A stretch of DNA of 64,000 nucleotides. It comes from Candidatus Spongiisociaceae bacterium (GTDB lineage Bacteria; Actinomycetota; Acidimicrobiia; Spongiisociales; Spongiisociaceae). The position numbers and the translations under genes are program-made. The notes under the pieces are model-generated. The model saw nothing but the letters and a program-made list of their open reading frames with translations. It searched no databases and had not been told where the DNA came from. The DNA is taken from NCBI GenBank assembly GCA_965202665.1, contig OZ241841.1, forward strand, positions 1,408,001 through 1,472,000, in the 5' to 3' direction. Numbering within the stretch: the stretch's first letter is position 1; every line of letters begins with the position of its first letter. Positions 1 through 64,000 of this stretch are shown here, one piece after another.

Positions 1-18
1 AACCGGGCCGCCGCCGAG

Positions 19-597
19 GTGTGGGAGGGGGTGGTGCGGATTCTGGTTTCGGGCGGCCCGCAGGGTGCGGAAGTGTACGTGTTCGCCACCCCCCTGCCCG
101 ACATCCCGGAAACTTTGCGCCTGGGGCCGGTGGCCGCCCCCTGGCATCCGGGCGGGGAGGAATGGGAGTTGGCCGGAATCAAAACCCTGTCCTACGCCCC
201 CAATATGGCGGCCGGGCGGGTAGCGCAGCAACGGGGTTTCGACGACGCCCTGCTGATCAGCCGCGACGGCCACGTTCTGGAAGCCCCCACTTCGTCGGCG
301 CTGTGGGCGGTGGACGGGGTGATTGAAACCCCCTCTTTGGATTTGGGGATTTTAGGTTCCATCACCCGCCGCACCGCGTTGGCCCTGGCCGCCCGCCTGC
401 GGTTGCCGGTGCGGGAAGGCCGGTTCCCCCTGTCCCGGTTGGAGGAGGCTTCCGAGGCGGCCCTGCTGTCCTCCGTCAAAGAAATAGTCCCGGTGACCGC
501 AGTGGGGGAATGGACCTACCCGCCGGGGCCGATAACCGCCTGCCTGGCCGCCGCCTACCGGGAAGAAGTGGACCGCCTCGGCCCCCCCGACCCCTGA
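19..597 (+). CDS. Aminotransferase class IV (BCAT/ADC-lyase family), probably 5'-truncated by window edge
   Basis: IKTLSY PLP-lysine motif, 'FDDALL...VLEAPTS', 'GILGSITR' motifs typical of fold-type IV enzymes. Confidence 0.85.
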   Translation: MWEGVVRILVSGGPQGAEVYVFATPLPDIPETLRLGPVAAPWHPGGEEWELAGIKTLSYAPNMAAGRVAQQRGFDDALLISRDGHVLEAPTSSALWAVDGVIETPSLDLGILGSITRRTALALAARLRLPVREGRFPLSRLEEASEAALLSSVKEIVPVTAVGEWTYPPGPITACLAAAYREEVDRLGPPDP

Positions 598-888
598 GCG
601 TCCCGAAACGCGAAAAATATCTCTATCGCCCCCCTTGAATTTTCAGCAAAACCACCGTATGTTATGGGCGGGAGGGCGGGGGGAGGGCGGGCCCCCGAAT
701 TTCAAGAACGCGAAAAGTTTTCTTAGGAAATCCCGAAATCCGGACAGCCGATTTCTCCGGTTGGAATTGCGCAACCCCGCCCGCCCCGACCTGCGTTCCC
801 GCTCCGCCTGGCCGCTCCGGCCTTTCATTCCCCCCCACCCCCCATTCCGAAAGAGCCCGCCCAAGCCCCGCATGGTATCCTGGCCTTC

Positions 889-1410
889 ATGCCTTTGAAA
901 GAAAACCAGTTCGGCCGCTACTACGAGGATTTCGAAGAGGGGGACGTCTACCGCAGCCCCTTGGGGCGCACCATCACCGAAGCGGACAATATCTGGATGA
1001 CCCTGCTCACCATGAACACCAACCAGTCCCATTTCAACGACCACTACGCCGCCTCCACCCCGTACGGCAAGGCCATCGTCAACTCGGGGGTGACTTTGGC
1101 CATCGTGCTGGGGTTGAGCGTGGTGGACACCTCCCAGAAGGTGTTCGCCAACCTGGGCTGGGACCGCATCCGCCTCACCAAGCCGGTGTTCGTGGGCGAC
1201 ACCCTCTACGCCGAATCCCAAGTGCTGTCCAAACGGGAGTCGGAGTCCCGCCCCTACGGGGGGATCGTCTCCTTTCGCACCCGCGGCCTCAACCAGAACG
1301 GGGGCACGGTGCTGGTCTACGAGCGGTCGGTTTTCGCCTACAAGCGCTCCGCCCCCCAGGACAAAGGGTTCTGGCCGGAGCCGGACGTCCCCATCGAGGA
1401 ACTGGGCTAG
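889..1410 (+). CDS. MaoC-family (hotdog) dehydratase/hydratase
   Basis: 'GRYYEDF..GD...GRTITEADN...TMN..HF', 'PVFVGDTL' MaoC signature. Confidence 0.88.
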   Translation: MPLKENQFGRYYEDFEEGDVYRSPLGRTITEADNIWMTLLTMNTNQSHFNDHYAASTPYGKAIVNSGVTLAIVLGLSVVDTSQKVFANLGWDRIRLTKPVFVGDTLYAESQVLSKRESESRPYGGIVSFRTRGLNQNGGTVLVYERSVFAYKRSAPQDKGFWPEPDVPIEELG

Positions 1411-1412
1411 CC

Positions 1413-2576
1413 TCAGTCGATTTTGACCCGCTCCGAGATCAGGCCGCGGGCGATCACCATTTTCAGAATGTCGTTGGTGCCTTCCCCGATGGCGGTCAGG
1501 GGGGCGTCCCGGTAGAGCCGCTCGATGTCCAACTCCTGGGAGTAGCCGGCCCCGCCGTGCACCCGCATGGAAGTCAGGGAGTTCTCCAAAGCGGCTTCGG
1601 AGGCGAAATATTTGGCCATCCCCGCCTCCAAGTCGGCCCGTTTCCCCCCGTCGGCTTGGGAGGCCGCCCACCAGGTGAGCAACCGGGCGGCCTGCGCCTT
1701 GGTGGCCATTTCCGCCAGTTTCAACTGGATGGCTTGGAACCCGGCGATGGGCCGGCCGAAGGCGGTTCGCTCCCGGCTGTAGGCGAGGGCCTGGTCGTAG
1801 GCTTCCTGGGCGATGCCCACCGACCGGGCGGCGATGTTGATGCGCCCGATTTCCAACCCGCCCAGCGTCTGTTGCAGGCCGCGTCCTTCTTCCCCGCCCA
1901 GCAGGTTGGCGGCCGGCGTCCGCACATCGTCCAACAGCACCTCGCAGCTTTCGGTTCCCTTGTAGCCCAGCTTGGGCAGGTCGCGGGAGATGACGAAGCC
2001 GGGGGTTTCCGCCTCCACCAGCAACACGCTCATTCCCCGATGGGCCGGGTCGGCCTCCGGGTCGGTTTTGACCAGCACCGGCAACGGGTCGGCGTAACGG
2101 GCGTTGGTGATCCACATTTTGGTTCCCCGGATGACGTATTCCCCCCCGTCCCGCACCGCCCGGGTTTTGATGCCCTGCAGGTCGGAGCCGGCGTCCGGTT
2201 CGGTGAGGGCCAGGCCGGTGCGCCTTTTGCCGGAGGCCAGGTCGGGCAGGAAGCGGCGCCGCTGTTCTTCGGTGCCGTATTTGGCGATCATGTGGCAGGA
2301 CAGGGTGTGGCTGCCGAGGATGCCGGCGATGCCCATCCAAGCCCGGCTGATTTCCTCGAAGGCGATGGCCAGGCTGACCAGATCCGCCCCCATCCCGCCG
2401 TATTCCTCCGGTACGGTCAGCCCGAACAGGCCCATCTGTTTCATGGACTCCACTATTTCGGCCGGGTAGCGGTCGGAATGCTCCCATTCCCGCGCCACCG
2501 GCCGGATCTCCCGGTCGGCGAATTGGCGCACGGTGTCGCGGAACAGCAGGTGTTCCTGACTCAGGTTGAAATCCAT
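1413..2576 (-). CDS. Acyl-CoA dehydrogenase
   Basis: 'ALTEPDAGSD', 'GTKMWITN', 'R.AFGRPI..FQAIQ.KLA', 'HGG.GY..E..IERLYRDA....IGEGT'. Confidence 0.95.
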   Translation of the reverse strand: MDFNLSQEHLLFRDTVRQFADREIRPVAREWEHSDRYPAEIVESMKQMGLFGLTVPEEYGGMGADLVSLAIAFEEISRAWMGIAGILGSHTLSCHMIAKYGTEEQRRRFLPDLASGKRRTGLALTEPDAGSDLQGIKTRAVRDGGEYVIRGTKMWITNARYADPLPVLVKTDPEADPAHRGMSVLLVEAETPGFVISRDLPKLGYKGTESCEVLLDDVRTPAANLLGGEEGRGLQQTLGGLEIGRINIAARSVGIAQEAYDQALAYSRERTAFGRPIAGFQAIQLKLAEMATKAQAARLLTWWAASQADGGKRADLEAGMAKYFASEAALENSLTSMRVHGGAGYSQELDIERLYRDAPLTAIGEGTNDILKMVIARGLISERVKID

Positions 2577-2723
2577 TGTCGGCCTCCTCGGCGGCGGGCG
2601 GGTTGCTTTGATTCGCTTTTAGAGGGTAGAGGGTCGGGGGCGGGTTTGCCCGCCGGATGACGGGGGAGGCGGCCCGCCTGCGGTAAGGTAGCCGCTTATC
2701 AGACCGGCGGAGGACGGAAAAGC

Positions 2724-3653
2724 ATGGACAACGACGAACGCCCCCTGGTGGTGGCGGCCGAGCCGATTTCAGCGGCGGGCCTGGATCTGCTGGGACGGAG
2801 CTGCCGGGTGGAGGAGGCGGCTGAAGTCCCCCGGGAGCGCCTGCTGGAACTGATGGGGGAGGCGCGGGGGCTGGTGGTGCGCAGCGGGGTGCGGGTGGAT
2901 CGGGAACTGATCGGGGCCGCCCCCCGGTTGGCGGTGATCGGCCGGGCGGGGGTGGGGCTGGACAACATAGACCTGGAGGCGGCCCGGGAGGCGGGCGCGG
3001 AGGTGGTGAGCACTCCCGCCGCCAACTCCATTTCCGCCGCCGAACATACCATGGCCCTGATGTTGGCCATGTGCCGTCATATTCCGCAGGCGGACGCCTC
3101 CATCCGGGCGGGGGCGTGGGAGCGGACCCGGTTCCGGGGGGTGGAGTTGTACGGGAAGACGCTGGGGGTGGTGGGGCTGGGCCGCATCGGGACGCTGGTG
3201 GCGGAACGGGCCTTGGCCTTCGGAATGTCTTTTCTGGTCTACGACCCCTATCTGACCGAAGAGCGGGTGGCCGGGCTGGGAGGGGAGCTGGTTGAATTGG
3301 AAACTTTGCTGTCCCGCTCCGATTTCATCACCATCCACATTCCGCTTACCGAGGAGACCCGCAACCTGATCGGGCGGGAAGCTTTGGCGGCCGCCAAGCC
3401 GGGGGTGCGCATCGTGAACGCCTCCCGGGGCGGCGTGCTGGACGAAGACGCCCTGGTGGAGGCGCTGCGCTCCGGCCGGGTGGGGGGAGCCGCTTTGGAT
3501 GTGTTCGCCTCCGAACCGATGACGGAAGGGCCCCTGCTGGACTGCCCGGGCATAGTGATGACCCCTCATTTGGCCGCCTCCACCGTCGAAGCCCAAGACC
3601 GGGTGGGAGAAGAGGTGGCCCAAAGAATGCTGGAGGTCCTAGCCCGAACGTAG
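2724..3653 (+). CDS. serA: D-3-phosphoglycerate dehydrogenase-like D-2-hydroxyacid dehydrogenase (short form, no ACT domain)
   Basis: 'GRAGVGLDNID', 'AAEHT', 'GLGRIG' Rossmann motif, 'NASRGG', 'LDVF..EP', 'TPHLAAST.EAQ'. Confidence 0.8.
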   Translation: MDNDERPLVVAAEPISAAGLDLLGRSCRVEEAAEVPRERLLELMGEARGLVVRSGVRVDRELIGAAPRLAVIGRAGVGLDNIDLEAAREAGAEVVSTPAANSISAAEHTMALMLAMCRHIPQADASIRAGAWERTRFRGVELYGKTLGVVGLGRIGTLVAERALAFGMSFLVYDPYLTEERVAGLGGELVELETLLSRSDFITIHIPLTEETRNLIGREALAAAKPGVRIVNASRGGVLDEDALVEALRSGRVGGAALDVFASEPMTEGPLLDCPGIVMTPHLAASTVEAQDRVGEEVAQRMLEVLART

Positions 3654-3674
3654 CGCACCCTGGGGGAGCGACCC

Positions 3675-4078
3675 AGCGCACCAGTTGTACCGTGGCGCAC
3701 GATTTGTTTCTTAGGACTTGAACCTTTTGTAGCGTGGTACACGATTTATCCTTTTGAAAGCGCACGAGTTGTGCTATGGCGCACGATTTGTCCTTTTGGG
3801 AGCACACGAATTGTACTGCGACGCACGATTTGTTTCTTTGGGTTCGTACTTTTTGTAGCGTGGTACACGATTTGTCTTTTTGGGAGCACACGAGTTGTAC
3901 CGTGACGCACGATTTGTTTCTTTGGGTTCGTACTTTTTGTAGCGTGGTACATGATTTGTCTTTTTGGGAGCGCACGAGTTGTGCTATGGCGCACGATTTG
4001 TCCTTTTGGGAGCACACGAATTGTACTGCGACGCACGATTTGTTTCTTTGGCCTTGTACTTTTTGTAGCGTAGCGAAC
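3675..4078. repeat. Tandem array of ~9.5 x 42-bp units with a 210-bp higher-order period
   Basis: CA(C/T)GATTT starts at 3698, 3740, 3782, 3824, 3866, 3908, 3950, 3992 and 4034 (exact 42-bp spacing); unit variants occur in the order D-A-B-C-A-D-A-B-C-A. Confidence 0.95.
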
Positions 4079-4140
4079 AAATGATGCGGTTCGTCTAATA
4101 TGGGTCTGCATAAAATCCCGCTCCCTATAAGATAGGAGAG

Positions 4141-5379
4141 ATGGAATACCAATCAAGAATTGCAGACGCCCAGTTGGCCGACATGCTCGCCGGTCTGCCC
4201 GCGGTCCTGATTGAGGGGGTGAGAGCAGTCGGCAAAACGGAAACCGCCCGCCGGGTCTGCGCCGACGAGATGTTGTTGGATGACCCCAACGTTTATGAGA
4301 TGGTGCGCGACGACCCGTTTAAGGCGGTGACCGGCTGGCGGGACCCGTTGCTGGTCGACGAGTGGCAACGTATCGGTCCGGTCTTTGACGGAGTGCGGCG
4401 GCAGGTGGACGACGACTATCGCCCCGGCCGGTTCGTGCTCACCGGTTCGGCCCGCCCGGTGGGGATCACCGCCCACTCCGGCGCCGGCCGGATAGCGGTT
4501 TTGCGAATGCGTCCCATGACATTGCCGGAGAGGGGGGCGGTCTCCCCGCAGGCGTCTTTGTCGCACCTGTTGGAGGGAGGCAAAGATTCGGTGGCGGGCC
4601 GAACCGAATTCGGGCTGGACGAATACGCTGAAGAAATCGGCCTTTCCGGTTTTCCCGGCATTCGGTTGCACCCCGGGGAAAGCCGGTTGCAACTCTCCGG
4701 ATACATAGAGAACATCATCCAACGCGATATAGAGGTATCGGGGTACAAATCGCGCAAGCCCGAATCTTTACGACGGTGGCTGGAGGCGTTCGCGGCCGTC
4801 GCCTCGGAGACCGCTTCTTTGGAGAAAATACGCGTCGCCGCCACCCGCGGAGATGGCTCGGCGCCCGGTCGGGGAGCGGCTTTGGACTACTACGAGGCTT
4901 TACGCCGTCTATGGGTGATCGACGACCTTCCGGGCTGGACGCCAACGGAGGACAAGTTGTCTTCGGTCAACCAGACGCCGAAACGCCATATGGCGGATCC
5001 CGCCTTGGCGATGGCGTTGCTAAATCGCGAACCTTCGTCTTTGATAACGGACCGGGAGTTTTTCGGCAAGCTCTTCGAGTCGCTGGTTGCGCTGACCGTT
5101 CGGGTGTTCGCGCAAGCGGCGGACGCCCGGGTGTTCCACCTTCGCACCAAAGGAGGCCGCCAAGAAGTGGATTTCATCGTGGAGACCGGCGAAGGGCGCG
5201 TGTTGGCGTTGGAGGCGAAACTGTCCCGGCAGATCGGGAAGGAGGATGTCGACCACCTGCATTGGCTGCGCAACCGGCTGGGTTCGCGCTGGATCGACGG
5301 GGCGGTGATCAACACCGGCCCATTCGCCCACCGCCAAGACGGAATAGCGGTAATCCCCCTAGCCCTTCTCGGCCCTTGA
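4141..5379 (+). CDS. AAA-family ATP-binding protein with C-terminal DUF4143/PD-(D/E)xK-like domain
   Basis: Walker A GVRAVGKT, Walker B LLVDEWQR, 'FVLTGSA', 'HSGAGRI', 'PKRHMADPAL', 'FESLV', 'EVDFIV...LALEAKL'; RBS GGAG upstream. Confidence 0.9.
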   Translation: MEYQSRIADAQLADMLAGLPAVLIEGVRAVGKTETARRVCADEMLLDDPNVYEMVRDDPFKAVTGWRDPLLVDEWQRIGPVFDGVRRQVDDDYRPGRFVLTGSARPVGITAHSGAGRIAVLRMRPMTLPERGAVSPQASLSHLLEGGKDSVAGRTEFGLDEYAEEIGLSGFPGIRLHPGESRLQLSGYIENIIQRDIEVSGYKSRKPESLRRWLEAFAAVASETASLEKIRVAATRGDGSAPGRGAALDYYEALRRLWVIDDLPGWTPTEDKLSSVNQTPKRHMADPALAMALLNREPSSLITDREFFGKLFESLVALTVRVFAQAADARVFHLRTKGGRQEVDFIVETGEGRVLALEAKLSRQIGKEDVDHLHWLRNRLGSRWIDGAVINTGPFAHRQDGIAVIPLALLGP

Positions 5380-5424
5380 AACCGCCTCGGCAAAGGCGCC
5401 ACTATGTTGGTCCTATGGTCGTGC

Positions 5425-6639
5425 CTATTTTGAAGCCTGGGCCAGTTGGGAGAGGGAGGCAACAACCCGCTCCCAATCGGGCTCTTCGGTCAGGTGGCAC
5501 CAGGAAATTCGGAGTGCGCCGGCGATGCGCTCCTCTCCCAGTTTCATTGCCTTCAGAACATGGCTCGGTTCATACTTCTCGGAGGTGCAAGCCGAACCGT
5601 TGGATATTTCGATTACGCCCTTGAGCGCCACCATTGCGGCTTCGGCGTCTACGCCCGGGATGGATAAATTCACCGCGTTTGGCGCTACCCGACCGAGGTC
5701 CCCGTTGATGACCGGCCGCAAGGGAGCCAAATGCTCGAGAAGTCGGTTACGGAAATCCAAATTCACGGCTTCCCGCTTTTTGTGCTCCCGTGATGCCAGT
5801 TCAGCCGCAAGGCCGAGGCCTACAACCAAGTGCACGGGAAGAGTGCCCGGTCTCAGTCCTCGTTCTTGACCGCCTCCGTACATCAGCGGGGTGAGCGGCA
5901 GAGCGGAGAACCCTCTCCGTCGAGCGATCAGGGCTCCCACCCCTTTGGGGCCGTAACATTTGTGCCCGCTGATGCTGATGAGATCGATGCGATGATTTTG
6001 AAGGGGCTCCACTATCTTGCCGAAGCCCTGCGCGGCATCCACATGGAGATACGTAGGATTGTCGGCAAGGGCCTCTGCGACGGCGGATATTGGTTGAATC
6101 ATTCCGGTCTCGTTGTTGACGTGCATGATGCTGACAAGGAGGGTGTCGTCACGGACGCGTTGCAGAACCTCGGTGGGGTCCACTGAGCCATCCCCGCGCG
6201 TGGGAGCTAAATCAACGGCAAAACCTTGACGGGAGAGGTGCTCCAGCGGTTCGATGACTGCTTTATGCTCGATCTCCGTTGAGACGATGTGCCGCCTTTG
6301 TTCCGCTTCTGGGCTCTTGGCGATGCCCAGAATGGCCAGATTGTCGCTCTCGGTCGCTCCGCTTGTGAAAATAACCTCATCGCTTTGGGCATCAACGAGG
6401 GAGGCAACCTGTTCACGGGCGCGTTGCACAGCTTGCTTGGCCCGATTCCCGCGCTCGTGCGTCCTGGAGCCTGCATTGCCGTACTCGATCTCGAGATACC
6501 TAACGACCTCTTCTCGGACGCGGGGCTCCACAGGCGCGGTAGCGTTGCAATCGAGGTAAACAGCCGCCGTTTCCAGAAGAAGGAGGTTCTTTCCGTATTC
6601 GGGCGATACTGGATCTATCATGCCACCAGTATAGACCAT
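5425..6639 (-). CDS. dndA: Cysteine desulfurase DndA
   Basis: 'YLDCNAT', 'FTSGATE', 'SGHKCYGPKG' PLP-Lys, 'SNGSAC' catalytic Cys; divergent from dndB. Start could be 6621. Confidence 0.92.
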   Translation of the reverse strand: MVYTGGMIDPVSPEYGKNLLLLETAAVYLDCNATAPVEPRVREEVVRYLEIEYGNAGSRTHERGNRAKQAVQRAREQVASLVDAQSDEVIFTSGATESDNLAILGIAKSPEAEQRRHIVSTEIEHKAVIEPLEHLSRQGFAVDLAPTRGDGSVDPTEVLQRVRDDTLLVSIMHVNNETGMIQPISAVAEALADNPTYLHVDAAQGFGKIVEPLQNHRIDLISISGHKCYGPKGVGALIARRRGFSALPLTPLMYGGGQERGLRPGTLPVHLVVGLGLAAELASREHKKREAVNLDFRNRLLEHLAPLRPVINGDLGRVAPNAVNLSIPGVDAEAAMVALKGVIEISNGSACTSEKYEPSHVLKAMKLGEERIAGALRISWCHLTEEPDWERVVASLSQLAQASK

Positions 6640-6667
6640 TCAAGCAGTTTGCCTTATTTGTGCTCAA

Positions 6668-6702
6668 GTATGTTTGACAATAAACATACAATTAAGTATA
6701 AT
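6668..6702 (+). promoter_or_regulatory. Consensus sigma70 promoter of dndBCDE with overlapping inverted-repeat operator
   Basis: TTGACA 6674-6679, 17-bp spacer, TATAAT 6697-6702; GTATGTTT-N6-AAACATAC at 6668-6689; AAGGAGG RBS before TTG 6742. Confidence 0.85.
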
Positions 6703-6741
6703 ATGGTAACATAAACGTTTCGGCGAAAATAAGGAGGGGTT

Positions 6742-7845
6742 TTGGAACGACCTTTCGAATATACCTTCCCCGCCATCCGGGGCATACAGGCTGGCCGGGA
6801 ATTTTACGTGTCGCAGTGCCCATTGCTCCTGGTTCCCAAAATCCTCCTCTACGACGAGGAGGAGATCATTCCGGAGATGAGAGCCCAGCGGACGATCAAT
6901 CGCTCCCGTGTACCCGAGATTGCGAAATACATGGTGCGCAACCGCAAGGAGTGGATTTTTTCGGCGTTGACCGCTTCCATTGACGGCGAGGCACGTTTCA
7001 CGGCATTTTCGGACGATCCGGGGAAACGCATTGGTATGCTCCATATTCCGATGTCCACGCGTTTCATCATCAACGATGGCCAACACCGGCGGGCGGCCAT
7101 AGAAATGGCAATGGCGGAGGAACCCTCGTTGGCCGACGAGAGCATCGGCTTGGTGCTTTTCCTGGATCGCGGCTTGCATCGTTCCCAACAGATGTTCGCC
7201 GATCTGAATCGCCATGCGGCCAAGCCCTCAAAATCGCTGGGGCTTCTCTACGACCATCGTGACCCGCTGGCTGAAATCATCAGGTTGGTGGTTTTCAAAT
7301 CAGATTTTCTGAAGGATGTTGTAGAAATCGAGAAAACTACGGTCGCCGCCCGGTCGCGAAAACTATTTACTTTGAGTGCTCTATATAACGGGACTCGCGC
7401 CTTTCTCGGAACCCTTCCCGAGAACCAAGAAATTCAAGTCGAGACACTGGCAGACCGCGGTCGCGGATTTTGGGAGGTGGTTGCTCAGCATCTGAAGGAA
7501 TGGCGTTTGGTTCGCGAACGCAAGATCGCCGCCTCCGAGGTACGCAGGGATTTCATTCATTCTCATGCCATAATCCTGCATGCCCTTGGCAGGGCGGGCC
7601 ATGATTTGTTGTGCGAATATCCAGGCAAATGGAAAAACAAGATCAGCAAACTGGCTGAGGTTGATTGGTCTCGGAATAATATACTGTGGGAAGGCCGTGC
7701 GATTACGGCCGGGAGAGTTACCAAATCACATCAGAATGTTATTCTTACTACTAACGCCATCAAGAAAATACTGAGTTTGCCTCTATCTGATGAAGAACAG
7801 TGCCAAGAAATTAATTTTAGTAGAAATGGTGTTACCAATGGCTAA
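6742..7845 (+). CDS. dndB: DNA sulfur modification protein DndB (DGQHR family)
   Basis: 'FPAIRGIQAGREFY', 'RAQR..N..R.PEI', 'INDGQHRRAAI', 'QQMFADLN'. Confidence 0.95.
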   Translation: MERPFEYTFPAIRGIQAGREFYVSQCPLLLVPKILLYDEEEIIPEMRAQRTINRSRVPEIAKYMVRNRKEWIFSALTASIDGEARFTAFSDDPGKRIGMLHIPMSTRFIINDGQHRRAAIEMAMAEEPSLADESIGLVLFLDRGLHRSQQMFADLNRHAAKPSKSLGLLYDHRDPLAEIIRLVVFKSDFLKDVVEIEKTTVAARSRKLFTLSALYNGTRAFLGTLPENQEIQVETLADRGRGFWEVVAQHLKEWRLVRERKIAASEVRRDFIHSHAIILHALGRAGHDLLCEYPGKWKNKISKLAEVDWSRNNILWEGRAITAGRVTKSHQNVILTTNAIKKILSLPLSDEEQCQEINFSRNGVTNG

Positions 7846-9358
7846 GTCATTTGCTCCTTCCGCTTTTACCGATCTCGGCTTCAACACTGTCGTGGAAAGC
7901 GTCATTACCGAAATACAGAATTTATACTGTGAAGATAGTATCCCTTGGGTGGTTGGTTATAGCGGGGGGAAAGATTCTACTGCCACCCTTCAACTGGTTT
8001 GGCTTGCTTTGTCGGAATTGCCTGTGGAAAAGAGGCACAAAATTGTTCATGTAATAAGCACTGATACTCTAGTAGAAAACCCTGTCGTAGCCGCTTGGGT
8101 AAATCACTCTCTTGAAAAAATTGCAAATAGTGCTTCTAGTCAAGAACTTCCTGTTAAATCACATAGACTTACTCCAAAAATAACCGATACCTTTTGGGTT
8201 AATCTAATAGGTAAAGGATATCCGGCTCCCAGGCCAAAATTTAGATGGTGCACGGAAAGAATGAAAATCAATCCTTCGAACCAGTTTATTCGTAACGTTG
8301 TTAGGTCAGATGGAGAGGCCATTGTTGTGTTGGGTACGCGCAAGGCTGAAAGCAAGGCTAGAGAATCTCGGATGACAAAGGTAGAAACTCAGAAAATCCG
8401 TGACTTACTTGTTCCTAATGTTAGTCTCGCAAATTCTTTGGTTTATACTCCAATCTCCACTTGGAACAATGATGATGTTTGGCTTTTTCTAATGCAGATT
8501 TCTAATCCTTGGGGGAACGATAATAAAGATCTGCTTACTATGTACAGTGGTGCCTCACCAGATGGGGAGTGCCCTCTGGTTATTGATACTAGTACTCCCA
8601 GTTGCGGAGACAGTAGGTTTGGCTGTTGGACCTGTACACTTGTTGATAAAGATAAATCGATGAGCGCAATGATCCAAAATGATAACGAAAAAGAATGGAT
8701 GCTTCCTTTGCTTGAAATTAGGAATGCCTTGGATTTGACCGATGATCGTCATCTTCGAGATTTTAGGAGGATGAATGGGAGCGTCCAATTATTCAAAAAC
8801 GCACCTATACCAGGTCCATATACACAGGATAGTAGAGAGAAATGGCTTCGTATGGTTTTAGACGCACAGACTTGGATAAGAGATAATGGTCCTAGAGAGG
8901 TGAATGATATTATTTTAATATCGTTAGACGAGTTGCACGAGATCCGCCGTATATGGATTTACGAAAAGCATGAAATAGAAGATAGATTACCTGACATCTA
9001 TCGGGAAACCACTGGTGAAGATTTCCCCGGCCAGCCACTGGATGATCATCTTCCGCTAGGCAAAACGGAGATGCGTATTCTGCTTTCCCTTTGCCCGGAT
9101 GATAGACTTCATTACGAATTGATTAGGGAACTCTTGGACATCGAACGCAACTATCGTGGTATGTCTCGGCGGTCAGGTTTATACGACAGTATTGAGGAAG
9201 CCTTTTCCCGACATTTCTATGAGAACGAAGAGGATGCTACTGAGCGAGCTCGTAATCTAGCGATCGCTAAACAAGTGGCAAATAAAGGGGAAGTAGATTA
9301 TGTTAAAATGGATCTCTCTAGTTATGCGGAGATACTTCCAACAGAGCCGAGCGTATGA
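7838..9358 (+). CDS. dndC: DNA phosphorothioation sulfurtransferase DndC (PAPS reductase family)
   Basis: 'PWVVGYSGGKDS', 'DTLVENP', 'GKGYPAP...FRWCT.RMKI.P', 'GECPLV', 'SCG.SRFGCW.CT'; ATG 7838 overlaps dndB end. Confidence 0.96.
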   Translation: MAKSFAPSAFTDLGFNTVVESVITEIQNLYCEDSIPWVVGYSGGKDSTATLQLVWLALSELPVEKRHKIVHVISTDTLVENPVVAAWVNHSLEKIANSASSQELPVKSHRLTPKITDTFWVNLIGKGYPAPRPKFRWCTERMKINPSNQFIRNVVRSDGEAIVVLGTRKAESKARESRMTKVETQKIRDLLVPNVSLANSLVYTPISTWNNDDVWLFLMQISNPWGNDNKDLLTMYSGASPDGECPLVIDTSTPSCGDSRFGCWTCTLVDKDKSMSAMIQNDNEKEWMLPLLEIRNALDLTDDRHLRDFRRMNGSVQLFKNAPIPGPYTQDSREKWLRMVLDAQTWIRDNGPREVNDIILISLDELHEIRRIWIYEKHEIEDRLPDIYRETTGEDFPGQPLDDHLPLGKTEMRILLSLCPDDRLHYELIRELLDIERNYRGMSRRSGLYDSIEEAFSRHFYENEEDATERARNLAIAKQVANKGEVDYVKMDLSSYAEILPTEPSV

Positions 9359-11340
9359 TAATCAAAGAATTGGTTCTCTATAACTTTGGCGTTTATGCTG
9401 GTCGTCAAGTTCTTAATTTAGAGCCTCCTTGTCCAGATCATCCTGTTATTCTTATCGGCGGTTTAAACGGAGGTGGGAAGACCACTATTTTGGATGCTGT
9501 CCAGTTGGCACTATATGGTAAAAGGGCGCGTTGTTCCGCTCGTGAAAAATATAGTTATAAAGAGTTTCTACGAAAGTCCATAAATAGAAATGCTACGAAG
9601 GCTGGAGTGGAGCTAGAGTTCGAAACTCATTTCGTGGGTGAAACCACTACCTTACGGATTTGCCGAAGCTGGGGTTATAAGGGGAAAGGCGTAGACGAAA
9701 ATTTATCGATATGGCGTGATGGAGAACCGGATCACCTGTTGACGCATTCATGGAGTAATCGCGTTGAAGAATATCTTCCATTGAATATAGCGCAATTATT
9801 TTTCTTTGATGGCGAACGTATAGAAGGTTTGGCTGACAGTGATCGCTCTAGGGTTTTAATGGAGACTGGTATCAACTCTTTACTGGGGGTTGATATTATC
9901 CGGCAATTAGATTCCGATTTGACGGTTTTGCTTCGCCGCAAGCTAAAAGATAAACAAGAAGGTAAGTATGAAAAGGAAATTGAATCAATAGAGTCATCGA
10001 TTCAAAAACTTGAGGCATTACGGCAAGAGGCCTTGCTTGATAAGGCTCACAATCAGGCCCTATATGAACAGGCAATGGCAAAATTGGAATCAACAAATGA
10101 AAAGTACAGTCAGGAAGGAGGAAATTTATATGAGCAACGTATCACTATTGAGCAAAAAGGAGACGGACTCAAACAAGAAATAGTTGATAAGGAGGAACAC
10201 TTACGAGATCTTGCAATGGGATCACTCCCACTTGCGTTGGTAAACGATCTTTTTCATAATACTTTAGACCGCTCTGTATTGGAGCAAAATACTTTTGTCC
10301 AGCAAAAGGTTTATGAAGAGATGAAAATTCGCAACCGGGATCTTGTGGAATGGATGAAAAAACAACAATTCGCGGAAGGTATACAGGAGTCGATTGCTCT
10401 GTTCTTGGATAATACTACATCACCTCCTAAGGATCAAATTAGCCCGAGGCTTGATTTAGGAGTCAATATAACTGACAATATGAGGGTACTAAGGGATAGA
10501 TATTTACCTGATGATATAGGTAAAACAAAAGCATTGCTGGAAGAGGTAGAGAAACTTGAAATGGACTATACAGAGACAGAACGCATGCTGTCAGCAATTC
10601 CAGAAGAGGCACGAATTAAACCCTTGCAGAGAGAGAGAAATAGACTTATATCGAAAGTGGAAGATTTGACTGTCAACCTCAACACATCTGCGGAGGTATT
10701 TGAAAGAGTTGACAGAGATCTTACTTCACAAAAGGAATCACTCATCCGTTTATTAGATGCACAGGTTAGAGAATTGTTGGAAAGAGACGAATCAGAGAGA
10801 ATAGTTATTCATGCAAATCGCGTCCGTAAAACACTAGAGACCTTTCGCTTGGCTGTTATTAGAGAGCACATCGGTCGCATCGAGGAGGAAATAACGAGTT
10901 GCTTTAGAAGATTACTACACAAAGAGTTGTTAATTGAGAAGGTATGTTTAGATGTATCCAGCTTTGGTATCACCATAAAGGGCTTTGATGATAAGAGGAT
11001 CCCAGTTGAACAATTGTCAGCTGGTGAACGCCAACTTCTGGCAGTTGCTTTTCTCTGGGGCTTAGCTATCGTATCCGGGAGGACTCTTCCAACAATTATC
11101 GATACTCCTTTGGGGAGGCTTGATAGCCTTCATCGCGATCGATTAATTACTCACTATTTTCCCAACGCTAGTCATCAAGTTTTGTTGCTTTCGACGGATG
11201 AGGAAATCGATCGGGATCTTTACAAGATATTGAGACCGTATGTAGGGCACGAGTATAGGTTGGAGTTTGACGACAGCATCCAATCTACCACAGTAGTGCC
11301 CGGTTACTTTTGGACAAAGGAGTTGTCATATGCCAATTGA
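9355..11340 (+). CDS. dndD: DndD SMC/ABC-type ATPase
   Basis: Walker A GLNGGGKTT, 'LFFFDGE.IE', coiled coil, 'LSAGERQLLA', 'IIDTPLGRLDS.HR', 'YFP.ASHQV.LLSTDEEI'. Confidence 0.96.
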   Translation: MIIKELVLYNFGVYAGRQVLNLEPPCPDHPVILIGGLNGGGKTTILDAVQLALYGKRARCSAREKYSYKEFLRKSINRNATKAGVELEFETHFVGETTTLRICRSWGYKGKGVDENLSIWRDGEPDHLLTHSWSNRVEEYLPLNIAQLFFFDGERIEGLADSDRSRVLMETGINSLLGVDIIRQLDSDLTVLLRRKLKDKQEGKYEKEIESIESSIQKLEALRQEALLDKAHNQALYEQAMAKLESTNEKYSQEGGNLYEQRITIEQKGDGLKQEIVDKEEHLRDLAMGSLPLALVNDLFHNTLDRSVLEQNTFVQQKVYEEMKIRNRDLVEWMKKQQFAEGIQESIALFLDNTTSPPKDQISPRLDLGVNITDNMRVLRDRYLPDDIGKTKALLEEVEKLEMDYTETERMLSAIPEEARIKPLQRERNRLISKVEDLTVNLNTSAEVFERVDRDLTSQKESLIRLLDAQVRELLERDESERIVIHANRVRKTLETFRLAVIREHIGRIEEEITSCFRRLLHKELLIEKVCLDVSSFGITIKGFDDKRIPVEQLSAGERQLLAVAFLWGLAIVSGRTLPTIIDTPLGRLDSLHRDRLITHYFPNASHQVLLLSTDEEIDRDLYKILRPYVGHEYRLEFDDSIQSTTVVPGYFWTKELSYAN

Positions 11341-11710
11341 GAGGATTCGACTGAGTGAACGGGAGCGTGAACAGCTGATTACGCTCAAGCGTCGGACCAA
11401 GCTGAAGAACTGGAATGTGCTATGTCGTTGGGCATTATGTACCTCGTTGGCTGAGCCCACCCCTCCTCCCAAGGCCGAGATCGTTTCGGATAGTTCGGTC
11501 GAGATGACTTGGCGAGTGTTTGCTGGCCAGTACGAAGATTTGTACCTGGCATTGCTGAAGCAACGTTGCTTGCAGGATGGGCTTGAAATAGACGACGATG
11601 TGTTGATGACTCAGTTTCGGCTCCATTTGAATCGCGGTATCGGCTATCTCTACGGTGATCGTTCGATGAAAAATATAGGTGATCTAGTCCGAAGGGCTGT
11701 TGATGCATGA
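11330..11710 (+). CDS. dndE: DndE nicked-DNA-binding protein
   Basis: 'IRLS...EQLI.LKR.T...NWNVLCRWALC.SLAEP..P', 'EMTW.VF.G', 'FRLHL.RGI.YL'. Confidence 0.93.
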   Translation: MPIERIRLSEREREQLITLKRRTKLKNWNVLCRWALCTSLAEPTPPPKAEIVSDSSVEMTWRVFAGQYEDLYLALLKQRCLQDGLEIDDDVLMTQFRLHLNRGIGYLYGDRSMKNIGDLVRRAVDA

Positions 11711-11782
11711 TGGCCGTTTGTCGCTGTAGAGGCACTCGCTGTGATTTGACTCGCCGGTCTGTTGTGGTATGCTCTAAGCGTA

Positions 11783-13870
11783 ATGTTACCAAATTTGCAG
11801 ATTGAGGCCTCTTACCGGAGTGACCGGAATCAGGTTCTCCATAACTTTCACATCCCGTGTCTGGAGCAAGCAACTTCCTACGACAGAGCTGTAGGATACT
11901 TCACCAGTGGGTCCTTGAGCCTTGTGGCAACTGGCTTGAGTAGGCTTATTCAGCGAGATGGACGGATGCGACTCGTGGCCTCACCGCGCCTCAACGAGGA
12001 GGACGGGAAGGCTATCCGTGAAGGCTACGAGCAACGCGAGGTCATCGAGCGAAACTTAGTTCGTGAGCTTACACGTGATGACATACCTGATCCAGTAAAG
12101 GAGCGTCTAGGTTTTCTAGCATGGATGGTCGCCGAAGGCTTTCTAGATATCCGGATTGCTCTCGTGCGCAATGATCAGGGAGTAGGGATTTATCATGAGA
12201 AGTTTGGAATATACACCGATTCGGAAGGTCATCAGGTAGTTTTTTCTGGTTCAGCCAACGAAACTGCTGCTGGACTTGTCAGCAATTTTGAATCGTTAGA
12301 GGTATTTTGTTCTTGGGTAGACATAGACACAGAACGTGTAAAGAGCCGGGTCTATGACTTCGACTTGCTATGGGAAGGTAATACAGATGGGTTACAGATA
12401 TATGATTTTCCCGAAGCTGCTCGTCAAGCGATCCTTCAGTATAAACCAGAAACTAAACCAAGTTCGGAGCCCAAAGAAAATCATGACTTGATAGGCATGG
12501 AGACCCCATATTCGCCCAACTGGCTATGTCTCAGGGACTATCAAAGGACAGCCATAGAAAAATGGTTTCAGGCTAATGGGCGAGGTATTTGGGAAATGGC
12601 CACAGGTACAGGCAAAACGGTTACTGCTCTAGATGCCATGACCAAAGTATTTAAAGAACATCACTCACGAGGTCAGGCTTTGTTTGTCGCTATAGTATGT
12701 CCGTTTATACATCTCGCCGAACAATGGGATAAAGAAGCTCGGAATTTTGGGGCAACACCCATAATATGTGCAGAAGGCCTAGATAAATGGTACACCGAAG
12801 CCAATGATGCTATAGCTTCGCTAAATCTCGGCCAGTCGGAATTTGTTCTTACGATTACTACCAATTCTACTTTTACAAAAAAACCATATCAATCATTTAT
12901 AAGGCAAGTTAAACCAAACATTCTTCTGATAGCGGACGAGGTTCATAATTTCGGTTCTCCTCAGATTAGAGGTGTCTTACCAGAAAATGCTACATATAGA
13001 TTAGGACTTTCTGCTACTCCGGAACGGCATTTTGACATTCTTGGCAGTCAGGCGATTACAGATTATTTTGGTGATTCTGTTTTTGCTTATAGCATACAGG
13101 ATGCAATTAAGTCAGGATATTTAACTTCATATAGTTATGAACCTATTATTGTGTATTTAGATGACGAGGAGATGGAAGAGTATATCGAACTAACTAAGCA
13201 AATAGGTAAACTATGGAATTGGAACAAGGGCGGAAGGTCGATAGATCAAGTTGAAGACGGACCTCTTAAAGTATACTTGATAAAGCGCGCAAGTTTACTT
13301 AGATCAGCGCGAGGAAAGATAGATTTACTAAGAAAAACAATGGTTGGATTTGCGCACTCTTATCATAATCTGCTATACTGCGATTCTGACGGCGATGTAG
13401 GCGAGAGCCAACTTGCTGAGGTATGCAAGATATTAGGAACTGAATTGAAAATGAAAGTCAATACCTATACACACCAGACACCTCCGAGAGAGCGGATGAG
13501 ACTAACTCGGGAACTTGAATCTGGTGAGATTCAGGCACTAATTGCTATACGATGCCTTGATGAAGGGATTGATATCCCAAGTGCTCGGAGAGGGTTTATC
13601 TTGGCAAGTTCAACTAATCCTCGGCAATTTATTCAGCGCAGAGGTAGGCTTTTACGTCTTGCTGATGGTAAGGAGCAAGCAGAAATATACGATTTTATAG
13701 TTGTTCCATCAGAAGATTTATTTGATCAGAAAACATTTAAAATGGAGCGTGAGTTAGTTAGGAAGGAACTCAATCGCGTAGTTGAATTTGCTAAGTGTGC
13801 AAAAAATGGCGCACAAGCCTTGGTAAAATTATTACCTATTCGCAAACGTTATCAATTGCTTGATTTGTAG
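11783..13870 (+). CDS. pbeA: Dnd-associated PLD-nuclease/SF2 helicase fusion (PbeA-like)
   Basis: N-terminal 'YDRAVGYF.S.SL', PLD-like 'HEKFG...GSANET'; helicase 'ATGTGKT', 'DEVH', 'GLSATP', 'CLDEGIDIP', 'QRRGRLLR'; directly after dndE. Confidence 0.85.
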   Translation: MLPNLQIEASYRSDRNQVLHNFHIPCLEQATSYDRAVGYFTSGSLSLVATGLSRLIQRDGRMRLVASPRLNEEDGKAIREGYEQREVIERNLVRELTRDDIPDPVKERLGFLAWMVAEGFLDIRIALVRNDQGVGIYHEKFGIYTDSEGHQVVFSGSANETAAGLVSNFESLEVFCSWVDIDTERVKSRVYDFDLLWEGNTDGLQIYDFPEAARQAILQYKPETKPSSEPKENHDLIGMETPYSPNWLCLRDYQRTAIEKWFQANGRGIWEMATGTGKTVTALDAMTKVFKEHHSRGQALFVAIVCPFIHLAEQWDKEARNFGATPIICAEGLDKWYTEANDAIASLNLGQSEFVLTITTNSTFTKKPYQSFIRQVKPNILLIADEVHNFGSPQIRGVLPENATYRLGLSATPERHFDILGSQAITDYFGDSVFAYSIQDAIKSGYLTSYSYEPIIVYLDDEEMEEYIELTKQIGKLWNWNKGGRSIDQVEDGPLKVYLIKRASLLRSARGKIDLLRKTMVGFAHSYHNLLYCDSDGDVGESQLAEVCKILGTELKMKVNTYTHQTPPRERMRLTRELESGEIQALIAIRCLDEGIDIPSARRGFILASSTNPRQFIQRRGRLLRLADGKEQAEIYDFIVVPSEDLFDQKTFKMERELVRKELNRVVEFAKCAKNGAQALVKLLPIRKRYQLLDL

Positions 13871-13884
13871 GAAGGAGGAAATTT

Positions 13885-14067
13885 ATGATGAATGAAGAGG
13901 CTAAGTCAACCTTTCAAGAGGTTAGGAAATTATTTCAAAACCTCTCGCTCGAGACTCAAGATCTTGTGGATGGTGTACTCAAGATAGAGCAGACCTCACT
14001 CCATCTGAAGAAGCCGCGCGGACTTAAGTTGGAAGTGCTCGATTTGGTAAGGAGTATTATACCATGA
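13885..14067 (+). CDS. Small Dnd-associated protein (PbeB-like)
   Basis: 60 aa, strong RBS GAAGGAGG, stop overlaps next start (ATGA); occupies the pbeB position. Confidence 0.7.
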   Translation: MMNEEAKSTFQEVRKLFQNLSLETQDLVDGVLKIEQTSLHLKKPRGLKLEVLDLVRSIIP

Positions 14068-16127
14068 AGCTCGACCGTCTCTCTCTGACTAATTTTCGGC
14101 CATTTTATGGTGACCAAGAGTTGATCTTTGATCATTCCAATACGAGGAACGTTTATATAGTTTTTGGAGCTAACGGAGTTGGGAAAACTACGCTCCTGAA
14201 TGCCATGACTTGGGTATTATATAAGGAGCTGAGTTATGACTTTGAACAGCCGAACCGTCTTGTCAATAACCGAGCTTGGAGAGAATGTAATGAGGGTTCA
14301 ACTGTAGATGCAGTAGTAGAACTTGAGTTCACACATGGTTCTACACGGTATATTATCAAAAGAATACATCAGGTACGTAAGGAGGGTGATGAACAGATTA
14401 CGATGATTGACGGGGAACCCAGTTTGCATATTATAAATGAGAATGGTGGATTTGTTAAATCCGAAAACCCTTCCAATATTGTCGATCAAATATTACCTAA
14501 ACGGTTGCATCCTTTTTTCTTCTTTAATGGAGAACGAATTGAGCGCCTTGCTCAAGATGATGCCGATCAAGAAATCGAGGCGGCCGTTAAGATGGTACTA
14601 GGACTGGAGGTATTTGATCGTGGTCGGAAACATCTTGAAGGAGCGATACAGGAACTCCAGAAAGAACAAGCTAAAGTTGGTTCTATAGAAACAAAAGAGA
14701 TTGTTGAAAAATTGGGAGAACTCGATTCCAGAAAAGAGCGGTTAGAAGAAGAACTTAGTAACTTACATAGTGAAAGGGTTGCGCTGGATAAGAATATATC
14801 GGAAATAGGAGACAGAGTACGGTTAATAGGTGAAGCTCGCGAACTGCAAAAACAACGAGATCTATTTGAGCAAGAGCTAGAGGGTTCTCGTAAAAGGGAT
14901 AAAGAATTACGCGAGATGCTTAGAAATATCCTTGTGAAGAAAAGTTATGTGGTGTTTCTATCTGATCTCTCTGATCAAGTAGTTGCCCTAATTGAAGGTC
15001 TTCGTGTAAAAGGCGAGATTCCAGCACCTATAAAGAGACAGTTCGTTGAGGATCTTTTGGAAGAGGGATTGTGTATTTGTGAGACCCGTCTTGTGAAAGG
15101 AGAGATTCCTTATCTGAATGTTGAACAATGGCTGGCCAGGGGCGGCGATGGTGATGTTGAGGATGCCATTGTAAAATTAAACGCAGAAATAGATCAACAT
15201 TCTATTAGCCGTCCTGATATTTTGACAGAGATAGCTGATATTAATAAACAGTTGTTTGATAATAGCAGATTTCGTAAAAGGCTAGAAGAAAAGTTAGATG
15301 ATGTAGGTGAAAAGCTCAAGAAATTTCCTTTGGAAGAGGTATCAAAATTAGAGGAGAAACGTAATGACTATTTGAAACAAACTCATGAGAATGCTCGACT
15401 ACAAGGTTCTAAATCGGTTGAATTAAAATCTACCAAAGAAAATATCAAGAATAAGCAAATCGAATTAGAGAGAGTAAAGGAAGAAAATGCCAAGGCGTTG
15501 ATTGCTCAACAAAGAGTGATTACTGCTAAGGAGGCTCGTGATTTTTTTGCTACAGTGCATACTTTGAGAAGCCATGATGTACGCGTAGAGTTAGATGATC
15601 TTATCAGAAAAGTGTATTCCAAGATTGATTTTAAAGGTTATCAACCTCTTTTAAATGACAATTTTTTGTTAGAATTACGAAATCCGAGTGAAGAAAATGC
15701 CCTGGTAGCTAAATCCACGGGCGAGAATCAAATTTTGAGCCTTTCTTTTGTCGGAGCTCTTGCTAAGTTGGCGCGTAAGCCTAAAGAGGATATTTTTGAT
15801 AGAAAGTTTGGTGGGTTAATTAAATTTGAAGGAGGTGATTACCCTGTTGTTATTGATGCTGCCTTTGGGCAATTAGAAATTGAATATCAACGTGCGGTTG
15901 CAAGTGCCCTTCCAAGTTTAGCTAATCAAGTTATAGTATTTGTTTCGAAGGCACAAGGGATGGGAGCGGTTTTAGAAGAATTAGCACCGTTTAGTGCAGG
16001 TATATCTATTATTCACTACAGGACTACCGAGGAAAACGAGGAGTGTATTGAACTTCGAGGGGAAGAGTTTCCATATATATCAAGGAGTATCGATGGAAGT
16101 GGATGGGCTTCCATCGACAGAACATAG
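14064..16127 (+). CDS. pbeC: SMC/Rad50-like ATPase with CxC motif (PbeC-like)
   Basis: Walker A GANGVGKTT, 'FFFFNGERIE', coiled coil with 'CIC', signature 'STGENQ', Walker B/D-loop 'VVIDAAFGQL'. Confidence 0.82.
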   Translation: MKLDRLSLTNFRPFYGDQELIFDHSNTRNVYIVFGANGVGKTTLLNAMTWVLYKELSYDFEQPNRLVNNRAWRECNEGSTVDAVVELEFTHGSTRYIIKRIHQVRKEGDEQITMIDGEPSLHIINENGGFVKSENPSNIVDQILPKRLHPFFFFNGERIERLAQDDADQEIEAAVKMVLGLEVFDRGRKHLEGAIQELQKEQAKVGSIETKEIVEKLGELDSRKERLEEELSNLHSERVALDKNISEIGDRVRLIGEARELQKQRDLFEQELEGSRKRDKELREMLRNILVKKSYVVFLSDLSDQVVALIEGLRVKGEIPAPIKRQFVEDLLEEGLCICETRLVKGEIPYLNVEQWLARGGDGDVEDAIVKLNAEIDQHSISRPDILTEIADINKQLFDNSRFRKRLEEKLDDVGEKLKKFPLEEVSKLEEKRNDYLKQTHENARLQGSKSVELKSTKENIKNKQIELERVKEENAKALIAQQRVITAKEARDFFATVHTLRSHDVRVELDDLIRKVYSKIDFKGYQPLLNDNFLLELRNPSEENALVAKSTGENQILSLSFVGALAKLARKPKEDIFDRKFGGLIKFEGGDYPVVIDAAFGQLEIEYQRAVASALPSLANQVIVFVSKAQGMGAVLEELAPFSAGISIIHYRTTEENEECIELRGEEFPYISRSIDGSGWASIDRT

Positions 16128-16133
16128 GAGTAG

Positions 16134-16610
16134 ATGATGGTAAGCGTCCCTGGGTATCGGCGGGTAAGACGCCCTAAGGACAAGTCCAATCTATTGGACC
16201 GTCTCACTAAATCCGAGAATCGGGCAAACAGCCCATTCGATAGCTACCGTGACGTTATTATATTCTGCGCGGCCCTTGGTTGGTGGCGGAAGAGGAGGGT
16301 CTCGTTTGATAGTTCTGATGAACCTATACGTTGGGAGACTATGACCAGTTTGCCTGGAGCCGAAATGTTGGTAAATATGTTGGCAGTTAGCCAAACGGAC
16401 GATCCTACTATTTTACTGGATGAACGTTTTGATGATAGAATAGTAATATTTGAGGAGTACGCAAATGGTGGCCTTGAAGTACTACGCGAATCGCTTGATC
16501 GATCACCTAAACCGGCGGTAGATGTTTTAAGAGATTTTGTAATGCAGGCCGATATTGATGTCGATATAAATATTGCTCCAATAGATCTCACCAACATAGA
16601 GCCCGATTGA
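16134..16610 (+). CDS. DNA phosphorothioation-associated protein (PbeD / dnd-associated protein 4-like)
   Basis: 'RRVRRPKDK...L', 'F.SYRDV..FCAALG', 'IFEEYANGGL..L' motif; last gene of the AT-rich island. Confidence 0.78.
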   Translation: MMVSVPGYRRVRRPKDKSNLLDRLTKSENRANSPFDSYRDVIIFCAALGWWRKRRVSFDSSDEPIRWETMTSLPGAEMLVNMLAVSQTDDPTILLDERFDDRIVIFEEYANGGLEVLRESLDRSPKPAVDVLRDFVMQADIDVDINIAPIDLTNIEPD

Positions 16611-16646
16611 TAGCAATTTTTATACTTACCTTAGTGAGGATATCTG

Positions 16647-17345
16647 ATGAGCGATAGGCGGAGGGCTTTGGTTACCGGGTCGGCTCGGGGGATTGGGCGG
16701 GCTATCGCCGAGCGGTTGCGGGGGGACGGGTTGCGGGTTACGGGGGTGGATGTTCTTCCCCACGAGGGGGAGGTGGATGAGGCTGTGCAGGTTGATTTGG
16801 CGGATGCCGAGGCCTGTCAGCGGACGGCGGCCGGGGCGGGGGCGGTGGATGTTTTGGTCAACTGCGCCGCCCTGTTCATCCACAAGCCGATCGCCGACTT
16901 CACCGTGGAAGAATTCGACCGCACGGTGGCCGTCAACTTGCGGGCCATGTTCCTGCTGTCCCGGGACCTGGTGGGGGGGATGGCGGAACGGGGGTGGGGG
17001 CGCATCGTCAACGTGTCCAGCATCGGGGCCCGCACCGGCGGGGTGTCGCAGTCGGCGGTGTACAACGCCACCAAGGCGGGCATCGTCTCGCTTACCAAAA
17101 ACTTCGCCCGCAACTACGGCTGGCGGGGGGTGACCGCCAACGCGGTGCTGCCCGGATACGTCCACAGCCATATGACCTCTCACATCACTGAAGAGGAAAA
17201 CGCGGCCTACATGTCCCAGATACCGCTGGGGCGGGGGGCGCAACCCGGCGAGATCGCCGACGTGGTCGGTTTCCTCGCCTCGGACGAGGCCGGTTACATG
17301 ACCGGGGCGTCGGTGGATGTCAACGGCGGCTGGGTGATGACCTGA
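16647..17345 (+). CDS. Short-chain dehydrogenase/reductase
   Basis: 'TGSARGIG', 'YNATK' YxxxK, 'NAVLPG', 'TG..VDVNGG'. Confidence 0.93.
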   Translation: MSDRRRALVTGSARGIGRAIAERLRGDGLRVTGVDVLPHEGEVDEAVQVDLADAEACQRTAAGAGAVDVLVNCAALFIHKPIADFTVEEFDRTVAVNLRAMFLLSRDLVGGMAERGWGRIVNVSSIGARTGGVSQSAVYNATKAGIVSLTKNFARNYGWRGVTANAVLPGYVHSHMTSHITEEENAAYMSQIPLGRGAQPGEIADVVGFLASDEAGYMTGASVDVNGGWVMT

Positions 17346-17446
17346 CCGGCCGGGCGCGGTTGGGCCCCGCCTCCGACTGCGGCCGGTTCTGGTAGCGTCC
17401 CAGTCGCAGGAGAACTTTCCGCCGCTCAACCTTAGGGAGTCGTCAG

Positions 17447-17665
17447 ATGGGTAAAAGGAAAACTGGGAAACTGCCCGCCACCCGCGAGCAGGCCAAGCAC
17501 GCCCGGCGGCTGGTGGAGCAGGCCGGCGGATCCCGGCGCAAGGCCAGAAAGGCGGCTTCCAAAGTGGAGGGCATGAACCAACGCAAGGCCGGCAAGTTCA
17601 TCGGCCGGTTGAACGACCGGGCCGAGGTTGACTTGGACGGGAGCAAAACCGACATCGAATTTTAG
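17447..17665 (+). CDS. Small basic hypothetical protein
   Basis: 72-aa ORF with GGGAG RBS and host-like codon use; 'PATREQ...L...AG...A.KFI.RL' pattern. Confidence 0.6.
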   Translation: MGKRKTGKLPATREQAKHARRLVEQAGGSRRKARKAASKVEGMNQRKAGKFIGRLNDRAEVDLDGSKTDIEF

Positions 17666-17686
17666 GGGGTGCTCCGGCCTGGCGGT

Positions 17687-18484
17687 TTAGTAGCCGGATT
17701 CTCCCTGTTCCAAAGGGGCGGCCCCGTCGGATACCAGGGCCCGGGCTTCGTTGGCCGCTTTTGCCAGGGCGGAACGCAAAGTGGTCAGGTCGGAGATGGG
17801 GGTGACCATACGGAACCCCCTGCCTAGCCGGTCCTCCGCCATGTTGGGGGTGGCCTGGATGCCTGGAACCACCCCGCGCCGTTGGCACCCTTCCGCGATT
17901 TTCGCCAGGGCCTCCAGCAGGTCCGGGTGCTCGCTGCCGGGGGGATGTCCCAGGGAAATGGCAAGATCGGAGGGGCCCACGTAGATGGCGTCCACCCCCG
18001 GCACGGACAGGATGCCGTCCAAATCGTCCAAGGCGGCCACCGTTTCCACCATCGGGATGCACATCACGTCCCGGTTGGCCCGTTCAAAATAGTCCGCCCC
18101 TTCCACCGGTCCCGCCCGGGTGGGCCCGTAACTGCGGTGGCCCTCCGGGGGGTAGCGGCAGGAAGCGACCGCTTCCGCCGCCTCTTCGGCCGAATTCACC
18201 AGCGGCACGATCACCGCCATCGCCCCCGCGTCCAAGGCGGTGGAAATGGCCGGGGGGGTGTTGGCCTCCACCCGCACCACCGGGGTGGGCCCGCGGTTGG
18301 AGATGGCGACCAGCATGGCCACCATGTCGGAAAACCCGACCGGGCCGTGCTGGCGGTCGATGCACACGTAGTCCAGCCCCAGGCCGGCCATGGCTTCGGC
18401 GGCGATCACGGAAGGGATGGAAGCCCACCCTCCCAGGGCGATGCCGCCCGACGAACATTTTTCGAGAAGTGGATTAGGTCGCAT
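17687..18484 (-). CDS. HpcH/HpaI-family class II aldolase
   Basis: 'DYVCID.QHG', 'PVVRV', 'LDAGA..VIVP', 'YPP.G.RSYGP', 'PMVET', 'GVD.IYVGP.DL'; start at MRPNPL. Confidence 0.9.
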   Translation of the reverse strand: MRPNPLLEKCSSGGIALGGWASIPSVIAAEAMAGLGLDYVCIDRQHGPVGFSDMVAMLVAISNRGPTPVVRVEANTPPAISTALDAGAMAVIVPLVNSAEEAAEAVASCRYPPEGHRSYGPTRAGPVEGADYFERANRDVMCIPMVETVAALDDLDGILSVPGVDAIYVGPSDLAISLGHPPGSEHPDLLEALAKIAEGCQRRGVVPGIQATPNMAEDRLGRGFRMVTPISDLTTLRSALAKAANEARALVSDGAAPLEQGESGY

Positions 18485-18489
18485 GCCCC

Positions 18490-19737
18490 CTACTCTACCG
18501 GGTTCCCGCCCGGGGCGGTGACTCCCGCCTCCTCCAAGCGGTCCAGTTCCCGTTCGCCCAAGCCCAGCAGTTCGCCCAGCACCGCCCGGGTGTCCGCTCC
18601 CAAAAGCGGTGCGGGGGCGGCGGGCGGGCGGGGGACGCCCGAAAAGTCCAGGGGGGAGGCGGGGGACGGGAATTCCCCCGCGCCGGGTTGGTCCACCATG
18701 CTCCACAGCGGGTTGCGTTGCGGGTCCAGGCGGGGATCTTCCTCCGCCAGTTGGCGGACGGTGCGGTACGCCCCCCAGCACGCCCGGAGCCGGTCCAAGA
18801 CGGGGGCCGCCTCCTCCAAAGTGCGGGCCGCGAACCAGGGGGCGAGCAACTCCGTGATTTTTTCCCGGGCCGCGAAGCGGGCCCCTTCCTCCCGCAAATC
18901 CGTCCCCAGCTCCTCCTGCAGTTTTTCCATCGCCGGGCCGGTTTCGGTGGCCGCAACCAGGGCCGACCACTGCCGGGGGGTGAGGGCGACCACCATCACC
19001 CGCCTCCCGTCGGCGGTGGGAAAATCTTTGCCGTAGGAGCCGAACAGGTAGTTGCCGAAGGCGGGGCGGTCCCGGCCGGCGGCGGTCGCCTCCCCGATTT
19101 GCCCCAGATGGGCCGCTACCGCGAAGGCCGCGTCGGCCAAGGAAAATTCCACCAGCGTCCCCTCCCCGGTGCGCAACCGCCGCCGCTCGGCGGCCAGCAC
19201 CGCGGTCGCCATCATATTGCCCGCGATCACATCCCAGGCGGGCAGCACGTGATTGACCGGCCCGCTTCCGTCGCCGGTGAGGGCCGGGTAGCCGGCGGCG
19301 GCGTTTATGGTGTAATCGACGGCGATGGAGCCGTCCGGATTGCCGGACAGGGCCGCCATTATCAGGTCGGCCCGATCCTGCGCCAAACTCCGGTAGTCCA
19401 GCCAGCGGGGGGACAGGTTGGTGATGAAAATCCCGGCGTCGGCTCCCGGGGCGGTAATCAGGCTGCGGATGAGGCGGCGGCCCTCCTGCGCGGCGGGGTC
19501 GATGGCCACCGACCGCTTCCCCTTGTTCAAGCCCGCCCAGTAGAGGCTGGTCCCGTCGTCGGCGACCGGCCAGCGCCGGAAATCCAAACCTCCCCCCGGC
19601 GGGTCGATTCGGATCACCTCCGCCCCCAGTTGGGCCAAGGTCATTCCCCCCAGCGGGGCGGCCACGAAGGCCGAAATTTCCACCACCCGCATTCCGTCCA
19701 AGATGCCCGGTTTTCCCTGCGCCGCCATCGTTCCCAT
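18490..19737 (-). CDS. Family III CoA transferase, mesaconyl-CoA isomerase (Mct)-like
   Basis: 'SAFVAAPLGGMTLAQLGAEVIR.DP.GGGLD..RWP', 'LYWAGLNKGKRS', 'AVDYT.N', 'PVNHVLPAWD'. Confidence 0.8.
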   Translation of the reverse strand: MGTMAAQGKPGILDGMRVVEISAFVAAPLGGMTLAQLGAEVIRIDPPGGGLDFRRWPVADDGTSLYWAGLNKGKRSVAIDPAAQEGRRLIRSLITAPGADAGIFITNLSPRWLDYRSLAQDRADLIMAALSGNPDGSIAVDYTINAAAGYPALTGDGSGPVNHVLPAWDVIAGNMMATAVLAAERRRLRTGEGTLVEFSLADAAFAVAAHLGQIGEATAAGRDRPAFGNYLFGSYGKDFPTADGRRVMVVALTPRQWSALVAATETGPAMEKLQEELGTDLREEGARFAAREKITELLAPWFAARTLEEAAPVLDRLRACWGAYRTVRQLAEEDPRLDPQRNPLWSMVDQPGAGEFPSPASPLDFSGVPRPPAAPAPLLGADTRAVLGELLGLGERELDRLEEAGVTAPGGNPVE

Positions 19738-19784
19738 ATTACGCCCGGCGCTCCGGCTACCCTGCAAGACGGAGAGGAGGACGC

Positions 19785-20156
19785 ATGCCCGAGATTCTGA
19801 GCGAAGGCAGGTTCGACCCGGCCGAGTTCGCCGCCGAGTTGGCGGCCGCCCCCGCCAACCATCACATCGGCAGCCGCCTGATTTTTGAAAATGAACGGGT
19901 TCGGGTGTGGGAAGTGCGGCTCCAACCGGGGGAAAGAGTGTCTTTTCACATCCACGACCAGCCCTATTTTTGGACGGTGGCGGACGCCGGCGTGGGCCGG
20001 CAACGGACCGCCGACGGCGAATACGTCGTGCGCCGCTACGAGACGGGGGACACCTGGTTCGGGGATTTTTCCCCGGCGGCGGCCATGATTCACGACTTTG
20101 AAAACTTCGGCGAGGGGGAGATGAGGTTCATAACCGTTGAGTTGCCCGACCGATAG
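19785..20156 (+). CDS. Cupin-domain protein
   Basis: 'FENERVRVWEVRL.PGE...FH.H..PY', 'IHDFEN.G...RFI.VE'; RBS GGAGG. Confidence 0.85.
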   Translation: MPEILSEGRFDPAEFAAELAAAPANHHIGSRLIFENERVRVWEVRLQPGERVSFHIHDQPYFWTVADAGVGRQRTADGEYVVRRYETGDTWFGDFSPAAAMIHDFENFGEGEMRFITVELPDR

Positions 20157-20177
20157 CGAACCGCGGGACGGGCGGCG

Positions 20178-21746
20178 GTGAGCGGCCGCGCCGCGGCGGA
20201 GGCGATGAGGGGGCTGGCCGAGGCGGGAACCGAATTGCTCACCGGGATGCCCGGGGGCGACAACCTGCCCAAAATCAAGGCGGGGCGGGAATTGGGGATG
20301 CGCTACGTCCTCGCCCACGGGGAAACGGCGGCCTGCATCATGGGGGCCGCCTACGGCCGGTTGGCCGAGTCGACGGCGGCGGCCCTGGTCACCCTGGGTC
20401 CGGGGGCGGCTTCGGCGGTCAACGGCCTGGCCTGCGCCACCCTGGACCGGCTTCCGCTGGTTCTGATCAGCGAAACGATTCCGTCTTCCCGCCGGGCCTG
20501 GGCCGCCCACCAGCGTTTGGACCAGATCGCCCTCACCCGTCCGGTAGCCAAATGGAGCGGGACCGTCGGCGCCGAACATCACGCCGACACCGCCGGGGCG
20601 GCCGCCCGTCTGGCCCGGTCCGGTCCGATGGGGGCCGTCCATCTCGATTTCGACCCGTCCCAGCCCGGCGATCCCCCGCCTCCCCTCCCGCCCCCGGCCA
20701 TCCCCGACCCGGACCGGATGGCGGCCGCCCGCCGTTTGGCGGCCGGGGCGTCCCGTCCGGTGTTCCTGGTGGGGGCGGAGGCCGTTCCCTGGGCGGGGAG
20801 GGTGCGGTCGGCGGTGGAAAGCCTGGGGGCTCCGGCTTTGGTTTCCTACCAGGCCAAAGGGGTGATACCCGACCATTCCCCCAGTTACGGGGGCGTGTTC
20901 ACCAACTCTTCCATAGAACGGCCGCTGGTGGAATCCGCCGACCTGATTGCGGTCGTAGGGCTGGACGCGGTGGAGCCGCTGCCCCGCCCCTGGCCTTATC
21001 AAGCCCCGGCGTTGCGGTTGCATCCTTGGCCGGCCGCCGACCGGTTTTTCCCGGCGGAGGCGGAAGTGACCGGGCCGCTGGACGCGGTGTTGGACGGGTT
21101 GGAAGGGTCGTGGCGCAACCAGCGGCCGCCCGCCGCCGGCCGGGAACACAACCTGCGGGCGCTGGAGGCGCTGCGGGCGGACGGGCCGGGATTCACCCCC
21201 GGTCAGTTGCTGGAGGCGGTGTTGGAGGCGGGGCCGGACGACCCGTTGCTGACGGTGGACGCCGGGGCTCATTTTCTGGTGGTGATGCCGTCCGCCCCCG
21301 CCCGCCGCCCGCTGGACATCCTGATTTCCAACGGGTTGGCCACCATGGGCTTCGCCCTGCCGGCCGCGCTGGGGGCGGCCCTGGCCCGTCCCGGACGGCC
21401 GGTGATGGCCATGACCGGGGACGGCGGGATGGGGATGACTTTGGCCGAATTGGAAACCCTGGCCCGCCTGCGCCTGGACGTGACGGTGGTGGTGTGGAAC
21501 GATTCCGCCCTCAGCCTGATCGGGTTGAAAGGGGACGGGTTGGAAGACCGAGACTCCCCGATTCATTATCAGCCGATTGATTTCGCGGCCGCCGCCCGCG
21601 CCTTGGGAATACCCGCATATACGGCGGTCAACGGTGAAGAGGCGCGCCGGGCCTTGTCCGCCCCGCCCCGCCGGGGGCCGCGCCTCATCGACGCCCGCAT
21701 CCATCCCGGCTCCTACCCCCGCATCATCCAAACCCTGCGCGGTTAG
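20178..21746 (+). CDS. Thiamine-pyrophosphate-binding enzyme (acetolactate synthase-like)
   Basis: 'HGETAA..M..AYGR', 'TLGPGA', 'GLATMGFALPAALG', 'GDGG...WND' TPP motif. Confidence 0.9.
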   Translation: MSGRAAAEAMRGLAEAGTELLTGMPGGDNLPKIKAGRELGMRYVLAHGETAACIMGAAYGRLAESTAAALVTLGPGAASAVNGLACATLDRLPLVLISETIPSSRRAWAAHQRLDQIALTRPVAKWSGTVGAEHHADTAGAAARLARSGPMGAVHLDFDPSQPGDPPPPLPPPAIPDPDRMAAARRLAAGASRPVFLVGAEAVPWAGRVRSAVESLGAPALVSYQAKGVIPDHSPSYGGVFTNSSIERPLVESADLIAVVGLDAVEPLPRPWPYQAPALRLHPWPAADRFFPAEAEVTGPLDAVLDGLEGSWRNQRPPAAGREHNLRALEALRADGPGFTPGQLLEAVLEAGPDDPLLTVDAGAHFLVVMPSAPARRPLDILISNGLATMGFALPAALGAALARPGRPVMAMTGDGGMGMTLAELETLARLRLDVTVVVWNDSALSLIGLKGDGLEDRDSPIHYQPIDFAAAARALGIPAYTAVNGEEARRALSAPPRRGPRLIDARIHPGSYPRIIQTLRG

Positions 21747-21822
21747 CGCCGCTCAGCTGGGAACGCGGACCGCGGCCGAACCTTCATTCATATTCGCCGG
21801 ATGCCCTGCGGCGGGGGGATGG

Positions 21823-23262
21823 TCAGTTCCACAGGGCGGTCAGCAGGTCCAGGCAACCGTTTACCAGGATGGCTTCCGACTCGGGGGCCACCTGCTCCAC
21901 CAGGCCGTAGGAATGGTGGGCGTAGTCGCATTCGTAGCCCCCGTACGGATACTCGTCGGCGGTGGGCAGATAGGACAGCACCCCGTTGGCGTAACCGGCG
22001 AACAGGGTGGTCTCCGCCGGGGAACGGCTTTTGATTTGCCGGGCGATGCCGCTGAACACCTCTCCGGGAACGGCGGCGACGCCGATGTCGCCGATGCGGA
22101 AAGCCTGAATGAAGGCGGGGACCGCCGGGGCGTCCCATCCGTCCCGCAACTGGCGCAAAGCCTCCTCCGCCCAGTTCACGTGATATTCCAGCGGGTTGAG
22201 CCGCTCCCTTCCCAACCCGGCCTCCTCCGCCTCCGCCAAAGCCGCCCGGTAGCCGTCCAGTTCACCTTCCACTTCGGCGACGGTGGGGATTTTCTTCAAC
22301 GGCAGCATCACTTCCCGTCCGGCGGCGGCCAGCTGCTGAGGGGGCGGGTGGGGCGTCCGGCGCCGCCGGTAGAGGGAAATGGGCGTCACCGACCCGTAGC
22401 CCGCTTTCTCAACCGTGGTGGGATGGGTTTCGATGTCGGCCGCGGTGTGGACGGCCTCCAGCGCCAGCCGCTCCCCGAAGGCGTCTTCCGGGCCGGGATG
22501 GTCGAAAAAACCTTCCAGGGGCAGCACATCGCCCCCCGCTCCCTGCAGAAACAGGGCCACGGCGCCGGAATCTTGGTAGAAATCTTCCATCGCGTCCCGC
22601 ATCGGGCCGGGGAAGTCGGCGTTTACCGCCGGGTCTTCGGGGCCGACCACCACCGGATGGCAGGCGAAGTTGACCGCCACCGCCAACGGGGTCCCGTCCG
22701 GGCGGTCCAGCCGCAACACCCCCACTTCCCGGTCCCAGTCCTTGTCCGGGTTCCAGCCCAGGATGGTGCGCCCGTCCGCCGCCCGCTCCCGGCGGTTCAC
22801 CCCCAGCTCCAGCCAACCCGACCCGGCCCCGGCTCGCGCCGGTTCCAAACGCCCCGCCGCCTCCGCCGCCGCCGCGACGATCCGCTCCGGCAGAGAATCG
22901 ATGAAATCCAACTCGTTGGCGGACAAGCCCCGTTGGTCGCCTCCGATTTTCACCCCGCCCCGGTGCGACTGCGGGCCGCCGTGTGTGTGGCTGACGTTCA
23001 GCATCACGCATTCCGGCCCGGTTCCGATCGCCTCCGCCGTCTTCTTCCGCAGTTGGTCGGCCTGCGCCGGGCGCAAAGCCAAAATGTCCAAGGCGATGAT
23101 CGCCAGACGGGTGCGTCCGTCGTCCAAAACCAGGGCCCCCGCCGTCAGCCGATGGCGCACCCCGTCGGCCGGGTCGCACCGCCGGGAATAGCCGACCAGG
23201 TCGATCGGCGTGCGGGGGGTGATGTCCAAGCGGGCCGCTCCCGCCTGCAACTGTTCGGCCAT
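21823..23262 (-). CDS. Neutral/alkaline ceramidase-like hydrolase
   Basis: 'DITP', 'SHTHGGP', 'NFACHP', 'ADFPG', 'FLQGAGGD', 'PGEVF', 'GYANG...YLP....Y..GGYE'. Confidence 0.85.
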   Translation of the reverse strand: MAEQLQAGAARLDITPRTPIDLVGYSRRCDPADGVRHRLTAGALVLDDGRTRLAIIALDILALRPAQADQLRKKTAEAIGTGPECVMLNVSHTHGGPQSHRGGVKIGGDQRGLSANELDFIDSLPERIVAAAAEAAGRLEPARAGAGSGWLELGVNRRERAADGRTILGWNPDKDWDREVGVLRLDRPDGTPLAVAVNFACHPVVVGPEDPAVNADFPGPMRDAMEDFYQDSGAVALFLQGAGGDVLPLEGFFDHPGPEDAFGERLALEAVHTAADIETHPTTVEKAGYGSVTPISLYRRRRTPHPPPQQLAAAGREVMLPLKKIPTVAEVEGELDGYRAALAEAEEAGLGRERLNPLEYHVNWAEEALRQLRDGWDAPAVPAFIQAFRIGDIGVAAVPGEVFSGIARQIKSRSPAETTLFAGYANGVLSYLPTADEYPYGGYECDYAHHSYGLVEQVAPESEAILVNGCLDLLTALWN

Positions 23263-23335
23263 GTCCGTCGTCCTTTCCCGCGCGTCCCGTTCGTCCGCCG
23301 GTCATTATGGCAAACCCTCGCCCGGCCCGCCCTTT

Positions 23336-23372
23336 TTGCATATATATTCACCATCAAGTATAATAATGCATC
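23336..23372 (+). promoter_or_regulatory. argC promoter with tandem ARG boxes; probably leaderless mRNA
   Basis: TGCATATATATTCA 23337-23350 and AGTATAATAATGCA 23357-23370 (20-bp offset); TTGCAT-17bp-TATAAT (23359-23364); ATG at 23373. Confidence 0.85.
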
Positions 23373-24392
23373 ATGAGCATCGCCGTCGCCGTCTTGGGCG
23401 CCTCCGGTTACGCCGGGGGGGAACTGGTTCGCCTGCTGGACGCCCATCCCCGTTTCGAAGTGGTCCATTTGGGGGCGCACGCCCGCGCCGGGGAGCGGCT
23501 GGCGGACGTCCAACCCCACCTGCCGGGCGGGGAGCGGACGCTGGGCGGAATAGCGGCGGAAAGCCTGCCCGGCCTGCGGGCCGCTTTCCTGGCCCTGCCG
23601 CACGGCCGGTCCTGGAAGATCGGACTGCAGCTGGCCGAGGCGGGGATCGCCGTGTTCGACCTGGGAAGCGACTTTCGAATGGACCACCCCCAACGTTACC
23701 GGCGGGCCTACGGGGAGCCGCATCCGGCGCCCGCCGAGTTGGGGGAATGGATATACGGACTGCCGGAGTTGTTCGGCGGGGATTTGCCGGGGGCGTCCCG
23801 GGTGGCGGTCCCGGGCTGTTATCCGACCGGGGCTTTGCTGGCTTTGGCGCCGCTGGCCGCGGCCGGGGCCATCGCCGGCCCCATCGTGGTGGACGCCATG
23901 TCCGGGGCGACCGGGGCGGGGCGGGCCGTCCGGGCCGACCTGGCTTTCGGAGCGGTGGCGGAAGGGGTGAAAGCCTACGGGGTGGCCTCCCACCGCCATC
24001 GGCCCGAAATAGAAATGGGGTTGGAAAAAGCCGCCGCCGGAGCTCCCAAAGTGCAGTTCACCCCCCATTTGGTTCCCATGCAACGGGGGTTGCTTTCCAC
24101 CTGCTCGGCCGCGCTCACCGGAGATGGGGATGCGCAGCGGATTCTGTCCGAGGCCTACGCCGACTGCCCGTTTGCGGAAGTCATCGACCGCCAGCCGGAA
24201 ACCCGGTGGGTGGTCGGTTCCAATCGGGCCCTGATCCGCGCCGTCCCGGATGAGGACTGCGGGCGGGTGATAGTGACTTCGGCCATCGACAACCTGGTCA
24301 AAGGAGCGGCCGGGCAGGCCGTGCAGTGCGCCAACCTGGCTTTCGGCCTCCCCGAAACCGCCGGGCTGACCGCCGCCGGGTGGCTGCCGTGA
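23373..24392 (+). CDS. argC: N-acetyl-gamma-glutamyl-phosphate reductase
   Basis: 'GASGYAGGEL', 'LALPHG', 'YGLPE', 'PGCYPT', 'HRH.PEI', 'IDNLVKGAAGQAVQ'. Confidence 0.96.
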   Translation: MSIAVAVLGASGYAGGELVRLLDAHPRFEVVHLGAHARAGERLADVQPHLPGGERTLGGIAAESLPGLRAAFLALPHGRSWKIGLQLAEAGIAVFDLGSDFRMDHPQRYRRAYGEPHPAPAELGEWIYGLPELFGGDLPGASRVAVPGCYPTGALLALAPLAAAGAIAGPIVVDAMSGATGAGRAVRADLAFGAVAEGVKAYGVASHRHRPEIEMGLEKAAAGAPKVQFTPHLVPMQRGLLSTCSAALTGDGDAQRILSEAYADCPFAEVIDRQPETRWVVGSNRALIRAVPDEDCGRVIVTSAIDNLVKGAAGQAVQCANLAFGLPETAGLTAAGWLP

Positions 24393-25546
24393 GCGTGGTC
24401 GCCGCCCGCGGTTTCACCGCCGCCGGTTTGCACTGCGGGGTGAAAGCGGACGGAGTCCCCGATTTGGCCTTGGTGAAATGCGATGTCCCGGCGGCGGCGG
24501 CGGCCGTGTTCACCACCTCCTCCACCGCCTCCCCGGTGGTGGAAATGGGAAGGCGGGCCGTCGCCGACGGGACCCTGCGGGCGGTGGCGGCGGTGTCCGG
24601 ATGCGCCAACGCCGGGGTGGGCCGGCCGGGACGGGAAGCCGCCGAACGGGTGGCGGAGGAGGCCGCCCGGCTGTTGGGCGCGGGCCCGGAGGATGTTTTG
24701 CTGTCCGCCACCGGCCCCATCGGAACGTTGCTGCCCGACGACTTGGTGCGGGCCGGTTTGGAACGGGCCGTTCCCCGGTTGAGCGGCGACCCGGCGGGCG
24801 GGGACGCGGCGGCGGCCGCCATCCTCACCACCGACGCCCGGGCCAAGCAAATCCGGCGGCGGGGGGGAGGATACCAGTTGGGGGGCATGGCCAAAGGGGC
24901 GGGGATGGTGCGGCCCGACATGGCCACCATGCTGGCCTATCTGACCACCGACGCCCAAGTCCCCGCCGGGCAGCTCCGGGAGGCCTTGGCGGAGGCGGTG
25001 GAAGTTTCTTTCAACAGCCTCAACATCGACGGCTGTCAATCCACCAACGACACGGTTGCGGTTTTGGCCTCCGGGCTTTCCGGCGTAAAACCCCGCCCGG
25101 ACGAATTCGCCGCCCTGCTGGCCGACGCCTGCCAAGACCTGGCCCGGCAGATGGCCGACGACGCGGAAGGGGCCACCCGGGCGGTGACGCTCAAAGTAGC
25201 CGGGGCGGCCGATGACGGCGAAGCCCGGCGCATCGGGCGCATCGTGGCCGACTCGGCCCTGGTGCGCACCTCTTTCTACGGCGGCGACCCCAACTGGGGG
25301 AGGTTGCTGGCGGCGGCCGGCGTCGCCGGTTGCGACATAAGCCCCGACCAGGTTTCCATCTCCTACGCCGGGGTGGAAACGGCCCGCAACGGCGTCGCCG
25401 TTCCCTACGACGAGGAAGATCTGTTCCGCAAACTGGAAGGGGATTTCACGGTGGAGATGACGGTGGGGGACGGGCCGGGCCGGGCGGTAATCCTCACCAA
25501 CGACCTAACCCCCGAATACGCCGTTTTCAACGGGGAACGCAGCTGA
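24389..25546 (+). CDS. argJ: Ornithine acetyltransferase/N-acetylglutamate synthase
   Basis: 'AILTTD', 'GMAKGAGM..PDMATML', 'DG..STND', 'EGAT', 'DPNWGR'; GTG overlaps argC stop. Confidence 0.95.
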   Translation: MSVVAARGFTAAGLHCGVKADGVPDLALVKCDVPAAAAAVFTTSSTASPVVEMGRRAVADGTLRAVAAVSGCANAGVGRPGREAAERVAEEAARLLGAGPEDVLLSATGPIGTLLPDDLVRAGLERAVPRLSGDPAGGDAAAAAILTTDARAKQIRRRGGGYQLGGMAKGAGMVRPDMATMLAYLTTDAQVPAGQLREALAEAVEVSFNSLNIDGCQSTNDTVAVLASGLSGVKPRPDEFAALLADACQDLARQMADDAEGATRAVTLKVAGAADDGEARRIGRIVADSALVRTSFYGGDPNWGRLLAAAGVAGCDISPDQVSISYAGVETARNGVAVPYDEEDLFRKLEGDFTVEMTVGDGPGRAVILTNDLTPEYAVFNGERS

Positions 25547-26457
25547 TGTCCGTCGGACGCGGAGCCCCCACCGCGGAGCGGGTGCAGATCGCCTCCACCA
25601 TGGCCAAAGCCAAAGTGTTCCGGGAGGCCCTGCCCTACATCCGGGAGTTCCGGGGGCGGACGGTGGTGGTCAAATACGGCGGGTCGGCCATGACCGACCC
25701 GGAACTGCGGGCCGGGTTCGCCGGGGACATCGCCCTGCTGAAACTGGTGGGAATAAACCCGGTGGTGGTGCACGGGGGCGGCCCGGCCATCGACCGGGGA
25801 ATGAAAGAGGCCGGCTTGCGTCCGAAATGGGTGGACGGGTTGCGGGTCACCGACCGGGAGACGCTGCGGGTGGTGCGGCGGGCGCTGGCTGAAGAAATCA
25901 ACCCGGGCATCGTGCGGCTCCTGTCCGAACACGGGGTGGCCGGGGCGGGCATGAGCGGAATGGACAGCGGCCTGTTCACCGCCCGGCCCCGCGACCCGGC
26001 TTTGGGATTCGTCGGGGAGGTGGCCGAGGTGCGGCCGGAGGCGCTGAGACGCTACAACGGCTCCCCTCCGCAGGCGGTGGTGCCGGTGGTGGCCCCCCTC
26101 GCCCAAGGGGAAGACGGTTGCGTTTACAACCTGAACGCCGACACCGTGGCCGGGGCTTTGGCGGGCGGACTGGGGGCCCGCAAACTGGTTTACCTGACCG
26201 ATGTGGAAGGCCTCTACCGGGATTTGGGCGACCGGGACACGCTCATAACCCGCCTCAGCTTGGCCGAATTGCGCCGCCTGCTGGACGGCGGGGGCGTCTC
26301 CCGGGGCATGCTCCCCAAACTGGCTTCCTGCGTGCGGGCCTTGGAGCAGGGCGTTCCCCAAGCCCACATCCTGGACGGGCGCATCCAGCATGCGTTGCTG
26401 TTGGAAGTGTTCACCCCGGAGGGAATCGGAACGATGATCACGGAGAAAGGCGAATAA
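25546..26457 (+). CDS. argB: Acetylglutamate kinase
   Basis: 'EALPYI', 'VVKYGGSAM', 'VHGGGP', 'GLRVTD', 'NLNAD', 'LTDV.G', 'GM.PK', 'HILDGR'. Confidence 0.96.
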   Translation: MSVGRGAPTAERVQIASTMAKAKVFREALPYIREFRGRTVVVKYGGSAMTDPELRAGFAGDIALLKLVGINPVVVHGGGPAIDRGMKEAGLRPKWVDGLRVTDRETLRVVRRALAEEINPGIVRLLSEHGVAGAGMSGMDSGLFTARPRDPALGFVGEVAEVRPEALRRYNGSPPQAVVPVVAPLAQGEDGCVYNLNADTVAGALAGGLGARKLVYLTDVEGLYRDLGDRDTLITRLSLAELRRLLDGGGVSRGMLPKLASCVRALEQGVPQAHILDGRIQHALLLEVFTPEGIGTMITEKGE

Positions 26458-27633
26458 ATGGATATAGCGCAACGGGAAGCGGCCGTCACCATGCAAACCT
26501 ACCGGCGGGCGCCGGTCACTTTCACCCGCGGCGACGGTTGCCTGCTTTACGATTCGGACGGCGGGGAGTACCTGGACTGCCTGTCCGGGATAGCGGTGGC
26601 GTCGGTGGGCCACGCCAACCCGGCGGTGGCGGCCGCGGTGGCCCGGCAGATGACCAAACTGGTGCACGTCTCCAACCTCTACTACACGGTCCCGCAAGTG
26701 GAACTGGCGGAGCGGCTGACCGAACTGTCCGGCCTGGACCGGCTCTTCTACTCCAACGACGGGGCCACCGCCAACGAAACCGCCATCAAACTGGCCCGGC
26801 GCTGGGGGCAGTCCCGGCGCGGCCCGGACTGCCATCAGATCGTGTCGCTGTTGGATTCTTTCCACGGCCGCACCCTGGCCGCCCTGGCCGCCACCGGCCA
26901 GCCCGCCAAACAGGCGGTGTTCCAGCCGCTCCCGCCCGGCTTCATCCAAGTCCCGGCGGGCGATTTGGACGGTTTGCGCGGGGCGGTGGGGGAGCGGACG
27001 GCGGCGGTGATGCTGGAAACCATCCTGGGGGAGGGGGGCGTTCTTCCCCTGGACGGGGATTATCTGCGGGCGGTGCGGGAGATATGCGACGAGCGGGATG
27101 TTTTGCTGATCGTGGACGATGTGCAGGCCGGGATGGGGCGCACCGGCCACTGGTTTTCCTGGCAGCCGTTCGGTTTTCAGCCCGACATCGCCACCTTGGC
27201 CAAAGCCCTGGGCGGGGGGTTGCCCATCGGAGCGTGCCTGTCCACCGACCGGGCGGCGGCTTTCGACTACGGGGACCACGGCAGCACCTTCGGCGGCGGG
27301 CCGGCGGTGGCCGCCGCCGCCCTGGCCGTCATCGGCGAAATAGAGCAACGGGGGCTGTTGGCCAACTGCCGGGAGCGGGGGGAGCAGTTGCGGGAAGGCT
27401 TGGCCGCCCTGCCGGGGGTGGCCGGAGTGCGGGGATGGGGACTGTTGCTGGCCGCGGAGTTGGAGCGGGAGAATGCGGCCGAGGTGAACGAAGCGGCCTT
27501 GGCCCGCCGCCTTTTGACCAACAACGTGACCCCCAACGCCATCCGGTTCGCCCCTCCGCTGATCATCACCGCCGAACAGGCGGAGCTGGCCCTGTCCCGA
27601 TTCGCGTCCGCCCTGGAAGCGGCGGGCGGCTGA
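26458..27633 (+). CDS. argD: Acetylornithine aminotransferase
   Basis: 'YLD.LSGIAV..VGH', 'HVSNLY', 'SFHGRT', 'GEGGV', 'DDVQ.GMGRTG', 'LAKALGGG', 'HGSTFGG'. Confidence 0.95.
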   Translation: MDIAQREAAVTMQTYRRAPVTFTRGDGCLLYDSDGGEYLDCLSGIAVASVGHANPAVAAAVARQMTKLVHVSNLYYTVPQVELAERLTELSGLDRLFYSNDGATANETAIKLARRWGQSRRGPDCHQIVSLLDSFHGRTLAALAATGQPAKQAVFQPLPPGFIQVPAGDLDGLRGAVGERTAAVMLETILGEGGVLPLDGDYLRAVREICDERDVLLIVDDVQAGMGRTGHWFSWQPFGFQPDIATLAKALGGGLPIGACLSTDRAAAFDYGDHGSTFGGGPAVAAAALAVIGEIEQRGLLANCRERGEQLREGLAALPGVAGVRGWGLLLAAELERENAAEVNEAALARRLLTNNVTPNAIRFAPPLIITAEQAELALSRFASALEAAGG

Positions 27634-27739
27634 AGCCCGGCGCGGAACAAGGGAAAGGGTTTGGCCCGCCCCCGGGTTGGGACCTCCCCGGCGGTGATTT
27701 CATCTCACGTTTCGGCGGGTTCGTCCGTTAATTAGGCGT

Positions 27740-28219
27740 ATGGGACTGCCTCCTTTTCAGCGGCTGATCGACGAACACGTCCCCGGCCTGCGCCGGTTCC
27801 TGACCGGGATGGTGGGTTGGGACGGGTCCGATGACTGCCTGCAGGAAACTTTGCTGGCCGCGCTGGCCGCCTATCCCGGTTTGCGGCACGGCGGCAACTT
27901 GCGGGGATGGCTGTTCGCCATCGCCCGGCGCAAAGCCGCGGACCATCTGCGGAGGCGGGCGCGGGACGGCCGTCCGCCTCCCCTCCCGGCGGGGGCGGAT
28001 GAGCGGGCGGCGGCGGAATCCCCGGACTGGGAGCTGTGGGCCCTGGTGGCCCGCCTGCCTGAGAAACAGCGCACGGCCGTAACTTTGCGTTTTCTGGCCG
28101 ACCTTCCCTATGCGGAAGTGGCGGAGGCGGCGGGAACCAGCGAGGCGGCCGCCCGTCAGAACGTGCGGGCCGGGTTGGCCGCTTTGCGCAAAAAGATGCC
28201 AAAGAAGGAGCAGACATGA
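27740..28219 (+). CDS. ECF-type RNA polymerase sigma factor
   Basis: Region 2 'DDCLQET...GWLFAIA.RK..DHLR'; region 4 'LPEKQR.AV.LR...L.YAEVA...G.S..AAR'. Confidence 0.88.
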   Translation: MGLPPFQRLIDEHVPGLRRFLTGMVGWDGSDDCLQETLLAALAAYPGLRHGGNLRGWLFAIARRKAADHLRRRARDGRPPPLPAGADERAAAESPDWELWALVARLPEKQRTAVTLRFLADLPYAEVAEAAGTSEAAARQNVRAGLAALRKKMPKKEQT

Positions 28220-28815
28220 ACGGAATAACCGACCGGTTGCGGGGACTGGCCGTTCCTCCCTCCGGGGCCGCGGCCGCGGATTTTGCGGAGCGGGCTTTCC
28301 GCGGGGGAGCGGCGGAGGCGGCCTACGGGCGGACGCCCACCCCGCTCGGGGCGCTGACCGCGGTGGTGACCCGCCGGGGGTTGCTGGCCTTGTTCTTTGA
28401 GGAACAGGACCAAGAGCGGGGGTTGCAACGGGTGGCCGACAAGGTGACTCCCGCCATCGTGGAGTCGCCCGCGGCGGTGGGGTTCGTCCAAGAAGCCCTC
28501 GACGGCTATTTCCGGGGGCGCGCCTTTCGGATTGAGACGCCCTTGGACCGCCGTCTGATGACCCCCTACCAGGGCCGCATCTTGGATTTCGCCTACGGCA
28601 TTCCCCCCGGGGAGGTGCGCACCTACCGGCAGGCGGCGGAACGGGCGGGGAACGGCCGGGCGGCCCGGGCGGCCGGACGGGCTTTGGCGTCCAATCCCAT
28701 ACCGGTGGTCCTGCCCTGCCATCGGGTGACCGCCTCCGACGGCGGCCTGCGCGGTTACGCGGGCGGCTTAGAGCGGAAACGTTACCTGCTGGAACACGAA
28801 GGGTTCCCCCGGTAG
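28216..28815 (+). CDS. ogt: Methylated-DNA--protein-cysteine methyltransferase
   Basis: 'IPPGEV.TY', 'AARAAG.AL..NP..VV.PCHRV', 'GYAGG..RK..LL..E'. Confidence 0.93.
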   Translation: MNGITDRLRGLAVPPSGAAAADFAERAFRGGAAEAAYGRTPTPLGALTAVVTRRGLLALFFEEQDQERGLQRVADKVTPAIVESPAAVGFVQEALDGYFRGRAFRIETPLDRRLMTPYQGRILDFAYGIPPGEVRTYRQAAERAGNGRAARAAGRALASNPIPVVLPCHRVTASDGGLRGYAGGLERKRYLLEHEGFPR

Positions 28816-28842
28816 GGGCGGGCGCCGGGTACATTTCCGGAT

Positions 28843-29427
28843 ATGCGGCCCATCGTGACCATCAAAGCGGCCCTCACTTTGGACGGCCAACTGGCCGCCG
28901 CCGACGGCTCCTCGCAGTGGATAACCCCGCCCGCCGCCCGGGAGGACGCCCACCGGTTGCGGGCGGAAGCGGATGCGGTCCTGGTAGGGGCGGGCACGGT
29001 GCGGGCCGACGATCCGCAACTGACGGTGCGCCTCCCCGGCTTCCGGGGTCCGCAACCCCGGCCGGTGATAGTCCAAGGGGGGCGGCCCCTCCCCGCCGGG
29101 GCCCGGCTCCTGGCCCGGGATCCGATAATCCTGCGCCCGGAGGGGGAAACGGGGCGGGCGGATCTGGCGGCCGGTTTGGAAGAACTGGGCCGCCGGGGCA
29201 TCAGGACGGTGCTGGCGGAAGGAGGGGCGGCCCTGTTCGGTTCGCTGGCGGCGCAGGGCTTGGCGGACCGGGCGGTCTTCTACTACGGGCCCCTGTTGGC
29301 GGCGGGAACGGGCCGCCCCCTGTTCCCCGGAGGGTGGCGGACATTGCGGGACGCCCTCCCGGTACGCATAGTCGCCGCCGAAAACCGGGGGGAATACCTA
29401 AGGGTGGAGGCGGACCTCCGCCCCTAG
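28843..29427 (+). CDS. RibD C-terminal reductase domain protein
   Basis: 'K.A.TLDG..A..DG.SQWIT', 'H.LRA..DAVLVG.GTV..DDP.L..R', 'LAEGG'; no deaminase domain. Confidence 0.88.
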   Translation: MRPIVTIKAALTLDGQLAAADGSSQWITPPAAREDAHRLRAEADAVLVGAGTVRADDPQLTVRLPGFRGPQPRPVIVQGGRPLPAGARLLARDPIILRPEGETGRADLAAGLEELGRRGIRTVLAEGGAALFGSLAAQGLADRAVFYYGPLLAAGTGRPLFPGGWRTLRDALPVRIVAAENRGEYLRVEADLRP

Positions 29428-29606
29428 CGCAACCGACTGGTCAAGGGGTCAGGCGCAGATGGGGAGGCGGGCGTTGCCGTCCCAGCGGCCGCCAGCGCGC
29501 ATGGCCGTTTCCCCGGAGAAGATGCGTCTTTTGGCGTCCCGCCACATCTCAGCCCATTCCCGGTGGTCGGTCACCGCCGACTTCGGGGCGGGTTTGGTCG
29601 CGGGCG
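29307..29606. repeat. Left copy of ~300-bp imperfect direct repeat (intact ribD 3' end + orphan phyH 3' end)
   Basis: Aligns by eye to 30292-30584, e.g. 'gggtcaggcgcagatggggaggcgggcgttgccgtcccagcggccgcc' is in both. Confidence 0.92.
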
Positions 29607-29623
29607 TGTCTATAATTGGGTGT

Positions 29624-29950
29624 ATGCGGGCGCAAATCATTCGCAACCTCAACCCCGATTTGGAAGCGGTGGAGGCTTTTTGCCGTAAGTGGCATATCGC
29701 CGAGATGTGCTTTTTCGGTTCGGTGTTGCGCGACGACTTCTCGGAGGACAGCGATGTGGATGTTCTCATCACCTACGAGGAGGGGCGGACGCTGGATCTC
29801 TTTGACCGGGCATGCGCCCAAGACGAGCTGTCCGAAATCCTGGGCAGAAAAGTGGATTGGATTTCCCGTGAGGCGGTGGCTTGGTGGCGGACGCCCCAGC
29901 GTTTTCGAGACAACATTTTCTCTACAGCCGAGGTCGTCCATGCACACTAG
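29624..29950 (+). CDS. Minimal nucleotidyltransferase antitoxin (MntA-like)
   Basis: 'FGSVLRDDF..DSDVDVL' GSx10DxD, 'L..ILGRKVD'; TATAAT at 29611-29616 just before ATG (leaderless). Confidence 0.9.
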   Translation: MRAQIIRNLNPDLEAVEAFCRKWHIAEMCFFGSVLRDDFSEDSDVDVLITYEEGRTLDLFDRACAQDELSEILGRKVDWISREAVAWWRTPQRFRDNIFSTAEVVHAH

Positions 29951-30293
29951 AGATATGAATGACGAGGAGCGTATGGCAATGATGGCGGCTTATGTTCCTC
30001 GACTTAAAGACATCTCTCATTTAAACCAAAACCAGTTTTTTCAATATATCGGAAGCGACCTTCTCTTGGAGCATGGTGTTTGCAAAGCCTTGGAATTGGT
30101 AGGTGAGGCAGCTTATTATATGACACCGGATGGGAAAGCGTATTATTCCACAATAGATTTTGATGTGTGGATTAGATGGAGACACCTGATCACCCACGCT
30201 TATGAATCAGTGGATATGGTGGAAGTTTGGGTGACTATATGGAAGCGTATCCCGGGCTTATACTCCAGCCTCCGTGAGTACGGGTTCCTATAA
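29940..30293 (+). CDS. HEPN/DUF86 ribonuclease toxin (HepT-like)
   Basis: 'LELVGEAA', RxxxxHxY motif 'RHLITHAY', 'VD...VW..I...IP.L'; overlaps the MNT gene; AT-rich. Confidence 0.88.
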   Translation: MHTRDMNDEERMAMMAAYVPRLKDISHLNQNQFFQYIGSDLLLEHGVCKALELVGEAAYYMTPDGKAYYSTIDFDVWIRWRHLITHAYESVDMVEVWVTIWKRIPGLYSSLREYGFL

Positions 30294-30584
30294 CGGGCTG
30301 ACCCCTGTTCCCCGGAGGGTGACGTTGCGGGACGTACTCCCGGTGCGCATAATCGCCGCCGAAAACCGGGGGAATGCCTTAGGGTGAGGCGGACCTCCGC
30401 GCCTAGCGCATCCGACCGGTTAAAGGGTCAGGCGCAGATGGGGAGGCGGGCGTTGCCGTCCCAGCGGCCGCCGAAGCGCATGGCCGTTTCCCCGGAGATG
30501 ATGCGCCGTTTGGCGTCCCTCCACATCTCCGCCCATTCCCGGTGGTCGGTAACCGCCGACTCGGGGCGGGCTCGGCTGCGGGCG
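30292..30584. repeat. Right copy of ~300-bp direct repeat (decayed ribD 3' end + intact phyH 3' end)
   Basis: The ribD-derived part carries small deletions relative to 29307-29427. Confidence 0.92.
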
Positions 30585-31414
30585 ACGAAACCGGGGAAGC
30601 AGGCCCGCCCGGTGGGCTGGCCGGTCGGCTGATAACGTAGGTCGAAACTCCATCGGATGTCATCGGTCTGGTTTTCCAGCGAGGCGTGTTCGGTGAGGCG
30701 GTGCAGCAGCAGAACATCCCCCGCTTTCATCTCCACCGGGATCCGGTCGCCCCCGATGACCGATTCGGGAATGTAGATTCCGGCGGGGAAAATCTTGCCC
30801 GGGCAGTGCGGGGAACGTTCCCCCCGGTGAGTTCCCGGCGACACTATCAGACAGCCGTTTTCCACGGTGGCGTCGGTAATCGCCGCCCATGCGGTCAGCA
30901 TTTCGGTTTCGTCCCCCTCCGGATCGATCACCGCCGCGTCTTGGTGCCAGTCGGTGGCGGCTACGTTGGAGTCGGCGTCCGCCCCGGCCAGGGCGCGGCG
31001 GGGCGGCTTGAGGCGGGCGTGCTGCACCGGGTTGCAGAAAACCTCCGGGCCGATCACCGACTCGGCGATGTCCAACAGCCGCGGGTGTGTCAGCAGGCGG
31101 AAGACGGCCGGGCCGGTGTTCAAAGTCGCATCTTCGGGCAGGTTGCGCAACATGGGCAGGGAAATGTCCAAGTGCTGGTAGAGCAGGTACATGTCGTCCA
31201 GCTGCCCCATCGCCTCGATGTAACGTTGGGAGAAGCCGGAGGAGCGCAGGGGCCGCATCACCCCTTTTGCCGCCAGTTCGGCGCAGGCCCGTTCCAAAAT
31301 GCGGTGGTATTCGTCCCGGATGTCGGCCAGGTCGGATTCGGAAAGGACGTTTTTGACCACCAGGTAGCCGTCGTCCTGGAAACGTTGCAGTTGCCCGGCG
31401 GTGAGACCCGTCAT
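30428..31414 (-). CDS. Phytanoyl-CoA dioxygenase (PhyH) family 2OG-Fe(II) oxygenase
   Basis: 'F..DGYLVV', 'WHQD' HxD, 'DAT.ENGCL...PG.H', 'H.S..N.T..IRWS.DLRY'. Confidence 0.92.
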   Translation of the reverse strand: MTGLTAGQLQRFQDDGYLVVKNVLSESDLADIRDEYHRILERACAELAAKGVMRPLRSSGFSQRYIEAMGQLDDMYLLYQHLDISLPMLRNLPEDATLNTGPAVFRLLTHPRLLDIAESVIGPEVFCNPVQHARLKPPRRALAGADADSNVAATDWHQDAAVIDPEGDETEMLTAWAAITDATVENGCLIVSPGTHRGERSPHCPGKIFPAGIYIPESVIGGDRIPVEMKAGDVLLLHRLTEHASLENQTDDIRWSFDLRYQPTGQPTGRACFPGFVARSRARPESAVTDHREWAEMWRDAKRRIISGETAMRFGGRWDGNARLPICA

Positions 31415-31549
31415 CTGCGCCTCCCTTGCGGATCGGGGCGCCCTTCACTAGCAAGTCGCGGCATTTTAGGCGCCCCGGCGGCATTTGGTTTGCCAATCCG
31501 GTTTGGCCGTTGCGGGGCGGGGCGGTCGCGGTCTGCGATACTGGGGGGC

Positions 31550-31638
31550 GGAGGGATGGCCGAGCGGTCGAAGGCGCTGGTCTTGAAAACCAGTAGGTCC
31601 GGCAACGGGTCTCGTGGGTTCGAATCCCACTCCCTCCG
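31550..31638 (+). tRNA. tRNA-Ser(TGA)
   Basis: GGAGGGA/TCCCTCC acceptor stem, anticodon loop CT-TGA-AA, long variable arm, GTTCGAATC. Confidence 0.96.
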
Positions 31639-31687
31639 CCCCCCTGCGCGCCGGGGGTTCAAACCTGCTAAAGTGGGGGCCGACATA

Positions 31688-31776
<89 letters not shown>

Positions 31777-31800
31777 GCCAGCCCGGACAATCCGAATATT

Positions 31801-31874
<74 letters not shown>

Positions 31875-31902
31875 CCGATGGCCCGCTTCCCCCGTTTGGC
31901 CT

Positions 31903-33552
31903 TTAGACCGTCTGCGGGGTGCGGGAGGGCCGTTCCCGTTTGCCGTTGAGCAGGGTTCCGACCGGGGTGTAACGCACCAGAAAATGGTAGGTGACCAGCA
32001 AAATGGCGCTCACCGCCCCGCACACCAGCAGAAACTTGAGGATGGCGGGCATGTTCCAGTCCCGCACCAGGGCCTGCCCGACGATGATCAACGGCAGGTG
32101 GATGAGATACATCCAGTAGGAGGCGTCGGACAGGTAACGGGCGGCCGGCCAATCCCGGTTGAGGACCGCTTGGAACAGCCCGATGAGCCCGATGCACATC
32201 CCCCACGCGTACAGAACCTGTCCGATGGAGGCCCACAGCCAGGCGGAATCCCCCAGCCATTCGATGATCCCGGGGTCGAAGGTGAAGAAGAGGGCCGTTG
32301 GGAAAATCACGAAGAACGTCGCCGGCAGGACGGCCCACCATCGCTTGCCCAAAGTTTCCACCCGCGGGGCGCCGGTGCGTCCGGTCTGGTCGTAGAGCAG
32401 GCATCCGAAAGCGAAAAACAGGGCGTAGTAGGCCAGCACGTGCCACAGCGGAACCCAGCCGGTGGAAGTGTCGGGGCCGAACACCGGGATTTCCCCGCCG
32501 CCGCCCATCAGCAACTGGGGGATCAGGGTGAGGGGGAGCATCAGCCACATCACCGTCCGCAACGCCGGCCGGCGGGCGCGGGCCGCCGACTCTTCCCCCG
32601 AGCCGCCGCTTCTTCGCCGGGCCAGGGCGTCGGCCGCCCAGGCGATCAGACCGAACCCGGCTACCAGCCACAGCAGGAACCACAAAAACCACAGGTGATG
32701 GAACGTTAGCAGCCACGATTCCAGCCCGACGTCCTCCTGCGGGTCCGGGGCCGCCTCCGCCCCGGCGTTCCAGTAGGGGGTGTCCGTCCAGGCCATGCCC
32801 GGCTCCCGGGGGTCGCTCGCTCCGTTGGCCGTCAGCAGGTCGGCTATTCTTTCCCGCCCGAAGAACACCGCGTAGATGACCGGCGTGTCGCCGTTTAGGT
32901 TATCGACGTCCGGTTTGGCCCCCCGGGCCAGCAGGTGGGCGGCCACCTCCACATTGCCGGTGTAGGCGGCCAGGTGCAGGGCGGTTTCTCCCAAGCTGGC
33001 GTATTCCGTCCTCCTGTTCAGGTTGATGTCCGCTCCCTGTTCCAGCAGCTCGTCGATGGCGGGGAGGTTGCCGGCCAGGGCCGCGATCCGCACATCGCCC
33101 GTTTCCACCAGTTCGGCCACCGTCCCGGAGCCGACGGCCCACCCGTAGGCCAAGTTCATGACCGGGATGATGGTCGCCAACCCGAGGGCCAGCGGCAGGG
33201 CGATGCGGCGCAGGCGGTGGTGTATCAGATAGCCCAGTCCCCGCCGCCGCCACAGCATGGCGGTGAAAAACCCGCTCATCAGGAAAAAGACCGGCATGCG
33301 GAATCCGTGCACCGCCACCAGGAACTCATCGAACAGACCGTCGTAGCCGGCCCGGTTGTCCTGCACCGGCCAGAATCCGGGCAGAAAAGTCAAGGCGGCG
33401 TGCAGGCCGATGCCCAGCAACATGGCGAAACCCCGCAACCCGTCCAACCCATGCAGGCGGCGGGCGGGGGACGGTCCGAGGGGGGCGGGCGGCGCCGGGG
33501 GCTGGCCGAGGCCGTTCGTATCCTCCCAGGTTGCGGGGCGTATTTCGGTCAC
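31903..33552 (-). CDS. Acyltransferase-3 (OpgC/MdoC-like) membrane protein with internal ankyrin repeats
   Basis: 'LDGLRG.AMLLGI.LH', 'FRMPVFFLMSGFF', 'HLWFL', 'SYWMYL.HLP'; insert 'GETALHLAA..GNVEVA..LLARGA...NGDTP'. Confidence 0.88.
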   Translation of the reverse strand: MTEIRPATWEDTNGLGQPPAPPAPLGPSPARRLHGLDGLRGFAMLLGIGLHAALTFLPGFWPVQDNRAGYDGLFDEFLVAVHGFRMPVFFLMSGFFTAMLWRRRGLGYLIHHRLRRIALPLALGLATIIPVMNLAYGWAVGSGTVAELVETGDVRIAALAGNLPAIDELLEQGADINLNRRTEYASLGETALHLAAYTGNVEVAAHLLARGAKPDVDNLNGDTPVIYAVFFGRERIADLLTANGASDPREPGMAWTDTPYWNAGAEAAPDPQEDVGLESWLLTFHHLWFLWFLLWLVAGFGLIAWAADALARRRSGGSGEESAARARRPALRTVMWLMLPLTLIPQLLMGGGGEIPVFGPDTSTGWVPLWHVLAYYALFFAFGCLLYDQTGRTGAPRVETLGKRWWAVLPATFFVIFPTALFFTFDPGIIEWLGDSAWLWASIGQVLYAWGMCIGLIGLFQAVLNRDWPAARYLSDASYWMYLIHLPLIIVGQALVRDWNMPAILKFLLVCGAVSAILLVTYHFLVRYTPVGTLLNGKRERPSRTPQTV

Positions 33553-34604
33553 GGGTTTTCCTCCTCCAAACGGGAGGCTATCCGATTAACCTCTTCGGCG
33601 CGGGACATGTCCGCCACCAACACCGCGCCGCCCGCGTCCACCACTATCACCCCTTCCAGGCCGATCACCGCCACCGGGCGCTCCCCGGCCCGGACGTAAC
33701 TTCCGGCCACCCCCCGCAGGCGGGCGTTGCCTGACACCGCGTTGCCCTGCGGGTCTTTGTCGGCCATCTCCCACAGGGCGGGCCAGGAACCCACATCGCT
33801 CCATCCGGCGTCCAACTTGACCATCGCCCCCCGGTCGGTGTTTTCCATGACCGCGTTGTCGATGGATTCCGCCGGGCAGGAGCGGCGTGCCTCCTCCTCC
33901 AACAGCAGGCCGCCCTCCCGGGCGGTCGCTCCGGCCAGCGACCGGCGCACGGCCTCGGTCATTTCCGGCCGGTGGGTGGACAGTTCCTCTATAAAAGTTC
34001 CCGCCCGGAACAGGAACATGCCCGAATTCCAGAAACGGCCGCCATCGGCCAAATACCGCTCCGCGGTCGCCGCATCGGGTTTTTCCAAGAACTCTTCGAT
34101 CCGGTAGGCGCTTTCCCCCGCGTCCAAAGGGGGCCCCGGTTTTATGTAGCCGAATCCGGTCTTGGGTTGGCCGGGGGTGACTCCCAAGGCGACCAGCCAT
34201 TTCCGCCGGGCGCAACCGGCGGCTATTTCCGTCGCTTTGCGCCAGGCCGCCAAATCGGCCACCGCATGGTCGGCGGGCATAACGGCCAACACTTCGTCTT
34301 CGTCCGCCGCCAGTGCGGCGGCCGCCGCGGCCGGAGCGGTGCCCCGCCCCGTCTGCTCGGTGATGATCATCCGCAACTCCGCGCCCGCCTCCCGAACTTG
34401 GCGGAGAACCTCCTCCCCGTGTTTTTCGGCGCACACCACCATCGGAGGGGAGGCTTCCGCCAGGGACGCCGCCCGGAGCAGGGTTTCCTGCAACAGGGTA
34501 AGGCGGCTGACCAGGGGGAGCAACGGCTTGGGCCGGTCGGAGCGGGACAGGGGCCACAACCGGGTTCCCGCCCCGCCCGCCAGAATCACCGGAACCGGTC
34601 CCAC
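33549..34604 (-). CDS. manC: Mannose-1-phosphate guanylyltransferase
   Basis: 'ILAGG.GTRLWPLSR...PK', 'PADH', 'TGFGYI', 'F.EKPD', 'WNSGMF', 'SID.AVME', 'WSDVGSW'. Confidence 0.93.
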   Translation of the reverse strand: MGPVPVILAGGAGTRLWPLSRSDRPKPLLPLVSRLTLLQETLLRAASLAEASPPMVVCAEKHGEEVLRQVREAGAELRMIITEQTGRGTAPAAAAAALAADEDEVLAVMPADHAVADLAAWRKATEIAAGCARRKWLVALGVTPGQPKTGFGYIKPGPPLDAGESAYRIEEFLEKPDAATAERYLADGGRFWNSGMFLFRAGTFIEELSTHRPEMTEAVRRSLAGATAREGGLLLEEEARRSCPAESIDNAVMENTDRGAMVKLDAGWSDVGSWPALWEMADKDPQGNAVSGNARLRGVAGSYVRAGERPVAVIGLEGVIVVDAGGAVLVADMSRAEEVNRIASRLEEENP

Positions 34605-34611
34605 CGTCCGC

Positions 34612-35439
34612 CTACCCGCCTGTGAAATGCGGGGGGCGGCCTTCCATCTGGGCGGCCACTCCTTCCGCCAGGTCCGCCGACCGCAGAAACGCGGCGCTCC
34701 ACAGGGCGGCGTAGTCCAGATGGCGGCCGGTGGCTTCCTCCCGCATGGAGGTCAAAATCCGTTTGGAACCCTGCACCGCCGCCGGGGAGTTGGCGGCGAT
34801 TTCCAAAGCCAGTTCCCGGGCTCCGCCGAAGAGGGCTTCCCGGTCCGGGTACACCCGGTTGACCAGTCCCATCTCTTGGGCGTGGCGGGCGTCGCAGTCC
34901 CGGCCGGTGTAGACCAGTTCCGCCGCTTGGCCCGCCCCCACCAGGTGGGGGAGCCGTTGCAGGGTTCCCACATCGGCCGCCATCCCCAGCCGGGTTTCCC
35001 GCACCGAAAAAACCGCTCCTTCCGCGGCCAGCCGCACATCGGCGGCGGTGATCAGATCCATCCCCCCGCCCAGGCAGTGTCCGTGGACGGCGGCGATCAC
35101 CGGTTGCGGAATGCGGGCCGCCGAACTGACGGCGTGTTGCATTGTCTTAACGGTCTCGTACAGGGCAAAGTTTTGCTCATAGGGATAGGCGGGGGTTTCC
35201 GGCGGGTTCAGCTCCCCGAACAGCGCCAAATCCAAGCCGACCGTGAAAGACGCCCCCCGCCCTTGGAGAACCACCGCCCGCACCGACCGGTCCCCGCCCA
35301 AGCCGTCCATCGCCAAAGGGAAATCGGCCCAAAAATCCGCCCCCAAAGCGTTGCGCTTCTCCGGCCGGTTCAACCAAACCGTCGCCACGCCGTCGGAGAT
35401 TTCCACCTCCAACACCGCCGACTCAAAACCCTCAGTCAC
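34612..35439 (-). CDS. Enoyl-CoA hydratase/isomerase (crotonase family)
   Basis: 'LNRPEKRNA', 'FTVGLDL', 'PVIAAVHG.C.GGG', 'ADVGTLQRLP'. Confidence 0.92.
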   Translation of the reverse strand: MTEGFESAVLEVEISDGVATVWLNRPEKRNALGADFWADFPLAMDGLGGDRSVRAVVLQGRGASFTVGLDLALFGELNPPETPAYPYEQNFALYETVKTMQHAVSSAARIPQPVIAAVHGHCLGGGMDLITAADVRLAAEGAVFSVRETRLGMAADVGTLQRLPHLVGAGQAAELVYTGRDCDARHAQEMGLVNRVYPDREALFGGARELALEIAANSPAAVQGSKRILTSMREEATGRHLDYAALWSAAFLRSADLAEGVAAQMEGRPPHFTGG

Positions 35440-35565
35440 CAGATCCCCCTAGGAGGGCGACACCCGGCGCAAGACGGGATGAAACACTCCTCAGCCGCTT
35501 TTGGTTTCATTTTTGGGTAACGTCCATGCTCGCAGGATAACACTTGCGAATGGTCCGGACAATGA

Positions 35566-36444
35566 TTATACCTCATCGAAAAATTCCTTTTGCACGGTTA
35601 CATTTTCTTCACCTTCTTCTCCCAGTGCTTGGACCCCTAAATTATATTCTTTTAGCAAAAGGCAAAGATAATCTCCATCTATTAGGTCGATAGGCTGGGC
35701 TCCGTCTCGGGCGGCTTCGTCTTTTGCTTGCTCAGTGAAAGTCCCCGTAGTAATAAATAGCCCGCTACCGCCTCTCCCGCCCATGACGCCTTGGAATTTC
35801 CTAATATCGTCAACTCCAACTTTATCTTTGTAACGTTTGCATTGAATATAGACGCGAGTGCTTATGAGATTGAGTTTATAAACGCCAACCCCATCGATTC
35901 CCCCATCACCCGACCGTTTGGTTTGTTGCAGATCGCTAAATCCTGATGCTCTTAGCAACAGAAGAGAGAGCCTTTCAAAGGCGTGCGCTTCCATACTTTT
36001 GAGAATATCCAGCAGGTTGTCTTTCCAGGCGGATTCCATTTCCGGGTAACCCTGCTCACCGGCTTTACGTTGCGTTTTCTTAGATCTGCCTTCCTGGGAA
36101 TCTTTTATCAAGATTTCCATCGCTTCCCCTTCTTCAATTAATAGACAGCTCCGCCCTTTGGGGGTTATAGTCCAGATTCCTCGTTTAGGATTTGCCAGGA
36201 ATCCGCCAAATTTCAAATAAGAGATGGCGAACTCTATCCGGTTTGCTACCTTGGGTTCTCCGGATAATCTAGAATCAGGCCCGAATGACGCAGACAGATG
36301 TTGCGGCGGTATATGGGTAAGAACCTCTCGTATGAGCTCTTGACGGGTGGCTGACCCCCCCAGGTTTTCAACCGCTTGCAGAGTGGGGTGCATTAACTGC
36401 TTGTAGGTGGGAAGGTCGTCCGCGGCGGGGGCGTCGGCGGTCAT
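35566..36444 (-). CDS. mrr: Mrr-family type IV restriction endonuclease
   Basis: Mrr_N winged helix ('RI.FA.SYL...G.L.NP.RG.W.IT.KG'); Mrr_cat 'FE.L...LL...GF', 'DGGIDG', 'IQCKRY', 'FITTGTFT', 'IDLIDG'; AT-rich. Confidence 0.93.
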   Translation of the reverse strand: MTADAPAADDLPTYKQLMHPTLQAVENLGGSATRQELIREVLTHIPPQHLSASFGPDSRLSGEPKVANRIEFAISYLKFGGFLANPKRGIWTITPKGRSCLLIEEGEAMEILIKDSQEGRSKKTQRKAGEQGYPEMESAWKDNLLDILKSMEAHAFERLSLLLLRASGFSDLQQTKRSGDGGIDGVGVYKLNLISTRVYIQCKRYKDKVGVDDIRKFQGVMGGRGGSGLFITTGTFTEQAKDEAARDGAQPIDLIDGDYLCLLLKEYNLGVQALGEEGEENVTVQKEFFDEV

Positions 36445-36457
36445 ATGTTCGCTTGGG

Positions 36458-37477
36458 TTATCCGAAGAGGTGTTGGTGGGTTTTTATGGCGAAGCGGTCG
36501 GTCATTCCCGAAACGTAGTCCACCGCCCGCACTAGGGCCGTTTCGGAGTCGGGCGGGTCCGGCGGCGGGTCGCTGGGGATTTGCTCCGGGCGGGCCTCGA
36601 AGTGGCGCACCAGGTCTTGGACGGTGCCGATGGCCCGCCGCCGCTCCGGTTCGTGTTCGGGGCGCAGGTACACCCGGACGAACATGAAGTCGCGCAACTC
36701 GCTGAAAGCCTCCTCTATTTCCGGGTCCATTATCACCGCCCCCGCCTCCAAGGACTCGTCCACCACCGCGTGCACCATGGTGGTCACCCACTGGCCGTGC
36801 CGGTCGCCCAACAGGGCCTGCACCCGGAACGGAATGTCCCGGTAACTGATAAGCCCGGCCCGCATGGCGTCCATCAGGTCGTGCGTCAGGTAGGCGATGC
36901 GGTCGGCGAACCGGCACAGCATCCCCTCCGGGGCGGCGGGCGGCGGCTCCACTTTCCAAGTGTGGGCTCGGATGCCGTCCAAAGTTTCCCACATCAGATT
37001 GAGCGGTTCCAGCACCGACAGCACCCGCACCGACTGTTCGGAATGCAGCCACCCGCCCGGCACCAGTTCCGCCAGCGCGTCCTCCCCCACGTGTCCGAAC
37101 GGGGCGTGGCCGATGTCGTGCCCCAGGCAGATGGCTTCCGTCAAGGCCTCGTTCAAGCCCAAAGCGACCGCCATGGAACGCCCGATCTGGGCCACCTGCA
37201 GGGTGTGGGTGAGGCGGGTCACGAAATGGTCGCCCTCTGGGTTGATGAACACTTGAGTTTTGTGGGCCAAGCGCCGGATGGCGTTGCAGTGGATGATGCG
37301 GTCCCGGTCCCGCTCGAAGGCGGTTCGCAACGGATCCGGTTCCTCCGGCTGGGCCCGCCCCCGCGAGTCGGTGGAGCGGGTCGCCAACTGCCCCAGTTCC
37401 CGATATTCGGCCATCTCCCGGTCCAGCCGGTCGCTTTTTTTCAAAGTGTCCCAAGGTTTGGGCATGCCGTTCGCCAT
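36458..37477 (-). CDS. dgt: dGTP triphosphohydrolase-like HD-domain protein (short type)
   Basis: 'RTAFERDRDRIIH', 'RRL.HKTQVF', 'TRLTHT', 'HDIGHAPFGH.GE', 'ADRIAY..HD', 'DYVSGMTDRFA'. Confidence 0.92.
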   Translation of the reverse strand: MANGMPKPWDTLKKSDRLDREMAEYRELGQLATRSTDSRGRAQPEEPDPLRTAFERDRDRIIHCNAIRRLAHKTQVFINPEGDHFVTRLTHTLQVAQIGRSMAVALGLNEALTEAICLGHDIGHAPFGHVGEDALAELVPGGWLHSEQSVRVLSVLEPLNLMWETLDGIRAHTWKVEPPPAAPEGMLCRFADRIAYLTHDLMDAMRAGLISYRDIPFRVQALLGDRHGQWVTTMVHAVVDESLEAGAVIMDPEIEEAFSELRDFMFVRVYLRPEHEPERRRAIGTVQDLVRHFEARPEQIPSDPPPDPPDSETALVRAVDYVSGMTDRFAIKTHQHLFG

Positions 37478-37553
37478 AGCTATGAGGATAGCCGCCCTCC
37501 GGGGGTAGCAAACGAGACGACCGCCGGGTGCGGCGATTCGAGCGGGCTCCAAT

Positions 37554-37582
37554 TTGACAACGGATGAAAGCGTATTCATACT
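37554..37582 (+). promoter_or_regulatory. Promoter with LacI-type operator between -35 and -10
   Basis: TTGACA 37554-37559, 17 bp, CATACT 37577-37582; CG-centred imperfect palindrome ATGAAAGCGTATTCAT 37564-37579; ATG 37589. Confidence 0.8.
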
Positions 37583-37588
37583 AAGGAT

Positions 37589-38614
37589 ATGAAAGACGAC
37601 GAAGCCATTCACCGGCACCGGTCCGTCACCTCGTTGGATGTGGCCCGCGCGGCCCGCGTCTCCCAAGCCACGGTCTCCCGGGCCTTCAACTCCCCGAGCC
37701 GGGTGACTCCCGATAAGCGGGAGCGCGTCTACGAGTCCGCATCCGAATTAGGATATGTTCCCAACGCAATCGGACGCAGCCTGTCGCTCCAGTCCAGCCG
37801 TATCATTGCGGTGGTGGTTCCCGCCGCCAGCGAGTACTACCAGCACGCCCTAGGAGCCTTGGCCCGCCATGTGATACCCAAGGATTACCAACTGTTGCTG
37901 TTCGAATCGTTTGAAGCGGAACACCTTGAAGTCGTATTCACATCAATTCCCCGCTATCACGTGGATGGGGTGATCGTGGCCTCCAGCCTGGTCCCGGTGG
38001 TGGAGGTGCAGTCCCTGGTGACGCGTGGATTGCCGGTCCTGATGTTCAACCAGGAGGTCGACTCCGGGAACGCCGCTTCGGTGAGTATCGACAACGAGGC
38101 GGGAATGCGGCAGCTGGCCGGGCACCTCGTAGAAACCGGCCACCGGTCGGTATGTTTCGTGGGAGGAATGAGGGCCGCCGGCACCGATCGGGCCCGCTAC
38201 CGGGGGGCTTGCGAGCGGTTGGCGGAGGCGGGAGTAGCTTGTCGTTACCTGTTGGCCGGGGCCTATACCTATGAAGCCGGTTTGGCGGCGGCGGAGCGGA
38301 TGGCCGAACGAGACGAATGGCCGGAGGCGGTGATGGCCGCTAGCGACGCCTTGGCTTTCGGAGTGATGGACGGGTTGCGCGAGCGGGGGCTGGCCGTCCC
38401 CGATGATATTTCGGTCACCGGATTCGACGGCCTGCCGCAGGCGGCTTGGAACTCCTATCGGCTCACCACCATCGAACAGCCCATGGACGACTTGGCCCGG
38501 CTGGGGGTGGAAACTTTGGTGGACCGGATCGAGAACTCGCACTCTACCGCCGCCGGCCACCGGCGCCTGACCGGCCGGTTGGCAATGCGCGACACGGTGG
38601 CCGACCGGAGATAA
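37589..38614 (+). CDS. LacI-family transcriptional regulator
   Basis: 'T..DVAR.A.VSQATVSRAF', 'LGYVPN..GRSL', 'VPDDISV.GFD', 'LTTIEQP'. Confidence 0.95.
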   Translation: MKDDEAIHRHRSVTSLDVARAARVSQATVSRAFNSPSRVTPDKRERVYESASELGYVPNAIGRSLSLQSSRIIAVVVPAASEYYQHALGALARHVIPKDYQLLLFESFEAEHLEVVFTSIPRYHVDGVIVASSLVPVVEVQSLVTRGLPVLMFNQEVDSGNAASVSIDNEAGMRQLAGHLVETGHRSVCFVGGMRAAGTDRARYRGACERLAEAGVACRYLLAGAYTYEAGLAAAERMAERDEWPEAVMAASDALAFGVMDGLRERGLAVPDDISVTGFDGLPQAAWNSYRLTTIEQPMDDLARLGVETLVDRIENSHSTAAGHRRLTGRLAMRDTVADRR

Positions 38615-38616
38615 AG

Positions 38617-39825
38617 ATGCAGCCAGCCCCCTATCACGAGCCGGACGTTTCTTTAGCGGCTTCCGTTGCGGATGATCCGGTGCCGGCGGCTCCCGCCCGC
38701 GACATCGGGGCCTTCTTCGCCGATGACGGCAAGCGTCGCCAAGACATCGCCGGATTCGAGGACATGTACGCCGACATCGTCCACTACATCATTCGTTGCA
38801 CGCACCGGATTTGGGAGGAGGGCGGGATCGGCCTGCTTTACACCCACTACGCCCACAACCTGCCTTTTCATACCACCGAAGGCACCGTCTACGGCCGGGA
38901 TGCGGTGATAGCCTCCACCCAGCGCGCCCAGGCCGCTTACCCCGACCTGCGGCTGTTCGGCGACGAAGTGGTGTGGGCGCCAACCGGGGAGGCCTATCAT
39001 TCTTCGCATCGGCTCACCCACTCCGGAACGAATCTGGGTTGGTCGGTTTACGGGCCGCCCACCGGCCGCCGATTCCGGCGCTTGGCCGTCGCCCACTGCG
39101 TGGTGCGGGACAACTTCATCGTTGAAGAATGGCTGGCGCGCGACGAATTAGCGCTGATCCGGGCCCTTGGTTTGGACGAGGAGGAGTTGGCCCGGCGTTT
39201 GGGCGCGGCGGAACTGGAGGCGAAAGGCGGACCCCGGCCGGTCCCGGCGGAAGTGGCCCGGTTGCGGGGCCAGCTGCCGCCGGAGGAGCACCCGGAGGAA
39301 ACTCCGGAGGGCATGGACCCGGCCGAGCATTTGGTGCGGGCCATGTTTCACCGCGTTTGGAACTGGCGCCGGTTGGACCTCATCGGGGATTACTACAGCC
39401 CGGCGGCGGTGATTGAAACCTCCACTGCCCGTAAGTTGCACGGCCCGCGGGCTCTGCGTCATCATATTCTGGAATGGCTGGGCGGTTTCAGCGACATCGC
39501 CCTGACCGTTTGCCACACGATGAGCAACAAGCGGGCGGGCGGGGCGATGGTGGCCACCCGTTGGCGGTTGGACGGAATCCACGACGGACCGGGCCGCTGG
39601 GGCGAGCCGACCGGGCGGAGGATCAGCCTGCTCGGGTTCTCCCATCATTTGGTTGCGGAGGATCGAATCAGCGCCGAATGGACGGTGTTCGATGAGTTCG
39701 CCCTCCTTAAGCAGATTCACGCCCCTGATCCGCTGTTGACCGCCGACCCCTCCGCTCCGCCGCCCGACGAACCCCCGGTTGCAGATGACATCCCCGCTCC
39801 GTTACCGGAGGACGCCGATGAATGA
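38617..39825 (+). CDS. Tandem SnoaL-like / ester cyclase family protein
   Basis: Two NTF2-like repeats: 'H.GTN.G...YGPPTGR...IVEEWL.RD' and 'G.H.GPG.WGEPTGR...I..EW.VFDE'. Confidence 0.8.
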   Translation: MQPAPYHEPDVSLAASVADDPVPAAPARDIGAFFADDGKRRQDIAGFEDMYADIVHYIIRCTHRIWEEGGIGLLYTHYAHNLPFHTTEGTVYGRDAVIASTQRAQAAYPDLRLFGDEVVWAPTGEAYHSSHRLTHSGTNLGWSVYGPPTGRRFRRLAVAHCVVRDNFIVEEWLARDELALIRALGLDEEELARRLGAAELEAKGGPRPVPAEVARLRGQLPPEEHPEETPEGMDPAEHLVRAMFHRVWNWRRLDLIGDYYSPAAVIETSTARKLHGPRALRHHILEWLGGFSDIALTVCHTMSNKRAGGAMVATRWRLDGIHDGPGRWGEPTGRRISLLGFSHHLVAEDRISAEWTVFDEFALLKQIHAPDPLLTADPSAPPPDEPPVADDIPAPLPEDADE

Positions 39826-40945
39826 GCGGATTCTCACTCCGTCCGAAGCGGATGACCGAATCATCCCCCCGGATCGGTTCGTCCCCGACGACCAGGCCTT
39901 CGTGGATGTGCGTTTGCCCGACTCGGCTGGCAAAGACAACTACTCCATGATCGGCCCGGGCGTCTCCCAAAACCCCGACGGGCACATCAATCTGCCCGAA
40001 CCCCATGGATTTAATGTGGGAGCGGCGGGCGTCCCGGCGGGTGGGGTTAACAACCAACATCTGCATTTCACCGCCGAAGTGTTCGTGTCCGTCGCCGCCC
40101 AATGGGAGTTCCGCGTCGGATTGGACTGCGAGCAAACCTTGATCGCCCCTCCCGGTTCGGTGATCTCCATTCCCACTTGGATTTTTCGGGGGTTCCGCAA
40201 CCTGTCCGACGACTACGCCATGCTGTATGCGGTGTTGGGCGGCGATGACACGGGTGGAATCATCTGGTCCCCCAAAGTGTTGCAACAGGCCGCGCTGACC
40301 GGCCTCTACCTGCGCTTGGACAACACCCTTTTGGACACCGCCGCCGGAGACGAGTTGAACGGCGCCCCGCTGGCGGCTCCCATGTCCGAGGAGGATATGG
40401 CCGGCCTGCGCGCTTACACCGATGCGGAGTTGCGGGGTCGCTTGGTCACGCAGGAGGACTTGGAGTGGAGCGAACGGGCGTTGTTGGATTCCGTCCTGCC
40501 CGGCCACTCCGCCCAGTTGGCCCCCGTGTTGGGATGGGGGATGACCATGGATCGCGATCACGTCCCGCCCATGGTCAACCCGCACACTTTCAGCATCGAA
40601 TGGCTGTGGGCGCCGTCCGGCAGCCGGGTGGGGGCGCACCGGCACGATGAAACCCAGGTTCTGATGGCGGTGAAAGGCGAATGGGAGGTTATCTTCAACA
40701 GGGGTGAGAATTTGGTGGAACGCCGCATCGGTCCGGAAACCTTGGTTTCGGTTCCGCCCGGGGTGTGGCGCTCCCTGCGGTCGGTAGGGGGGGAGGGCCT
40801 AATGCTGGTGGTGAACGGGGGCGATTCCCGCAACCTTTTGGAATGGGAGCCGCAGATCGCGGAACAGGCCCGCGTGGCCGGGTGGGCGGTGGATGCGGGC
40901 GGATACATAGCCCCGGAACGGGTGTTGCTCAGGCAGGCCAAGTGA
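39818..40945 (+). CDS. Bicupin-like protein
   Basis: 'NNQHLHFTAEVF...SIPTW.FRGF' and 'HRHDETQVL...SVPPGVWRS' cupin-like motifs; overlaps upstream gene. Confidence 0.7.
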   Translation: MNERILTPSEADDRIIPPDRFVPDDQAFVDVRLPDSAGKDNYSMIGPGVSQNPDGHINLPEPHGFNVGAAGVPAGGVNNQHLHFTAEVFVSVAAQWEFRVGLDCEQTLIAPPGSVISIPTWIFRGFRNLSDDYAMLYAVLGGDDTGGIIWSPKVLQQAALTGLYLRLDNTLLDTAAGDELNGAPLAAPMSEEDMAGLRAYTDAELRGRLVTQEDLEWSERALLDSVLPGHSAQLAPVLGWGMTMDRDHVPPMVNPHTFSIEWLWAPSGSRVGAHRHDETQVLMAVKGEWEVIFNRGENLVERRIGPETLVSVPPGVWRSLRSVGGEGLMLVVNGGDSRNLLEWEPQIAEQARVAGWAVDAGGYIAPERVLLRQAK

Positions 40946-41676
40946 TGAATCAGCTGGTGCTTCTCCCCGGAACCTTGTGCGATCACCGGCTGTTCGCCGG
41001 ACAGGTTCCCGCCTTGCGGGAAGCGGATTGGGATACGGCCGTCGGGGATCTGACTCGCGATGATTCCATCGGCGGCATGGCGGAACGGATACTGGATTGG
41101 GCCCCGGATCGTTTCGCCTTGGCCGGGTTGTCGCTGGGCGGGGTGGCGGCCATGGAGATTTGCCGCCGCGCCCCGGAACGGGTTATCGGACTGGCCCTTT
41201 TGGACACCAACCACCGGCCGGTCACCGACTCCCAACGCGCCGCTTGGCGCCGGTGGGCGGCCTTGGTGGGGGAAGGACGGTTCGACGAGGTGAGGGGCGA
41301 GGTGGCCGGGTTGATGTCCGCCCGCTTGGACGAAGAACCAATACGCCGGTTGATCGACGACATGGCCCGTTCAGTGGGCCCGCAAGCGTTTCTGAGACAG
41401 AACGCCGCTCAGGACACCCGTTCCGACAACCGGGCGTTCCTGGCCGCGTTGACCGTTCCCACCCTGGTGTTGTGCGGGGAACGGGACGAGGTGTGTCCCG
41501 TTTCCACCCACCGGGAGATGGCGGAGCTAATTCCCGGAGCGGAGTTGGCGGTGGTGGCGGGGGCCGGACATTTGTCCCCCATCGACCGCCCGCGCCCCGT
41601 GACCGAAGCCCTCCGGGGATGGTTGCGGAAGATTCCAACCCCGATTCCGGCGGGATCCCGATCCGGAAGAAACTGA
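40945..41676 (+). CDS. Alpha/beta hydrolase
   Basis: 'LLPG.LCD', nucleophile 'GLSLGG', 'PTLVLCG..D', 'AGHL'. Confidence 0.9.
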   Translation: MNQLVLLPGTLCDHRLFAGQVPALREADWDTAVGDLTRDDSIGGMAERILDWAPDRFALAGLSLGGVAAMEICRRAPERVIGLALLDTNHRPVTDSQRAAWRRWAALVGEGRFDEVRGEVAGLMSARLDEEPIRRLIDDMARSVGPQAFLRQNAAQDTRSDNRAFLAALTVPTLVLCGERDEVCPVSTHREMAELIPGAELAVVAGAGHLSPIDRPRPVTEALRGWLRKIPTPIPAGSRSGRN

Positions 41677-41722
41677 AAACAAGATTCGCCGCAACCAAAT
41701 GCGGCGGGAAAAGGAGAAAACC

Positions 41723-43192
41723 ATGAAACACTTCAAAGCAGCAAAGGTCCTGGGCCTGGTGTTGGCGTTGGCGATGGTAGCGGCCGCTTGCGGCGGCGAC
41801 GACGCCTCGCCGACCACCACCGCGTCCCAGACCACCACCGCCGCGCCGACCACCACCGCGGCGGCGACCACCACGGCGGCTATGGACGACGCGGAGGAGA
41901 CCACCACCACCGCCGCGCCGACCACTACCGCCGCGCCCACTACCACCGAGGCCCCGATGATGATGGTGAGCGACGAATGCCAAATCGGGGCTCCGGAAAG
42001 CGCGGTGACGATCAACATGATCGGCTGGACCTTCGACATCATGGAGTTCTACGCCGACGAGTTGGAGAAATGCAACGGCGAGAACTTGGAAGTCAACACC
42101 CAGCTGTTGCAGTACCAGGACGCGCGGGACCAGATGTTGCTGGACCTGACCTCCGGTGGTACTTCGGCTTATGAGATCGTGCACGGCGCCAACGGCGAGA
42201 TTTCCGAATTCGGATCTCAGGGCTTGGTTGTCAGGCTGAACGATTTGGTGGAGAAATACTGGGATGAGTACGACTTGGGCGACATTTCCCAGACCGCCTG
42301 GAACGGCGCTACTTTCGATGAGGGCATTTACGGCATCCCGGTGGTGTCCAACACCCAGCATTTGATGTACCGGCCCGACCTGTATGAAAAGTACGGTTTG
42401 TCGGTGCCCGCCAACTACGACGAGGTGATCAACTCCTGCAACGTCATGCGGGACGAAGCATCCATTGATTTGCCGTTTGTGATGAACTTGCACGCCGGTT
42501 CCGCCTGGGATGTGTGGTTTCTGCACTTCTTCCGCGGTTTCGGGGGCGGTAACTATTTGAACCCGGACAACACCCCGGCCGTGGCCAGCCCGGAGGGGGT
42601 GGCCGCCGTCGCCAAAATCAAGGAAGTCATCGACGCCTGCATGGGGGCGCAAGGCCTCACCTACGATTACAACGCGGTGCAGTTGGGCTTGCAGACCGGC
42701 GGCGTGGCCTCCTCCACTTTGTGGGCCAGCCGGGCGGCGGCCATGGACGACCCCGATGAGTCGCTGTTTGTAAACGGGATCGAATTCGCGGTCGCCCCTT
42801 CGCCCATGCCGGGCGGTCCGGCGGGGTCTTCCGCTTGGAACGACTTCCTGATGATTCCGGCCAGCGCCGACGTTGATCCGGAGCTGATTTTCAAGATCAT
42901 CATGGAGGCCACCGACGCGGAGAGCCAGCTGGGCGCGGCGGTGGTGGGCATTCCCACCCGGGGTTCGGCGGCCGCCGCCGGCGTAGGCGGACGTTATCTT
43001 CCCGCGGCGGCGGAATCAGTGGCCAACGGGATCGGCATCTTCGCTCCCAACCCGGCGGTCCGGTTGATGCGCAATGCTTTGGGCAACCAGCTCCCGTTGG
43101 TGGGAACCGGTGAGAAAACCCCCGAACAGGCGTTGAACGACGCAGTGGAAGAATACTTGGTCGAGGCGACAGCCCAAGGCTTCGTGTCCTAG
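41723..43192 (+). CDS. ABC transporter substrate-binding lipoprotein (sugar family) with Thr/Ala-rich linker
   Basis: Lipobox 'VAAAC', TTTAAP repeats, 'YGIP...NTQHLMYR.DL..K.GL.VP'; RBS AAGGAG. Confidence 0.9.
   Translation: MKHFKAAKVLGLVLALAMVAAACGGDDASPTTTASQTTTAAPTTTAAATTTAAMDDAEETTTTAAPTTTAAPTTTEAPMMMVSDECQIGAPESAVTINMIGWTFDIMEFYADELEKCNGENLEVNTQLLQYQDARDQMLLDLTSGGTSAYEIVHGANGEISEFGSQGLVVRLNDLVEKYWDEYDLGDISQTAWNGATFDEGIYGIPVVSNTQHLMYRPDLYEKYGLSVPANYDEVINSCNVMRDEASIDLPFVMNLHAGSAWDVWFLHFFRGFGGGNYLNPDNTPAVASPEGVAAVAKIKEVIDACMGAQGLTYDYNAVQLGLQTGGVASSTLWASRAAAMDDPDESLFVNGIEFAVAPSPMPGGPAGSSAWNDFLMIPASADVDPELIFKIIMEATDAESQLGAAVVGIPTRGSAAAAGVGGRYLPAAAESVANGIGIFAPNPAVRLMRNALGNQLPLVGTGEKTPEQALNDAVEEYLVEATAQGFVS
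41814..41955 (+). repeat. Low-complexity ACC-rich coding repeats (TTTAAP linker)
   Basis: Repeated 'accaccaccgccgcgccg'-like units. Confidence 0.8.
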
Positions 43193-43200
43193 ACGTCGAC

Positions 43201-43242
43201 TAGGTTGCGGGGGCCGTCGGCGCGACGGCCCCCGTAGCCCTA
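43201..43242 (+). terminator. Intercistronic stem-loop after the SBP gene
   Basis: cgggggccgtcg / cgacggcccccg perfect stem with 3-nt loop. Confidence 0.75.
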
Positions 43243-43258
43243 ATATAGGATTTCAGTT

Positions 43259-44122
43259 ATGCAACGAAAAACTTTTTACGGATTTAGCGCTCCCAGCTTG
43301 GTGATGATGGCCGCCTTGATGGCGTTTCCGCTCATTATGTCAATTTGGCTGGGGATGAATTTTATGACCTTCCGCAACATCCGGACTCCCGAATTTATCT
43401 GGTTTCGCAACTTCGGGGAGGTGCTGACCGACGTCCAGTTTTGGCAATCCATGCGTTTTACGCTCATATATATGGCGGTGACCATCCCCATCCAGTTGGG
43501 AGTGGGGTTCGCCATAGCCTTGCTGTTGGATCAGGTGACCCGTTTGCGGGGATTGTTCATGGCGGCCCTGCTTCTGCCTTTTATCGTGGTTCCGGTAGTG
43601 GGGGCTATGCTGTTCCGCTCCATGTTCGACCCCTCCGGGATTATTACCTGGTTTTTTCGAGATATTCTGGACCAGAGGTTCTATTTCACAGAAGGTTCTA
43701 TAAAAGCGGTAATCATAATCCACGCCCTTTGGTATATCACACCGTTTGTGGTAGTGGTTTTGTTCGCAGGTTTGCAATCTTTGCCTAGCGATCAAATAGA
43801 GGCCGCCGAAGTAGATGGCGCCAAATGGTATCAAAGCATTAGATATGTTGTAATACCTCATTTGCGTTCTCTCTTATTATTCATTTCCTTGATGTTGATT
43901 ATGGATGCCTATCGAGTGTTTGATAGCGTATTTGTTTTAACTGGAAATAATCCTATATTTAAGGCAGACACCGTTCAGGTGTATAATTTCGAAGTAGGGT
44001 TACAGGTGCAACGGCTGGGTAAAGCTAATGCTATGGCGATTTTGACGGTTATAGGTGTGTTGATAGTGCTAATTCCGTTTTTGATTATCACCTACCGTAA
44101 TCAGATTGCGGAACGCGAATGA
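43259..44122 (+). CDS. Carbohydrate ABC transporter permease
   Basis: Multiple TM segments; EAA loop 'GLQSLP.DQIEAA.VDGA'. Confidence 0.93.
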   Translation: MQRKTFYGFSAPSLVMMAALMAFPLIMSIWLGMNFMTFRNIRTPEFIWFRNFGEVLTDVQFWQSMRFTLIYMAVTIPIQLGVGFAIALLLDQVTRLRGLFMAALLLPFIVVPVVGAMLFRSMFDPSGIITWFFRDILDQRFYFTEGSIKAVIIIHALWYITPFVVVVLFAGLQSLPSDQIEAAEVDGAKWYQSIRYVVIPHLRSLLLFISLMLIMDAYRVFDSVFVLTGNNPIFKADTVQVYNFEVGLQVQRLGKANAMAILTVIGVLIVLIPFLIITYRNQIAERE

Positions 44123-45123
44123 GACGGACACGGAACCCGTTCATTCGCGCTGGCATATACTTGGCGTTGAGTTTGGTCGCCGCGTATTCCATATTCCCTT
44201 TTCTGTGGACTTTTCTGCAGTCTATAAAGACGGTACGGGATGCCAACTCGCGCACCCCTCTCTGGTTTTTTGAGGTTACCTGGGAAAACTATTCCACCTT
44301 ATGGCTGGAATCCACCCCCGAAAATCTGACCACTCTCTCCTTGACTTTGCTGGTTATTATCGGCGCGGTGGTGACGGCTATGGTGTTCGCCGAGCGTCTC
44401 CCAATTCCCAGGTGGGTGGTGTATTGGCTGGGTATGGCGGTGTTTGCTTTCATCTTATGGCAGATACCGAGGATCGTAGACACCGCCGAATTTTATGACT
44501 ACTTCCTCAACACTGTTATCGTTACCGTCGGGACCCTGATTGTTTCTATCACGATCGGTTGCCTAGCCGGATATGCGTTGGCTCGCTACGGGGGAATGGC
44601 GGGGGCGATTATTCTTATCGCCGCCTTGGCTTTCCGGGCTTTGCCCAGACTGGCGTTTATTTTCCCGTACCTGTGGATCGGCCAGGTCACTGGTTTGATA
44701 AACACGCATTTATTACTGATTGTAACTTTGGTAGCGATAAACCAGCCTTTTACCATTTGGATGCTACGGAGCTTTTTTAGGGATGTTCCCCGGGAGTTGG
44801 AAGAGTCCGCTATGGTGGACGGAGCCAGCAGGCTGACCGCCTTTCGCAAGGTGGTGGTTCCCATCGTATGGCCGGGGATAATCTCAACTTCCTTGTTTAC
44901 CTTGCTGTTGGCCTATAACGAGTTTTTGCTCCCCCGAGTCCTCACCCAAACCAACTGGACGTTACCGGTGGCTATATCCCAATTCGCGGGCGGAGAGGAC
45001 CCCGCCCATATAACGTTGGCGGCGGCGGGAGCCGTTTCCATAACGTTGCCTATTATTTTTGTTATTATATTTTTCCAGCGGCAACTAGTACGCGGATTGG
45101 CCGCTGGAGCAGTGAAAGGATAA
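44119..45123 (+). CDS. Carbohydrate ABC transporter permease
   Basis: 'FF.DVP.ELEESA.VDGAS', 'FQRQLVRGL.AGAVKG'. Confidence 0.93.
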   Translation: MRRTRNPFIRAGIYLALSLVAAYSIFPFLWTFLQSIKTVRDANSRTPLWFFEVTWENYSTLWLESTPENLTTLSLTLLVIIGAVVTAMVFAERLPIPRWVVYWLGMAVFAFILWQIPRIVDTAEFYDYFLNTVIVTVGTLIVSITIGCLAGYALARYGGMAGAIILIAALAFRALPRLAFIFPYLWIGQVTGLINTHLLLIVTLVAINQPFTIWMLRSFFRDVPRELEESAMVDGASRLTAFRKVVVPIVWPGIISTSLFTLLLAYNEFLLPRVLTQTNWTLPVAISQFAGGEDPAHITLAAAGAVSITLPIIFVIIFFQRQLVRGLAAGAVKG

Positions 45124-45187
45124 GTTGCCGATGCGACGCCGACGAGTTGGTTCGGAACGCCCTGATAAGGCATGAAAGGACACCAAT

Positions 45188-46255
45188 ATGGGTAAGCACC
45201 TGCAGAACAAACTCCGGATTCGGGATGGACTGAACGCCATCACCGACTCTTCCGCCGAACAGGTGGGGGAGGCCTTGCGCAGCCTCTATCATCCGCAGGC
45301 CGAATGGAAGAGCTCCCATCCGATTAACACGGTATCGGGCGTCGGTGATATTGAACGGACGGTTTGGCGCCCGCTTCTCACCTCTTTTCCAGACTTGGAA
45401 AGACGGGACCTCATCCTGATCGGCGGCTCCTACGACGGATCGCGGGGTGAAATGCACAACCAGCAGGGGCCGGTAGTCCGCCGCATTCACGAGGGGGGCG
45501 ATTATGTGGCTGCCCTGGGTCATTTAGCCGGAACCTTCGTGCGGGACTGGTTGGGCCTTCCCGCCACCGGCCGCACCCTCTATTTGCGTTACGGAGAGGT
45601 GCATAAAGTGGTAGAAGGAAAAATTTCCCAAAGCGTCGTGCTGATCGACGTACTGGACGCCATCCGACAGGCCGGGTTTTGGCCGGTGGCTCCCAGTTTG
45701 GGGGTGGAGGAAATGTGGCCCGGTCCTATTCACGCGGACGGGATCGTTTTAGAGGAAAGCGACCCGGCCGTTTCCGCCGCCACCCTGCAGGTCTGCCTGG
45801 ACATGCAGGCGGCTTTGGGCAAAGGCCCGATGAGCCGGGACGAGTTGTTGAACGGGCCCCAGAAGCCGCACTGGCACCCCAAAATGATGTACTACGCCGG
45901 AGCCGGGATAGGAACTTGCCGCGGGTTGCCGGGGTTCGTCGATCACCATCAGGTTCCATTTCGGGTTTCTTTCCCGGATCGGATGGGGGACCACGAATTC
46001 GAAATAGCCGACGGCAAATATGCGGTCACCGGCGGCTACCCATGCGTTTCCGCCACCCATGGAGGGGGAGTTTGGATGGGTTTGCCTCCCACCGGCCGCC
46101 AATTGGAAATGCGGGTAATGGATTTTTATTTGGTTGATGAGGGAACCGTTAGGGAGAACTGGCTTCCCATCGACATTGTTCACATTTTGCATCAGATGGA
46201 TGTCGATGTTTTGGCCAGGGTTCGCCACCAGTTCGGCGGCCAGCCCTACCTGTAA
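45188..46255 (+). CDS. Tandem SnoaL-like / ester cyclase family protein
   Basis: 'SFPDLERRD', 'GTF..DWLG.PATG', 'H....MG.PPTG...MRVMDF', 'ENW..ID'. Confidence 0.82.
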   Translation: MGKHLQNKLRIRDGLNAITDSSAEQVGEALRSLYHPQAEWKSSHPINTVSGVGDIERTVWRPLLTSFPDLERRDLILIGGSYDGSRGEMHNQQGPVVRRIHEGGDYVAALGHLAGTFVRDWLGLPATGRTLYLRYGEVHKVVEGKISQSVVLIDVLDAIRQAGFWPVAPSLGVEEMWPGPIHADGIVLEESDPAVSAATLQVCLDMQAALGKGPMSRDELLNGPQKPHWHPKMMYYAGAGIGTCRGLPGFVDHHQVPFRVSFPDRMGDHEFEIADGKYAVTGGYPCVSATHGGGVWMGLPPTGRQLEMRVMDFYLVDEGTVRENWLPIDIVHILHQMDVDVLARVRHQFGGQPYL

Positions 46256-46275
46256 ACGGAAAGGAAAGGAAAAAA

Positions 46276-46770
46276 ATGAGCGACAAAGATCCGACTAAGC
46301 GCACCGCATTGGAGGTGGTCCGGCAAATGGCGGCCGCCTTGAACGACAATGTGGTGGAAGGCCAAGAGGCCTACTGGACTCCCGATATGGTGTGGCGCGG
46401 CCCGGCCGGAGTGGGCACCCGCCGCGGCCTGGGCGAGTTCGCCGACTACCGGGACGATTTCATCCGCGCCTTCCCCGACAAATATTTTGAGGATTGGGTC
46501 CACTTCGGGGACGGAGGGGATTATGTGGCGGCGGCCGGGGTGCAACACGCCACCCATAAGGGGGAGTGGCTGGGCATCCCGGCCAGCGGCCGACGGGTGC
46601 AGGTGAAGTACATGGACATTTGGCGGGCGGAAAACGGGTTTTTGGCCGAAAACTGGGTGATGTTGGACATCCTGGATTTCTTGGAGCAGCTGGGATACGA
46701 CGTAGCCAAGGTGCTGGCCTACATCGGCTCCAAAGGTCCGGAGTATTTCGACCGGGCGGCGGGCGACTGA
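46276..46770 (+). CDS. SnoaL-like / ester cyclase family protein
   Basis: 'W.GPAG.G..RG...F', 'AFPD', 'ATH.GEWLGIPASG', 'DIWR.E.G..AENWV.LD'. Confidence 0.85.
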   Translation: MSDKDPTKRTALEVVRQMAAALNDNVVEGQEAYWTPDMVWRGPAGVGTRRGLGEFADYRDDFIRAFPDKYFEDWVHFGDGGDYVAAAGVQHATHKGEWLGIPASGRRVQVKYMDIWRAENGFLAENWVMLDILDFLEQLGYDVAKVLAYIGSKGPEYFDRAAGD

Positions 46771-46795
46771 ACCGGGACGGAAACGGAGGCCGGCC

Positions 46796-48079
46796 ATGGA
46801 ATATCTGAAGCAACCCAAAAAATCCCAGCAACAGATAACCGCTGAGATACGGGATACCGTGTCGGAGATCCTGCGGGATGTGGAAACCGGGGGCATGGCC
46901 GCGATCCGCAAATATTCGGAACGGTTCGACGGATGGAGCCCCCCTTCCTTCCGAGTTCCGCCGGAGGCCGTCGAACGGGCCTACGAGGAGATGGAACCGG
47001 AAGTGGAGGCTTCCGGTCAGTTTCTGATCGATCAGGTGGTCAACTTCGCCCGCCTGCAACGGGAAACCCTGGTCGATTTCGAAGCGGAAACATTGCCCGG
47101 GGTGACTTTGGGGCAACGTCATATTCCGGTGCAGAACGTGGGGGCCTACTCGCCGGGCGGCCGGTATCCGCTGATCGCGTCGGCGGTGATGACCGCGGCC
47201 ACCGCCAAAACGGCCGGGGTTCCCCGGGTGCTGGGCGCGGCCCCGCCCCGCGACGAGGCGGGCATGCACCGGCCCCAGTTGTGGGCCATGCACCGTTCCG
47301 GAGCCGATGAGATTTTCTGCGTGGGCGGGGTGCAGGCCTTGGCCGGGATGGCCTTCGGCATGGAGGACGCGGCGCCGGTGGATATGATCGTAGGGCCGGG
47401 CAACGCTTACGTGGCGGAGGCCAAGCGGCAACTGTTCGGGCGGGTGGGAATCGACCTTTTGGCAGGGCCGACTGAGATTATGATCATCGCCGATTCCTCC
47501 GCCGATCCGGCGGTGCTGGCCTGCGACCTGCTGGGCCAAGCCGAACACGGTCCCACCTCCCCGGCCATTTTGGCCACCACCTCCGAGGAGGTCGGCCGTC
47601 TCGCCATTCGGGAGGTGGGGCGATGGCTGGAAACCTGGCCCACCGCCGAGGTTTCCCGGGCCGCCTGGGAGGACTACGGAACGGTCATCCTGTGCGGGGA
47701 CGATCGGGAGATGTTGGAAACCGCCAACCGGGCCGCCCCCGAACATCTGGAGGTGCACACCTCCGACCCGGACTGGTTTGCGGAACGGCTCACCGCCTAC
47801 GGCAGCCTGTTCATCGGAACCAACGCCACCGTGGCCTACAGCGACAAGGCGATCGGCACCAACCACACTTTGCCCACCATGGGGGCCGCCCGCTACACCG
47901 GCGGGTTGTGGGTGGGCAAGTTCCTGCGTACGGTGACCACCCAGCGTTGCACCCCCGAAGGCGACCGGGCGGTGGCCGAGCATGCGGCGACGGTGGCGGA
48001 CGCCGAGTTGATGTTCGGTCACGCCGTTTCCGCCCGCCTGCGCCTCAACCCGGAGTTTTTCCCGGAGGCGATGGCGTGA
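46796..48079 (+). CDS. Histidinol dehydrogenase-family paralog (HpsN-like)
   Basis: 'PGGRYP', 'GPGNAYV.EAKR', 'AGPTE', 'QAEH', 'APEHL', 'SDK.IGTNHTLPT' (DK where canonical HisD has DY); not in a his operon. Confidence 0.85.
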   Translation: MEYLKQPKKSQQQITAEIRDTVSEILRDVETGGMAAIRKYSERFDGWSPPSFRVPPEAVERAYEEMEPEVEASGQFLIDQVVNFARLQRETLVDFEAETLPGVTLGQRHIPVQNVGAYSPGGRYPLIASAVMTAATAKTAGVPRVLGAAPPRDEAGMHRPQLWAMHRSGADEIFCVGGVQALAGMAFGMEDAAPVDMIVGPGNAYVAEAKRQLFGRVGIDLLAGPTEIMIIADSSADPAVLACDLLGQAEHGPTSPAILATTSEEVGRLAIREVGRWLETWPTAEVSRAAWEDYGTVILCGDDREMLETANRAAPEHLEVHTSDPDWFAERLTAYGSLFIGTNATVAYSDKAIGTNHTLPTMGAARYTGGLWVGKFLRTVTTQRCTPEGDRAVAEHAATVADAELMFGHAVSARLRLNPEFFPEAMA

Positions 48080-48846
48080 AACCGACGGCGGCGGTGACCG
48101 GGGCCGGGCGGGGAATAGGCCGGGTAATCGCCCTGGCTTTCGCCGAAGCGGGATACGACTTGGCGCTGGCCGCCCGCAACCGCCCCGCTTTGGAGGAGAC
48201 GGCCCGCCTGGCCGCCGACCGGGGGGCGGATTCGCTGGTGGTCCCCACCGACGTGGCTGACCGCGGGCAGGTGGAGTCCATGGCCGGCCGGGTGCGGGGT
48301 CGTTTCGGGCGGGTGGACGCGCTGGTGAACAACAGCGGCGCGGCCGGTCCCAGCGCCCCCCTGTGGGAGGTGGAGGCCGATGCCTGGGAGGAGACGTTTG
48401 CGGTGAACGTGAGAGGGGTTTTTCTGGTCACTAAGGCTTTGCTTCCCATGATGCTGGAACAGCGGAGCGGTTCGGTTATCGTGATCGGCTCCATCAGCGG
48501 CAAACGTCCGCTGGCGGGGCGCTCCCCCTACGCGGCTTCCAAACTGGCCCTGGTGGGTTTGGTGCGAACCCTGGCTTTGGAGGCCGGGCCCTACGGGGTG
48601 CGGGTTAACCTGATTTCCCCCGGTTTTGTAAGCGGGCCCCGCATTGAATGGGTGATCGAAGCGCAGGCCGAGGAGCGGGGGGCGAGCCGGGAGGAGATAC
48701 GGGCCGAGTTCGGCGCCGCTTCCCCGTTGGGACGTTTTACGGAAGCGGAGGAGGTGGCGCAGGGATGCGTTTTCTTAGCCTCCGCGGCCGCCTCCGCCGT
48801 CACCGGCATCGACCTGAATGTCAACGCCGGCGTGGTGATGTACTGA
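48076..48846 (+). CDS. Short-chain dehydrogenase/reductase
   Basis: 'TGAGRGIG', 'VNNSG', 'YAASK', 'VNLISPG'; GTG overlaps previous stop. Confidence 0.92.
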   Translation: MKPTAAVTGAGRGIGRVIALAFAEAGYDLALAARNRPALEETARLAADRGADSLVVPTDVADRGQVESMAGRVRGRFGRVDALVNNSGAAGPSAPLWEVEADAWEETFAVNVRGVFLVTKALLPMMLEQRSGSVIVIGSISGKRPLAGRSPYAASKLALVGLVRTLALEAGPYGVRVNLISPGFVSGPRIEWVIEAQAEERGASREEIRAEFGAASPLGRFTEAEEVAQGCVFLASAAASAVTGIDLNVNAGVVMY

Positions 48847-48922
48847 CCGGCGCTTGCGAGAGGCGCAAGGTTTTCCATAGACGGGGGCCGGGGCGGGTAG
48901 GATGAAAGCCGCCCGTAGTGCA

Positions 48923-49711
48923 ATGACGAACATACTTCAACCTAAACTCACCGCTCCCCTTTACCGCCTGTATGAGCGGCGGTTGCGGAGGAGCCTGCGC
49001 CGGGAGCGCATGCCCCGGCATGTGGGGGTAATTTTGGACGGCCATCGCCGCTACGCCCGGGCGGAAGGTTTGCAGACCTACACCGACAGTTACCGGGCCG
49101 GGATGCGGCGGTTTGAGGAGTTTTCCGGCTGGGCGGCCGAACTTTCCATCCCTTCCATCACCGCCTGGGTGCTTTCCACGGAGAACCTGCGCCGCCCCGC
49201 CGAGGAAATCTCCCCCTATTTCGAGGTGCTCGGCGAACTGTTCGCCCGCCTGCCCGACCTGTCCCGCCGCCACGGATTCGGGCTGAAAGTCATCGGCAGC
49301 CTGGATCTGCTCCCGGCCGGTTTGACTTCGGCGGCCAAACAGGCGGTGGAAGAGTCGGAGGAAGGCTCCCGGCAGTTGACCATCGCCATGGGTTACGGGG
49401 GGCGCCAGGAGATCATCGACGCCTGCCGCCATCTGGTGGAAGAGTTGATCGGGCGGGGGGTGGACGCGGAGCAGTTGGCCGGCTACATAGACGCCCAAGG
49501 GTTGGCCGCCCACTTGTACGAGCCGGACCAGCCCGACCCGGATTTGATAATCCGCACCTCCGGGGAGTCCCGCCTGTCCGGGTTTCTGCTGTGGCAGGCC
49601 GCCTACGCCGAATATGCGTTCGTGGATGTGTTTTGGCCCGCTTTCCGCCGGGTGGATTTTCTGCGGGCTTTGCGCGACTACACGGCCACCGAACGCCGGT
49701 TCGGCCGCTGA
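48923..49711 (+). CDS. uppS: cis-prenyltransferase (UppS family)
   Basis: 'PRHVGVILDG.RRYA', 'STENLRR', 'GYGGRQEI', 'DPDLIIRTSGE.RLSGFLLWQ', 'WP.FRR.DF'. Confidence 0.9.
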   Translation: MTNILQPKLTAPLYRLYERRLRRSLRRERMPRHVGVILDGHRRYARAEGLQTYTDSYRAGMRRFEEFSGWAAELSIPSITAWVLSTENLRRPAEEISPYFEVLGELFARLPDLSRRHGFGLKVIGSLDLLPAGLTSAAKQAVEESEEGSRQLTIAMGYGGRQEIIDACRHLVEELIGRGVDAEQLAGYIDAQGLAAHLYEPDQPDPDLIIRTSGESRLSGFLLWQAAYAEYAFVDVFWPAFRRVDFLRALRDYTATERRFGR

Positions 49712-49962
49712 CCCTTCAGCCGGGGCGGTGGTGATGGGAGCCCGGACCGGGCCCGTCGGGGCCCACTCAGCAACCGGGATGCCCGTGATTGCCGCAACAG
49801 GTTTGCCGCCGTCGGATTTTCAGCAGATTGTTGCGCAAGGCGGCCGTCAGTTTGTCCCGCGCCCGTCCGGGGCCCCGCCAGTTGGCGAAGAAGGCTCGGG
49901 GGGATGGCCGGGTCATATCCCCAGCCTACACCCGCCCGACAGCGGCCGGGGCTCGCTACCCT

Positions 49963-50529
49963 ATGCCTGAAATGGACTCCGCCTCCCCGCTCGACGCCCT
50001 GCTCGACCACCTGCGCCAAAATGCGGTGCGCACCGACGGCCCCTTCACCCTCCGCTCCGGCGCCACATCCGACTGGTACATCGACGCCCGGCGGACCACT
50101 TTCAGCGGATACGGGGCCCGCCTGGTGGGAGAGGCCGTTTACGAAAGGTTGCGCCCGGAGGTGCGGACGGTGGGGGGGATGACGATGGGGGCCGACCCGA
50201 TTGCCGTGGCCACCGCCGTTTACGCCGCCGGGCGGGGGAGCGAGCTGCGGGCTTTTTCGGTGCGCAAGCGGGAGAAGGAGCACGGGCTGGCCGGACGGCT
50301 GGCCGGACCGGTGGAGGAGGGGGATCCGGCCGCCATAGTGGAGGACACGGCAACCACCGGCGGGGCGATGGCCGAAGCGGTGGAGGCGGCTAGGGAGGCA
50401 GGGCTGCAAGTTATACAGATCGTGGTTCTGGTGGATCGCTCAGCGGGGGCGGCGGAGGCCCGGGCCGCCGAATGGGGCATTCCCTATCAGGCGCTGGCCT
50501 CCCCCGCCGACCTGGGAGTGGGCCCGTGA
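49963..50529 (+). CDS. pyrE: Orotate phosphoribosyltransferase
   Basis: 'FTL.SG..SDWYID', 'GGMTMGADP', 'VRK..K.HG', PRPP motif 'IVEDTATTGG', 'VLVDR'. Confidence 0.92.
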   Translation: MPEMDSASPLDALLDHLRQNAVRTDGPFTLRSGATSDWYIDARRTTFSGYGARLVGEAVYERLRPEVRTVGGMTMGADPIAVATAVYAAGRGSELRAFSVRKREKEHGLAGRLAGPVEEGDPAAIVEDTATTGGAMAEAVEAAREAGLQVIQIVVLVDRSAGAAEARAAEWGIPYQALASPADLGVGP

Positions 50530-51287
50530 GCAGATGGAACCCGCCCTTTTTCCCTCCCGAGGAGGCGCCGCCGCCCGTCTCGGATCAACCAACGCCGGAA
50601 CCGGAGGCGCCGGAGCGGGAGCCGTCCGCTCCGTCGTCGGAGGAGGAGGTTGCGCCGCCTGAGGAGGAGCCGCAACCGGAGGAGGGGGAGGCCCGGCCGG
50701 ACTTGGCGCGCTCCAATGTGCTGGTGGTACGCAACCGCACCTGGGGGTTGCGGCTGTTCGGATGGCTGGGCGTCCCCATGGTTTTATACGGGGCGGGGGT
50801 GCTGTTCGGCCTGCAGCCGTTTTCTTACCTTTTGGACCTTTTATATCCGGGGGAGAGCAACAATCCGCCCGCCGTTGAAACCCGCGACCGGTTGTGGGGG
50901 TGGATGTTGCTGATAGTGGGGGCGCTGTTGCTGATCGGCATGTTGTGGAAGATTTTGGTTTCCCACCCGGCCTTGGAAGTGGACGCCCTGGGCATTCTGT
51001 TGCCGGTGAACGGCCCCGGTTTTTCCCGGCGCATCCCCTGGGAGTGGGTGGATGAGATCTACGCCGATGAATACGTCCGGGAAACAGACCGGTATCCGGC
51101 GCTGTGCCTGCGCCTGAACGAACAGGCGCGACTGCCCCGCTACCCGTGGGCGGTACGGGTGGGGCCGGACGGGGAGCTGGCCATACCCGCCGGGGAGTGG
51201 AACATCAGCCTGTCGTTCGTGGTGCAGTGGTTGCGGGCCGCCTCCCAGGGCCTGCCCACCGGCGAATCCCCGACCAAGAAGCCGTAG
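50526..51287 (+). CDS. Hypothetical membrane protein with acidic Pro/Glu-rich N-terminus
   Basis: Coupled to pyrE and nfo; two hydrophobic segments. Confidence 0.65.
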   Translation: MSRWNPPFFPPEEAPPPVSDQPTPEPEAPEREPSAPSSEEEVAPPEEEPQPEEGEARPDLARSNVLVVRNRTWGLRLFGWLGVPMVLYGAGVLFGLQPFSYLLDLLYPGESNNPPAVETRDRLWGWMLLIVGALLLIGMLWKILVSHPALEVDALGILLPVNGPGFSRRIPWEWVDEIYADEYVRETDRYPALCLRLNEQARLPRYPWAVRVGPDGELAIPAGEWNISLSFVVQWLRAASQGLPTGESPTKKP

Positions 51288-52067
51288 ATGTTGCTGGGCG
51301 CCCACGTTTCCGCCGACGATCCGTTGCGACGGGCCCGGGAGCGGGGGGCGGAACTAGTTCAGTTTTTCCTCGGCAATCCCCAGTCATGGAAGCAGGCCCC
51401 GCCCCGTTCCGACGCCGAACAGCTGCGGGCCTCGCCCATCCCCGTCTACGTGCACGCCCCCTATCTCATCAACGTGGCCAATCCTTCCAGCCGCATCCGC
51501 ATCCCCAGCCGGAAAATTCTGGCCCACACCCTGGCCGGGGCGGAGGCGATCGGCGCGGCGGGGGTGATAGTGCACGGCGGTCACGTAACCGACGGCGAAC
51601 ATCCCAAAGAAGGGTTCGACCGGTGGCGGAAAGCGTTGGAGCAAGTTGAGTCGGAGGTTCCGATCCTGATTGAAAACACGGCGGGAGGGGACGGGGCGCA
51701 GGCCCGTCGGCTGGATGTGCTGGCCGCCCTATGGGAGGTGATCGGCGACTACGGGCCGGGTTTCTGCTTGGACACCTGCCATGCTTGGGCGGGCGGCGAG
51801 CCGCTGGAGGGCCTGGCGGACCGGGTGCGGGCCGCCACCGGCCGCATCGACTTGGTGCATCTAAACGATTCCCGCGACCCGTTCGATTCCCGCCGCGACC
51901 GCCACGCCAACCTGGGCCAAGGCCAAATCCCGCCCGACCTGCTGGCGGAGGTGGTGCGGGAAGCCGGGGCCCCCGCCCTGGTCGAAACCCCGGGCGATGT
52001 CCCCGAACACCAAGCCGACCTGGCCTGGATGAGGAACCGTTTGGCCGCCGTCGCGCCGGGCGGTTAG
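51288..52067 (+). CDS. nfo: Endonuclease IV
   Basis: 'LGAHV', 'VHAPYLIN', 'LIENTAG', 'CLDTCH', 'VHLNDS', 'DRHANLG.G', 'VETP'. Confidence 0.95.
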
Positions 52068-52077
52068 TGTCGTCGCT

Positions 52078-52437
52078 ATGGAGAAGGTCAGGATTCCCCG
52101 TGATTGCGAGTTGGCTTACTCCACCTTGCGGGCAATAGAAAAAAGAGGCGGGTCAGTTCGAACCGGGGAGTTGAACGACGCCGTGTCGGAGATAACCGGC
52201 CTTACCGAAGAACAGTTGGCATCCGTTAACATCGAGTCGGTCAAGATGCAGATGGGTTGGGCGAGAAGCGGGCTCAAAACCTCCGGTCATCTGGACAACA
52301 GCCAGTGGGGCGTCTGGTCCCTCACGCAACTGGGCCGGGACCTGCTGGAACTTGAACCCGCCGAAGCCGAACGGCTGGCGAAAAAGGCGTGTGATTACGG
52401 TTGGGAAGTCCGGTTTGCGGCAAAGGCCCGCCGCTAG
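52078..52437 (+). CDS. Stand-alone Mrr N-terminal winged-helix protein
   Basis: 'L.A....GGS....EL...V....GLTEEQL', 'GWARS.LK..G.LDNS..GVWSLT..G'; no catalytic domain. Confidence 0.75.
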   Translation: MEKVRIPRDCELAYSTLRAIEKRGGSVRTGELNDAVSEITGLTEEQLASVNIESVKMQMGWARSGLKTSGHLDNSQWGVWSLTQLGRDLLELEPAEAERLAKKACDYGWEVRFAAKARR

Positions 52438-52515
52438 GCACAGTCGGACCGCCGCTGGTTCCGAAAAGCCGCCAGATCTCGGCCTTAGGCGTAGGGCGTG
52501 TAGGGCGGGGGTTTG

Positions 52516-52551
52516 GGATTGACTTGACAAATTGGGGGGGGGGGTTAGCGT
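52516..52551 (+). promoter_or_regulatory. Promoter of SLH gene 1 with G11 tract in the -35/-10 spacer (16 bp)
   Basis: TTGACA 52524-52529; G11 52534-52544; TAGCGT 52546-52551. Confidence 0.8.
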
Positions 52552-52635
52552 TTTTGCCCGTTCGTGTTGCGGCTGTTGGGTTGCCCGCTATGGCCGTGCG
52601 TAAGGATTTCCGGGCGTTTGGAAGGAGGCGTGGCA

Positions 52636-55600
52636 ATGGTACGCGTGTCGGGGAAGGTTTGGCTTGTGGGTTTGTTGGTGTTGGGTTTGATAGCGAGTTT
52701 GTTGGGTGCGGCTCCGCCGGGTGCGGTGGGGACGCATGGGGATGATGCGGATGTGGATTATGAGCCGTCGTATTCGGCCTGTGTGGGGGCGGCGACGGAG
52801 TCTTTCGGGTTTGAGGACACGGAAGGGTCGTTCGCGGAGGGGGCGATTGATTGTTTGGCGCATTATGGGATAACGACCGGACGGTCGGCGACCATGTTTG
52901 CTCCCAATGATTCGGTGTTGCGGTGGCAGATGGCCCTGTTTTTGGCGAGGGCGGCCGCGGCGGCGGGGATCGTGTTGGCGAACCCGGCTGCCGATCAGGG
53001 GTTTACGGATGTGGGGGCGGTGTCGGGGGAGGCCCGCAACGCCATCAACGGTTTAGCGGCGGCGGGAATCATGCCCGGCATGTCGCAGACCACGTTTTCG
53101 CCGAATGCGTCGGTGACGCGCGGTTCAATGGCTGTGTTGTTGGACGCTTTCCTGGCGCGGGCGACTCCGGGGGCGGGGGCGTTTGGGGGTGAGATTGAGA
53201 AGTATTCGGATGTGATGGTGGATAGTTCCGATGTTTTCAATGATATTAGTGGGGTGTCGTTGAATACTTATAATGCGATTTATCGTATTTATGAGGTGGG
53301 GGTGACGCAGGGGGTGGGGGATCATCAGTTCGGGCCGGGTCGTAATGTGACGCGGGCGCAGATGGCGGCCTTCATAACCCGGGCGTTTGCGCATACGGTG
53401 GCCCGTCCGGCGGGGGTGTCGATTCAGGCGGAGCGGGATTCGGTGTTGGGGGAGTCGTCGGTGCAGTTGATTGTGTCGGTGCGGGATGCGATGTTTCAGC
53501 CGGTGGTGGATGCGTCGGTGGATGTGTTCCGTTCCACCGACCCTGACAACGCTTTGAATGATGATGGCAGGTGTAATGCGGCCAGTGTTAGTCCGGTGGC
53601 TGGTATTGGCCGGGCGGCGTGTGAGGTGGATACGGGGGATGAAACGACGGACGCGGCGGGGGATGTCACCGCCTTGCAACTGCAGGTGTCGGATGCGGAT
53701 GTGACGGTGTGGGCGTGGACGGGGGACCGGGATGACAAGTTCGATTCCGATGACACCACCGCCGCCCAGTTGACCGTCGGGTTTTCCAAGGCGGCCAGCC
53801 AGCTGTTGGTTACTGACAATTTGGAGGAGGGGCAAACCCATCTGCAGTTCGGGGAGACGGCCACGCTGACGGTGCAGGTGGCTAATGAGGATGATGAGCC
53901 GGTGGCGGAGAAGGGGGTGGGGGTGAAGGTCGCCCAGGTTACTACCCCGGATGTGAGCAAGCCGACGGAGACCAACTCGTCCACCAACACCTATACCACT
54001 GATGCGTCGGGGAAGTTTCAGTTGTCGTTCACCCTGACTGATCCCAGTTCCGGTGATGATGAGGACGCTACGGTGGTGGTTACTTTGAGCGAACCGTCCT
54101 CCTATACCCTCCAAGACGAAGACGGGACCGCGTTCTCCTCCAAGACCTACACCTGGTCCGACGATACGGGGGTGCCCGCCATGTTGATGGTGTCGGCCCG
54201 CACCAACTTCGGGAAGGCGACCGATAAGTTGGCCGGGGCTGTGAACGCGGTTACCGCCACTTTGACCGACCAGTTCGGCAATCCGATTCGGGGCAAGAGC
54301 GTCAGTTTCTTCTCCGACACCCAGTGCACCCCGGAAGAGGGGGAGACGGAATGTTCCACGTTGGGGATTGGCGCAAAAATGACAGGCGTTTCCGCGGGGA
54401 CATCGAGCGGAAAGAGGGTTTTGACCGGGGAAGCCCGGTTTACGCGCACCACCAGAGGTGACGGCCGGGCCAGCCTCAACTACAACTACGATTCCACCGA
54501 CGGCGTAATCGAGTCCATCTGGGCCGTTTACACCTTCGCCGGGACTGAAGGGGTACGGGGCTTTGCGGATACCGTCGTTCAGTGCGGCGAGGACGGGGCG
54601 TTGGCGGCGGGGAGTTGCCGCCCGGCGGATGACCCGGAGGACGAAACAGCCCTCACCGCTGATCGCATCCACCATTATTGGGCGGAGGACCCGACCGGGG
54701 TTCCGTTCTTGGGGCGCATTCTGGTCAAAGACGTCGAAAACAACCAGCTGGTGGTGGCGGCGGGGGAACGGGTGATGCTGGTCGAATACGACTCCAACGA
54801 CCAGTTCACCGACTTGGAGGGTCCGGCGCTGATGTCCGAATTCGAAAAGGATTTGGGCGACAACGCCGACCCGGCGGCGGCTCATCTGCGGGTCGACACC
54901 TACCAGGAAGAGTCCGGCAAAGTGAGCGACCTGGTCCTCCGTCCGGAATGGGCCCGCTTGGACCACCCCGACGGGCAAAAAGAGGGCGCCGCCGCCTGGT
55001 TCGGGGCCGCCTTGGCGGTAGACAAAGGGGTGATGGTAGTGGGCGCTCCCCGTGACAATTTGAAAACGGTGGACCCGGACACCGGAGTGAATGATGTGGA
55101 CGCCGACGCAGATACGACCAACGACGCAACTGATGATTACATGGTGTCGGGCATGGTTTACATCTATCCGAACGGTATGGGAACAGAGGCCGGTAACATT
55201 GTCAAACTGTCTCCCCCCGCCACCTCAAACGCGCCCCCGGCCTGGTCGGCGCGCAACGGCTACTTCGGATGGGATGTGGACATCGACGATGACACGATCG
55301 TGGTCGGAACCAGAGTGGGCAAAGAAGTCTACATTTACGTGCGTAACAACGGAACGTGGGGTCCGGATCCCACCGCCACCCTTACCCGGACGGCTGATTT
55401 TCGTTTCGGCGAGGGGGTGGCCATCTCCGGCGATGGGAGCACCATTGCGGTGGCCATGACCAACGCGTGGGGCATCTTTGACCCCGATATCCCGGTGGGT
55501 TCGAACTCGGGGCGGCATAACGGGCGGGTGATCGTCTACGAAAAGCCCGGCGGGGGTTGGGCGGATGACAGCAACGCCGCCGACAACCCGCAACTGAAAG

Positions 55601-56322
55601 ATTCCAGCCACCCGGTCTTGCGCCAGCTGGTGCGGGCGGTGGCCCTTTCCAACGATGGTTCGGTGATTGTCAGCGGGATGTGCGAGTGGAGTTGGAGCGT
55701 TGGTTGCGAAGGGGCGGTCAATGTGCATGTCCGACCGGGCGCTTTTGGCACCTGGGTGGACGCGGCGAACGCCGATGCCACTTTGGTGGCTAAAGGCGGT
55801 CCGAAGGCGGCGCAGAGCATGGGCAAATACGTGGCCATCGACGACGACGGAAACACCATCGTCGCTTCCGGGAGTTTCCACGCCGGGTTTGCCAACGAGC
55901 CGGGCGTGGCTTACGTGTTCAACAAACCCTCCGGAGGCTGGTCGGCTTTGGACGAGCAAAACGACGCGGCGGTTGAGCTGAGCGCCTCCCGACCCCGGAT
56001 CGACGACGTGTTCGGCCAGTACATCGCCATTTCCAGCGACGGCTCGGAGATCGCGGCCGGTCGTCACTATCGGCAGGAAGGCGACTTCCGGGGTTCGGTG
56101 GCGGTGTTCAAAAAGCCCTCCGCCGGTGCCTGGGTCGACGATGCCTCCCCCGATGAGGAATATTTGGGGGATGCTCCCAACGCCCGGTTGGGCTGGCAAC
56201 CCGCCTTCGATCGGGAAGACGGCGCCCTTTACGCTGGGATATTCGACGACACCCGGCCTAAAGACAGGGTTTCCGGAAGCGTGTTGTGGTCCATTTACAA
56301 GATCGACCGTTTTGCCCCATAA
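52636..56322 (+). CDS. Secreted S-layer-homology (SLH) protein with Ig-like region and C-terminal FG-GAP/beta-propeller repeats (paralog 1)
   Basis: Signal peptide; SLH-like 'GIT.G...F.P...V.R.QMA.FLAR' and 'F.P...VTRAQMAAFITR'; 'FG..VAIS.DG..I..G' repeats; RBS AAGGAGG. Confidence 0.88.
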   Translation: MVRVSGKVWLVGLLVLGLIASLLGAAPPGAVGTHGDDADVDYEPSYSACVGAATESFGFEDTEGSFAEGAIDCLAHYGITTGRSATMFAPNDSVLRWQMALFLARAAAAAGIVLANPAADQGFTDVGAVSGEARNAINGLAAAGIMPGMSQTTFSPNASVTRGSMAVLLDAFLARATPGAGAFGGEIEKYSDVMVDSSDVFNDISGVSLNTYNAIYRIYEVGVTQGVGDHQFGPGRNVTRAQMAAFITRAFAHTVARPAGVSIQAERDSVLGESSVQLIVSVRDAMFQPVVDASVDVFRSTDPDNALNDDGRCNAASVSPVAGIGRAACEVDTGDETTDAAGDVTALQLQVSDADVTVWAWTGDRDDKFDSDDTTAAQLTVGFSKAASQLLVTDNLEEGQTHLQFGETATLTVQVANEDDEPVAEKGVGVKVAQVTTPDVSKPTETNSSTNTYTTDASGKFQLSFTLTDPSSGDDEDATVVVTLSEPSSYTLQDEDGTAFSSKTYTWSDDTGVPAMLMVSARTNFGKATDKLAGAVNAVTATLTDQFGNPIRGKSVSFFSDTQCTPEEGETECSTLGIGAKMTGVSAGTSSGKRVLTGEARFTRTTRGDGRASLNYNYDSTDGVIESIWAVYTFAGTEGVRGFADTVVQCGEDGALAAGSCRPADDPEDETALTADRIHHYWAEDPTGVPFLGRILVKDVENNQLVVAAGERVMLVEYDSNDQFTDLEGPALMSEFEKDLGDNADPAAAHLRVDTYQEESGKVSDLVLRPEWARLDHPDGQKEGAAAWFGAALAVDKGVMVVGAPRDNLKTVDPDTGVNDVDADADTTNDATDDYMVSGMVYIYPNGMGTEAGNIVKLSPPATSNAPPAWSARNGYFGWDVDIDDDTIVVGTRVGKEVYIYVRNNGTWGPDPTATLTRTADFRFGEGVAISGDGSTIAVAMTNAWGIFDPDIPVGSNSGRHNGRVIVYEKPGGGWADDSNAADNPQLKDSSHPVLRQLVRAVALSNDGSVIVSGMCEWSWSVGCEGAVNVHVRPGAFGTWVDAANADATLVAKGGPKAAQSMGKYVAIDDDGNTIVASGSFHAGFANEPGVAYVFNKPSGGWSALDEQNDAAVELSASRPRIDDVFGQYIAISSDGSEIAAGRHYRQEGDFRGSVAVFKKPSAGAWVDDASPDEEYLGDAPNARLGWQPAFDREDGALYAGIFDDTRPKDRVSGSVLWSIYKIDRFAP

Positions 56323-56347
56323 GCTGTTTCACGCAACCCAACACGCC

Positions 56348-56386
56348 AGGAAGCCCCCCCGCCCAAGCAGGGGGGCTTCCTGTTTT
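56348..56386 (+). terminator. Rho-independent terminator
   Basis: aggaagcccccc / ggggggcttcct stem followed by gtttt. Confidence 0.85.
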
Positions 56387-56604
56387 ACCCCCGATTCGGC
56401 GGGCGGTCGGGTTAAATTCGCTTTGTGGTATAATGCGGTGACCGGGTTGTTAGGGGACCCTGTGGTGAGAGTTTGGAGGTCGTGTTGGCGGCGACGGTAA
56501 TGCTATCTGATGATGTTCGGGATGGTTCTGTAGGCGTGTTTGATCCGTCGGGGTGGAACGGGGCGTGGCGGCGGTTGGGGTGGAATTTCTGTTGGCGGGA
56601 GGGC

Positions 56605-57261
56605 ATGGGGGAGACTTTTCCGCATTCTTCCCAGTTTTTGGACGGCCTGCCGGGGCGGGTGCGTGGTTACCTGCTGGCGCGGGGGGCGCCGGAGGAGGAG
56701 GCGGCTGAGGTGTCGGAGTGGGTGAGGCCGCAGTATGAAAAGCATCGTCAATGGAGGGAGCGTCCGCGTTTGAGTTACGAGGAGCGCACGAGGCGGTTGG
56801 GTCGTCCTCCTATGTTTCGCAGTACGTTTCAGGTGGTGCCGGAGTTGCCTGCGTTGATGCGCCGTCCGGATGGCCGGGGAGGTTCCCGGGATTTGGTGCA
56901 GTTCTCTAAAGACTGGGCTACTCAACCGGCGGATCGGATGACGATGATGGCCGATCCTCCGCCCGTCGGGACCGAAGTGGGGATTGCTTGCAGTATCGCG
57001 ACGGTGGTGCATGCGTTGTGCGATCTGGATGAGATGGTCCCGCCGGACTGGGTGTTTGAGTATCGGTCGCCGGAGACGATGTTGGTGTGGGGCATGCAGG
57101 CTTTGGACAGGGCAAGGTTGCGGAGGATGGTCATCGCCAAGTCGCCGCCTGCTTGCGAGTTTCATCGTGTCTTTTTCGAGCGGTCGTTTATAGAGGGCCC
57201 GTTGTGGATAAACACTCCCAGTATTAGTAGACCTGCCGAAAAGTCGGCTTCTGACCAGTGA
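56605..57261 (+). CDS. Putative antitoxin-like partner of the downstream nucleotidyltransferase
   Basis: 'PP......IA..V..LC.....P.WV...SP.....VF' C-terminal pattern recalled from partners of such NTases; stop overlaps next start; extended -10 TGGTATAAT 56426-56434. Confidence 0.55.
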   Translation: MGETFPHSSQFLDGLPGRVRGYLLARGAPEEEAAEVSEWVRPQYEKHRQWRERPRLSYEERTRRLGRPPMFRSTFQVVPELPALMRRPDGRGGSRDLVQFSKDWATQPADRMTMMADPPPVGTEVGIACSIATVVHALCDLDEMVPPDWVFEYRSPETMLVWGMQALDRARLRRMVIAKSPPACEFHRVFFERSFIEGPLWINTPSISRPAEKSASDQ

Positions 57262-57923
57262 CGGAGATAACTTCCATCTCTGATCCTACTGATCTTAACG
57301 GGCCGCGTATACTCAGTTTGTTTAGACTGCTGGACGAGGTTCTGGAGGAACCTACCTCTATTTTAGTGGTCGGCGGGGCGGCTCTGGCGGTGCACTGGCA
57401 TGAACAGAATATCCGCCAGCGGTCAACGAGGGATATTGATTTCGCCCCTATTGCATACCATGATTTCCCGGAGCACAGTACTTACACGGTTGACATTGCT
57501 ACCCCGTCAATGCCTGCTCATATTATGAATGCATCTGAAATAATTGCTGAACGGGAAACCGTTGAACCCGATTGGTTGAACAATAAAGTTATAAATGTGA
57601 TGGCGCCGGATGTGGAATATGAACCGACGGAGATATTCTGCGGACACCGGCTGGATGTTTACCGTCCCAGTCTTAAAGTGCTGTTGGCTATGAAACTTAA
57701 GGCGAGGCGGGAAGCTAAAGACTTATCCGATGCCATTCAGTTGGCCCTTGAAACTGGTATAGATTCTACTGAGAAGATGTTGCTTTTGGTGGAGGATACT
57801 TTTGGGGAAGAGCATATTGCTTTTGATGTTCAAGATTTCATATCTGATGTGGAATACAGGTATCGGTTGTTGCACGGGCGGGAAAGCGGTGCTTTTTCTG
57901 AACGCGATTTCGGTTTGCAATGA
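57258..57923 (+). CDS. DUF6036/AbiEii-like nucleotidyltransferase
   Basis: 'VVGGAALA', 'R.TRDID', 'DWLN', 'LLAMKL.A.R..KD..D'; AT-rich. Confidence 0.78.
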   Translation: MTEITSISDPTDLNGPRILSLFRLLDEVLEEPTSILVVGGAALAVHWHEQNIRQRSTRDIDFAPIAYHDFPEHSTYTVDIATPSMPAHIMNASEIIAERETVEPDWLNNKVINVMAPDVEYEPTEIFCGHRLDVYRPSLKVLLAMKLKARREAKDLSDAIQLALETGIDSTEKMLLLVEDTFGEEHIAFDVQDFISDVEYRYRLLHGRESGAFSERDFGLQ

Positions 57924-58114
57924 GTTTGTCCGTCCGCCGGCGCCTCGGTCCAACCACCTTTACAAGAGGCTCCAGCCGGGTCGCAGGTTCCCGCCAGAGT
58001 TGCCAACCGCACCTAAACACAGCGGGCGGCAACATCCCCCAAGGCCTCAAAATGGCTAGGGAGGGGGCGGCCCTGCCCGCTGTGCCGAGCGACCGGCCAA
58101 GAATCACCAAAGCC

Positions 58115-58220
58115 GATTTGACAGGGGGAGGCAGCAGCGTTTTTGTCATCGCGGCCGGTTGGTTGCCCGATCGGCGGTTGCAAGTTGATAGGCTTCGGGC
58201 GTTAGGAGTAAGGAGGAATG
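58115..58220 (+). promoter_or_regulatory. Decayed third copy of the SLH promoter/leader
   Basis: GATTTGACA-GGGGGAGG-CAG-CAGCGTTTTTG...GGTTGCCCG...CGGGCGTT...AAGGAGG parallels 52521-52628; spacer only 11 bp. Confidence 0.65.
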
Positions 58221-58347
58221 TTGATCCCCGACGGCCGGGAAGCCGGGAGGCCCCCCGCCCGCTTCGGGCAGGCGGCGGCGGCCAAGCGAGCGCCGGTTGC
58301 ACCGAACGGATGGTATGGCGCGCTCCGGGCGGATGCGTCGGGGGGCA

Positions 58348-58385
58348 GGGATTGATTTGACAAAATAGGGGGGGGGGGGTAAGAT
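58348..58385 (+). promoter_or_regulatory. Promoter of SLH gene 2 with G12 tract in the -35/-10 spacer (17 bp)
   Basis: TTGACA 58357-58362; G12 58368-58379; TAAGAT 58380-58385. Confidence 0.82.
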
Positions 58386-58470
58386 TTGGGGCGTTGGGTT
58401 GCGGCTGTACGGGTTGCACGCCGAGATCTGCGCGCAAGGATAATGCCTGGACTATAAGGAGGAAGAGATA

Positions 58471-61400
58471 ATGCCCCGCGTTGCGGAAAAGCGTTGGTTG
58501 ATACTGGTAGTGATGCTGGGCCTGGTGGCCGGGCTGTTGGGCGTTGACGACCAGCGGGCGGTTGCGACGCATGGGACGGACCCAGATGTGGATTTCGAGG
58601 CCACCTATTCGGCCTGCGTGGGAGCGGCCACCGACCCGGCGGGGTTTGAGGACACGGCGGGATCCTTTGCGGAGGACGCCATCAACTGCTTGGCCCATTT
58701 CGGGGTGACCCAGGGCCGCACCCCCACCACCTACGCCCCCAACGATTCGGTTTTGCGGTGGCAGATGGCCCTTTTCCTGGCCCGGGCGGCCGGTCCGGCG
58801 GGCATCGTGCTGGAAAACCCGGCCACCGACCAGGGCTTCACCGATGTCGGCGGCCTGTCCGACTCGGCCCGCAACGCCATCAACGGCTTGGCGGCGGCGG
58901 GGATAATGCCCGGGGCTACGGCTGCCACCTTCACTCCCAATCAGCCGGTGACCAGGGCTTCCATGGCAATGTTGATAGACGCTTTCCTCCGGGAGGCGCG
59001 TCCCGGAACCGGCGCTTTCGGGTCCGAAGCCTCCAAGTATTCGGAGGTGGTTTCGGACAGCAACGCGGTTTTCAACGACCTAACCGGGGTTTCCATCCTG
59101 GAATTCAACGCCATCGGACGTATTTACGAGTTGGGGATAACCAGGGGGGTGGGGGACCACCAGTTCGGTCCCCAAGGCTTTGTGACCCGGGCGCAGATGG
59201 CCGCCTTCATCACCCGGGCTTTGGCCCACACCGTCGCCCGCCCCGCCGGGGTGTCGGTGCAGATCTCCCAAGACACCGTCAAAGGAGCGGGGTCCTCGAC
59301 GGAGCTGTTGATTTCGGTGCGGGACGCCGCTTTCGAGCCGTTGGCTGATGCGACGGTGGATGTGTTCAGCTCCGCCGACGCTCCCGCCGCCTTCGCCTCC
59401 GACGGCTCCTGCGCCACCGGAAAAGTCACCGGGGTGATCGGCGCCTTCGCCTGCCAGGTGGACCGGAACGACGAGGTAACCGACATTACGGGGGATATCA
59501 CCGATTTGACTTTGGACAACATTTCCGCCGCCACCACGGTGTGGGCGTGGACCGGCGAGGTGGGTGACAAATACGGTTCTGAAACCGACGCCTCTTCGGC
59601 GACGGTCGGTTTCGTCAAAGCCCCGGCCAAGGTTTTGGTGTCGGACGATCTAAAATCCGACCAGCAGCTGTTATCGCTGGGCCAGACCATCAAATTCACG
59701 TTGCAGGTGGCGGATGAGGACGACAATCCGGCGACGGAGCCCGGATGGCGAATTCCCATTACCATCAGCGAAACCACTGGAGCCGGCGCGACGACCGGCA
59801 GTTCCTCCACTCATCTCACGGACGACCAAGGGCGGGTGGAATTGTCGTTTACCAAGACCGGAACCAGCGCCCCCGGGGAAACGGCCAAAGTGACCCTTCA
59901 GATCGGAGCCTCCGCCGCCGTCAGCGATGATGTGGCCGTCAAACCGGGAGTGTCCGGCAACTTGCCGGTGGTGGACATGACCACCAACAAAGTGGAGACC
60001 GTGGGTGATGACGCGGGCAAATACGTGGCTCGTTGGTCTGAAGAAGCCTCGGAGCCTACCACTTTGACCATCAGTCCCAACAATCCGTTTACTTTGGCTT
60101 CAGATACGGGTCGGGGGGCGGTCAACATGGTTACCGCCACTTTGACCGACCAGTACGGGGCGGGGGTGCGGGGGGCCAGAATCGCCTTCCGCTCCGATGA
60201 TCAGAACGGCGTCGGAGGCGCCGGCGACGGTCTCAACGTGACCATCTCCCGAGAGGCTCCACCGCGGGGAGGATTTAATGTTCATGCTATCGCTTTGGAG
60301 GTTTCCCCGGCCTTCATAACCACTGGGACATCCGAGGTGGAGTTTACCATCACCGCCCGCCGTACCTCCGGCGTTTCGGTCGGTTATGATTTACCGATCA
60401 ATTACGCTATCGATCTGGCCTATGGAGTCACCGCTACGCCCGAAGCCCTTTCCGGGGTTCTGGTCATTCCTAGAGATTATGTGAGCGGTTCCGTCGTCCA
60501 CCCGTCCATGACACTGTCCGTTCCGGAAGACGCGGTGGGTCTCAGTATATTCATCGGAAGAGTCGGTGCCTTGCCTACCGGGCCTCCCATCACCGTCGGT
60601 AGGACCCAAGTGGATATTGTGGAAGGCGAAGGCGGGGAAACGGTACATTCTGACATTGTTTCCCAAGGGGGTGTCCTGAAGATTGTTCCGTGTCAGTTCC
60701 CGAGGCTGGTGGGTAGCGATCTCCTGCCGGGAGGGGTGACTCCGGTGCGTTGTTTGACCGGTGAGCCCCGTAACAACAATTACCGTACCACCAATCGCTC
60801 CGGGAAGGCTATTTTCTCTTACAGTCGAGATGACGACAGCGGCGGTTTGGAAACCATCTGGGCTTCCTATCTGCTAAGAGACACCGGAGACATTACAGAA
60901 AGCTTGTTGTCTGACCGCCTCTACCACCCCTGGGCGGAGGAAACGGACGGGAACGTCAGCGGTCAAATTCTGGTGGCGGACGCCGACAACGATCAGGCGG
61001 TGATACTCTCCGGGTCGGGCTATGCTCCTCAGTTGGTCAAATACGACAGCAACGATCAGTTGAGTAGCTTGGACGGGTTGGACATCTACGCCAATTTTGA
61101 CAAGCACATGGGTCGGGTGGAAGGTGAGCGGTTACCCGGATATATGACGGTGGGGTCCTATTCGGGCACTGCTAGCGGAGTTAGCCAAATTTCCCTTTAT
61201 GGCCGATCCACCTATCAGCCCCCCAGGCACATCGCCGAGGCTATGGATGATAAAGCCGCCATAGCCGTCTCTGGCAACGGGGTGGTGGTGATCGGCGTTC
61301 CGGATAGAAATGCGGCGTACGTGTATAGCGGCCTTGGGGATCGCACACCGCAAACCTTGACCCTTAACAATCGTACCGTATCTGAGATAGATGATAACGG

Positions 61401-62679
61401 ACTAAGCGGTAGTGGCGGCAATATTCGCACACGCGTTCGGGCCACGACTGCTTCCTCCTTCGGGACGGATGTGGCTATCAGTGATGACGGGAACACGATT
61501 GTGGTCGGCGATCCCCAACGGAACCACCCCGATCGCCAACTTACTGCAGTTCACCATGGGGCGGCTTACGTTTATACCCGAGGTTCGGGCGGGCAATACC
61601 AGCTGGCCGCCCTCTTGTCCAACGATTATTATTTTCATCAAGACAATCCCTATCACGGGTCTAATTTCAAAAGCCTTAATTTCGGGGCCGGGGTTGATAT
61701 TTCCGGGGATGGGAATACCATAGCCGTGGCCTCGCCCGGTGGCGGTTACAAGCCGCCGCATCCGGGTATGATTGGCCATGCTTGCCACCCGTCATCCGGC
61801 AACGATTGCGAGGTTGGATACATACATGTGTACCCCAAACCGGATGGCGGATGGCGAGACGACCACGGTTTCTACCGGGTCGCTTCCGCCGAGTTGGTTC
61901 CGCAGACATCTAGTACCTTGGGCACACCTATCTACCCCAATGATATTGACCTTGGCAAATACCGGAGCGTGAGCGTTTCCTATGACGGTTCGGTGGTGTC
62001 AGCCGGGGCTCCATTGACCTATATTCTTTACCCCGACCCCAACAACCCGGGCGACACGATTGAGCGCGAAGAATCTGGCGGGGTTTTTGTATGGGAAAGG
62101 CCGGATGACGGATGGTCCACCTCTGAGCCAACTGTTTACAACGCACTTCTGGGGTTGACCTTCGAGGACTCGGAAGATTTCGGGTGGATAGGAGGGGGGG
62201 CGCGGCTGTCCGCTGACGGTTCTACAGTGGTGTTTTCAGGTAATCATCCGGAGGCAGGCGATCCAAAAGCGGAGTTGTACGTTTTCCGCAAACCCGCCAC
62301 TGGCTGGGCCATTAGCGTCACTTACCAAACCTTGTCCCTTCCCGATTTGCAAAATAGAGGTAGTGCCACTTATACCATTAACGGAGTAGAAGTACAACGA
62401 CAGTTTATACCATCACAAGCGGCGTTCGGCCAGTGGGTTGATGTAAGTTGGGACGGCTCGGAAGTGATAACCAACCGCCATCTGCAATCACTAGGCGATT
62501 ATCGCGGGGGCGTGGTAGTGTTCGCCCGTTCCGCCGACGGAAGTTGGGAACCGGCTGGCGGTTTCCTCGGTGACGCCGGAAGCGGGTTCGGCCGCTACGC
62601 CGCCGTCGGAGGCGACGATTCCGTGGTGGGTGCCGACCAGTTTGGAGGTAAAGTAACCTGGATCAGCCGTCCCCGCTGA
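58471..62679 (+). CDS. Secreted SLH protein with Ig-like region and C-terminal FG-GAP/beta-propeller repeats (paralog 2)
   Basis: N-terminal ~330 aa closely matches paralog 1 ('YSACVGAAT', 'APNDSVLRWQMALFLARAA', 'VTRAQMAAFITRA.AHTVARPAGVS'); divergent C-terminus. Confidence 0.88.
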   Translation: MPRVAEKRWLILVVMLGLVAGLLGVDDQRAVATHGTDPDVDFEATYSACVGAATDPAGFEDTAGSFAEDAINCLAHFGVTQGRTPTTYAPNDSVLRWQMALFLARAAGPAGIVLENPATDQGFTDVGGLSDSARNAINGLAAAGIMPGATAATFTPNQPVTRASMAMLIDAFLREARPGTGAFGSEASKYSEVVSDSNAVFNDLTGVSILEFNAIGRIYELGITRGVGDHQFGPQGFVTRAQMAAFITRALAHTVARPAGVSVQISQDTVKGAGSSTELLISVRDAAFEPLADATVDVFSSADAPAAFASDGSCATGKVTGVIGAFACQVDRNDEVTDITGDITDLTLDNISAATTVWAWTGEVGDKYGSETDASSATVGFVKAPAKVLVSDDLKSDQQLLSLGQTIKFTLQVADEDDNPATEPGWRIPITISETTGAGATTGSSSTHLTDDQGRVELSFTKTGTSAPGETAKVTLQIGASAAVSDDVAVKPGVSGNLPVVDMTTNKVETVGDDAGKYVARWSEEASEPTTLTISPNNPFTLASDTGRGAVNMVTATLTDQYGAGVRGARIAFRSDDQNGVGGAGDGLNVTISREAPPRGGFNVHAIALEVSPAFITTGTSEVEFTITARRTSGVSVGYDLPINYAIDLAYGVTATPEALSGVLVIPRDYVSGSVVHPSMTLSVPEDAVGLSIFIGRVGALPTGPPITVGRTQVDIVEGEGGETVHSDIVSQGGVLKIVPCQFPRLVGSDLLPGGVTPVRCLTGEPRNNNYRTTNRSGKAIFSYSRDDDSGGLETIWASYLLRDTGDITESLLSDRLYHPWAEETDGNVSGQILVADADNDQAVILSGSGYAPQLVKYDSNDQLSSLDGLDIYANFDKHMGRVEGERLPGYMTVGSYSGTASGVSQISLYGRSTYQPPRHIAEAMDDKAAIAVSGNGVVVIGVPDRNAAYVYSGLGDRTPQTLTLNNRTVSEIDDNGLSGSGGNIRTRVRATTASSFGTDVAISDDGNTIVVGDPQRNHPDRQLTAVHHGAAYVYTRGSGGQYQLAALLSNDYYFHQDNPYHGSNFKSLNFGAGVDISGDGNTIAVASPGGGYKPPHPGMIGHACHPSSGNDCEVGYIHVYPKPDGGWRDDHGFYRVASAELVPQTSSTLGTPIYPNDIDLGKYRSVSVSYDGSVVSAGAPLTYILYPDPNNPGDTIEREESGGVFVWERPDDGWSTSEPTVYNALLGLTFEDSEDFGWIGGGARLSADGSTVVFSGNHPEAGDPKAELYVFRKPATGWAISVTYQTLSLPDLQNRGSATYTINGVEVQRQFIPSQAAFGQWVDVSWDGSEVITNRHLQSLGDYRGGVVVFARSADGSWEPAGGFLGDAGSGFGRYAAVGGDDSVVGADQFGGKVTWISRPR

Positions 62680-62703
62680 TCTAATATGAAAGGCAAGTCT
62701 TTA

Positions 62704-62737
62704 GGGGTGGCCCCGAACGTGACCACGGGGCCGCCCC
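62704..62737. terminator. GC-rich stem-loop, likely terminator
   Basis: ggggtggccccg / cggggccgcccc inverted repeat just after SLH gene 2. Confidence 0.7.
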
Positions 62738-62760
62738 AACCTTCTCCGGTTTCCTACGGG

Positions 62761-62922
62761 TTATGACAGCAGGGCGGCTGTGAAAATGAGTAGCCGTACA
62801 AGTGGTGTCCAAAATCCGCCATCAATGATTAGTGTGATCTTTGTGTTTTTTCTTGCTAGTCGACATCCGTCTTTTTCTTCCCATAGTTTGCTTTCTCGTT
62901 CATAGTGAAATGTAACGGCCAT
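62761..62922 (-). CDS. Possible small membrane peptide (~53 aa)
   Basis: AT-rich ORF with purine-rich RBS-like sequence and hydrophobic C-terminus; no recognised family. Confidence 0.3.
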   Translation of the reverse strand: MAVTFHYERESKLWEEKDGCRLARKNTKITLIIDGGFWTPLVRLLIFTAALLS

Positions 62923-63009
62923 TGCCGTTCTCCCTTCACTCGGAGCGGGGTTTTCCTGCTGTTGATGACAACATACGGGATTTTTCCCAAATGTCAACCT
63001 AAAAGGGTT

Positions 63010-63915
63010 TTAGGAGTTGGGCGGGGCGGTTTCCGCTCCTAGTTGGCGGGAGCGTTCGGTTCCGGCCGCCACCGCCTGTAGAATCAGCTCGGCGAAGCCG
63101 CCTTCTTCCATCACTCGCAAGGCGGCTTCGGTTACCCCTTGCGGGGAGGTGACCCGCCTTCGCAACTCGGACGGATGTTCGGAGGAGGCGGCCATCATCG
63201 CCCCCGCCCCTTTGATGGTTTGGGTAGCCAGCAACAGGGCGGTTTCGGGGTTCAGGCCCGCCCGTTCCCCCGCCTCCGCCATCGCTTCCGCCAGCCGGTA
63301 GGCGTAGGCGGGGCCGGAGCCGGACAGGGCGGTTACTGCGTCCAGCAACGGTTCGGACACTTCCACCACCTCCCCCACTGCGGCCAGCACGGTGCGGGCC
63401 GTCCGTATATGGACGGTGCGGGCCAGGGAACCGGGGGCGCATCCGGTTATCCCCTCCCCCAGCAGGGCGGGAGTGTTGGGCATGGCGCGGATCACCGGAA
63501 CCCCGGGCAGGGCCGCCTCGTAGCGGGTAATCCGCACCCCGGCCACCAGCGCGATCAGCAACGATTCGGGGGTGACGGCCCCCGCCAACTGTTCCAAAGC
63601 CGGATCTATATGTTGCGGTTTTACGGCCAGGACCACCGCCCGCCGGCCGACGATCCCGTCCGCCGGGCTTGACACGGTTAGGCAACCGGTGGTTTCCCGC
63701 AGTTCCTCCGCCCGCGGCGGGTGGGATTCCACCAGGGTGATTTCCTCCGGGGCCCAACCGGAGTTGAGCAGGCCGTGCAACAACGCCCCGCCCATGGCCC
63801 CCACCCCCATGATGGCCAAATCGGGACGTTCGGGCGGCGGTTGATGCTCCATACGGGGAGTATACAAATCACCCGCCTTACGGCAGGCGGTCGGGTCGGG
63901 GGAGCGACCGCTCAT
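63010..63915 (-). CDS. proC: Pyrroline-5-carboxylate reductase
   Basis: 'G.GAMG', 'LAVKPQ', 'RAMPNTP', 'TALSGSGPAY', 'VTSP.G.T'; start may be 63852. Confidence 0.95.
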   Translation of the reverse strand: MSGRSPDPTACRKAGDLYTPRMEHQPPPERPDLAIMGVGAMGGALLHGLLNSGWAPEEITLVESHPPRAEELRETTGCLTVSSPADGIVGRRAVVLAVKPQHIDPALEQLAGAVTPESLLIALVAGVRITRYEAALPGVPVIRAMPNTPALLGEGITGCAPGSLARTVHIRTARTVLAAVGEVVEVSEPLLDAVTALSGSGPAYAYRLAEAMAEAGERAGLNPETALLLATQTIKGAGAMMAASSEHPSELRRRVTSPQGVTEAALRVMEEGGFAELILQAVAAGTERSRQLGAETAPPNS

Positions 63916-64000
63916 CCGCCCCTTTCCGCGCCGGGCGCCGGGGCGGTGAGTCGGCGGACCGTTTCCCGAACTACGGCGAGCAACGCCTCCACCGCCGCCC
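63912..64000 (-). CDS. 3' end of an upstream gene, truncated by window edge
   Basis: Open frame 'GAAVEALLAVVRETVRRL...' ending in TGA that overlaps ATG 63915. Confidence 0.4.
   Translation of the reverse strand, partial: AAVEALLAVVRETVRRLTAPAPGAERGG

What the first reader, a model, noticed from the sequence alone, without database searches (positions are those of the whole stretch)
3675..5379. 42-bp higher-order tandem array directly upstream of an AAA/DUF4143 ATPase at the edge of the Dnd island
Seen: about 9.5 units at exact 42-bp spacing, in four variant types ordered D-A-B-C-A twice (210-bp super-period). A core CACGAnTTGT motif starts each unit and recurs 23 bp into B, C and D units, giving alternating 23/19-bp spacing (about two helical turns). 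The array is T-rich, unlike its flanks, and ends ~60 bp before the ATPase start. It has no unique spacers, so it is not CRISPR. Several frames stay open across it (14-aa repeats). Inference: it could be an iteron-like protein-binding array, a repeat RNA, or a repeat peptide working with the ATPase-nuclease-like protein, i.e. an undescribed repeat+ATPase module.
Basis: partly seen in the sequence, partly recalled or inferred. Interest (0 to 1): 0.72.

Follow-up and report, generated by a model that had tools for sequence, protein, structure and literature searches.

The report
Amplified operator array before ATPase-nuclease
The 400-base repeat is real and is an unusually long, copied-up version of the short row of DNA boxes found in front of most genes of a very common but uncharacterised ATPase-nuclease family; the boxes are likely docking sites for the gene's own protein, and here they alternate at 19 and 23 bases instead of the usual 23.

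Summary
The array is real: 3675-4071, about 9.5 units of 42 bp, four types, 210-bp super-period, supported by public runs. The gene after it is PDC-S01 (AAA_14 + DUF4143). Of 121 family loci, 97 have a direct repeat just upstream (77 at 23 bp) against 13 of 120 control stretches. The last box usually forms the gene's -10 element. Residue 244 of the predicted winged helix tracks the base before the box core (Lys purine, Arg T; held-out 35 of 36 and 4 of 4 sites; only 4 independent pairs, p 0.125). The window's Arg protein has T boxes, as predicted. Special here: the longest array of the 121, and alternating 19/23 spacing shared only with the same-genus positional ortholog; a separate nine-member clade uses 19 alone. 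Four of eight runs lack one 19-bp module, so 42 bp is not fixed. Dnd is an incidental neighbour. Guide RNA and repeat peptide are unsupported. Best reading: a self-operator amplified by repeat slippage; binding untested. This scan noted the 23-bp family pattern before on other DNA; my paper searches did not find it in print.

The parts
3675..4071 (+). Higher-order tandem array, about 9.5 x 42 bp (19-bp + 23-bp modules), types A-D-B-C-D repeated with a 210-bp period
3684..4071 (+). Box 1, family-type core (T)TGTAsyGT once per unit, core G at 3687, 3729, 3771, 3813, 3855, 3897, 3939, 3981, 4023, 4065; 6 of 10 score 9.2-11.3 bits on the family core matrix, 4 score 1.0-3.9
   Evidence: matrix built from 44 other loci
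3698..4050 (+). Box 2, CACGATTTGT(t/c)..., 19 bp after each box 1; invariant across the four unit types, weak on the family core matrix (about 0 bits), 15 of 17 bases kept in the same-genus ortholog
4072..4140 (+). Decayed proximal part, alignable to the ortholog's box row; candidate -10 hexamers TAAAAT (4111-4116) and TAAGAT (4128-4133, leaderless position). Promoter not located
   Evidence: sequence, alignment; sigma-70 scan found no full promoter and no terminator in 3600-4200
4141..5379 (+). PDC-S01 / COG1373-type protein, 412 aa: AAA_14 ATPase (Walker A 26-33, Walker B 70-74), helical + winged-helix region, PD-(D/E)xK nuclease-fold domain (E342, D344, E358, K360 present)
4738..4995 (+). 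Predicted winged-helix region (residues 200-285); helix 244-256 (4870-4908) begins with Arg244, the residue that tracks the box sequence
2724..3653 (+). Upstream D-2-hydroxyacid dehydrogenase gene; anchors the site (same gene precedes the ortholog in G001). Context, not part of the module
5425..16610 (.). dndA-E plus PbeA/PbeC-like genes; neighbour only, replaced by other sequence right after the ATPase in several strains

Best explanation
The array is a copied-up form of the direct-repeat box row that sits over the promoter of most PDC-S01 (AAA_14-DUF4143) genes, and the boxes are likely bound by the encoded ATPase-nuclease through its predicted winged helix, which would damp its own transcription. 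Shown: family-wide upstream repeats with a 23-bp period; the last box usually coincides with a TANNNT hexamer at -12..-7; residue 244 tracks the base 5' of the GTA core; the window's ten box-1 copies fit that rule; the same-genus positional ortholog has four boxes at 23/19/23, i.e. about two 42-bp units. Inferred: in this lineage already diverged 42-bp units were multiplied by slippage or unequal exchange, last as a 210-bp block; the extra copies lie 76-454 bp upstream of the start, so they would act as a cooperative loading site or sink for the protein more than as a block on the promoter; whether the extra copies are selected is open.
For: Repeats upstream in 97 of 121 loci, lag 23 in 77 and 46 in 9, against 13 of 120 control stretches with no preferred lag. 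Strong cores in 66 subfamily loci peak at -13, -36, -59 from the start. Protein-blind box calls in 44 loci: Lys244 purine at 50 of 54 sites, Arg244 T at 21 of 30; column 244 is the best predictor of all 412 (0.886, next 0.773); held-out 21 loci: Lys 35 of 36 purine, Arg 4 of 4 T. Window protein (left out) has Arg244 and T at all ten box-1 sites. Paralogs in the same genome have their own, different arrays. Model pLDDT 91.7, closest folds the archaeal AAA-winged-helix ATPases 2qen (Z 15.0) and 2fna (Z 14.0) over residues 1-295. Box 2 kept at 15 of 17 bases in the ortholog while fourfold sites are 56% identical; best in the 119 other loci 13 of 17.
Against: No binding or expression data. The residue-base link rests on 9 changes on the tree but only 4 independent pairs on well-supported branches, sign test p 0.125; only 2 held-out Arg loci, one a poor box call. 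Box 2 and 4 of 10 box-1 copies match the family core poorly, and the promoter-proximal boxes are decayed. The isolated winged-helix model is weak (pLDDT 56.8) and its winged-helix hits are not significant (best E 0.89); the whole fold also resembles NLR/apoptosome ATPases, whose winged helix is not a DNA reader (my knowledge). The genome also has amplified arrays before two Fic genes and an AAA_16 gene, so the length may reflect a lineage-wide tolerance of slippage, not a function. Box 2 conservation is modest (binomial p 0.005 before allowing for choosing the best match).
Confidence: 0.7

Rival explanations
1. Tandem promoters: each box 1 is a copy of the -10 element and the array raises expression of the ATPase (a dosage switch set by copy number), with or without binding by the protein.
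For: In the family the last box is the -10 position; 6 of 10 box-1 copies keep a TANNNT hexamer (TAGCGT, TACCGT); no terminator between array and gene; strains differ in module order.
Against: No -35 hexamer at 16-18 bp in the scan (0 promoters); box 2 has no TANNNT; a sigma site would not be expected to change with a residue of the downstream protein.
Confidence: 0.12
2. A neutral minisatellite: the DNA is not bound by the protein and has simply expanded in an AT-rich gap.
For: Similar expansions before unrelated genes in this genome; module order varies between strains; the close relatives L039-L041 manage with 2-4 boxes.
Against: Fixed 23-bp (or 19-bp) period and fixed position across classes of the phylum; the array contains the family core and obeys the residue rule. 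Neutral growth can explain the length but not the boxes.
Confidence: 0.1
3. A repeat RNA processed into guides for the ATPase-nuclease (TIGR- or CRISPR-like).
For: Two conserved blocks alternate with two variable blocks per unit, superficially like TIGR dual repeats (PMC12045711 passages); read-through from the upstream gene is possible.
Against: Variable parts recur instead of being unique; no match elsewhere in the genome and one 31-bp phage hit at E 0.1 among 50,697 records; no Nop domain; one CCA on the sense strand; no fold beyond shuffles; no Rfam family; most relatives have only 2-4 boxes lying on the promoter itself.
Confidence: 0.05
4. A 14-residue repeat peptide (ORF 3776-4084 or a minus-strand frame) that works with the ATPase.
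For: 42 is a multiple of 3; one frame is stop-free and two have one stop.
Against: Variable columns fall 7/6/5 over the codon positions and changed codons are mostly non-synonymous in all six frames (31-35 against 4-12); an open frame is common by chance; no Pfam match; four runs lack a 19-bp module, which shifts every frame; relatives have periods of 23 or 19.
Confidence: 0.02

Closest known systems
PADLOC candidate PDC-S01 (COG1373; Pfam AAA_14 PF13173 + DUF4143 PF13635)
   Same: The protein is a member (E 1.1e-72; Pfam). Papers describe it as a very common single-gene ATPase-PD-(D/E)xK candidate (PMC12988326, PMC13356809, passages read) of unknown function (PMC3424549 table passage).
   Different: None of the passages read mentions upstream repeats. 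One PDC-S01 gene was tested in E. coli B against T4, T5 and T7 and was not among the four systems that protected (bioRxiv 10.1101/2024.09.26.614923, passages), so a defence role is unproven.
Autoregulated defence/TA genes with repeated operators, e.g. AbiEi of type IV TA AbiE
   Same: A defence-type protein binds repeated sites in its own promoter cooperatively and represses it (PMC7319586, abstract).
   Different: AbiEi sites are inverted repeats and the binder is a separate antitoxin; here the repeats are direct, up to 19 in a row, and the inferred binder is a single ATPase-nuclease.
Plasmid iterons with Rep initiators; archaeal Orc1/Cdc6 with ORB boxes (both recalled, not read)
   Same: Phased direct repeats of about two helical turns next to the gene for an AAA/winged-helix or winged-helix protein; Orc1/Cdc6 chains are among the Foldseek hits (2qby, 1w5s).
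   Different: No sign of an origin: chromosomal solo gene, up to 33 family matches per genome, nuclease domain attached, boxes centred on the gene's own -10/-35 positions.
TIGR-Tas dual-repeat arrays (PMC12045711, passages)
   Same: Two alternating conserved blocks per unit, 5-15 units, next to a nuclease gene.
   Different: No Nop domain, no unique spacers, no box C/D pattern on the sense strand, 42 instead of 36 nt.

Membership tests
PDC-S01 / COG1373 | AAA_14 ATPase fused to DUF4143, single gene | tested here: met
PDC-S01 / COG1373 | Intact Walker A/B and PD-(D/E)xK residues | tested here: met
   GVRAVGKT at 26, LLVDE at 70, E342/D344/E358/K360
PDC-S01 / COG1373 | Anti-phage activity | not testable with these tools
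   one published test of another member showed no listed protection
Autoregulatory direct-repeat operator | Repeats at a fixed place over or next to the gene's own promoter | tested here: met
   family peaks at -13, -36, -59; in the window the strong boxes lie at -76 to -454 and the proximal ones are decayed
Autoregulatory direct-repeat operator | Box sequence changes with the DNA-reading helix of the protein | tested here: inconclusive
   strong raw and held-out association, but 4 independent pairs, p 0.125
Autoregulatory direct-repeat operator | Protein carries a winged-helix DNA-binding domain | tested here: inconclusive
   whole model aligns to AAA-winged-helix ATPases over 1-295; isolated domain gives only non-significant winged-helix hits
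Autoregulatory direct-repeat operator | Direct binding and repression | not testable with these tools
   needs gel shift and reporter
CRISPR array | Unique spacers between constant repeats | tested here: not met
   units recur whole; the genome's CRISPR-like array lies elsewhere, about 1613945-1618247
TIGR-Tas | Adjacent Nop-domain protein | tested here: not met
   Pfam of the flanking proteins
TIGR-Tas | Variable 8-12 nt spacers flanked by box C (CCA) and box D (UG) | tested here: not met
   variable parts are not unique; one CCA on the sense strand
TIGR-Tas | Processing into unit-length RNAs | not testable with these tools
   no RNA run was listed
Replication iterons | Origin function with a Rep initiator | not tested
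   comparison from memory only
Dnd/Pbe phosphorothioate island | Stable linkage to dnd genes | tested here: not met
   0 of 141 other loci have dndA in the fetched flank; strains diverge at 5398

The most novel reading that the evidence does not exclude
PDC-S01 proteins polymerise on their own box rows, and the row is a DNA 'antitoxin': it parks an ATP-gated nuclease as a filament whose geometry is set by the spacing (23 bp twists one way, 19 bp the other, 19+23 = 42 bp keeps every second box on one face of the helix). Loss or degradation of the row during infection would release the nuclease. The 19-box array here would be a high-capacity dock and the natural test case for a spacing code.
Probability: 0.12. 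Interest if true: 0.8.

Novelty: new variant of a known kind. Interest (0 to 1): 0.45.

Why it matters
PDC-S01 is among the most common candidate defence genes in prokaryotes and has no known substrate or regulator. A predicted binding site, a one-residue specificity rule (Lys/Arg244) and three natural spacings (23, 19, 19+23) give direct handles for binding, structure and regulation assays, and may explain why moving the bare gene into E. coli showed nothing. The window's own array is mainly an extreme, convenient example; its length alone may be neutral.

Tried and rejected
Rfam, 3000-7000: one chance hit at E 0.46. RNA folding of both strands: no better than shuffles. Phage collection: one 31-bp hit, E 0.1. 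Motif-first scan of JGI metagenomes with the two-box 19-bp pattern: 6 hits, none with a DUF4143 gene within 2.5 kb, read as chance or unrelated minisatellites; close relatives may be absent from that collection. The search for related loci in genome contigs gave one partial hit only. No RNA holder listed: no evidence on expression either way. A protein signature of 19-bp spacing: Q4 and S274 are shared by the window clade and the 19-bp clade, but 2 shared columns is within the range of other non-sister clade pairs (0-3, one pair 5) and S274 is in 41 of 118 homologs, so rejected. No solved relative by sequence. The careful tree did not finish; quick trees were used. DNA around the 60-97% protein relatives P0001-P0022 could not be fetched, so spacing in most of the window's clade is unknown. 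Paper searches: 'DUF4143' 4 papers, 'PDC-S01' 7, 'COG1373/PDC-S01/AAA_14' any-term 809, mostly unrelated, 40 listed, a six-term search for winged-helix ATPase autoregulation 0, a six-term search for higher-order promoter repeats 1 unrelated; none described upstream repeats in the listings or passages seen. The original PADLOC candidate paper and supplements were not read and could bear on this.

Full report
Observation. The array occupies 3675-4071 on the + strand, between a D-2-hydroxyacid dehydrogenase gene (2724-3653) and a 412-aa gene at 4141-5379. TRF reports period 42, 9.0 copies. In register there are four unit types in the order A-D-B-C-D-A-D-B-C-(D); the 210-bp lag gives 174 of 200 identities, the best of nine lags. 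Across the four types the invariant columns are AC...TTGT (box 1) and CACGATTTGT...TTTGGG (box 2). Box 1 to box 2 is 19 bp, box 2 to the next box 1 is 23 bp. The unit occurs nowhere else in the 2.77-Mb genome.

Not an artefact. Run X1 lays unitigs on the array without differences, at 367-369 depth over 3904-3951 and 3969-4051 against 174-184 elsewhere, which is what two copies of those stretches predict; X1 may be the source sample. Seven other runs hold array pieces, most with other letters. In X3, X6, X11 and X17 (three studies) the ATPase-bearing contig joins 3886 or 3760 to 4032, skips of 145 and 271, i.e. 3x42+19 and 6x42+19: one 19-bp module is missing and the last boxes run 23-23. X9 and X16 have contigs continuous through this part like the window. 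These joints were found at likeness 85 and 80 with 34-40 letters on the short side, so they carry the tool's caution; total copy number cannot be read from unitigs. The 42-bp period is therefore not fixed in the population; the 19- and 23-bp modules are the units that move.

The protein. Pfam AAA_14 + DUF4143; PADLOC PDC-S01, E 1.1e-72. Walker motifs and PD-(D/E)xK residues are present. The model (pLDDT 91.7) is closest to the archaeal ATPases 2qen and 2fna (Z 15.0 and 14.0, rmsd 4.3-4.4, residues 1-295), then NLR/CED-4 ATPases; residues 200-285 have the three-helix-plus-wing order, and the isolated domain's best hits are winged-helix proteins, none significant.

Family pattern. Two of the six other DUF4143 paralogs in this genome have clear 23-bp arrays of different sequence directly upstream. 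From 133 loci fetched I kept 121 distinct, full-length ones with 250 bp or more upstream, the window included. 97 of 121 have a direct repeat in the last 160 bp that beats all 20 dinucleotide shuffles; best lags 23 (77), 46 (9), 19 (5), 42 (2), 38, 14, 27, 60 (1 each). A stretch 250 bp further upstream passes in 13 of 120 with no preferred lag (one locus, L130, has its score inflated by masked bases). Relatives are not independent, but the pattern extends over class and phylum samples. The window's array is the longest of the 121 (377 bp by this measure; the longest other box rows about 130-160 bp).

The box and the helix. In the 44 other loci at 43% identity or more, a protein-blind search gives the core GTAGyGT. 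In 66 loci strong cores peak at -13 (14), -36 (13) and -59 (6) from the start codon, so the last box contains a TANNNT hexamer at the -10 position of a leaderless promoter and the next lies over -35 (inference from the known actinobacterial consensus, recalled). Residue 244, first of helix 244-256, tracks the base before the core: Lys purine at 50 of 54 sites, Arg T at 21 of 30. It is the best of 412 columns. In 21 held-out loci Lys gave purine at 35 of 36 sites and Arg T at 4 of 4. On the 66-row tree the residue changes 9 times, but only 4 pairs are independent on well-supported branches; none goes against the rule, p 0.125. The window's protein has Arg244 and all ten box-1 copies have T there; six are strong core matches, four weak, and box 2 is weak. 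The idea of testing a helix residue came from an earlier scan note.

What is particular here. G001, same genus, has the same dehydrogenase followed, after an inserted gene, by the 70% ortholog L039. Its upstream has four boxes at 23/19/23, the last being TATACT; lag 42 is its best repeat, the region aligns with the window's proximal 130 bp better than any of 1000 shuffles or 119 other loci, and box 2 keeps 15 of 17 bases against 56% identity at fourfold sites. So the 19/23 alternation predates the expansion. The sister pair L040/L041 uses 23, and a separate clade of nine loci (SH-aLRT 100) uses 19 alone: spacing changes twice on the tree. At 10.5 bp per turn, 42 bp keeps box 1 on one face while 23 and 19 bp precess by +69 and -69 degrees. 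I found no protein signature for the 19-bp spacing.

Dnd is incidental. Contigs of X3, X6 and X9 leave the window's sequence at 5398, 19 bp after the stop, into one other shared sequence; X17's match also ends at 5398, and X11 holds the Dnd-side sequence at half the ATPase depth. None of 141 other loci has dndA in its fetched flank of about 0.3-1.5 kb.

Amplification is not special to this gene. The genome has 450-bp, 175-bp and 193-bp arrays directly before two Fic genes and an AAA_16 gene. This supports slippage or unequal exchange acting on existing upstream repeats and leaves open whether the extra copies do anything.

Rivals. RNA guide: no structure, no Rfam family, no unique spacers, no Nop protein, no targets found. 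Peptide: no codon signal, and the 19-bp polymorphism breaks frame. Tandem promoters cannot be excluded because box 1 carries the -10-like hexamer. No RNA data were available.

Known and new. The protein is an ordinary member of PDC-S01; papers seen as passages treat it as abundant and unvalidated (PMC12988326, PMC13356809, PMC3424549), and one test found no listed protection (10.1101/2024.09.26.614923). Cooperative self-repression at repeated sites is known for AbiEi (PMC7319586, abstract). My searches did not find upstream repeats of this family in print. This scan has noted the 23-bp family pattern on other DNA several times; a look-up for alternating or higher-order spacing returned nothing. 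Verdict: real feature, a new variant (19/23 spacing, longest seen) of a likely self-operator; binding untested; interest 0.45.

Noticed in passing
G000:C1:1314799-1315252 (L148): A 450-bp higher-order array (31- and 41-bp modules, period 72) directly upstream of a Fic_N + Fic gene; same kind of expansion as the finding.
   Followed up: partly
G000:C1:849653-849827 (L149) and 2020758-2020950 (L150): 62-bp x2.8 array before a second Fic gene; 77-bp x2.5 perfect array before an AAA_16 ATPase gene.
   Followed up: partly
L002 (G000:C1:1909355-1909486) and L003 (963407-963527): 23-bp arrays of 5-6 copies, each with its own sequence, before two other DUF4143 paralogs; L002 alternates with a 46-bp period.
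   Followed up: yes
L045, L048, L051, L052, L066, L133, L170, L171, L172: A well-supported clade of PDC-S01 genes whose boxes are spaced 19 bp instead of 23.
   Followed up: yes
tallies: DUF4143 genes are expanded in the window's family (16 of 18 genomes, up to 33 matches) and found in only 1 of 12 sampled genomes of other families in the order.
   Followed up: no
window 5398 onward: The site right after the ATPase stop is a swap point: Dnd/Pbe island here, another sequence in X3, X6 and X9; X11 holds both forms.
   Followed up: partly
window 11762-16610: PbeA- and PbeC-like genes and an unassigned 158-aa gene follow dndBCDE in a low-GC island.
   Followed up: no
window 35569-36444 (-) and 52078-52434 (+): A full Mrr restriction gene and a stand-alone Mrr_N domain ORF.
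   Followed up: no
window 52564-62676: Two large S-layer-homology surface proteins (1252 and 1402 aa) flanking a low-GC nucleotidyltransferase-like gene (57258-57920) and its upstream partner ORF.
   Followed up: no
G000:C1:1613945-1618247: A CRISPR-like array (about 36-bp repeat, period 72-73).
   Followed up: no
L039 upstream (G001): A small gene on the opposite strand is inserted between the dehydrogenase and the ATPase's box row.
   Followed up: no
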